Of a stretch of 64,000 bases of DNA, positions 1 to 64,000 are shown one piece after another (positions within the stretch are counted from its first letter, which is position 1; each line of letters starts with the position of its first letter). The position numbers and the translations under genes are program-made. Under the pieces are notes generated by a model. That model saw only the letters and a list, made by a program, of their open reading frames with translations, did no database searches and was not told where the DNA came from. This DNA is from Tubulanus polymorphus. Taxonomy: Eukaryota; Animalia; Nemertea. The stretch covers positions 1-64,000 of the forward strand of contig NW_027437474.1 in assembly GCF_964204645.1 (NCBI RefSeq), read 5' to 3'.

Positions 1-56
1 AACAACATTTGATAACTTAGTTATAACAGAAACTGATTTTTTCTATTTCTTTTCAG

Positions 57-2275
57 ACAAAATCGACGCGAAGACACGTCCGAGCAATGAACCAGGGCAT
101 AATTCTTCACTTTCTTCCAGATCAGATTTAACAGGTGTTTATATCAATTTGAAGTACTAACCAATGCCTGGAAATCTACATTGCCCGTTTTTAATAGCAT
201 ATCTATCTCCTTTCTAGGCGTTTCATCACCGTCTGACATATTTGACGACGGCACCACGACGATACCATCAAATGAAAATAACGGCTCTTCGGGTCGGCTA
301 AATGGGAGATTTTTGGATACCGCTGAAATGATTGATGTGATTAGAAAATCCGCCAACGAAAAATTAGAACTTCCCACCAGTATTCCAAACGGCCGAAAAC
401 ATGATGTGTACTACATATTAGACAACACCAATAACGTTAAACGTAGACAGGCTGGGAACCGGTGTAAATTCGTTGATGACTCTGGAGTTTAGGACACAAA
501 GATGACTGAGAAAGTGGTGGTTCTCATACAAGAAAATGGAACACATGAGGTAAAAACGCATAAATACGTTATATATGTACTAAAATTGACGTCCATCACT
601 TCTATTTGTGATTTGAATGATCGGTATTTCATCAGGTAAATTTCATCTTCCAGGTCATCGAATCGAAGAATGGTTCGTACGGCATTAGGGTGAAAAAAGA
701 ATTCGTAGCATTTGATTAACAACCTTCTGACGAACATTTAATTATTTTGAGGCGAGTTTACGCTACACTAAAACGAAAACCAGATTTCAAAAAATGAATT
801 ACTTGGATTGACCATTCTCCAGCCAACTTCGGCGACGTACGAAACCGGTCAGTAGTGGAGTATCTCGGTGAATCGCCGGATAGTGGTACGGCGCATGGCT
901 ATACAAAAAAAGGAACGGGAATAGAATATTTTTCGGACTTCAGACTCCGTCATGGATGTAATCGCCAATAAGGTGACCATACATGCACCGACCTATGTCT
1001 AAATAGCTCATCATCAGCGCTCAGAAACTTGAAACGTGTACAGAATGTACGGCACCGTGAAATGGTCAAGGATCGCACATCCGGCAACCGTAAGAATGTA
1101 GCGGATGAAATACAAACTGTCATGAACATGCAATCCGGCAGTGATTTCATCCGAGAGGTAATTACTTCGATCGAAAAATTACTCCGACGGTTATTTTACA
1201 TACAGAGCAACAGATGAGAGACGTAAAACGATTTTGTACGCAAGCGGCTGAACCTTCGATTCTTGGGTCGTACATTCAACGTTGGTGCCTGCAATTTGAC
1301 TGTAACGGTTTTCAAGAACACCCATATGCTCCGTCGTGAAACACAAGAAGCACCAATTTTCATTGGGCCATTATTTCTGCATTGGGATGGTGAGACCATT
1401 ACGTACCAGCGATTCTTCTCTCACTTAAAAGCGAAATTCGACTCGAACATAAATACAGAAATTTCGGGCAAACTGTTAACCGTTGGATCCGACGAAGAAA
1501 AAGCTGTACTGAAAGCAATCAAAGAGACATTTCCAAATGCTACTCACTTGTTATACTATACTGACATTTGATTGAAAACGTAAAACGGCATTTGCAACAC
1601 AAAATTGGGGTGAATGATAAAATAAAAGATGAAATAGTCGACTCTATATTTGGTAAAAGCGGCGCGTTACATGACCTTGATGAGTATAAGTATAAACTCA
1701 GAATGATTGAGGTCAAGGCTAGAATCAACGAAATCGCTCCGCTCTTCATCCCATACTTTGAATAGCTGGAGCCAAGACTTGAAGAGTATGTATTCACGCC
1801 ATCTCAAGTTAAGAAATGTCACCCTATAGGATGGACAAACAATAACTGTGAGACTATAAACAGTATAATCAAACTAGCAAATAACTGGAAGATTCTGATC
1901 CCCGATTTGATAGAACAGTTACACAAATTAGTAAAAATCCAGTATATCGATGTCTGTCGTGCCCTTCACCTTCAAGGAAATTATGAAGATGTTCTATCTT
2001 TACAAAGATATACTATTTCCCATGTAATGTGGATGCAGAAAAGCAACGAAGACAAGGAAACCATATACAATAAGTTCATGAACCTTAAAACGAAAAAGAA
2101 ATCTATCAAAACTATTACCTCCACTGATGGGAAATTGACAATTCTAAAAACAGCCAAAGTCGCCAGAAAACCAGGACAAAGAAAAAGGACAAAAATGCGA
2201 AAACCTTATCCACTAAACGGCAAAAAGTTAACGAGGACTCGTAATATGATTGTCAATGATTTAAAACCAATTTAG
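57..2275 (+). pseudogene. Degraded Mutator-like (MULE) DDE transposase
   Basis: Consecutive broken ORFs carry MULE-type motifs: (D)RTFNVG, PIFIGPLFLH, GSDEEKAVLKAIKETFPNATHLL and GWTNNNCETINSIIK (~1830). Multiple stops and frameshifts. Confidence 0.7.
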
Positions 2276-2394
2276 TATAGTAAAACTATTATTTTTGGTG
2301 CCTGAAGTACACTGCAACAGTGGAAAGCAGGCTTTAAAGGTCAGTCTCATCAGGCACCAAAAACATTTTTTATTATAGCGTTGAATACATATAT

Positions 2395-2820
2395 AGTAAT
2401 AAAATAAATACGATAGAAATGTATAGATAATAATATGAATATTATGATGATAAAAAATAATTTTTATTGTTGAGAATGTATTGTAATAAAATGAAATATC
2501 CTTGAAATACATGTAGTAATGAAATGAATATATAATGGTAGAATATGAGAGATGTATGAAATATCCTTGAAGTAAATATATAATGATAGAATATGATAGA
2601 AATGTAAAAATAATCATGTTGTGAATGTTATAATGATAAGAAAACAATTTTCGTTATTGATGAGAATGTATAGAAATAATATTAGTAATGATGTGAATAA
2701 TATATTATGATAAGAAAATGATTTTTATTGTCTATTGAACGTGAAAAAAAATTAAAAGTTTCATCGTCATGTATAGAAATAATATTAATAAAATGATTAT
2801 GTTATTGATGAACATTATTG
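2395..2820. repeat. AT-rich low-complexity degenerate tandem repeat
   Basis: Recurring GAATGTATAGAAATAAT / ATGATAAGAAAA-type units. Confidence 0.6.
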
Positions 2821-3792
2821 TCTTCATTTATTTTCGAGTGGAGCTCCAGTCGGTTCCAGTCGGCTCCAGTCGATCATTTGATTAATATAACAGTTTAGCT
2901 CTCGTCAGTGCTTATCAGTAATTAATTTGTGTCACTCAATAAGATGAAGTAAACTTAGAATAAACTATAGAGTTATTCCTTAATAAGGTTAAACTGCCTT
3001 GTTCCTAATGGATGGAACTCTCTAATACTTGCTTGATTGCTAGTTCCCCATCTAGCCTACCGAATTGTGGCCAGTCTGTAACACGTGTATGGTTGGTTGG
3101 TGTCATTGGCATGGCTTTGTACAAGGAGCAAAAAAATGTTGTAGTATTTTTGAAAGAAAATATTGAATGATTTTAGCTAAAGGATACATAAGCGCTGGTA
3201 TGTGGTTAGAGTGGCCAAACTTAATATTTTACATTGAAAATACAGAAAATCACATATAAAGCATATTGTAGGCCTATCATCAATTAGATTGGGATGTATG
3301 GATGTCTGATTGGAGAACGTTGATTAATACACGGTCTACAGCCAAGATATTGGGCTCATTTACTTGGCCTGAATGTCTGAGATAGTCGTCACCTAAAGAG
3401 ATTCTAATCGTGGCCGCTGAAGAGATTCTGTCGCAGTTGATAAGATTGATAGAAATATTCAAAATTTGAAGTAAATTCGTAGATTCTGCAAATTTCACTT
3501 GTCACTTATTTATGTATAGTAGTCAAACGTTCAGAGAGTCGCGGAGTTCATCTCGGCTAATTCGGATTTTAAAGTCACGCGCCGAATCGACCGTCGGCTA
3601 TAGCAGCGGATTGAACAAAAAAAAACGGCATTTAAGGTGGGTTGATTGTAGTGGCTTATGGGATGATGCAATGAAAGTTTCGTTCCAAATATCTAAGAAT
3701 ATTGAGAACATTAAGAATATAACGTTATTCGCACGCTTTAGCCCGGGCGAGAATCTCGACCAGACTATATCGTGCGTCATAATCATCCCTTA

Positions 3793-4008
3793 GGCCACAC
3801 CAAAAAAATCCTGTTTCTCTGGCGGGGCAATCACCAAAATGGGTAGGTCGGTAGGGAATTTTTTTTTCTTTTTATAAAAAAAAATTGCGGGTATTCTTCT
3901 GACAGTGGGTAGGTAGGCAATTTTATTTTATTTCGAAAATAATTATTTGAAATGACGAAATATCGGGTCGGTCGGGCCCGAGAAACAGGGTTTTCTTTTG
4001 GTGTGGCC
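3793..4008. mobile_element. PIF/Harbinger (Tourist-like) MITE
   Basis: TIRs GGCCACACCAAAA..CCTGTTTCTC and GAGAAACAGG..TTTTGGTGTGGCC; TTA immediately on both sides (3790-3792, 4009-4011). Confidence 0.85.
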
Positions 4009-4185
4009 TTACCACTATAATGATCATATTTTTTTTCAGGTGCAGTGACCTTTACAGCCTTGAGGCTTGCACTGCTACCTTCATTTAATATTACATTCTA
4101 TCGTCGTTATCATATCCTGTACATGTAAATGAAAAATAAATTATCATTTGAATATCATTATTATCCCTAGAGCGCTTTTAGTAAC

Positions 4186-5249
4186 AAATCGGCTACGGCG
4201 ATGATAGCAGCCTATTTGGATAGATGGCGCATTTGGAAGACAGCGGGTGTTTGCATCGACGAATACAAGTATCGATTGACCCTTTCATTGCTGGCCATTA
4301 TATACCAACCCACTGTACCGATACACCGGTCACGATCCTCTCTATAATCGTTGATGATAAAATGTACTGATAGGTCCCTGGCGAGAGAACGTGTCCGGGC
4401 GCAAACCCCAAAATAAAAGACTAGAAATGCCGATACTGAATAATGATTAATAATATATTTTGGTTTACCTTGATAAGATCACTATATATTCTAGCTTTCA
4501 GAATTTCGTTAAGCACAATCCTAATCCGAGATTCCCTAATGTATCCTAGCTAACACGCCTGTTGGCAACCGCCATCGGATTAAAGACCCGAATAGAACCT
4601 CTCTCTGCCCAAGACTCCGGCCCCGTTCGTAGAGAGAAATGGCATTCCTAAAATTCCGATTCTCCCACTCCAGACCTTCCAATTCATGGCTAGGAGCAAG
4701 CAACCCATCGTCATGATACCTGTTCACTTCTGTTTTTGGTAACGAAATAATTTAGGCCGAATGAATCACTGAACAAAAATTATTTGGAAGCTGATTTGTT
4801 AAACTATCTTTTCCTTCCAATCCTCCCGTCATGACGCGTAATGATTTACTCACTCCTTGGTTATCATCGTTGATAGAACAGCTATTTAGAGGGAACAGCT
4901 CTTCTGCGAGTTGCCGCCGGACGTATACAACGAGAGAACCTTTAGATAGAGATACAATTTCACAAGCATTATTCTTTCCAAAATTTACGCGAATATTTCT
5001 CATTATTCGCTTAAACAACATCCAGAGATTATTTAAATTCAACATAACTTTGAAACCTTGTTTTCATCACAATTTACGGCAATATATTCTTACGAATGCA
5101 ATCTTTCTTTTCTGATATTTGTGATTACTTTTGAATCGGTAACACATTGGAAAAATCGGCTACAGCGATGATAACATTTAATTTGGATAGATGACGTGTT
5201 GGTTTTAGTAGACAACTGGTGTTTTTATCGACGAATATACAAGTATTGA
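4186..5249 (+). repeat. Diverged ~90-bp direct repeat pair (~4186-4277 and ~5153-5249)
   Basis: Both copies read AATCGGCTAC.GCGATGATA...ATTTGGATAGATG...ATCGACGAATA..CAAGTAT.GAT. Confidence 0.65.
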
Positions 5250-5769
5250 TAAAAATGTGACATCCAAGGGGCACGTATTGGGGTAGCAAACGTCAGGTCT
5301 AGCTCAGAGCGGATGCAGTCGCTTATTGTGGATGCAAAAAAGTCTGCAACATCGTGGTATATCAATAAGTATATTTAGCAGATAGTTAAGTGATGGGAAC
5401 GCGTTTGCTAGGCCCTGGACCTCAGAGGTCTGGGTAACTTACATCTTATCTGCTACTGCCGGCTTTACAGATCAATTCTTGTATGCGTCCACCAATAGCA
5501 GACAATTTCAAATTGTTTGTTGTCGTTTTGTTTTCCTTCTAGAAAATAATCTCAAGATCATTTCGGCTGGTTCAATACTTTTTGCGGCACCTCATTTTTT
5601 TAGTGGGCGAGTTAGAACTAGCTAACGATTTCGTTCCAATGCTACGATGCTAACTTTCTCCAGAACCGCATCCGAAAGCGCCAAAGTGTATATCGGCGAA
5701 ACCCCGAATATCCATAGCTCATGGAAAAATTATGGGCTCTATTCATTTCGAAAGGATTTCATATATTCA

Positions 5770-5878
5770 CGTAACTGCACATCCACTCCCGGTAGGGATT
5801 CGAACCTGATGGCAACGAGATTGCCATGGTACGAAACCCTGCCACACTAGACCGAGTGCGCAGCTACATACGCAGCTT
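5770..5878 (-). repeat. tRNA-derived (SINE-like) element, copy 1
   Basis: Minus strand has the Pol III B box GGTTCGAATCC (5796-5806) and an upstream TAGTGTGGCAGG A-box-like motif; homologous to 6017-6118. Confidence 0.55.
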
Positions 5879-6016
5879 AGATGAATTCGTTATCAGCCAA
5901 TCAGATATCCCGTTATATTTCAGCCCGGGTTTTCAAATTCATAGTTCTTCAGTGAAATTTACCTCAGCGATCATACAACGAGCGATTTGATTGGTGCCGC
6001 AAGTTTTCGCGCGGCA

Positions 6017-6118
6017 AAGCTGCGCATGTACATGCGCACCCGGTATAGTGTGGCAGGGGTTCGTGCCGTGGTTGAGGCTAACGATGCCATCAGGTTCGAA
6101 TCTCCCGCGGGAGGATGG
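6017..6118 (+). repeat. tRNA-derived (SINE-like) element, copy 2, head-to-head with copy 1
   Basis: AAGCTGCG.ATGTA..TGCGCAC.CGGT.TAGTGTGGCAGGG...GCCATCAGGTTCGAATC shared with the reverse complement of 5770-5878. Confidence 0.55.
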
Positions 6119-6546
6119 TAACTGCATCTCTTGGCGTATTTCGTAATTTGTCACGTGTTTTATTTTGTCTAGTATAGGTATTTGATGACGTCACGCACGC
6201 GATGCGCTGCATGTATTCGTTAAAAGTGCACGTGTGCGTCGCGTTAGCCTGCGTAATGCTGGCGATCGTTTTGTTCAGTCGGGACTTGATAGTTCAACCA
6301 GGAACGTAAGAATCATTCGAAATTACGGTCCGCCGCGCCTAACTGGGACGAACCGCGCCCCGGCAAATTTCGCGATTTTCAGAGCTGAGGAACTCGACCG
6401 GGTTGAGGAACGGAAACGAGACTCAGGAATTCAGAAATAGAATGATCTAATTCGAGTTTGAGCATAAGACAAAAATTCTGACTTGTCAGTGTAGTGTCAG
6501 CGTAGATCTCGACATATTACGTGATATTTCGATTCAGTAATTCAGT

Positions 6547-6731
6547 GATATATGAATGAATCTAAAAAGTTCATCTAGAAATTAGAAACATCTCGGGTGG
6601 TTGCTACCACCCTTATTCAGTCTGAAAAAAGAGTGCTAGGATCCATTTTTTCCTGACTGATGAAGGGTAGTAGCAAACACTGGAAATATTTCTAATTTTG
6701 CGATTCATCTTTTCAGGTTCATTCATATATC
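6547..6731. ncRNA. Inverted pair of degenerate minimal hammerhead ribozyme motifs (Penelope-like terminal relic)
   Basis: ~85-bp inverted arms. The + arm has CTGATGA(6657)-A-GGGTAGT-AGCA-AACACTG-GAAA-TATTTC; the - arm has CTGAATAA-GGGTGGT-AGCA-ACCACCC-GAGA-TGTTTC. Confidence 0.5.
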
Positions 6732-7590
6732 GTGGGATTTTGACTCATCGTCTTACGACGGATATTTTTATTTTAGCCGATTCACCCGATTATTACTAGC
6801 TTAACGAGACTTTTTTTCAGAGTGATTTCACATTTTCACGTATAACGCCGTTTGCTCGATCGTTGTCGCGTTCTTCGTCTGATTTTTCGGTTTTAGTTGA
6901 GGTACGTTTTCGATGACGTAGCACGCTGTGTCGTCGTGACGCGGTAGTGAGCGGTGTTGCTCGCATGCGGTGGGCTGGACTTCGTCGCGTTTCTGGTCAT
7001 TTCGTCCAGTCGCACTTTCAGCGTAAAACCGAGTAATATGTGAATATCACATATATGAAACGTCGTATATATTTCGAATGCGACATTTAAATCGAAAAAC
7101 GTCGTGACTATGAAAGTTTACTGCTCGTATCTCAGCTTTCTCGACTGGTTCATTTTTCTGACGCCGTAAAAACCGTTACAGTAATTATCTTTTCATATAC
7201 ATCGATTGAATGCGCTCTCCAACGGGTGCTGTGCGAGTCGATGTGCACTACGTCAACGATATTGGTGTTTCGATATAACAAATTAACTATTATTTTTTTG
7301 GCGTTTATTTTGCAATTTAGAATACTTTCTTAGTCCTATTTTATTTTTCGATAAATTTTGATAATGATTTTTTAGTGAATGTGCACTACGTCATCGATAT
7401 ATCGGGGTTTAGACTGGTTGCCGGTCGATCCAATTTAATTATCGATATATTCAAATCCAAAATAACATGAAATTTCCGTCTTAAAATCCTACTCCTTCGA
7501 CTGCGGCTTTACACGGATCCTTCGCCATTTTTTCGTCGGGATATCAATAGTATCATTTATTAACATACGCTTCATCTGTGTTTGATTTCA

Positions 7591-9148
7591 GCGCGCTTCC
7601 GCCGGCCACCGCATGGGACGAGATGCTGAAACCGGAATCATCTTTCGTATAAGGCGACGCGATCGCCGAGAAGTTGCAAAACTCCAGCTACGCCGCGAAC
7701 CATGCGCAGCCGTTCCGAAACGCATTCACCAAACCTGGACGTATCGGCCCCATTCCGCGCGGCTGCGCCACCGTGCGGGATTTACGCGAAGCAGCAAACA
7801 CAAACATGGCCACTCTTTCAATTTTCAATGATAGAAATCGTGTGTGCATTTCAATTATTTCGGCTGTTAGGGTTTTAAGGCACAATATAAGTTGATGTTG
7901 TGATATGGCGATGTTAATTAATGATAATTCCGCAGTTAAGCTAGTCACGAACGGTGCCGATTGAGTGTACAGCTGCCAAAAATACTGAAATGTGCGTAGT
8001 TGCGTAACTATTTGCAGTGAATTGCAGACGAAACATGAAGCCTTAACGGCCGTTTAAAAAAAGTTATACGAATCGCAATTGTAAAATAAAAATGAGATAG
8101 AACCTAAGTTAAAATTCTGGCCATTTCTAAAATGTTATCGATTATTATTACTAATTTTTAGTCAGTGCCGAACGTCTAGTTTTCCAACAATAATGAGGGG
8201 TGGTAGGTAGTCATGCAATTCAAGTCATCATTTATTAGACGTTACGTCCGTGTTGTTGAAAATCTCGCGAGTCCTGGACCAAACCACATTGAACAATGTG
8301 ATCTGTGTGCTGGCCACAAACACACAGATCACACTACACTACCCATTACACACTCCAGTACCCACAGCTTGCATATATCCTTCCAAATATGTAGAGTGTC
8401 TTTCTTCCTGGATGAACTCGACGATCCCGCCGGCGCTGGCGGCCAGCCCCGTCAGTTGGAACATTCTGGGCGAACGAGCTCGCCGACCAGTTCGTCGCGC
8501 GGAGATTCCCAAAGTACGCCGGACTTTCGAACGAATACGGCGGCGAATACGCCGATATAGACAACGTGGTGTTCCGGCGATTTGACCGGCTTTAAGACAC
8601 GCACACCGCCCTGATACCAGGAGATCATCCTAATATTCAAACACCAACAACTGACGCCTTTGAACTCGTTCATGGTGTCGACGACCGGCCACCCGGCCTT
8701 GAGTGCAATCATCGAAACGCTCCCTGCGTTCGATAACGCCACATCTGCGGACGAAGTGCTCTGAAAAAAATTGGGCCGTTTCAAGAACGCGTTTGGAGCC
8801 ATTGGCAATCGTGGCGCGTTTGCGACTCGATTTACATACCTTATTCACATCGTCGATTCAACCCAAATTTCGACGAAAAGAACACGTACAGTCTAAAGCG
8901 CATTCGTCAAAATGAAAACTCGGCGACGACCGAATGGAAAAAGTGGTGTACCTATCTGATTAAATCGGGCTACGCGTATCAGCCCGTACCGGACAGCGCT
9001 TATACCGTACACAAGTTCGTGCACACGTCGAACACTGACGTTCGCAAAGGCCCCGGTGCGCCCGTGCTAGACAGCATAGCCCCTAAACGCGTCGATGTAG
9101 CTAAGTTAGTATCGCTGATCGACAAGCCCAACCCTTCAATCGGCTGAA
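7591..9148 (+). pseudogene. Pseudogenised paralog of the GT32 glycosyltransferase
   Basis: Fragments collinear with 12727-14274: CAAVPKRIHQTW (~7703-7740), PSKYVECLSSW, FWANELADQFVARRFPKYA, EYGGEYADID, THTALIPGDH, LNSFMVSTTGHP, AYTVHKFVH (~9000). Has stops, frameshifts and an ~0.6-kb insertion at ~7745-8375. Confidence 0.8.
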
Positions 9149-12100
9149 GAGTGGACTACGGGCTAATATGATCAAACCAGTTTTTATTAAATCAATTAAC
9201 AATATGTGATGTGCATTTTCATTTTCTAATCATCAAATCGGTTTCTTTGTAATGGAATATATCTTTATACGATTCAATAGATTTTCGTGTCCTTTTAATG
9301 ATGTATTTTTGAGTCGATGTGCAGTACGCCATCGATATTTGCGTTTATTTTGTAATTGCGAATATATTACATTTTATTGCTAAATACTTAAAAATTCTAA
9401 TGACTATTTTAGATTATGAGCGCAATGTATCGCGACTCGACTGATTGCTGGTCGATTCGATTCATATACTGATTTTGCTGCCAACCTACTTGCGTTATAC
9501 CATCTCAATGCAAATACGCAATAAGACACCCCCTCGTTAATTTTCAAGGTGTCAAAAGACTTTCAGGTCGGGCGCCTCGTTTTACTTAACGCTTGCTATT
9601 ATCTATATTTACGACTTATTCATTCATTAACCTTTCTGCTCGGCAGTCAGTTGCAAAAAATCGAGAGAAAAATTGCGACGATTGTCTTCTCGAGAGCCTG
9701 GCTAATCCTCACTTGCCACATTAAATGGAATTCTCGATTGCAACAGTAGTGTTTCCGGAACCTTGCTTTAAATTTGTAATGGAAATTGAAACGCGAATTA
9801 TCAATCGGCTATAATTAGTGATACCTGCTGGACCCTTGCAGAAACCTCAGACTGCCTCCTAGCTGAAACCCACAATAACGTTGTCGTGACCTCTAAGATT
9901 TGTAGAGGAAAGTAACGGGCGGAAGAGACGAGATAAGATAAAATGTGTTACACCATGTAACCACGCTTAGTGGTGCACACATGTATTCACTAATAATTTA
10001 AGGTGCAAAAGAAAATCAACAATATGACAGATAATGTTAGTAATTCAACGTATTTTACATCAGTTAAATAGATAACCGCGTAAGTTCCAGCGCCACCTGC
10101 TGGTCCTACACGGACACCTCACTTGCCACGAGTGGAATTATCGATCGTCACGAAAAAGCCTTACTGTTGAAGAGTCTTCGAATTGACGAAGAGAATCGAA
10201 GCACAAATATTACGAATTAACCGCTCGCGGATATGCCGGGGCAGCTTGCGAGATGTTGAATGAATCCATATTCTTTTTCACGTAATCCAAACCTCGTTCT
10301 CGATTGCTTTCGTTGCATTGCGGTTGCTAAGGCCCAAAATACCGCTAATTAGGTGTAAGTTTTATCATAATTTAATGGCTTAAAACGATAGAGTGTCGAT
10401 AAAATAATTTAAGTTTAAATAGAATTCATTCAACTTCAAATAAGCCTTTTTAATTATCCAATGTAACTTGTTTGGGATCGGGTATCCTACGAGCGATGCT
10501 TTTTGAGCGATGCTTTTTTATATCTTGCCCTCTGATAAATAATGTCAATTCATAAGATAAGATAACATAAGATGCAACTTTTCCGGCCAAAGATTATAGT
10601 TCGAGTAGGTCAAAAATATCGAACAGTAGTTTAAGTAGTACGACATTGAGAGACGAAATAAAGACCACGCGACCCCTGGTAGACCTTTGCGAAAACCTCA
10701 CGTGTCACAATCGCGGTAAGCCGGCTACGATAATGACTCATCGCGCGCAACTGGTTCACTCGACCGCGGCAGGCAGCAGCTGATGAGCTCGGCATAGCAG
10801 GCGCAATTCAGCATTCACGTTTAAGCATTAACTCGATATGCAGTTGAAAATAAATTATGCGCACGGTAGCTCATTACAAAACAGGGATCTATCTACATTA
10901 TATCTCCTGCCAGCGCGACCGGGACACCTGGCTTCGCATATACACGCGCGCGTACGTCGCCTATGAAAACCTACGACGAGAATTTTAGAATGCTGCCTAT
11001 GCATCGGCACAGAGATTGAATACTTCGACCAAAAAAAAGAAATCGCGCGCACTTCTCGGGAATATCACCGAGATCGTCATTCCGGTTAGTATCATCGATC
11101 CGTGAAGGCTTTTACACGGGTTTCGGTTTCGCGATTTATTTCCTGATAGCGTATATGGATTAGTTTGCTACAGGTGTCCGGAACCGCGCGGCTGGTTTAT
11201 GATACTTTATCTGCTTGATTTTATACAATCTCTCACATCGACACCAGTTGCACAGCCCCCCCCCCCCTGAGCCGTCGTCTTCGATACATCTTAAAGCTCT
11301 CCGGCAAAAACTAGGCTTACAGGGATATTGATACCTTGATCTCATCTCTCCTGAGCTGAATTAAGTGTTGACCAGGCCGGCCGCCTATCTACCGCACGTG
11401 CATTCCCTGTTTCAAAATCACGATGATCAAGCTATCAAAAACAGACCCGGCGCGTGCAGAACTGTGGAACTGGATCCAGGCCGATTAGAAGAAAAAAGGT
11501 ATATCATTCTATTCCAGCATTCTGTACGCTTATTCATGGAATATTAGATAAGTTAGTTCCTCGACCCTTATTTTCAAAGCGCACTATTATTTTGGACAAA
11601 AATATTGCGTGGTTTTGTGAGTATGTAACCGCTAATAAAAAAGCCCGAATATGCTATGTCACACTATATCGATGGATATGTACATTATATGAATCAGCGA
11701 AATAGAGGTAATCCGGACCGCGTGATTCCCCGTCAACATATTGTCCCTTAGTGACGTATACTATCTTACATTTTTCCCATCGGTTAGGCATTGTAGTCAG
11801 TGTTATATGCATCGGCAAACGAGTTGACCGATTTTCTTCTTTCGTTTCGATTGAATCGAAGTACATAATCGGGAAATTCGGTCCGGGTTCATTCGAACAC
11901 AGTGTTCCGACCAGAGGAACCGGCAAGCGATTAATTGCGTTGCACGATGATGTTTCGAGATCTTCTAGGCAAAATCTACATCGTTTCGTACAGCACTTGG
12001 TGATTCATGAATATAATATATATGAACAAAACTAAAAGAATTTGACAGGTGACTTTTTTAACAAAAGCGCCCCTATAATTGGAACTGGCGTTTCTTTTAG

Positions 12101-12726
12101 AACTATATAATTGGACCCTGGTCTTATTTTGACAAAAGATGTCGCAATCAGTCCCTGTTTGCAACTTTTGTTTCATGGCGATCGATTGCCCGGTCGATTG
12201 CCCGGAATTTTAGATACTGGCACTCACCAGGTGGTGCAACGTGATTTTTTTTTTGAAAAACATTTCAAGTGGATTTGTCGGACCTCAGTCCGAATGGTGG
12301 AATCACGTCCGAATAAAATCAGCCCTGGGTCCAGTTTTACGAAAAATGTTGAAGTTAATCACTTTGGCGTAATTAGATCGTAAAGATCGAAATATCCAAG
12401 AAATTGAAACGCGGTAACTGATGAGTAACGCAAGCGACACCTGGTGGATCTTTGCTGGCCGTTGCAGCAATTACTGGAAACTGGGATTATTAACTTTAAA
12501 GGTCGATTCGAATTAAAGTAATATGTGAAAAAACGAAGCGAGGTAACCGAGTTACCACTAGCAAACCTGGTGGAATCCTCGCTTGCCGGAACAGCGTATC
12601 CGTAACCCAATTCTATTATTAGTGTTTGAAAGCGTAATGAAAGCTTTTCTCTATATTAACAATGTATTCGTATGTACAATTTCAGTAGGTGGACGCAGGC
12701 GGGCACTCGCCGCTCAAACGCGCAGA

Positions 12727-14274
12727 ATGAGGCGGAGGTGGTTCTTGTTGATATTGCTGGTTTGCGGTTTTTTGTTAGTCGTGCAACTGAACTACATAAA
12801 CTGGCAGGGATTCGACCGCATCTTTACCAGCGAAAATAGTAGCCGTCCCCGTGAGCGCTTTCCGCCAAGCAGAGGTGATCGGACAGCCGTCGACCCACGG
12901 CCGCATTTCGAAGCTGAAATCTCGAAAGGAGGATCCGCGTTAAGCGCGATAGATCGCTACAAGGACGGTCTTTATTTCGACGAAACGGGTGCCTTTTCGG
13001 GGGACAGCCCCCGAGTGGGAATTGATAACGCTAAACGGAATAAAGAAGGTCGCAAAGCGGTTCGATTCTTCCCGGTCGATAACGACGACGACAGCAGCGC
13101 CGTACGGAATAAAAGCAATCGCCGAGTCGAGCAGAACTATACTCGTCAAAAACTATCAGTCGTCGGTGCGAAACTCGAGGATAATTTCCGACCGCTCAAG
13201 GTGGCTCTGCCAGTTCGCAACGCGTCCGAAGTCGTACGTGTACCGGTAGTCTACTCGGACGACGACGTCAAGCTAATAATGGCGCAGCGTCGCGCCGGAG
13301 TGCGCCGCGGCTGCGCGCCCGTGCCGAAAATCATCCATCAGACCTGGGTCGGCTACCAAATACCGGATAAAATGGCCGAATCGGTGCGTTCGTGGTCGCG
13401 CGTGCATCCCGATTGGGAGTACTGGTTTTGGACGGACGAACTGGCCAACCGCTTCGTAAACAAGCGCTACCCGAAGTTCGCGAACTTGTTCCGACGCTAT
13501 CGCCTGGGAATCATGCGCGCCGACGCGATACGCTATTTCATCTTGTACGAGTTCGGCGGCCTGTACGCCGATCTGGACATGAAGGCGTTGCGCAGTTTCG
13601 ACGAGTTGAGGTCGACGCACGCGGCGCTGATACCCGAAGACCACGCCGGGCATCGGTTCCTCTACTGGAAGATGGAACACATCGCCCTGAACGCCTTGAT
13701 GATGTCCGTGCCGCGGCACCCGTTCTTTAAACTCGTTCTCGAACGCTTGGCGCGCGTCGACGCGCAAACCGGTCCGTTTGACACCCTCCGGAAAACCGGG
13801 CCGTTCATGTTGGACGGGGTACAGGCGAAATTCGCCGGTCGAAGTGACGAAACGCGAGCCGTTACTACGCCCATGTGCGATGCGTTGTACCGCCCGCAAC
13901 ATTACCGCTTCGTCCCGACGTACCACTCCGGCGATTACCGCAAGGATTTCCTCAAAATATGCGGCGTATTGCTGGCCGATCGCAATCGGTATCTTCGCGA
14001 ACGCGGCGGTGAGAACCGAGTGCGCACGTGCGAGGAACTGCGTCGCGTGAACTTCTCCAACTCGGATCCGTCGCTGTTCGCAACGGCCTACACCGTGCAC
14101 GGATTCGAGCATTTGCACCTGAAAAGGCAGGCGTTACTGCGCAACGGTACTAGCGATATCGGCCTGCTCGTCCGGCGCGAATCCTACCGCGACGTCGGGC
14201 GCGTTATCGAGCAGCTGGATGGCGCCGACGACACCGTCGAGCCGTTGCCAGCCCGCGAGCCGATGAGGCGATGA
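12727..14274 (+). CDS. Type II membrane glycosyltransferase, family GT32 (DXD sugar-binding; OCH1/SUR1-MIPC-synthase-like), single coding exon, 515 aa
   Basis: ATG at 12727 follows an acceptor-like TTTCAG (~12686). MRRRW plus a hydrophobic signal anchor, then VPKIIHQTW, RADAIRYFILYEFGGLYADLD, HPFF and TGP motifs. GC-rich open frame. Confidence 0.9.
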   Translation: MRRRWFLLILLVCGFLLVVQLNYINWQGFDRIFTSENSSRPRERFPPSRGDRTAVDPRPHFEAEISKGGSALSAIDRYKDGLYFDETGAFSGDSPRVGIDNAKRNKEGRKAVRFFPVDNDDDSSAVRNKSNRRVEQNYTRQKLSVVGAKLEDNFRPLKVALPVRNASEVVRVPVVYSDDDVKLIMAQRRAGVRRGCAPVPKIIHQTWVGYQIPDKMAESVRSWSRVHPDWEYWFWTDELANRFVNKRYPKFANLFRRYRLGIMRADAIRYFILYEFGGLYADLDMKALRSFDELRSTHAALIPEDHAGHRFLYWKMEHIALNALMMSVPRHPFFKLVLERLARVDAQTGPFDTLRKTGPFMLDGVQAKFAGRSDETRAVTTPMCDALYRPQHYRFVPTYHSGDYRKDFLKICGVLLADRNRYLRERGGENRVRTCEELRRVNFSNSDPSLFATAYTVHGFEHLHLKRQALLRNGTSDIGLLVRRESYRDVGRVIEQLDGADDTVEPLPAREPMRR

Positions 14275-14431
14275 CGCTGAGCGCCTATATGTTCATCATC
14301 GGTATGGTCGGCTCGGTTGTGGTGATACCGTTCGTTTTTATTGGTTGCGTTCTGTGTCTCAATTTCGACGAAGAGGAAGAATACTGTCAGCGGATGATTT
14401 ATTCTAGATAATGCAAGCGTCTTTATCTGCT

Positions 14432-14650
14432 GGGAATTTGAATCAGGTGACGTCGTAAGACTCTATCGCATTGATGGGATTCGAACTTGATGGCGTCGTG
14501 AGACTCTGCCACGCTCCTTCCTGTCTAAAAATCGTGAGACCCTGTCACGTTACTCCCTCGCAGGGATTCGAACCTGATGACATCGCTAAACTCTGCCACT
14601 TTCCTCCCAGGCAGGGTTTCGAAGCTGATGGCATCACAAGACTCTGCCAT
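14432..14650 (-). repeat. Tandem array of B-box-containing units related to the 5.8-6.1 kb tRNA-derived element
   Basis: GGGATTCGAACCTGATG...ACTCTGCCAC-like units at 14432, 14476, 14563 and 14614. Confidence 0.6.
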
Positions 14651-15649
14651 GTTCTTTCAACGCTAGTCTATCAAATGGCCTTCTAATCGAGCCTTGTAAA
14701 GTGCCATAATCATATATATCATACTAATTCTAGGAAATTAACTACAATTCATTTAGATGTTCCTTTGCAAACATTGTCCATATAATAACTCCACAAAAAT
14801 GCCATGTGATTGTATTTACACGTATTTTTACGATCATTGATATTTTATAAGTACATAGTGTAATGAAGTTTACATCTACAATAATAAATCTAGTCATCCG
14901 CTAAGATATGTCGGGCAATTTCTCGCATAATGATACCTATATATTTTGTCGTATTCGTATTATAGACCTTATAAGGTTTAACGTGAAAAACATCCAGGTT
15001 TCTCGGGAGACTGTAATCAGGGGTTGACACGCACGGGATACTCCGACCTTGCCCTTCGTTGTATATATATCACGTTGCGTATGATATAACGTAAGCTGAG
15101 TGCGTTATTTTTTTGCGAGTCGATACTATCGACGATCGATAACGCGCGTCTGCAAGTGGCCACACGACGTGCAACACTCCCAGAGCCTACCTCCACTTTT
15201 CAATCGAATACGACGCTTTGAATATGCCATGTATCACTTATTATCACGGCTTGTAATTGCTGCATTGTGTATTCGTTCGGGAGTTGTGAAATGTATATCG
15301 TCGCACCGGAGAAAAAGCTTTGAGCGATGACGAGTCCGATTTAAGTGATATACCGTCATTACCTGACCGTTTCGTAAATGAAGCGTCGCATTTTATGAAA
15401 CGTAGTTCAGATGACCAATTGCGTTCAAGTTAAGAAATGATGTCCAAGAGAATAGTACATGTAGATCAAATGTATCTATAGATATTTCTCTGCCTGACAA
15501 GGGATCTCCGTTTCAAACTCTGCAATTTAAAAAAATGAGGTAGACACCTGTATGGTGAATACCAGTGGTCAGTATAGAAAAAATCATTGATATCAGTTGT
15601 CGAATGTTAAGTCCATTTCTGATCACTATCTCGCAAAAGGTAGAAGCTG

Positions 15650-16160
15650 AGGTTCTTTGTCAACTTCTCAGGAAAGTTATCAGTCTGAAGATGCAAATTC
15701 TGATTCTTTTCTCTCTCGGGGTGATCGTAGTATTGATTTGAATGATATTGTAACAAGTCCAAATATCCCGCAATCATTCGCGAATTCATTTAATTCATGT
15801 AGCAAACCTATAATGGCCCAATATACCAACCACTTCTACAGAAGTCGATTCATAAAATTCTCCACGTTTTACCAATGGCATTGATTTTGATAAAATAACT
15901 TTTCTTGAAATTGCTATGAGAAGTAAAGGTTCAATGACATCATTTGCAGGGAAGCTTTGTCATGAAATATTTTCCGCTGATGAAACAATGGGGAAAAATG
16001 ACTAAAAAGGCTAAACTGGATCCACGGAAGATTTCTCTTATTAAAGAGCAAACGTTTAACTAGTTCCCTTGTACTCCAACCGAAAGGGAAAATAATCTGG
16101 CAAAGGGATATTGTAAAAGCTATCGACACTGTCAATATAAATCGTTTATATAAGGCTTGG
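15650..16160 (+). pseudogene. BEN-domain protein pseudogene (probably transposon-associated)
   Basis: Joined across frameshifts and a stop: SKGSMTSFAGKLCHEIFSADE..KAKLDPRKISLIKEQTFN*FP..IIWQRDIVKAIDTVN, matching the BEN helix pattern (FA..L...LF, LDP.K...I, W.....AID). Confidence 0.5.
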
Positions 16161-17177
16161 AGAAGATTTGTTTCTTTCAAGTAGTGCATTTTGTTGTATA
16201 ATACATTATACTCTGCCCAATTCAAAATTCTCTATATTTTAACTCAATTTGGATGGTGCCCATGCTCTACAGTTTCGCAGTTAAATGTATCACGTTTCAT
16301 GGTTTGTGTTATTATTCCCAATAAATGTTATATTTTATCCGCCAAGAAAGGCAATAAATATGGTGGTTGATTCGGGCCATAATAGAAAAAAGTGTGGCAT
16401 TAGAACACATTTTAATTTTCACGCCATATATTTCAATGTGGTGAAAAATGATTTTCAAGTCAATATGACAAAAATTAAAAACGCATATTTCTTCCCTACA
16501 TGACCGTAATCAATCATCATGAGTTTATTTTTCAAAATTTTTATTGGGGTATTTTGCCTGTGCTTTAAAAAATGTCTTAATTCATTTGGTATTTCATATG
16601 CTCATTGAATATAGATTATAAGCATCGAGTTTGGTGCTCAATATCCCATGATTTGGGATTGTGTTCAAGTTTGAATAAAGAGTTCTAATTTCAATTTTGG
16701 TGTTTGATTTTTATTTGGTTCATATGACGAATGTTGCTCAGGAGAGAGTTCAAGCAAATCTCGAATCCCCAGTTCAACATTTTAAGTATCCCCGAATGAA
16801 ATTGGTCCCCATATCTACCCCCATGGTCATTCAATTTAGACGAATTCATGGTAAACCCCTAAAAAACCCCTTTTAATAAAAACACAACCAGGACCCCTTC
16901 TTGTGTGACTAGCCCCAACTGAAGCACTGAGCCGGAGACTCTTTCACCTGGACTCTGTTTTACATTGAAAATTCATTGGTCTACTGCTTGCTGTACTTGA
17001 TAGAATAGACTTCATCTATAGGACCAGTGTAGTCAAATATTGGTATAGATTTTCAGGTTTTTCCACGCCACACTGACAAACAGCAGGGACAGAAAATATT
17101 TTTTATCGGTTTGAATGGAAGCTCACTATAACCTACAACGTTTATATGACTACAATTTCTCATTTCATAGTAGTACC

Positions 17178-17310
17178 AGCTACCCACCTACCAACCTCCC
17201 TACCTGTACACCTACATACCTGCCTGCCTGCCTGCCTTCCTGTCTGCCTGCCTGCCTGCCTGCCTACCTACCTACCTACCTACCTACCTACCTACCCACC
17301 TACATACCTC
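17178..17310 (+). repeat. Compound (CCTA)n/(CCTG)n microsatellite
   Basis: Directly visible tetranucleotide runs. Confidence 0.95.
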
Positions 17311-17359
17311 CGTATCGATAAGTTATAAGAATCTGATTGAAATACTTTCCTTTTTACAG

Positions 17360-18326
17360 ACGATCACAAATAAAAACGTGTTTATGGCTACACAAAGTCC
17401 ATTGGCAGATACAATTACTGATTTCTGGCAAATGATCTTTGACTTTAACTGTGAACTTATTGTAATGATGCATCAAGAATATCCACAAGATCCGGTAAGG
17501 TGTATTCCTAGTCTAGCACTGCCTTGTGTTGGTCTGCTTAATAGGTATCTTTTTCCAGAATACATCTTCTGATTTCAGACATATGCAAACTATTGTCCTG
17601 CAGCTGGAAGCATCAAATTCGGTCCTTTTACGATCACTGTGGATGAGGTTTCATTGCCCTGTAAGACCATTGTTCGCCGGGATTTGATCCTCCAAAAACG
17701 GAATGTACGTTGAGTTTATTCGGTATCATCCATTCAAAGATAGGTGGCTGTTTTTTTTCGGAATTTCCTTCGACATTGCTATTTACTATGACCTGATCAG
17801 ATCAATTGTATTTCTTTGATGTCGCAGGAATCGCGTCAGATTCGTCAGATCCAGTTTTTAGGATGGCCTGAGGATGCGTCAGTTCCTGACGTACAATATC
17901 TATTCGAGTTTGTGAAGTTAGTTACAAGAGAACACGTCACCAGTCCTATTGTTGTACATTGCATGTTCGTATCTTAGTAACATCAGTCAATTATTCAAAA
18001 CAACATCACATATTCTAAAGATTATGCAAATTTTACAGGGACAGCGCAACTAGAACTGGACTATTTTGTGCGGCATTTGAACTGATCACCGAGACGCCAT
18101 CTAACGAACAAATCGATATTTATCACTGTATACAAAAACTACGAATGACTCGACCTCAATTCATTCCAAATTTGGTAAGAAATTAATCGATTTTCTTTGT
18201 ATTTTCACGAGTAATGTTATTGATGTATTTTTCTTGTTTTCGTGTTTATAGGAACAATACAAGTTTCTGCATGATCTGATGATATTCTATTTACAAGGAT
18301 TCGACACTTATGCGAACCTTAGTTAG
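17360..18326 (+). pseudogene. Last five exons of a receptor protein-tyrosine phosphatase (D2 domain); orphan 3' copy
   Basis: GT-AG exons ~17360-17494 (FMATQSPLADTITDFWQMI), ~17579-17704, ~17828-17964 (QFLGWPE..PIVVHCM), ~18039-18174 (DSATRTGLFC..RPQFIPNL) and ~18252-18326 (EQYKFL..DTYANLS*). Frames are intact, but no upstream exons were found before 17360. Confidence 0.75.
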
Positions 18327-21039
18327 AATTATGACTGGAAATGCTGAAGAAAAGCAAACAATCAAAAAAGGGAATCTGAGAAACGGCACCTGAACTGCTA
18401 CTTTACCCATGGCATTAACCGAGTAATGGCGCCACTAGCTGGAACATGAAGTAACGATTAACTTACTTAATCATATAATCATATACTTAATCTTTTCAGA
18501 TTGTTTTATTCAAAATATTGCTTGAACTCTTGGACATAAAGATTAACGTAGCTTACGTATTTAGCAACGTTAGGTCTACTCCAGAAACTGTCCGGTTTTA
18601 TTGTGTTTATGTTTGCGATTACTTTTTTGTTCATGAATATATATTCAGATATAATTTATATATCTATTTGATTATGTATCTATAAAACTGAGTGTTATAA
18701 TATGTTATAATTTCAAGGTAAATAAAGATTATTATATTAGATAATTATCATTAGAAATAGATTATAAAGATGATTTATGTATATATCACTGTAAATTAGA
18801 TATTCTTAATTAATCTAAACACTCATGATTTATTTGTAATCACCCCGTTCACGTCGTGTATTATCCACTTCCTTCCCTCACTGTTATCCACCTATCCACC
18901 TACTATATATATACACTAATAAAAGTGAAAGCTCGTAATTTCTAGTATAAAATCAAGATAACTACTGACAGCAAGTTACCGTAGAATAATTCATAATGAC
19001 AATGTAATTGTAGCGTGATTATCAATTCAGTCACTCTTAATTAATAATCTTTAATTAATCTAATTACACATAATTTACATCCGGTAAAGTTCCTAACTAT
19101 ACATATATTACACTAGTAGCTAAAACACGTAATTTCTAGTATAAAATCAGGTTAACTACTGACAGTAAGTTGTTACCCGTCGTCACGTTTATTGATTATA
19201 CTCACAGTCCATACATGAATATAACTGATTATTTTACATTCACGATGAACTCGAATATTGTACATAATCTAGATTAAAATATGTAGATTTTTACAGATTT
19301 GCATTTGATGTTTATTTTTGCACTTAATGTTTTTATTTTGTCTTGTTTTAGAAAAGAAGATTCATTTCCGGAAATACATTCGGTGCTTTCTGTTTTGTTG
19401 TTTTGTTTGTTTTGTTCTTGATTTGTTTTACAAAAGGAAAGTCTTTCATGAACTCATAGATATACTTTAGAAATAGTTAACCAAAAAGTCTTCTTTTTCT
19501 GAAGTTGAACAAAAGACACGATTAGGCATTTTTTAATATTCAACAATATGATTCATGTGATAAACATTGTTAACAATGAATTTAGTTTATTAGGAATGGA
19601 GTCTTCTTTTGTGGTTGCATCAACAAAAAATAATCACGGCGATTATAAAGCATGTAATGACCTACAATTCTTGGGGTCAGTTGGTTGGAGTTAATCAGTG
19701 GATAGTTAACATATCTTTTACCAACTTTTGAGCATTTGTGGCTCATTACATGCTTTAGAGTATTGTGGTGTTTTTTGTTGATTATTTATTGTCTGAATAT
19801 CCAACAGGTCGAGTTATGACTATATTCTTATATCGTACTACGTGTATTTACAAAGATTTACAGCGCGTTTTACAAAATAAAATATCACGAATCAAAAACT
19901 TGCGAATGTAAATAATTTCTAAACGACATAAAAATCATTCAAATGGGTGTCTGTACTTGATAATGCAAGGTTTCTCATCTTGTTGACTGTAATAAGAGTA
20001 ACGAACCGCACACTTTTAACGCGTCCAATGTTCATTTTCCCATTTTAATTTTTTCCAAAATTTTCTTCGTAATACAACATATCTATCAATTTGAAAAGTG
20101 GAAATTGTCGCAGAGTTTTTCAATGACACGTCTTCCTTTGAACGACGAAGTTTTGTTTTCTGTTTCAAACATATAATACGTAAATCGCAATTTACTTCCT
20201 GGTAGACCGGTAGACGACGTTTTCGCGGATTTCACAGATGCGACACATATATTCATTTAACACCGTGCACCTTTTATATTGTCAGTTATATAATACACTT
20301 CTGAATAGAAAGACGTTTTTTTTTAAAACTCATGTGACAGAACGTTCAAGTATTATACACAAGAAAGCAGTTTGCTTGTACACTGTAACATCGTTTTGCG
20401 GCGTTAAAATCTACTTTCTTAAGGTTTATTTTCGCTCTGCTATTGTTTTTATTTGCGTAACGAAGGTCACGAATCTCCATCGCTAAAGGTAAGAAAAACA
20501 AATTCTATTTTTTCTTTTCGTTTTTTATTATTTTTATACAATTCACTATAGTTAGTCTAATATAGAATATTTATACTTTGTTTCTCCTAATCGGCTGAGG
20601 GTCACTTTCGTAAAATATGATAAGATTTTTAATCAGTTCATTTCTATAACTGTCGGTTCTGTTATTGTTAGATCGATCATGATTTAAAAAAAACAAACAG
20701 TCATGTACAGGGTAGATAGATGGTCAACTTTTAAGCTCAGCAGAAATGAGAGAAACAAGGTATCAATTTTTGTAGCCTAAATGCGAACCTTTATGGATAG
20801 ATCTTTATTGAAAGGAGGGGTATAGACCTCAGACTCTAGTAAATTAACTATTGGGTTACGCTCAGCAGAAATGAGAAACAAGGTATGAATTTTTTTAGCC
20901 TAGTTAGGCTAATATAGAATATTTATACTTTCTTTCTTCTAATCGGCTGTGGGTCACTTTCGTAAAATATGATAAAATTTGTAATCAGTTCATTTCTATA
21001 ACTGTCGGGTCTGTTATTGTTAGATTGATCGTGATTCCG

Positions 21040-22520
21040 TTTGGAAATTCAGTCAGTACAATGAATTCGGGTGCAAATGAAAATAGATATCACTACTGAC
21101 ATAGATTTGCTTTCTAAGAAATGTTTGCTGTTTCCTTAATTTGAATAGACACTACAGACACGTGTTTATGGAAACAAATGCAAAGTTTTTAATGTGAATT
21201 AAAGTGAAAAATCACTTGTTACTTACACAGAACATTAATGGTAATACTCCCGGTAACCGTTCCTGCAGTATTCGATACTATACATGTATAAAAACCTGAA
21301 TCGGTTCTACTGATTCCTGTAAATCTGGGTCTATTATGAGACTGTCCTGATAGATTGACACCAGTCCATTTATACGTCAGTCCTGTAGGTCAAGACGGTG
21401 AACCGTCACATGTAATTGTTAACGGTAAATTCTCCTGTACTGTGACGATGTTGTCGATGGAGGTGATTGGTTGAGATGTTAGAACCGGTCCACTAGGGGG
21501 CGCTGCAAACATACAGAAAAAAGAGAGAAGGGATGGTACGTTTTCTAATACGCTTAAATACTAGATTCGTTTATTGATTTTTGATTTTTAATCAACCATT
21601 TACTTGAAAACGAATCATTCTGATACAATGGATGGATGTACTGTGAGGAGTGGCACGTTTCACCATCTTGATAGATAACACTTCAAAGCATACAAGATTG
21701 ATTCGTGAAATCTTCGAACTCACGTTGATTGAAAAGTAGCTCAGATGAGGGGGTGAATACAATCTTACAAGCTTTTTTTCTTAATCAGTGATTACGATAA
21801 GAGAAATGGAATACAGTCAACCCCCGATATACTGCGCTCACATCGGTGCTGAACGATTTTGGCGGTATAGAGAGTACGGCGGTATATCGGGGGTGTTTTG
21901 CTATGTTTTTGTTTAGAGATGTACAAAACTGGCGGTAGGCGGGGTGGGCTGTATATGGGAGGGCGGTATATCGGGGGTTGACTGTAGTTCATTCATCTAT
22001 TTGTACGTCATTCTCACCTAATACAGTTATAACTGTTCCACTATGTCGGAAAGAGTTCATGTAGTTAACATGAATATCTTACAGAATCAGTCATCTGAAC
22101 ATTGGTGATACGTATACCATAACGTCCAGCTGTGACGTCACATTGTCCGGATCAATATTCCACGGGGACAGTTCATCTTATCAAACGCAAACTGTTGCGA
22201 AGGCGTACTCATTGTTATTCTGAAACCGCAGAAATGTGTCCTGGGTGGCGAAACGTGACATTTTACGACAGTGGTTCCAACTAGTTTTACAACTGTTCGT
22301 GTTCCGACTGTTGTAATTAACGTATCTGCTGCGTCTATACAGTGCTGCTGCTGTCCTAGAAAAAATTAACAAAATTACCAATTTACAAGTGGAAATTCGA
22401 AGATAGCCGTTTCCCATTTCCCAAACGATATTACGAAAAACTGTAGACAATTTCGTTTACCGTTTATTCCTGTGCACTGCGTCATTAGGACCAACACCAA
22501 CATCATTGGCAAACACTTCT
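21040..22520 (-). pseudogene. 5' part of an Ig-superfamily cell-surface protein gene (signal peptide + Ig exons), disabled
   Basis: Signal exon ..MMLVLVLMTQCTGIN|GT (~22461); V-type exon ~22018-22356 (frameshifted, YGIRITNVQMTDSVRYSC); C2-type exon 21227-21502 (LTITCDGSPS*PTGLTYKW..DSGFYTCIVSNTAG) with an in-frame stop; phase-1 introns. Confidence 0.7.
21814..21984. mobile_element. Tc1/mariner (pogo/Tigger-like) MITE in an intron
   Basis: TIR CAGTCAACCCCCGATATAC / GTATATCGGGGGTTGACTG with TA on both sides. Confidence 0.9.
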
Positions 22521-24749
22521 GTAATGAAGATAAACACTGATTTAGAATATATCGCATGTACCGCTGTGAGTGGGCAAGACGTTTGATATTCTAGTCCGTT
22601 TTGTAAACGGTTAAACTGCGATCGAGATTTCGAGATTATGAGCATACAGAATTAAATCTGTAGCACGACCCGGCTTCGAGATTATATTAACTAAACGCAC
22701 GTATCAGTATAGTGGTCTGCCACAGTCACTTAAACCAATGAAAACTGAATTCAGAGTCTGAATCGACCCACAAAATGTAGGTGCTAATCCTTACCTTCCT
22801 ATACATATTGTATACGATTGCTTCTCATAGAACCTCACAAAGCTTTAATAGAAATAGTATACATACAAATATCATGGATGATAACAAAGTGATATCCAGG
22901 GGCTAATAGTGGTCAGTTAAGGATCGTTAACGGGGGAAAACGAACCCATTGGTCATATGTATTCATTATGATGAAATACTGTACCTTCGATTCTATGATA
23001 GCCTACCAGACAAGCTTTTCAGTAACTTCAACAATTGAAAAAATCACGGTTCAACCGAATAAACCTTAATTTACACTGGCTAAAAATTCATACCTTGTTT
23101 CTCATTTCTGCTGAGCTTAACCCAATAGTTAATTTACTAGAGTCTGAGGTCTATACCCCTCCTTTCAATAAAGATTTATCCATAAGGCTAAACAAAAATG
23201 ATACCTTGTTTCTTCGCAGCGGCCGGGTCATTTTTGTAAAATATGATAAAATTTATAAACAGTTCATTTCTATAGCGGCCGGGTCTGTTATGGTTAAATT
23301 GATCAAGATTTAAAAAAAAAGTAATGTATAGGGTAGATAGGCAGCAGAGCGGAGAAACAAGGTATCAATTTTTTTAGCCTAAAGGTTCGCATATAGGCTA
23401 CAAAAATTGATACATTGTTTCTTTCATTTTTGCTGAGCTTAAAAGTTGACCGTCTATCTACCCTGTACATGATTGTTTTTTTTTTATCTTTAAATCACGA
23501 TCAATCTAACAATAACAGACCCGTCAGTTATAGAAATGAACTGATTACAAATGTTATCAAATTTTACGTAAGTGACCCTCAGCCGATTAGGAGAAACAAA
23601 GTAAAATATTCTATATTACCCTAACTATAGTGAATTGTATAAACATAAAAAAAAAATGAAAACAAAAGAATAGAATGTGTTTTTCTTACCTTTAGCGATG
23701 GAGATACGCGACCTTCGTTACGCAGATAAAAACAATTGCAGAGCGAAAATAAACCTTAAGAAAGTAGATTTTAACGCCGCAAAACGATGTTACAATGTAC
23801 AAGCAAACTGCTTTCATATGTATAATACTTGAATGTTCTGTCACATGAGTTTTAAAAAAACCTCTTTTTATTCAGGAGTGTATTATATAACTGACAATAT
23901 AAATGGTGCACGGTGTTAAATTAATATATGTGTCGCATCTGTGAAATCTGCGAAAACGTCGTCTACCGGTCTACCAGGAAGTAATTTGCGATTTACGTAT
24001 TATATGTTTGAAAAAAAATTAAAACTTCGCCGTTCAAAGGAATACGTGTCTGAACGGCGATCAGTGAAAAACTCTGCGACAACTTCCACTTCCACAAAAT
24101 GATAGGTATGTTTTATTACGAAGAAAATTTTGGAAAAAAATTAGAATGGGAAAATCAACATTGGAGGCGTCGAACGTGTGCGGTTCGTTACTCTTATTAC
24201 AGTCAACAAGATGAGAAACCTACAGACACCCATTTGAAATGATGAATGTCTGAATGATTTTTATATCGTTTAGAAATTATTTTCATTCGGAAGTTTTTGA
24301 TCCGTGGTGCTTTATTTTGTAAAACGCGCTCTTAATATTTTTAAATACATGTAGTACGATAAAGGAATAGAATGTCTTAACTTGACAACAAAAAATCACC
24401 ACAATATTCTAAAGCATGTAATCAGCCACAAATGCTCAAAAGTTGGTCAAAGATATGTTAACTATCCACTGAATTACTCCAACCAAGTGACCCCCGGAAT
24501 CGTATGTCATTACATGTTTCATAATCGCCGTGATTTTTTATTGATCCAACCACAAAAGAAGACTCCATTCCTAATAAACCAAAATCATTGTTAACAAGGT
24601 TTATCATATGACTCATATTGTTGAAAATTCAAAAATCGCTAAACGTGTCTTTTGTTCAACATCAGAAAAAGAAGACTTTTTGGTAAACTATTTCTAAAGT
24701 AAATCTATGAGTTCATGAAAGACTTTCCTTTTGTAAAACAAATCAAGAA

Positions 24750-24781
<32 letters not shown>

Positions 24782-25015
24782 GAAAGCACCGGATGTATTT
24801 CCGGAAATGAATCTTCTTTTGTAAAACAAGACAAAAATAAAAACATTAAGTGCAAAAATAAACATCAAATGCAAATCTGTAAAAATCTACATATTTTATT
24901 CTAGATTATGTACAATATTCGAGTTCATTATGAAAGTAAAATAATCATTTATATTCATGTAAACGAGTCCGACGCGATTCCTGTGAAATATAACATATAC
25001 TGTTTACAGTAACAA

Positions 25016-36605: not shown

Positions 36606-37661
36606 ATTTTTTTGGATTAATGGGAACCCAGAATTGAATGTTCCATCATCTGTTGATAAATCATAAACATAGTCAGTTGGCTTATATATTTCAAATAAAT
36701 CTTTAACTTCTTCTGTTAATTCTTTTTCTACATGCCTTAAATTAAAACAATTTGGTTTAGATTTAATTAATTCTAGATTCATATTAAATCCTAATGAACT
36801 GCATAATATATTCAATTCTGATATAGCAACTTTTCCTTTTTGAGCTAAAGATATTGTTTTGAAACTTTTTGAACCATCTGCTGCATAGAATCCAATGAAG
36901 AACCATTTTCTTAAATTATTTTTTGCATTTAATACATAATCTGGAACTATCTTTTCTTTAGTTGAAGTATTACTTTTCACTATTGTATGAATATAGAATT
37001 CATCATTATATTTTGTAGCAAAATCTTTAGGATTATTTACAAATATTCTATAAACCGCGGATGATTTCATATGATCCATGATTCTAAATGTTTTATGTGA
37101 ATAAACTTCTTCGCAGAATTTCTTTATTCTTTCTAATAATTTCAGATCTTGATTGCATAAATACCAACGATATTGAGTGCGATTAACATATTTATACACA
37201 CCTGCTGAACCATCTCCCATGAAAAATCCTTTGATAAAATATTCTTTTTCTTCTAATGTTTCGGGTTCTATATTATAAATATTATCAATAATTTCATCAA
37301 ATGACATATGATTCATTCTTTGGAAAAATCTTTTATGTAATAATTCATCTCCAATTTTTATATCAGTTCGTTTTATTTCATCACCATTTCGTTTTATTAA
37401 ACTATGATCTGCTGTAACATCTACAAATCCTAATTTAGTTCTAACTCTATAGATTTTCTTATTTGTTTTATGTCTAATAATATTCTTTAATTTTTTCCAT
37501 CCATTTCTTGTCCAAACATCCATTAATCCATTTATTTGTATTAATTCTTTTTCACCATATGAAATATAACATTCATTTTGTTTTGGAATTATTTCTGAAA
37601 TTCTTCTTACCAATATTTTATTATTACATTTTAATAATATTGGGGTGTCAGCTGTTACAGA
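36606..37661 (-). mobile_element. Intein (352 aa) with LAGLIDADG homing endonuclease in PolB motif C
   Basis: Block A SVTADTPILL; block B VDVTADHSL; two dodecapeptides YFIKGFFMGDGS and WFFIGFYAADGS; block F YVYDLST; terminal ..LIQKN followed by +1 Thr. Removal restores ILYFD-T(N/D)S-YIL. Confidence 0.93.
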
Positions 37662-40600
37662 ATCAAAATATAATATTTCAATATGCTTTTCCCCAAAAAG
37701 TGGTTGTAAAACATTATAATAAAAATCATACATTAATAATTTTGATACTTCTAAAACAGTCAGACCAATAAATATAGGTTTATTAAATTTCATTGATGTT
37801 CTTTTTAATTTAACTGCTGTTAAATAATCTTCAAATCTTTTATTTCCTAAATGTCTAGGGCTTGATTGTAAATGTCTTAATCTCTCAAAATTATTTACTA
37901 ATTCAATATCATTTCTATTTCTAATATTTTCACATGTTTTACCATAAAAACTATTATTCATCAATTTGAAGAAATCTTTTTCAAAATCTGTTTTTGATAT
38001 GGTTCTCTGTTGAGTATTGAAATCTATATATTTTTCTAACCACTTCGATTGATTAAATTCAATATATCTATGTACTTTCTTTAATTTCATTCCTTGTTTT
38101 AGATAAAATTTTAACATTCTATAATGAACAATATAATTGTATTTATTATTTTGAGTAAGTATTAATTTTTCTGTAAAAACATGATCTTTCGGTTTTATTT
38201 TCTTCTGGTATTCACTTAAATAACTATCATCTACAGTTAAATGTTCTGGGCAATAAGGTAAGTTTCTTGTTTTAAACTTTATATTTTCAGGATATTCTAA
38301 ATCAACTACAAAGAAATAACCAATTGGTGCTTCATCTTTTAAACTCGCAATTGCGCTTTCCCAATCAGTTTTATCACCATTTTCAACTTCTGTTAATATA
38401 AAATTTTTATATGGTTGAGGTTGCATCATTGCCCAACCATATAAATTATTGGCGTCAATATATAATAATTTATATTCATCATTTCCTTTAAAATATCTAT
38501 CTCCCATAACACCACTAATTCCACGTCTAATTGATTTTTCAAATGATAAAACCATATCTGGTTCTTTTAATAAATCTAATTCTACATTTGGATATTTTAA
38601 ACCACATTGCCAGGTTAAACCAGGACTAGAGTAGCAATAACAAGGATCAACATTAAAATGATTAAAATTAACTTCTCTAAATTTTTCAAATATCATAACA
38701 TCTGATTTTAAATATAAATCAACTAATTCACCATGATTTTTCATCTTAAAATGGTTCCAAATATTTAATGTTCTATTAAACACTTCGTCTTTCACATACT
38801 CCTCTTTTAATTGATCATAAAATTGATCTTTTAATAATTCTGTTACATTAAAATCATTGTGTGTTTTATAAAATGAATAAGGAATTGCGCCTTTATATCT
38901 CAATAATTTAAAATCTTGTTCATTTGGATAATAATATCGAGTTATAACAAAATCATTATCAACTAAACTTTTTGATAAATTATCTAATGAACTTGCTAGA
39001 AATCTATAAGAATCTAAAAATCTAATGCAACCAAATTGAAATGAAATATAATTTTCAGATGTTTTAGCTAATAGTTTAAAATCATATTTTCTTACATTTG
39101 CTTCATTCATAGCATTATATTCTTCTATTTCTTGATTAATTGCGCCCAATTTTCCCGATAATTGTTTTATAAATAGATGGGTATCATATCCTGATAAATT
39201 ATGAAATAATATTGGTACGAAATTTACTTTTTTAGCTTGTAAATTGCAATCTTCATGAGCAGCTCCACGATATTTTGAATTCAAATGATCATGATCTCTA
39301 ACTCTTTTATCAAATGAATAAAAACGTTTTTCACAATAACAACAATGAGTTGCATAATTAAAATCAATTTCATCTTCTTTTGTCATAACTATTCTTTTAT
39401 TTTTGTTTAATAATTTTGCAAAATCACTTTCTAATTCAATCATTTTATCACAAAAATCATTAACTACATTTTCACCTCTAAAAGAAATATATTGACTTTC
39501 ATATAATTCAGGATAATTTGATTTTATATAAATTCCATAAGCAGCAGCTCTTTGATGAACTTTTTTAATTGTATTTATAATTGGCGGGTCTTGTATTATG
39601 TCTTCATTTAATTCATTTCCTTTATCCATTGATTTTAATAATTGCTTTTTGTTATATATTTCTTTTCTATCTTGATCAGTTAATTCTTTATTCAACGATT
39701 CAAAATCCCCATAAATTACAAATGGAACAATATTCTTAAATTTATGATTAGTAAATTTTAATTCATAATCTTTTTCTGTTGGCATTATTAATTTACAAAA
39801 ATCTTTATTATCACATAATTCTTTATGTTTTAGTAACGCATTCTCAGTCATAAATTTAGATAAACATTTTCTACATAGATAAATTTTATTATGATGATCA
39901 CTTTCTGTTCTAAAGAATAAATCAATTTGTTTTAACCACATATAATGTTCATTTTCATCTTTTTTGTAATATAACAATCTATAGCATTTTCATCATCATA
40001 ATATTCTGTTAAATATAAAGCTTCCAATGTATAATCTTTAATATTTTCACCTTTTGTCTTTGGTAATTGCATTAATTCGAATACATTTATTTTTAAATTA
40101 TTAACTTTTTCTATTTTAGGAATCATTTTTATAGTTACTGGATATTGATCAATTTTATATAATGTTTCATATTTCCGATAATCTGTTATTCTACAAACAT
40201 TTTCCTGTGATGGATGTAAGCAACTAATAATTGACCATAGAAAACATTTATTATCTTCATTTTGAATATTTATTACTGCTTTTGTTATAAATGGTAATTT
40301 AATATAAGATGATGCTTTAATATCCTTTTCTGTTGTAAAGTTTGAATCATTTTTAAACATTTTATTGCTTTTTGATGTTTTATTTCTTTTTGTATTATAA
40401 ACATTTAAATCTAAATATATTATTTCATTCAATGTTAAGCCAGAACCCTCAAAATATCTTTCTTCAATATGACGTTTAAATTCATTTAATATTTTTTCTA
40501 ACTTCTCTTTTATTTGTGTTTTTGAAATTATTTCTTCAGAGAGTGTTTGAATATTATAATTCATCTTTTCTTCTGACTTTATAAAACTTACTTTCCCAGA

Positions 40601-41603
40601 GATACTAATTTTTGGATATTCAACATCTGTTATCAAATCTAGTATTTTTTCTATTATTTCATCAAATTTACTATAATTAGGGTTTTCTGTTATTTCACAG
40701 AAAACCGTATTGATATCCGCGTGATTATTATTATTATTATTTTCTTCCACACTATTTTTACCAAAAGAACATAGGCTTTGTTACCTTACCGCTGTTTCAT
40801 ATACAATCCATATAATATCGTTCAGCTCACTGAGATCTACAAATAGCCCGCGTGTTTTTTCACGAATCATCGTTACAAAAGCGCTGTCGGGCCGTAAACA
40901 TCGAAAATTTAGCCCCATTCAATGGGGCGACATGTTTTTCGAGTCATCCCGAAATCAACCCGCAGGCCGACTGTCACTTCGATTATCAATTCAAGTATAA
41001 ATGAACTAATTTATTGCCGCAGACTTCACATTCAGTCGCGGTCTTCAAACAGTGATTTTAACAATAGCCCATTTTCCTCATCAGATCATATTACCGATAC
41101 ACTGGAAATTTACTACTTTAGATGTTAAAAGCACTGTCGAGCCGTAAACATCGACGAATCGACGTGTGTTACTACATCGTCGTTCCGGGGATCAGCTGCG
41201 AGTTTCTCCTCATCATGAGAATCAAATCGAGTACAAATTAATTTATTACTACCAGTGATTTGGCTGCGGGTTTCAAGGAGTTAGTTTAACAATATCTATT
41301 TTTCTTTACCGAATTAACCGTGTATTTACTAAGATAAATCTTTAGTGTACCGGGGAATCGTAGGCCTAAACTAAACACGCCGAAGAGATATAGCGGAGAA
41401 AAGCTGTTATGTCGACGAGGTATCAAAATAGAAGAATATATTACTTTATTCGGCCGCGGGCTTCAACCTCTATATCAATACCATCAATACTCTATATTTC
41501 CTACAGTACATACCGATCATTGTCAAATGCACAATGTATTTACTAAATACAATTATATAACACAATCCTGTCCGTATGCTGGACTCACACTTGACATTCG
41601 GAG

Positions 41604-41925
41604 TAAGCGTTCGCTGTGGGGGAAAGGGATCGTTCGCTGTGTCGCTTGAAGTGTTTATCGAGTTTGACGTGGCTTTAGGCCTACCGGTACTGAGCTTTAC
41701 TGTCTCAAACAAACACAGTATAATTGTTGCGTTTATTAACTTACTCATTGGATTGAACTTTAAACAAAATTTACGATATTTAGGTGGGTTGTTATTCAAT
41801 AGGCCTACGACCAATCTGTCCGGATGTTAGGCCTACATAGGCTAGTAGCCTCTACTAGGTTAAGCGTTCGCTGTGGGGGAAAGGAGATCGTTCGCTGTGT
41901 CGCTTGAAGTGTTTATCGAGTTTTA
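41604..41925 (+). repeat. ~62-bp direct repeat pair (~41604 and ~41862)
   Basis: AAGCGTTCGCTGTGGGGGAAAGG(A)GATCGTTCGCTGTGTCGCTTGAAGTGTTTATCGAGTTT occurs twice. Confidence 0.85.
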
Positions 41926-42044
41926 CGCGACCTTAAGGCTTTAGTATGGTGGCTGATAAGGGCCATGCGTTAAAAAAAACACGTATATGCAAATGAGGGC
42001 GACATTATGACAAAACGACAAAACTAAAATAACGCGACAAAACA

Positions 42045-44175
42045 ATAATTTTGGTTTTGTCGCCCGGGACAATTCATTATTTTGGTTTTATCGCCCGCGA
42101 CAATTCATTATTTTGGTTTTATCGCCCGCGACAGTTCATTATTTTGGTTTTGTCGCACGCGACAATTCATTATTTTGGTTTTATCGCCTGCGACAATTTT
42201 TTTTTGTCGCGGTTTTATCGCCTGCGACATTCAATATTTTGGTTTTATCACAAGCGACAATTCATTATTTTGGTTTTATCGCCTGCGACAATTCATTATT
42301 TTGGTTTTATCGCCTGCGACAATTCAATATTTTGGTTTTATCACCAGCGACAATTCATTATTTTGGTTTTATCGCCCGCGACAATTCATTATTTTGGTTT
42401 TATCTCCCGCGACAATTTTTTTTTGTTGCGGTTTTATCGCCTGCGACAATTCAATATTTTGGTTTTGTCGCCCGCGACAATTCAGTATTTTGGTTTTATC
42501 GCCCGCGACAATTCATTATTTTGGTTTTATCGCCCGCGACAATTTTTTTTTTGTCGCCGTTTTATCGCCTGCGACACTTTAATATTTCGGTTTTATCGCC
42601 TGCGACACTTCAATATTTTGGTTTTATCGCCTGCGACAATTCAATATTTTGGTTTTATCACCAGCGACAATTCATTATTTTGGTTTTATCGCCCGCAACA
42701 ATTCATTATTTTTGTTTTATCGCCGGCGACAATTCATTATTTTGGTTTTATCGCCCGCGACAATTTTTTTTTTGTCGCGGTTTTATCGCCTACGACAATT
42801 CAATATTTTGGTTTTATCACCAGCGACAATTCATTATTTTGGTTCTATCGCCCGCGAAAATTCATTATTTTGGTTTTATCGCCCGCGACAATTCATTATT
42901 TTGGTTTTATCTCCCGCGACAATTTTTTGTTGTTGCGGTTTTATCGCCTGCGACAATTCAATATTTTGGTTTTGTCGCCCGCGACAATTCAGTATTTTGG
43001 TTTTATCGCCCGCGACAATTCATTATTTTGGTTTTATCGCCCGCGACAATTTTTTTTTTGTCGCCGTTTTATCGCCTGCGACACTTTAATATTTCGGTTT
43101 TATCGCCCGCGACACTTCGATATTTTGGTTTTATCGCCTGCGACAATTCAATATTTTGGTTTTATCACCAGCGACAATTCATTATTTTGGTTTTATCGCC
43201 CGCGACAATTCATTATTTTTGTTTTATCGCCGGCGACAATTCATTATTTTGGTTTTATCGCCCGCGACAATTTTTTTTTTGTCGCGGTTTTATCGCCTAC
43301 GACAATTCAATATTTTGGTTTTATCGCCCGCGACAATTCATTATTTTTGTTTTGTCGCACGTGACAATTCATTATTTTGGTTTTATCGCCCGCGACAATT
43401 TTTTTTTTGTCGCGGTTTTATCGCCTGCGACATTTCAATATTTTGGTTTAATCGCCTGCGACAATTCAATATTTTGGTTTTATCACCAGCGACAATTCAA
43501 TATTTTGGTTTTATCGCCCGCGACAATTCATTATTTTGGTTTTATCGCCCGCGACAATTCATTATTTTTTTTTTGTCGCACGTGACAATTCATTATTTTG
43601 GTTTAATCGCCCGCGACAATTTTTTTTTTGTCGCGGTTTTATCGCCTGCGACACTTCAATATTTTGGTTTAATCGCCTGCGACAATTCAATATTTTGGTT
43701 TTATCACCAGCGACAATTCATTATTTTGGTTTTATCGCCCGCGACAATTCATTATTTTGGTTTTATCGCCCGCGACAATTCATTATTTTGGTTTTATCGC
43801 CCGCGACAATTCATTAGTTTCGTTTTGTCGCCCGCGACAATTCAATTTTTTGGTTTTGTCCCACGCGACAATTCAATATTTTGGCTTTATCGCCTGCGAC
43901 AATTCAATATTTTTGTTTTATCGCCAGTGACAATTCATTATTTTGGTTTTATCGCCCACGACAATTCATTAGTTTGGTTTTGTCGCCCGCGACAATTCAA
44001 GATTTTGGTTTTGTCGCCGGCGACAATTCAAGATTTTAGTTTTATCGCCCGCGACAATTCATTTTTTGGTTTTGTCGCCCGTGACAATTCAATATTTTGG
44101 TTTTATCGCCAGCGACAAATGATTATTTTGGTTTTATCGCCCGCGACAATTAATTTTTTTGGTTTTGTCGCCCAC
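42045..44175 (+). repeat. 31-bp satellite/minisatellite array with 507-bp higher-order repeat
   Basis: Unit TTTTGGTTTTATCGCCCGCGACAATTCATTA. Diagnostic variants recur 507 bp apart (42401/42908, 42481/42988, 42649/43156). Confidence 0.95.
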
Positions 44176-44265
44176 TTTATTAGCTTTTGAATAATTAGGC
44201 CAATTAATAACGTAATAAAGACTTATTCTTTCGCCTATTTTGAAGTCGAATAATCTGATATAGTA

Positions 44266-44677
44266 CGGAAGCGATAAAGGGCCTCGAGTTGTCGCGTTCA
44301 AACTCGACAAGTCGCCATATTTATGTCGATATATCGCGATATATCGCGTCAAGTCCACATGAATATGTCTACATATCGTGACGTTTTCACAACAAATTTC
44401 GCTTTTTGGCTCATTTTCCACGGGACAAGCCGTCATTTGAAGACATGTCTAAATGTAAGATGAGGACGCTAGTAATATGACGACTGAGTTTCAAGTCGTC
44501 ATGATTATGTCGACTTGTCGCGAGGAAAATGGTCGAGAAAACGAAATATGTCGTCAAAACGTCACGATATATCGACATATTCATGTCGACTTGACGCGAT
44601 ATATCGCGGTATGTTGACATAAATATGGCGACTTGTCGAGTTGGAACGCGACATCTCGAGGCCCCTTATCGCTTCTG
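44266..44677. mobile_element. Tc1/mariner-type MITE with long TIRs (second partial copy ~44779-44905)
   Basis: ~120-bp inverted arms starting CGGAAGCGATAAAGGGCCTCGAG / CTCGAGGCCCCTTATCGCTTCTG, with TA on both sides. Confidence 0.85.
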
Positions 44678-45164
44678 TACATATAGTGTCGAATATTAAG
44701 GTCATTTTGGCAGATTCTTTTTTTTTTAAAGTGATATTAAAGCGATCATTCAAGTGATCCTACTTAATGAAAGATCTACGGAAGCGATAAAGGGCCTCGA
44801 GTTGTCGCGTTCCAACTCGACAAGTCGCCATATTTATGTCGATATATCGCGATATATCGCATCAAGTCAACATAAATATGTTGACACATCGTGACGTTTT
44901 GACGAATTTAAACTCAGTCGTCATATCACTGGCGTCCTCATCTTTCAGCAACGCCAGTCACATGGAGTCGTACGTGTTCTACTTTCTGCGACGCGACACG
45001 ACTGTCACAACCAACCAACGCGCTCTTGCGACTGGCAGAAACTAGTCGCACACAATCGTATTGCAACCGACTTGCACTGAAACTTGCGATGCAACGCGAG
45101 GATCGCATCGTGTCACAAGACCAACCTACATCCGGCTTTAAGTTACTTCGGAGCACCAGAAATA

Positions 45165-45665
45165 TCTTTTTTTTCGTTCAAAAGACCTTTCGCTTGAAAA
45201 TTCTTTCGTCGGAACAAAATTTATTTCGTTCGAACCAATAATATTCTATACGATTGAACCAATTTGAGAAAATCGTAAGAACAAAGTTGAAAAAACTTTT
45301 TTTTGTCCAAACGAAAGGTTTTTCGTTCGAACTATCGTTCAATTGAACAGAATCTTTTTTAATTTGAACAGAATTTTCTTGTCAGAACATTAAGTTTTTC
45401 GTTCGAACAAGTATATTGAAAAAAGTTCAATCGAACAGAATTGTTTTCATTCAAACATTCGTTCGAAAAAATTGTTTTCGCTCGACCAAATTTTTTTGCC
45501 GGGAAAATTTCATTTCAACAATAACAGCTTTTTATTCGAACACATTTTTTGTCAGAATGAAGAAAATTTTTGGTTCAAGCAAAAAGCGTATTGTTCGATC
45601 AAACAGAATTATTTTCATTCGAACAAGATTTTCTTGTTGGAACATTAAGTTTTTTGGTCGAACAG
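45165..45665. repeat. Degenerate tandem repeat rich in TTCGTTCGAAC
   Basis: Recurrent TTTTTCGTTCGAAC / GAACAGAATT units. Confidence 0.6.
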
Positions 45666-46735
45666 CGTGTTAAGGTCGATTTGGAAATTTACTCGGTCTG
45701 GTATATGTTGGATTACTGTGTATGTCATTTGTCAGGACATTAAACAGAAGACAACTTAGGATACTACCTTGCGTGACTCCACTAGTTTGACCGACTTATT
45801 CCAAGATGAAGCGTTCCGTTGATTTCGGCTACAAGTTTTCGTTCAGAGATAACTGCTGAGCCATTTGGGCGACCTATAATTGATACTGTTTCCTAATAGC
45901 CTGTTTAGTAATGGCTGATGTTGTGCCTTATCAAATGCTTCGTCGAAATCCACCGTTGAACAGGATTCTAAGACTGTGCAGAAAACCCGTTATCGCTGCT
46001 TTGCAGCTATATTCTTCTATTGTTGTACCTTTAAAAAATCTAAATATAATAGCTGCAGGACCAATTTTACTATGTAATGTTTCTAAAATTTCAATTGTAT
46101 CTTTTATTTCTAGTGAATCAATATAATTTCTAACATTTTCCATGTAAGGTTCATTTGAAATGGATTTAGTTTTTGAAGTTGATTTTTTTACTTGTTGAGG
46201 TTTATTATCAAAATATTCTGATCCTAAAACATTTTTATTTAAATTTTTATAATGTTTTTGTGATTCGAGATGTCTATTATAATTCCTTTTTACTATAAAT
46301 TCATTACAAACTTCACATTTTATTTCATCCACATTCATATTTTCTAATCGTTCTTTTCTTTCATTAGAATTTTCTGGAGTTTCAAAATCTATTACATTTT
46401 TTATATGATTTGCAGATTTTTCATGTCGTGATTTTTTGGATTTATCGATGTATTTTTTACAATATTGACAATAATATTGATTTTTATTAACATTATTATT
46501 TTCTGGTTGGTGTTCATTCTCTCCCATTTATAAGGAAAAAAAATTACTTGTGGTGATGAGTGTTCGACCTTCGACCTCTGATCTGAAACTCTACTTTCCC
46601 AATTACTGAGATGTTGAAGAAGGCGTAAATGACAGAACTTATTTCAACATAATTAATTATACTATGTATCACTAATTTCAAGGCGACTCCTGTTAATGTG
46701 TAAAAACTTGTGTCACAATGACTGTTGGTACCTAC

Positions 46736-49700
46736 AGGCCAATATGTCTGGAAACCTATTTTTGCAAGATTTTCCATTTTCTCAGCGCAGGCACTCAATC
46801 CTCGTCCCAATTTGAGAACACTATACGGAAAAAAAGAGATCCAAAATGTAAACCTTACCGACGAGCAGTCCAAATCTCCCAGCAATTCTACCTGGAATTC
46901 TTTATTCATATTCTTCCACTCATCAGAGGTCTTCATCAAGGTCTCTCCCAAAAGGCCACAAATCATAGTTGCAACTTTAGAAGCGATGTCGTAGTGATGA
47001 TCCTCGCCATCTTGCGTATCGTCTACTGTGTTCGGATCGTCATAGATACTGTAATACTGTAATATAACTTTCTATATGGAGAGGAGGCATTGTTAAAACA
47101 TTGGGCTTTAAATATAAAAGCTTCATTAAACAAACCTATTGATAATGTAGAATTTGCATGAGCTGTATTTTCTCGTCTTGGGTTACCCTTCAATCTTGCC
47201 AAAGGTTTTCCAATACTTTTACCGGAAGGTGAAACAATCTCCATGCCTACTTCATTGCTCGACGTTTCTTTAGTTTTGAACCCACCGCGTCTGCAAAAGT
47301 AAAGTCCATATTGTTGGGTAACTCGGCAAGGGGCTGTGAATAGGGGCATTGTTCGATGTTTGTCAAGTTTTGAACCTGCAGTGTCTGCAAGATGTGAAAC
47401 TAGGGGTCCGGGACACCATGCCCACTTGGGAAGTGGTTTCAAATGCTCAACAATCTAACAATTTCAATATTCAACGGCCCCTGGTGACCATATACAAAAA
47501 CCAATGACCTTGGAACTCACCACAATCATAGAACACTTTATGGGCTACAACTTTTTTATTGATTGTGTTTACAAAATATGCTTAGGTATCAATATAATGA
47601 GGAAAAAACATTGTCCCATCTACGAATGAGTACTGATGACACCAAGATGGCCACCAAGTGCGTCATAACTGGCTGATCATAAATAAAACATCCCTTTTCA
47701 AAAAATACCCATCACAAATTGAAATGAGAAATGGCAAACCAGTAGGAAGCTACAGGACTCCAAATTCTGGCCAAAATTGACATTTTCTGGCACTAAAAAG
47801 GTCATAGGACAGCCATCTTGAGTCCGATCGACCCAATTTTTCTTATGCTGATGGGCCTTGAGGGATTCAAATATATTCGAAAGATCAAGGTAATTGTTCA
47901 AAGCGTTTCAAATTTCCCTCAAAAAGTTCAAAAATGTGTAAAAAGTGCTAAAAAATTTTTGCGAACAGCAATGGCTGCCATTCAGCCATCTTGATTCTGA
48001 CAAGGCCACTTTTTGGGCTGGAGATGTGTCTAGGATAGATACACGTGTAACGCAAATATCAAGACATTACACTATAGCGTCTTCAAAACTTCCCAAAATA
48101 ATTGGATTCCGTCTACGGACGGACGACGGACGAACGGTGAACGCAATAGCCCGCTGGGACTAGACTGAGGCGTCCATATTGTGGGTAACTGAATGAGATG
48201 GAATTTTGCCGATTGTCAAATGATAGAATATTTGCATTTGATTATAGTGGTCGCCACTATTCGCTCCTACCTCCAAACTATAAGTAGAACAACAGCCACC
48301 AATAACAGTGTTAGAACAGCAGCAACAACGACACTTATTATTCCTGCATAACTAGACGGTGTTTAAACAATGATTCTCTCTTGCTGTTCTATTGGTGGAT
48401 AATGCTGATATGTTTCCTAGATAATTAAAAATTATTAATTGAAGATAATCTTTGAATTGTAAACTGCAATTTCTTATGAAACACAAGCTGAACTGAAAAC
48501 TAGTTGTTTTAAACTCACTCCGTTATAATTCTCAACGATTCCTAAAATAAAACTGTAAGATTTTCCAGTTTCTAGAGGAGCATTTAAGTAACCACTATAG
48601 TTACGTGTATCACCAACTACAAACTCAGAAGGCACTTCCGGTGCTAGAACTGCAGTAATATAAACTGATAATCCTCGCTGTTTAGCTTATCCGTACGAGA
48701 CGTACTGTGATTGGTTGATCGTACGCTTCCGGCGACGGTTGATTGGTCCATGATCGTGTTTCTTCACGATCACCTCGCTGCAAATCAGAGAGTAAATTGT
48801 TCTTTAAAATTATGCGTTATCTTTGGATAAATGTATGGAGGACACTTACGTAATGTTATCATTGTTAACACGTGTTAGTTGAAGTGTAACAGTCGTGTCT
48901 GTTACCGCTGCTTTCTTGGCAACCAGTTGAGGAATTGTTTTTTACCTGAAATATCAGTTACTTAAACTCGTGACACGTGATATTCAGTGGAGACCTGTTT
49001 TAACGACTTACCTGTCCAATAGCTTACGCTGGCAGGCGACCCTTCACCCTTTCGCTTCCAGGCGAAAAATAAACCGTTGTATTTAGTAAAAGGAATCAGT
49101 GACGTCGTTATGTCTAAATTTGTGATGGCGCCTTCAATTTTAGATTTGTTAACTGTTTTTATGTCTGTTAAAGGTGTTGTGGAAATTGTACTGATGGGTT
49201 CATACGTGAGCTGAAAACAGAATAAAATAGAATAGAATATACATGAGGTTACAGGTACTGCCCTCTACTGGTCAGGACAAGTTAATTCCTACCCGACAAT
49301 TGATGACATCACTATTTGGACAGTTTGGTGCTGTCCATGTCAATGTTGTTTTCATTGTATCCCTTGTGAATGAGAAGTCAAGAGAAGCGGGAGGTCCTCG
49401 TACTGAAGTGAACAATACAGACAAATTAAGTAGGCGATTCTGTGACATTTACTTTATGTCGACAGCGTACGAACATCTTTAGGACAGTTAAATGAATCTA
49501 CAATAAAACAAACATGTTTAAAACAATTCTGTGTCTGAATTGATGATTAAGATTTTATTAGAATGCGGGGATTTTACCTGCACACAAAGTCTGTATAGTT
49601 AGTATTAGACTAGTCAGACTAGCAGTTGATATAAGCGACTGTTCACTGATTTCTGTAGTCTAACGGCTATCTTATACCCGGTATTAGGAGTTAAACCAGT

Positions 49701-50800
49701 AATTATGTTATGTGTTAGGACTCCTGCAGATTCCTGATTAGTCCAAGTGTTTTCTGATATCTTACGATAAACGACTTGATACTGAACGCTGATATTACCA
49801 CGTCCTGAATCTACTACAGAACCCGAGTAAGCTGTCCAACTGACTTATACACTGTTATCAGCGATTTTCGTAATTGAGAAAACAAATCTAATTCTGAAAA
49901 AAAGAAATTGGGTTGTATTGAATTTACACAAATATTTTACTTTCTGTCATATCCGATTCATACTGGTTTCTATATTTAGGGAATATGGAGTGAGATTCCA
50001 GGAATCTATGATTCAGTGTAATGTACCTGACTCGCAACACTTTCCGATGTAATTCTGTAAACAGACAGATTGACAGATACCACTCAAATAGTCACAACTT
50101 TCATTGTTTTAACATGGATAACATTCAATCATACATCCAAATGAGTTCGATCCCTTACTGCAATCACCGGGTGCTAAACAGACATTTAACGGTGATATAA
50201 AAAAGCTGATATTTTCATTACAAATCACTGAATATTTTTGAATCACTAAACCTTAGTTTAAACAATTCATAAAATCAATTTATAATCTATTTTCATTCCT
50301 TTACAATTTTATAAAGTTATGCAAAACTTACCGATATATTTGAACCCGATTACTTCTATTTCTACCAGCGCGAGATACTCTGCTTTACCAATGTTCTTGT
50401 GTTGAACGGTGACGTATTGTCCAACTTGAGGACCTGTGTTGCATGTGGATGTTTTATGTGTATCACAGAGAGGGGGCCCTGGGGCGAACTCTTTTATCAG
50501 ATCGGAGAATCCGTTTGCCTCCAATCGTACTCTTTTATTGGTCACGTGACTTTTTGGAGTCTCCGAAACCTCCTTTCTGTCGAGGTGGTGTGATTCGGAT
50601 TTTGTGTGGAGCCAACATGGCGACCGAACGTGTGACAGTGCCGTATGAATCCTATTATTTTCTACCTATCCTCTCTATTTTCTTGTTGGAAAAGACATAT
50701 TTGTATATTGTTATCCAGGTTTGCATTCTATTGATCATAGACATCCGACGCGCAATAATATATGCGCCTCATACGTCCATCGGCGACGTTTTTTCAACTT
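46736..50800 (-). pseudogene. Receptor PTP gene, extracellular to D1-start exons (fucolectin/F5-8-like, EGF-like, FN3, TM, juxtamembrane)
   Basis: GQYVTVQH..YLALVEIEVIG; a Cys-rich exon at ~50030-50175; FN3 VSWTAY..GLTPNTGYKIAV; TM GIISVVVAAVLTLLLVAVVLLIVWR|GT (~48270); KEFQ|GT; (K)NRFPDILA|GT (46736). Stops and frameshifts are present. Confidence 0.7.
47390..48165. repeat. Intronic non-autonomous interspersed repeat (Helitron/helentron-like)
   Basis: AACTAG start, GCCATCTTG motifs and a (GACG)n tract near the end. Family assignment is tentative. Confidence 0.35.
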
Positions 50801-50908
50801 AGCCTGTAATCAAACAAATTCAATCCAATGCAATTTTATTTATTAAAAAGTCACAGTTTTCCATTTACAGATCACTTAACCTCCTAAGGGCAGGCCTAAG
50901 TTGCTTCT

Positions 50909-51126
50909 GGTAAAAGTGCAGATCCACACCTCTTCGCATAAACGGTTCAATCAATTACATTAGATATCATTGTTTCAGATTCAAAATGTCATCAGACATC
51001 AGCAATTCAATTCAGTACATTGCCATTGGTAAATTTTAAGATATCATCATTAGAAAGATTTTAGCCTGGATTCAGTCATTCAGTAGATTGCGTCGATCAC
51101 GAGAGGTGCGGATCTGCACTTTTACC
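50909..51126. mobile_element. MITE with 8-bp TSD, Merlin/IS1016-type termini
   Basis: TIR GGTAAAAGTGCAGATCC.CACCTCT / AGAGGTG.GGATCTGCACTTTTACC; perfect TSD TTGCTTCT at 50901-50908 and 51127-51134. Confidence 0.85.
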
Positions 51127-52169
51127 TTGCTTCTTTATAACATGGCAATTGGAAAAAAATAGGGTTATGTATCTATAGGCCGAAGGTTTAATTTTTTTTA
51201 GAGTAGCTTAAAAAAATTAAATTAATTTTGTAGGATTAATTTATATTTACAGAGCACCTTCTGGCCAGGACAACCTTGGTTCTACAAAAGCCTTAACGAT
51301 TGAGAGGAATGGCCAGACGATAACACTTGTCGTCGAAAATGATATCTATAATAGAATAATTTATCAAAGAGGTAAGGCATAAGCTGTGGCGGCATACTGA
51401 ACCTCATTAGAATGAACGCAGAATCAATTCAGTGTCGTAGTGTTACTTGTGTTTAGTTCAACTTTTCATAATTAGTCGACTTAACTGTGCCACAATGAAT
51501 ATGGTAATTTATGTTAATTCATGACTTGCCTTTTTCAACTAATGATTTGAATATTTAGATGACTTTTAATTCATGGAGTTTTGTAGTTAACTCTAATCTT
51601 CATTATCTCGTAATACCTCCACTCAGTACATGTTGATTTCTTGTTTATGTAATATTTTTAGATACATGTATTCTGAAAACTCTGCTACGAAATTATGATA
51701 CGTTTTGTGCACAGGGTGGCACCGGTATGCATATTTTTAAAGAATCACTCTACATTGGCTATAGGCCCGCTTTCACTTTTTGAACGGTTTTGTAAGTTGT
51801 ACGTGTCAAAATTCCAGTTTTAAATTTGTCGCCTTGATTAAATTATAGGAGAAACGCAAGATGCCGGTGTAGCATTTCATATTGAAAATAAAGAAGCATT
51901 AACTTCAGGTATGTATATATGCATCATATTCGAATGTTTTCTATCTAACTGCATATTAAACATATATTTCAGGGGCATCGTGGCCAAATTTAATATTTTA
52001 GTAGATTCATTTGGCAGTTGGCAATAAGGAAGTCAAGAAGCATTGACATTGCAATACTGCAGAAAATCAACAAAACATTATTTTTTTAAAATTTGGAAAA
52101 GATTTGGTTGCAAATCATTTAAAAACATGTGATGGTTTATTCTTCAAAAGTTATTAGACTAGGTATTTT

Positions 52170-52817
52170 TTCAGGGTCAATTGAAAATCTAACTGATTCC
52201 GAAACTCGGAGTGTAATAGTGGACGAGGCTGGTACTGCAAGTGGAAAATGGACCAAACAGTCAACCCTCAAGTTGATCGATTTGTATCGCAAAAATATTG
52301 ATAAAGTAAATGAAGGGAAGATGCGTAAGTCCATGTTGTGGATGAAGAAATTCAGAATGATTATTTTGATTTTAGTGCTGAGCAAATAAGGGGTAGATGG
52401 AGAACTATAAATACAGGGTATAAAAATGTAAAAGATGCAAAAAATAAATCGGGTTCAGGCTATGTCAAAGATTATGTGTATGAAAATGAGCTGGATGACG
52501 CTCTTGGTGTAAAATCGGCAAATATAAATCCAGTTACTTTCAGTAGTAGAGATAGTAATCCTCTTCATGATTCATCTACTGATGATGATAGTGAATTATC
52601 ACCTATTGTTAAAAAACGAAAGCTTGATGAAATTTCTCCATCGGATAAATGTAGAACGTCAAAAAAATCAGCAGCTTCAACGGTAATTGAATATTTGGGG
52701 GCCATGGAAGAAAGAGCTAAGGAACGACGTAAAATAGACAAGGACATGGCCATGCAAATGCATAATGAAAAAATGTCTTTGTTCAAAGATTTTGTAAGTG
52801 CTATTTCAGAAAAGTAA
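52170..52817 (+). pseudogene. Myb/SANT-like (trihelix) DNA-binding protein of a PIF/Harbinger transposon, frameshifted at ~52340
   Basis: KWTKQSTLKLIDLY..KSMLW plus FSAEQIRGRWRTINTGYKNVKD; small upstream exons are likely; convergent with the transposase. Confidence 0.75.
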
Positions 52818-53883
52818 AGATCCAGCTTGTTCAATACAGTATTTTAAATGCTGTTTTATGGTAAAAGGTACGCATAAGTCTGACTACCTCAAGTTTTTTT
52901 TTAGTTGTACATTACAGTTTTCACTGAATTGATTGAAAATATTTGTAAATGACTTATGGTACGGTATATCTCGTACTATATCATTTCACAATCCTATTAC
53001 ATACTGCTTGAATTTGCGGAAAGGGGAGCGGTTCTAAAAATGAGGGAAATTTTGGTTACGTGATAAAATGGGGAAATTATATTATCATTTATATTTTTAT
53101 AATTTTATGATGGAGGATTTCCATAATAAAAATTTTATTTTACGTTTATAATAACATTTTGTTCCTTTGCTGTAATACCTTTCATGGCATTCTCTTTAAT
53201 ATTGTGGGCGGCATGGAACAGATAAACAGTTTCCAATCAGCAGGGTTCCTACGGATCAGTCATTCCAGAATTCAAGGACTTTTCGAGGAGTGTATACATC
53301 ACTTTCTTATCACAATTTATGTCTCCTAAATCAGTACTGTTTATCCAGGTAAACCATTGAATTCAGTAGAATCTGTGTGTATAACAACTAGGCCTTAAAC
53401 TTATACATTTTCAAAATCCAAGGACCTTGAAAAACATTTTTGGTTTAGAAGGAGTTAGGGGCCCTGGTCAGCATCCAGTGTAAGGGGGTTAACCGAGAAG
53501 TTTGAATGATAAACTTTTGGCAGAAATTTTAATAGCCACAAAAATCCAACGCATAGTATACTTTGCACATGAAGCCAGGCATGCACCGTTATGATAAATT
53601 CGAAATTGATTGCTTTAAACTCCTCGTATATTATAATGAAAACAATTGTTGTTATTGTGGCTATTAAGGCAGTCTAAAATTGGCGAAATTCTAATGGGGC
53701 AGGGAGTCGAGGCCGCATTTTGATAAAAGTTGATACATCAAACATCCTCAGTCTCTAAACCAAACTTCTGTGTCACCTGTGTGCAAATAATTGAATTGGA
53801 CAAAAAGAAATGACTTGAATACTAATTTAATGACTTAAGTGTTACAAATGCATTAAAACTTTGTATGCAAGGTAGAAGATATA

Positions 53884-55284
53884 CTACTCTCCAACCAATT
53901 GCAATCTTAAATCGTTTCTATACTGTTCTCCTTCATGATCAGCACCTATGATCTCGGCACCATTATTTGCCTCCAGGCCATCGTCAACAACGTCATGTAA
54001 ATCTTCAAGATCATCTTCATCTGACATTGAACAGATATTATGCAAGACAAATGCAGAGGTGATGATCATAATAATTCTTTTAATGGAATGGACAGTGACA
54101 TAATGGAGACGCCTAAATCGACCTTTAACTCTACCAAACGCTCTTTCTATGACTGCTCTATTACTGGACAACAAGTAATTAAATCGTCTACGAGCTCGAG
54201 TCATATTGCCATCGTTACGATATGGCGTCACTAACCATCTGCGACAGGGATAACCTCCATCGCCCAGAATATGTTTGTCACCAAATAAACCGAAATTATT
54301 CCACAAGTCACTGTTTTTTAATATTCTCGAATCATTCACGCTTCCCGGCCAGCCGACATAAATATGGGTGAAGCGCATGTCGTCTTTACACACTGCCTGA
54401 ACATTCATGGAATGATATGATTTCCGGTTCACAAACACTTGTTTATCTGGCCTGCGAGGAGCTTTAATTTCAACGTGTGTGCAATCAATTGCCCCAATAA
54501 TTCCAGGAAAACCATTACGTTGGTAAAATCTATCAGAAATCTCTTCCTGCTCTTCACCTGATGGCCATTTAATTATCTTTTTTGTAAGTCCATTAGTTAT
54601 AGCAGATAATACCGTTGTAATACACTTTAGAACACACGATTCAGTAACATCGAACCTGTCTGAGATTTGTCTAATTGTGTCCAATATACCTAGATAGCAC
54701 AAAGTGGCAAGGATCTTTTTTTCTGCCTGTCGACCTCTGTTTATTACTGCAGTTTGCATCTCTGGTAATGGTTCGAGTAGATTACTCAGAGTTGCATATG
54801 TGCCTCGAGATAATCTGAATAAACGCTTGAAATCTTCGTCCAAGTATTCACTTGCTATATATTCTGTGTACATGTTTATTTTTATCCTGTCTGACCGCAG
54901 CCTGAAAAATAAAAAATGATAGAACTTTTCACGTAAGTTGTAGATGTTGAACACCAGATAAGACTGACATTAACTTTTAGTGGCTTTTAACATATTTATG
55001 CCCCCTAGCTCCTATCATGCAGGTGGTCGTATGCAACTTAATTATTAACAAAATTAAGTCTAAGACAAACGAAATAAAATCATTTTAATTGAATTGAAAA
55101 GAAAGTAAACCTCATGGCTTGTGCGTGTTTAAGATACTTACAGAGTCGAGCATAGTACAACTTGATATTTAAGTTTCTCTTCTTCGACGTTGTTATAGTG
55201 ATAGGACTCTAGATCGTCGTTATCAAATAACTCTGATAAGAGTGGCAAAGCCAGCGTTAAACTGTCACCCGCCGTCGCCATCAT
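53884..55284 (-). CDS. PIF/Harbinger DDE transposase (HARBI1-like); exons 55284-55142 and 54901-53884
   Basis: FKRLFRLSR, FPGIIGAIDCTH, GWPGSVNDSRI, ILGDGGYP, VIERAFGRVKGRFRRL, LHNIC. A GT-AG intron joins the exons in frame. Confidence 0.88.
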
Positions 55285-55684
55285 GGGTCTCCACACTTCC
55301 TCCGATCGCATTCTATTTTACTTTTCACCGGAGAGTTCGAATGGAGGTTTCGGTCGCGATAAAAGAGTTCGCCCCTGGAGAGCACATTTCTGGTTAGATG
55401 TAAAAATACTCGGGTTATTTCCGACTCGAATTTCCAGATTGCGCGCACGTTTATCTGAGAAGAAAATAGTGAACCTTCAAGATACGTAGATTGACATTTT
55501 GTATATTGAGACATCTTGCATAAGATCAAAGAAAATTTCAATTTTGATCAGATACAATGACGACAAAAATGGAAAACTTGAAAAAGTGTGAAAACAGAAA
55601 ATATTGCATGAAGTTTATGGAGGTTGAAGAGAGGATTTTGTTCATAAGGTCCGATAATTCTGCTCATTGTGTTCGTAAACAGTT

Positions 55685-56370
55685 ACATTCTAGCTTGTAT
55701 AGGTTTCATATTTATAGAACTATGTTTAGAATTATTATAACCTTTCACTAAATCATCTTACACATCTATATATTTATATGTTTCATTAGCAGTGAAATAT
55801 TTCCACATTCTAGTTTTCAATGTTGTATTAAATCTTTCTATGATAGATGCTTTTGTATCTGAGTGTGTTGAAAAATAATCTACATCGTTTTCAGATGATA
55901 GTTTTATAAATCTTTATTATAAAATTCATTACCTTCATCAAATTGTATCTTACCTGGGATAGCTTCATTAAATATTGATTTAAAAGCATTTGTTACTTCT
56001 ATACCAGTTTTACTTTTGATTGGTATACTCTATGCGTATCTACTGAATATATCTATAACATTCAGTATCCAGAAATATCCTTTGTTATATTCTTCTAAGT
56101 TCTTCATGTCAATTGAATCTGCTTTTGCCATTGTTGATCAATGTATGAAACCATAACCTTTCTTGTTAATGAACTTTTATCCATTTTCTTATGGATTTGG
56201 TACGTTGGTTGATTTTGTAACCATAATCTCAGTTCACTATATTTTATATTTTCATTATCAGATTTGATTTTATCCCATAATTCTGTAATGCTAGAATATG
56301 ATACTTCACTCTCTGGGTTATAATATAAATCTCTTAAATGTTGTTCTTTTTTAATCTTCTTTTAATCCAT
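55685..56370 (-). pseudogene. rve integrase remnant
   Basis: LYYNPES, QPTYQIHK, IDIFSRYA*, IQFDEGNEFYN, IERFNTTLKTRMWKYF, NNSKHSSINMKP; several lesions. Confidence 0.85.
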
Positions 56371-56469
56371 TAATAATAATATTGATTTAGTTTCAATGGT
56401 TTTATCATTGGACTTATTTTCTGGTATAATAGGTTTATTATTATCATCATCATCTTTATCATCAGATTT

Positions 56470-56730
56470 TTACTTATATTTATATATAACACCGGAGAAT
56501 ATAATAACTGTTACCAATCCAATTGTAATATATAATTTATTATTACTTCTAGCATTAGAAGAATAAGATGGATTATTATTTGAATCAATATCAGATAAAG
56601 TCTGTGACTCATTTATATCAGTTAATTTCTTTTTCTTAACTTTTTTAAATTCTGAAGATCTTTTTCCCAACTCCCTAGCCCATTTAATTTGTTTTTCGGA
56701 TCTAGGTTTCTTCTTAATATCATCACTCAT
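56470..56730 (-). CDS. Homolog of the 27711-28094 small TM protein
   Basis: KKPRSEKQIKWARELGKRS plus a TM segment. Confidence 0.7.
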   Translation of the reverse strand: MSDDIKKKPRSEKQIKWARELGKRSSEFKKVKKKKLTDINESQTLSDIDSNNNPSYSSNARSNNKLYITIGLVTVIIFSGVIYKYK

Positions 56731-57294
56731 TTATTTTAGTTAATTTTTGTTCTGATTCAATATCTTCTGATTTACTTTTACCTTTACATACTATAGGTTT
56801 AATGTTAGAAAATGTTATAACTCCAGTAGAAATCAATGTTATTATTCCTCCTAATTGGAATGAAGCGTATCCAACCCATTTCTGTATTTCTGTCATAACT
56901 AAATAATCGTTTTTTAAATCACTATATAATTTATTTTGATCATCAATTGGTATTATCCGGTTACATAATTTAGAATAACATTTTATAATACCATCACTTA
57001 TAGAGTCGTTTATTCTAGCTAATCTTGACTCTTCATATATTTTGAAATATTTTATTACTTTATCTGGTTTAATATTATCTAATTCTTGAAAAGTTAAAAT
57101 TTTACCAATAAACTCATTACATTTACCGCTAGCAATTAATAGTTCAAGATGGTGCTTACACATCAAATAGTATTCATAATCAATATTATCATTTTGAATA
57201 CAATTAGAAACAACTGTATCATATTGCCAGTAATACCTAAATCCTCAATTGTCTTTTCAACATCAATATTATTCTTATTAGATTTCTTTGACAT
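56723..57294 (-). pseudogene. Homolog of the 28027-28632 protein (frameshift near the 5' end)
   Basis: CKHHLELLIASGKC..LYSDLKNDYLVMTEIQKWVGY..FQLGG. Confidence 0.75.
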
Positions 57295-57777
57295 TTATAT
57301 TAGTGAAAAAAGCGAAAAAAATATGATAAAATGATCCTAAAATAATACTTTGTGTGATACTAGTGTTTGATAAGTAATACTAGCTATTTGAAGTTATTGT
57401 TTTTTTATTTGAATCTATTCAAAATCTATTCAATCTAGTGTTTACTAGAATTGTAAAAGAATATATTAAAAATATAATAGAATTCACTATCTATTTGAAG
57501 ATATGTAATTTTTACTTTAATCTTTTCAAAATCTATTCAATCTAGTGTCAATTAGAATTGCCAAAAGAAAATATTAAAAATATAATAGAATTCACTGGCT
57601 AGTTAAAGTTATTGTTTTTTAAATACTTAGGATTTAGATTATCTCACTACTATTGCTATCTATTAGGAGCAATCAAATTGTCCAGATAAGTCATTTCGGA
57701 TCCTCGATAAAAAATCCTCAACTGAAAATCAATTCAACGAAAACACCGGGTGGAAATACTATTTCATAAACACATAT

Positions 57778-57865
57778 ATTTATTATGCAAATTTGCGCAT
57801 GGGCAGAAGCAAAAGCGGTCTTCTAGGATCGTTATTGCTTCTGCGCATGCGCTAATTATATAAAT
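57778..57865. repeat. ~85-bp imperfect palindrome
   Basis: TTTGCGCATGGGCAGAAGCAA..TTGCTTCTGCGCATGCGCTAA. Confidence 0.7.
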
Positions 57866-58722
57866 TATTCTGCAAACTACGACATTCAAACAAAGAACTG
57901 CAAAAAATTAATACAGAACAGCCGCGACCGAACGACGCGCAACTGCAATTCCAACATATATAATACATTGTAAGTCTATACAGTATGATGCACAAGCTTC
58001 AGTCTCTTGTGATGAAATATCCATAATTTCTGATTCAGAATTCATTCATCTTCACCTTCTAGATTCAAGTCTAGTCTTCATTTTGTTATCTAAAAGATAT
58101 CTAGCGTAGAACATAATTTACTTGAAGTTGAACCAGTTTTATGTTAAAATTTAACACGAGTCAAATCATAGCTTGTGAGTTTGGGAAGTGGCTTGTATTT
58201 CACTTTATTACAGCTCGGAGTATTCCAAAGTCACAAAGCTGTTTTTAGATATATATTAATACAAATAACCTCTTTCGGATGTCTTATACTCACAGCGTTG
58301 TTGTGAAAATGAATTACTGTACTTAAATATGTTTAAAGGTTTCCCTACTTCATAATAACTACAAAAAACAGTACTTACATTTAGATTTAGAACTGTAAAC
58401 TGTGTTTTGAGAGAGAATATCCAATACGTACTATGTATGTGAATGTTGATTTCTAACTGCCAACGCGACGCACGTTCGACCAAGCTGATTATTTCTGTAC
58501 GTTTCCCTGGATGGTAACAGGTGTTCTTCATGATGAAAGTAATTAATTCCTTACAATTGAATGAGCACGTTTGATCAATATTCAAATGAGGTACTCCACA
58601 TTCAACTGAATATAGCAAGCGACACAGATGCTAGTATAATTGCATATAGGCAGTTATAATTGATAGCTACATACGCACATACACGTGTGTGACTCGAGTA
58701 GAGTTCGCTTAAGATAAAACGC

Positions 58723-59385
58723 TTAAGATTCAACGTGTTTTTCATTCTGTGTTGATTTCCATAATTCAACAAATGTCTTTGCTTTAACTAGTTGATCTAA
58801 ATATAGTTTGGTATCTAGTTTGTTAGATTTAATTTTATTTTCCTTCGTTTCAAGAGGCCTTAAATTTCTCAAATTCCATATCAATTTCTTATTGCGTTCA
58901 TCATTCATGTTAAATTTAGAAATCGGCAACACATGATCAATATGAAAGTATTCACCATAATCATCTATATTCATTTTATCGTCGAATTGATATACAATCC
59001 ATGATTTTAAGAATTCATCTGTACAACCCAACGAATTAGATAGTGTAACTGAGTGTTTATCTTTACTGAATAATTGTGTTAATCTAATTCTCAAACATTG
59101 TTTCAATTTAAAATTAAAATCTGTATGATATTTTTCCTTATAATAATTTCTATCATACACTTTAATATGTTCTAAATGATTTTCTTTCCATTGCTTATTT
59201 TTATCTTTGCGTGTTTCAGTATTTTTTCTATAATTTTGTTTGTCACTTAGTTTACTACAAGTTTTACAATAACTTTGCTTACCATCTTTCAGAGTTTTAT
59301 AATTATAATATTCCGAGAGTTGTTTATTTATTTTACATTTAGAACATTTCTTATTGTTTATATTTATAGTTTGTGTATTTTCCAT
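58723..59385 (-). CDS. HNH-type (His-Me finger) endonuclease with N-terminal CxxC zinc module, large-DNA-virus style
   Basis: KKCSKCK..YCKTC; LGCT..FLKSWI..QF; HIDHVLP..F; NLRPL...EN..KSNK; TAAATG start; intact 220-aa frame. Confidence 0.8.
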   Translation of the reverse strand: MENTQTININNKKCSKCKINKQLSEYYNYKTLKDGKQSYCKTCSKLSDKQNYRKNTETRKDKNKQWKENHLEHIKVYDRNYYKEKYHTDFNFKLKQCLRIRLTQLFSKDKHSVTLSNSLGCTDEFLKSWIVYQFDDKMNIDDYGEYFHIDHVLPISKFNMNDERNKKLIWNLRNLRPLETKENKIKSNKLDTKLYLDQLVKAKTFVELWKSTQNEKHVES

Positions 59386-59399
59386 TTATAATATATATT

Positions 59400-59693
59400 T
59401 TTATTAAAAATTGAGTAACAACAATCCTGTTCATTATTTCCTTTTCTTTATCTTCTTCTCTTTTAAGTTTTAAGTATTCATCTAAATTGGTTACTGAATG
59501 ATTGATTACATGTGTCACGTTTGTATGTTTCTTTTTCATTCTTCACTTCATCTAATTTAGTTTCTTATATATCATCTTCATATTCTAATTTCAATTTATT
59601 CTCTAAATGTGTTTTAGTTTTATTATGTCTTGATTTTTGGGATTTATCTATATCAATTTTACATGTTGAACAGTAGTACTAATTTGCTCCCAT
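59400..59693 (-). pseudogene. Zn-finger remnant homologous to the polB N-terminus at 46527
   Basis: YYCSTCKIDIDKSQKSRHNKTKTH vs YYCQYCKKYIDKSKKSRHEKSANH. Confidence 0.7.
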
Positions 59694-59752
59694 TTTAACA
59701 TCAAATCTTTTATTAAAATTGATTTTAGAAGTTATTAGATTAATACTTTAAG

Positions 59753-59899
59753 AGTAATAGGGAATATGGGGGTTCAGATTAAAGGTTGAGAGGGTATCAT
59801 AAAAATGAAAAATAAATTCGAGTGTGCGAGAATTTATTTTTCATTTTTATGAACTCGACCTCTCGACCTATGATCTGAACCCCCATATTCCCTATTACT
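59753..59899. repeat. 147-bp near-perfect palindrome
   Basis: Outer 27-bp perfect IR (59753-59779 / 59873-59899) and inner TCATAAAAATGAAAAATAAATTC / GAATTTATTTTTCATTTTTATGA. Confidence 0.9.

Positions 59900-64000: not shown

Follow-up and report, generated by a model that had tools for sequence, protein, structure and literature searches.

A pol-c intein with a LAGLIDADG endonuclease in the protein-primed polymerase of a Maverick element on an animal contig

Introduction

According to surveys (PMC5784728, PMC7765530, PMC10710043), eukaryotic inteins occur in fungi, algae, protists, and large DNA viruses; animals are credited only with the Hint domains of Hedgehog proteins. We analysed a stretch of 64,000 nucleotides (the window) from a contig assigned to Tubulanus polymorphus, which is a palaeonemertean (Nemertea). 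This locus raises the question of whether a polymerase gene in an animal genome carries a true intein and, if so, where the intein came from and how it persists. A first-pass annotation, made from the letters of the sequence, had proposed a full intein with a homing endonuclease in the polymerase of an integrated Maverick.

The insert in motif C

The minus-strand open reading frame at 36150-39977 encodes 1275 amino acids, of which 773-1124 are an in-frame insert of 352 residues (window positions 36606-37661). The insert divides motif C of the Maverick PolB, as YFD / SVTAD...QKN / TNS, at a point between the two catalytic aspartates. The first-pass annotation had described an insert of this size with an initial serine, a block B, a terminal asparagine, a threonine at +1, and both endonuclease aspartates; its coordinates and length proved to be exact. 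The boundaries hold up as well: the closest polymerases read YFD-TDS across the site, and 75 whole-genome reads lack exactly 1056 nt.

By the class 1 definitions (PMC4031507), the splicing residues are Ser1, Thr83 and His86 in block B, Asp334 in block F, Asn352, and Thr at +1. Both catalytic aspartates of the LAGLIDADG domain are kept (Asp150 and Asp262), and in an alignment of 45 sequences the column of Lys237 is at least 90% invariant. The Hint and LAGLIDADG_3 domains that had been expected were recovered by profile searches: TIGR01445 (intein_Nterm) matched at 30.6 bits (cut-off 24.5) and Pfam LAGLIDADG_3 at 28.4 bits (cut-off 22.5), with Pfam Intein_splicing (E = 1.3e-7, 32 bits) falling under its own cut-off of 35.8. 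The best sequence match in the PDB is PI-PkoII (E = 1.9e-6). An AlphaFold2 model of the intein, with 45 sequences as input, has a pLDDT of 92.3 and a pTM of 0.92. The top Foldseek matches of this model are inteins with an endonuclease (TliVMA, PI-PkoII, PhoVMA, PI-PfuI, and PI-SceI; E = 1.4e-16 to 2.5e-10); mini-inteins and I-DmoI rank below them, and I-DmoI has a TM score of about 0.7, normalised on the target. Residues, profiles, and model together confirm that the insert is a full intein with Hint and LAGLIDADG domains, which is predicted to splice and to cut.

The Hedgehog Hint domain of animals has the same fold as the Hint part of the window intein. Hedgehog proteins do not ligate exteins and have no endonuclease. 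A Hedgehog-type domain was ruled out as the identity of the insert because the neighbours of the insert, by sequence as well as by fold (Foldseek), are true inteins.

The C-terminus of the intein is odd: the penultimate residue is lysine instead of histidine, and block F has no histidine either. These histidines are not obligatory in every intein (PMC4031507). In 248 related intein segments, which came from 431 proteins, the penultimate residue is most often histidine (163), followed by lysine (65) and serine (11), and 41 of the 242 relatives that were scored combine a penultimate lysine with the lack of a block F histidine, as the window intein does. Since 65 of 248 related inteins have this lysine, we ruled it out as a sign of decay; judging by these relatives, the odd C-terminus is a trait of the family.

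Copies with and without the intein in one species

Four sequencing runs from one study (X1-X4) contain at least half of the sequence words of window positions 35000-41000. For a closer view we used run X6, which is raw whole-genome sequence with the same species label from a different study, and of which about 12% was sampled. Reads from X6 that were mapped on 36380-37880 have a mean depth of 600 in the flanks and 216 in the intein. The ratio of intein to flank depth is 0.36 at 80% likeness and 0.56 at 85%, which suggests that the intein is present in about a third to a half of the copies of this family. The 75 reads with a net skip of exactly the intein's length (7 + 30 + 38, in three joint rows) are from X6, and one contig from X1 has the same net skip. 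Thus, the proposal that sister copies would include empty targets was borne out. Just 125 of the 3831 mapped X6 reads are at least 99% alike to the window copy, so the Maverick family is diverse. Also, because empty alleles with unchanged flanks persist in the window's species, homing there must be incomplete.

The Maverick and the state of this copy

The intein lies within about 20 kb of DNA that is enclosed by a 43-nt inverted repeat with a 95% match (26494-26536 versus 46520-46562; Table 1). The end of the right repeat has an AG/AGT-type motif, by comparison with the Maverick end motifs in PMC8097293. The left end, where the 6-bp target duplication of a Maverick would be read, is cut in this copy, and 1101 X6 reads have loose ends before 26493, at the left repeat.

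Table 1. Features of the intein, the surrounding Maverick, and the host contig (window positions)
Feature	Coordinates	Strand	Evidence
Left terminal inverted repeat, which lacks its outer part here	26494..26536		Repeat match
A32-type packaging ATPase	28919..29527	-	Pfam Pox_A32, E = 3.3e-13
Retroviral-type integrase with chromodomain, broken into two frames	29528..30597	-	Weak Pfam matches; match to L039
Candidate major capsid gene, in two frames	30627..31860	-	Sequence motifs
C-extein of protein-primed PolB, with +1 Thr and second catalytic Asp lost	36150..36605	-	83% to intein-free P0273
Full intein, 352 aa, in motif C (pol-c site)	36606..37661	-	Residues, profiles, model, exact empty alleles
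C-terminal Hint half: block F Asp334, penultimate Lys, terminal Asn352	36606..36719	-	Residues and model
Two-motif LAGLIDADG endonuclease domain, about residues 121-310 (Asp150, Lys237, Asp262)	36732..37301	-	LAGLIDADG_3; fold match to I-DmoI; boundaries approximate
N-terminal Hint half, about residues 1-110, with Ser1 and block B Thr83/His86	37332..37661	-	TIGR01445 over residues 2-88; all-beta model; boundary approximate
N-extein, ending at the first Asp of motif C; includes the exonuclease and motifs A and B	37662..39977	-	79% to P0273
Upstream polB piece in another frame, frameshift near 39975	39959..40678	-	Mapping of P0273
Inserted host repeats that split polB, about 5.3 kb, including a 31-bp tandem array at about 42020-44170	40680..46008		Mapping of P0273; depth
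5' end of polB, zinc-finger N-terminus	46009..46527	-	58% to P0273 residues 5-167; zf-U1 match
Right terminal inverted repeat, likely terminus of AG/AGT type	46520..46595		43 nt at 95%; end motif
Host rhodopsin-type GPCR gene	62143..63090	-	Tubulanus polymorphus homologues; animal Atlas clusters

The integrase ORFs match Pfam rve (E = 7e-4) and Chromo (E = 9e-5), both under the cut-off, and resemble the two halves of a gene adjacent to polB in locus L039 (48% and 33%). The next gene is a candidate for the major capsid gene, on the basis of sequence motifs. This candidate had no match in our searches of Pfam, PHROGs, and IMG/VR, and a single-sequence model of it (pLDDT 33) was unusable. No protease gene was identified among the ORFs of the element. 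Two further ORFs, at 33154-34542 (462 aa) and 32235-33137 (300 aa), are intact; neither has a usable match in Pfam, PHROGs, or NCBIfam, and the 462-aa ORF has none in the Atlas.

The intein-free polymerase P0273 maps onto the window in four pieces: 46503-46009 (residues 5-167 of P0273), 40678-39959 (residues 166-415), 39977-37620, and 36608-36156. Within the insertion that separates the first two pieces, X6 depth at 40868-41900 is 3300-4300, versus 170-900 over the element genes, so the inserted DNA is a high-copy host repeat. Homologues of the window's polymerase carry PF03175, and the window protein itself does not match this family. The protein-primed PolB, the integrase, the A32 ATPase, and the terminal inverted repeat support the original assignment of the element to the Mavericks.

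This copy is damaged in ways that most of its relatives are not. The change of TDS to TNS, at the +2 extein position, had been taken as decay of the host polymerase. The second catalytic aspartate is indeed lost, but the loss is private to the window copy, from which 148 of 149 X6 reads differ at that base. At the frameshift in polB, 184 of 241 X6 reads differ from the window copy. A more general contrast, between an intact intein and a decayed polymerase, had also been drawn. The polymerase is decayed, but the contrast carries no weight because the intein of this copy has near-private damage of its own. (The open frame at 36150-39977 also spans 923 polymerase codons.) Among the differences listed, the intein of the window differs from the reads at 26 sites, and at 13 of these the difference is carried by at least 84% of reads. 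Nine of these 13 near-private differences are at codon position 1 or 2, and one affects residue 98, in a column that is at least 90% invariant. Third codon positions account for 4 of the 13 near-private differences listed and for 8 of the 13 polymorphic ones, a split that is suggestive of purifying selection among subfamilies, although the sites are too few and too selected for it to count as evidence. Given the 5.3-kb insertion, the frameshift, and the private changes that reach into the intein, we conclude from its sequence that the window copy is a dead relic of its family. An intact intein in a dead polymerase was thus ruled out as a sign of selection.

Two other observations concern the element as a whole. 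First, 70 X6 reads join 28654 to 31921 and skip 3266 nt, which contain the ATPase, the integrase, and the capsid candidate; these reads may come from an internally deleted subfamily. Second, a T-rich or A/T-rich tract followed by TAAATG, which overlaps the start codon, is found at eight likely gene starts of the element (28094, 28632, 30597, 31860, 33137, 34542, 34993, and 46527, all on the minus strand), and three likely gene starts of a second element in the window (56730, 57294, and 59385) have the same arrangement. The tract and TAAATG resemble the late promoter of poxviruses. They may point to a promoter that is shared or to a helper virus, with the reservation that TAAATG is frequent at non-starts in AT-rich DNA.

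Other carriers and empty relatives

A search of longer proteins with the intein gave 316 matches, and four of the top five are protein-primed polymerases, or fragments of them, with the insert at the same site. The window intein is 61% identical to that of P0002, 47% to the P0003 cluster, 44% to P0004, and 45% to P0005, all of which are Maverick carriers. There are also partial carriers (P0168, P0223, P0235, P0279, and, at 76%, P0295). Among the best 120 of the 316 matches, most of the others are RNA-primed PolB.

The closest exteins are empty, with YFD-TDS at the site: P0154 is 84% identical over the N-extein and P0155-P0157 are 72-73% identical. We scored 120 of 128 polymerases, with 112 empty and 8 filled; the other 8 were unscorable. 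On a 56-row tree of exteins, which was built from the N-extein only, the state of the intein changes 7 times, and 5 of the changes are forced by starred branches; presence of the intein is clustered no more strongly than in shuffles. P0005 contains PF03175, and its intein is in the Maverick clade even though the extein can hardly be aligned with the window's group (best E = 0.048). From a VSR-like motif, we take P0005 to represent a second group of Polinton polymerases. All of the full-length Maverick inteins that we saw keep both endonuclease aspartates, over paths of about 1.5 changes per site, and no mini-intein was found among those examined.

In IMG/VR, the intein query identified 37 loci, which are named as giant-virus MAGs or other viral contigs, and no intein-bearing Maverick. 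(The host gene was checked directly for L001 and by similarity for L002, L003, L005, and L009.) The N-extein query found 3 loci in IMG/VR, and queries with the capsid candidate, P0003, and P0005 found no loci there. In a scan of metagenomes, 12 loci match the C-extein only, and the intein has a match in 0 of 15 Maverick-like loci.

Related inteins also occur in other genes. P0100, which is a cellular DNA polymerase delta from a source named Chloropicon primus, has a related pol-c intein that is outside the Maverick clade. Topoisomerase II proteins have related inteins at other sites (P0006, P0092, P0108, P0113, P0114, and P0117); those included in the trees are one clade inside the pol-c radiation, which represents a further non-allelic jump.

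Origin of the intein

A quick tree of 67 inteins groups the 9 Maverick rows in a single clade (SH-aLRT 100). In a mixture-model tree of 39 rows, which was rooted on two pol-b inteins and omits partial rows, two long rows, 19 pol-c rows, and 4 topoisomerase rows, the 6 Maverick rows again form a clade (100/100). This clade sits inside a larger one (99/97) with 19 RNA-primed pol-c inteins. Grouping of the Maverick clade with the nearest viral group (9 rows) has a support of 94/87 and is unstarred. One of those 9 rows, P0013, is 99.8% identical to the PolB of the giant-virus MAG locus L002, and L001 encodes an RNA-primed PolB with an intein. The nearest non-Maverick relatives of the window intein are inteins in giant-virus-type PolB, at 38-41% identity. 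The expectation that the intein came from the pol-c inteins of large DNA viruses thus agrees with the nesting of the Maverick clade among giant-virus-type pol-c inteins, and a giant-virus donor is likely, on trees whose rows were picked by similarity to the query and left out archaeal inteins.

The transfer from a virus to a Maverick, which had been proposed for this locus, is supported by the trees, but it did not happen at this locus. For the polymerase group to which the window belongs, inteins and exteins give trees with the same branching and similar path lengths, and the base composition of the intein (25% GC) is close to that of the extein (24% GC). Matching trees and equal GC content imply that the acquisition is old, and by the same trees it is common to several Maverick lineages. 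The DNA flanking the site is identical to that of four viral loci at 8-11 of 15 nt on one side and 4-6 of 15 nt on the other, and with identity this low, simple allelic homing between the sampled sequences does not account for the first jump.

A likely homing footprint

Of the 136 members of the P0003 cluster, which are on contigs of up to 1.02 Mb, we read 40. Among 15 members listed, 7 are filled, 6 are empty, and 2 end before the site. All 7 filled members have full-length frames of 1537-1539 amino acids, in which the residues for splicing and for the endonuclease are present. Over the 20 residues around the site, the other six filled members do not differ from the filled P0129 at all, and the six empty members, which represent three haplotypes, differ from it at 8-9 of the 20 and at 4-11 of the next 40. 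Elsewhere, the empty members differ from P0129 at just 5-14 of about 1130 residues, with two members at 7 of 845 and 53 of 1061. The intein may have been carried in, along with short stretches of flank, from a different Maverick lineage, or else the only empty sites to survive are the divergent ones. Homing would give either pattern, so this site-centred divergence is likely a homing footprint. Ordinary recombination could also have produced it.

The empty site itself varies. Among 81 empty polymerases (P0169-P0271), the +1 residue is Thr in 43 and Cys in 38, and the +3 residue is Ser in 66, Ala in 10, and Gly in 5, which is unusual for a catalytic motif. This variability could reflect escape from the endonuclease, but it is only a lead, as there is no intein-free control lineage.

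How the intein persists

We favour, with fair confidence, the explanation that a giant-virus polymerase intein was acquired once by Mavericks, should splice out of the polymerase as predicted, and persists by homing into empty polB genes of sister copies. The move from an RNA-primed viral PolB into the protein-primed PolB of a Maverick, probably in a co-infected cell, is a step that we consider quite probable, and the coding motif DTDS, which both share, would have helped it. Splicing would very probably take the class 1 route, with an N-O shift at Ser1, attack by Thr+1, and cyclisation of the asparagine without a penultimate histidine; splicing of the precursor would restore motif C so that the polymerase works. 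It seems probable, too, that the endonuclease cuts empty polB alleles, that repair copies the intein together with short flanks, and that divergent empty alleles escape. The large pool of sister copies would supply targets and so keep the nuclease under selection, and homing could take place among chromosomal copies or among free replicating genomes. Counting against current homing, the matched trees and GC content fit long vertical descent, and few of the scored homologues are filled (8 of 120).

These last observations are the strength of the main alternative, that the intein still splices but no longer homes, and descends vertically in some subfamilies, with empty copies arising by recombination between subfamilies or by precise loss. 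Agreement of the intein and extein trees within the window's group, the ameliorated base composition, the unchanged empty sites alongside filled ones, and the 112 empty homologues out of 120 all fit this account. We nevertheless consider it unlikely. Both endonuclease aspartates are kept in every full-length Maverick intein seen, over about 1.5 changes per site and with no mini-intein among them; divergence in the P0003 cluster is concentrated at the site; and the jump to the second polymerase group (P0005) needs mobility.

Another alternative is that filled copies are non-autonomous, with an insert that remains unspliced in the animal and with a polymerase that empty copies supply for their replication. 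The empty copies, which are no rarer than the filled ones, could complement them in this way, and the window intein lacks both the block F and the penultimate histidine. We judge this very improbable because the required nucleophiles are all conserved in distant carriers, because the variant with lysine and without the block F histidine is found in 41 of 242 relatives, mostly in single-copy viral polymerases that should need splicing, because these histidines are dispensable in some inteins (PMC4031507), and because the 7 filled frames of the P0003 type are full-length.

Returning to homing as the favoured explanation, a stronger form of it is possible, and we hold it tentatively: a giant-virus intein that colonised Mavericks long ago may still be converting empty copies in the germ line, jumping between polymerase groups, and driving an arms race in which motif C diversifies (Thr or Cys at +1; Ser, Ala, or Gly at +3) to escape cutting. 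If this form is true, then animal chromosomes would have their first inherited family of true inteins and protein-primed polymerases their first intein family, and the family would also be a trace of Mavericks sharing cells with giant viruses.

The host contig

The GPCR gene (Table 1) has three homologues at E <= 1e-10 among 3517 candidates, and all three are from Tubulanus polymorphus (55%, 54%, and 42%). Its neighbours in the Atlas are animal GPCR clusters. Because the matches are nemertean only and the Atlas clusters are animal, the host of the contig is an animal, as first annotated, and likely a nemertean. The link between element and host is drawn from the assembly and the pattern of decay; among the reads and contigs listed, none bridges the element and unique host DNA. 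That the element is instead a free virus, or comes from a protist symbiont or prey, and was misassembled onto animal DNA would fit the lack of a bridging long read among those listed, and also the origin of close polymerase relatives from short contigs of mixed public sources (one of them labelled bacterial), but it is highly unlikely, given that 5.3 kb of high-copy repeats interrupt polB, which also has private breaks, as in an old chromosomal copy, that a second decayed Maverick, a Harbinger transposase, and the nemertean-like GPCR are on the same contig, and that X6, which has the same species label but comes from an independent study, contains the family at high depth and in diverse forms.

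Relation to known inteins

The pol-c inteins described in PMC549080 (from the PolB of Mimivirus and from position III in archaea) interrupt the polymerase at the same point, after the first Asp of motif C and before its Thr. That definition of the site, together with clustering among pol-c inteins, upholds the naming of this insertion as pol-c. The window intein also resembles them in its Ser1, its Asn end, its Thr+1, and its combination of Hint and LAGLIDADG domains. Unlike those inteins, whose hosts are RNA-primed PolB, the window intein is in the protein-primed PolB of an integrating Maverick, and the element has many copies in an animal genome, where filled and empty alleles occur together. 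The extein motif differs as well (YFD, YMD, or YLD in the Maverick carriers versus YGD in the RNA-primed hosts).

Three other comparisons are relevant. First, inteins in integrated viral polymerases on nuclear scaffolds were reported for Klebsormidium, Tetrabaena, and a labyrinthulomycete (PMC10710043). Those hosts are algae or protists, whereas here the host is an animal with an amplified Maverick family that has its own integrase; the words Polinton, Maverick, animal, and metazoa do not occur in the main text of that paper. Second, the pPolB2 proteins of animal Polintons have HNH or VSR nuclease domains inside the polymerase (PMC10748475). In contrast to these, the window insert has a Hint domain, splice junctions, a LAGLIDADG domain, a catalytic-site insertion, and exact empty alleles, and the terms intein, Hint, LAGLIDADG, and homing are absent from that paper. 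One sentence in PMC11161782 suggests that the nuclease domains of Polinton polymerases derive from "intein invasions", and the source that it cites is for HNH/VSR. The main texts of PMC8502044 and PMC8097293 do not use the word intein either. Third, inteins are known from Nucleocytoviricota, including the RNR of Chilo iridescent virus (PMC4031507) and 117 inteins in four families (PMC5784728), and some of these viruses have animal hosts. Those inteins are reported from viruses, not from inherited chromosomal copies or from protein-primed polymerases.

Our search of full-text literature, with supplements, RepBase, InBase, and subscription journals outside its scope, found no description of a Hint-bearing intein in a Maverick, a protein-primed polymerase, or an animal chromosome. 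What we report is a canonical pol-c intein in a class of host gene and a genomic setting for which we found no earlier description. It would be a full intein that reached an animal nuclear genome, in many copies, via an integrating virus. With filled and empty alleles in one genome, invasion, escape, and loss should be measurable from the sequence of one individual. The family could also help to trace contact in the past between animal Mavericks and giant viruses, two groups whose relation is still debated, and inteins with Ser1 and Thr+1 that lack both of the usual C-terminal histidines should be useful for studying the mechanism of splicing.

Other features of the window

A second and more decayed Maverick at 55690-59700 has 71-72% DNA identity to parts of the first. 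It includes a free-standing endonuclease VII/HNH-like ORF (58723-59385; PHROG 1035, E = 2.7e-15), which adjoins a remnant of the 5' end of polB. Between the two Mavericks, at 52338-54954, is a Harbinger/PIF-type transposon with a DDE_Tnp_4 transposase (E = 7e-41) and, on the opposite strand, a Myb/SANT ORF. A nested giant inverted repeat at 17300-25500, with arms of about 3.5 kb that are 85-95% complementary, is possibly a foldback element. Finally, an intronless gene at 12583-14274 (51% GC) encodes a DXD glycosyltransferase of 563 amino acids (Gly_transf_sug, E = 1.9e-19), and a fragmentary paralogue of it is found near 8464-8628.
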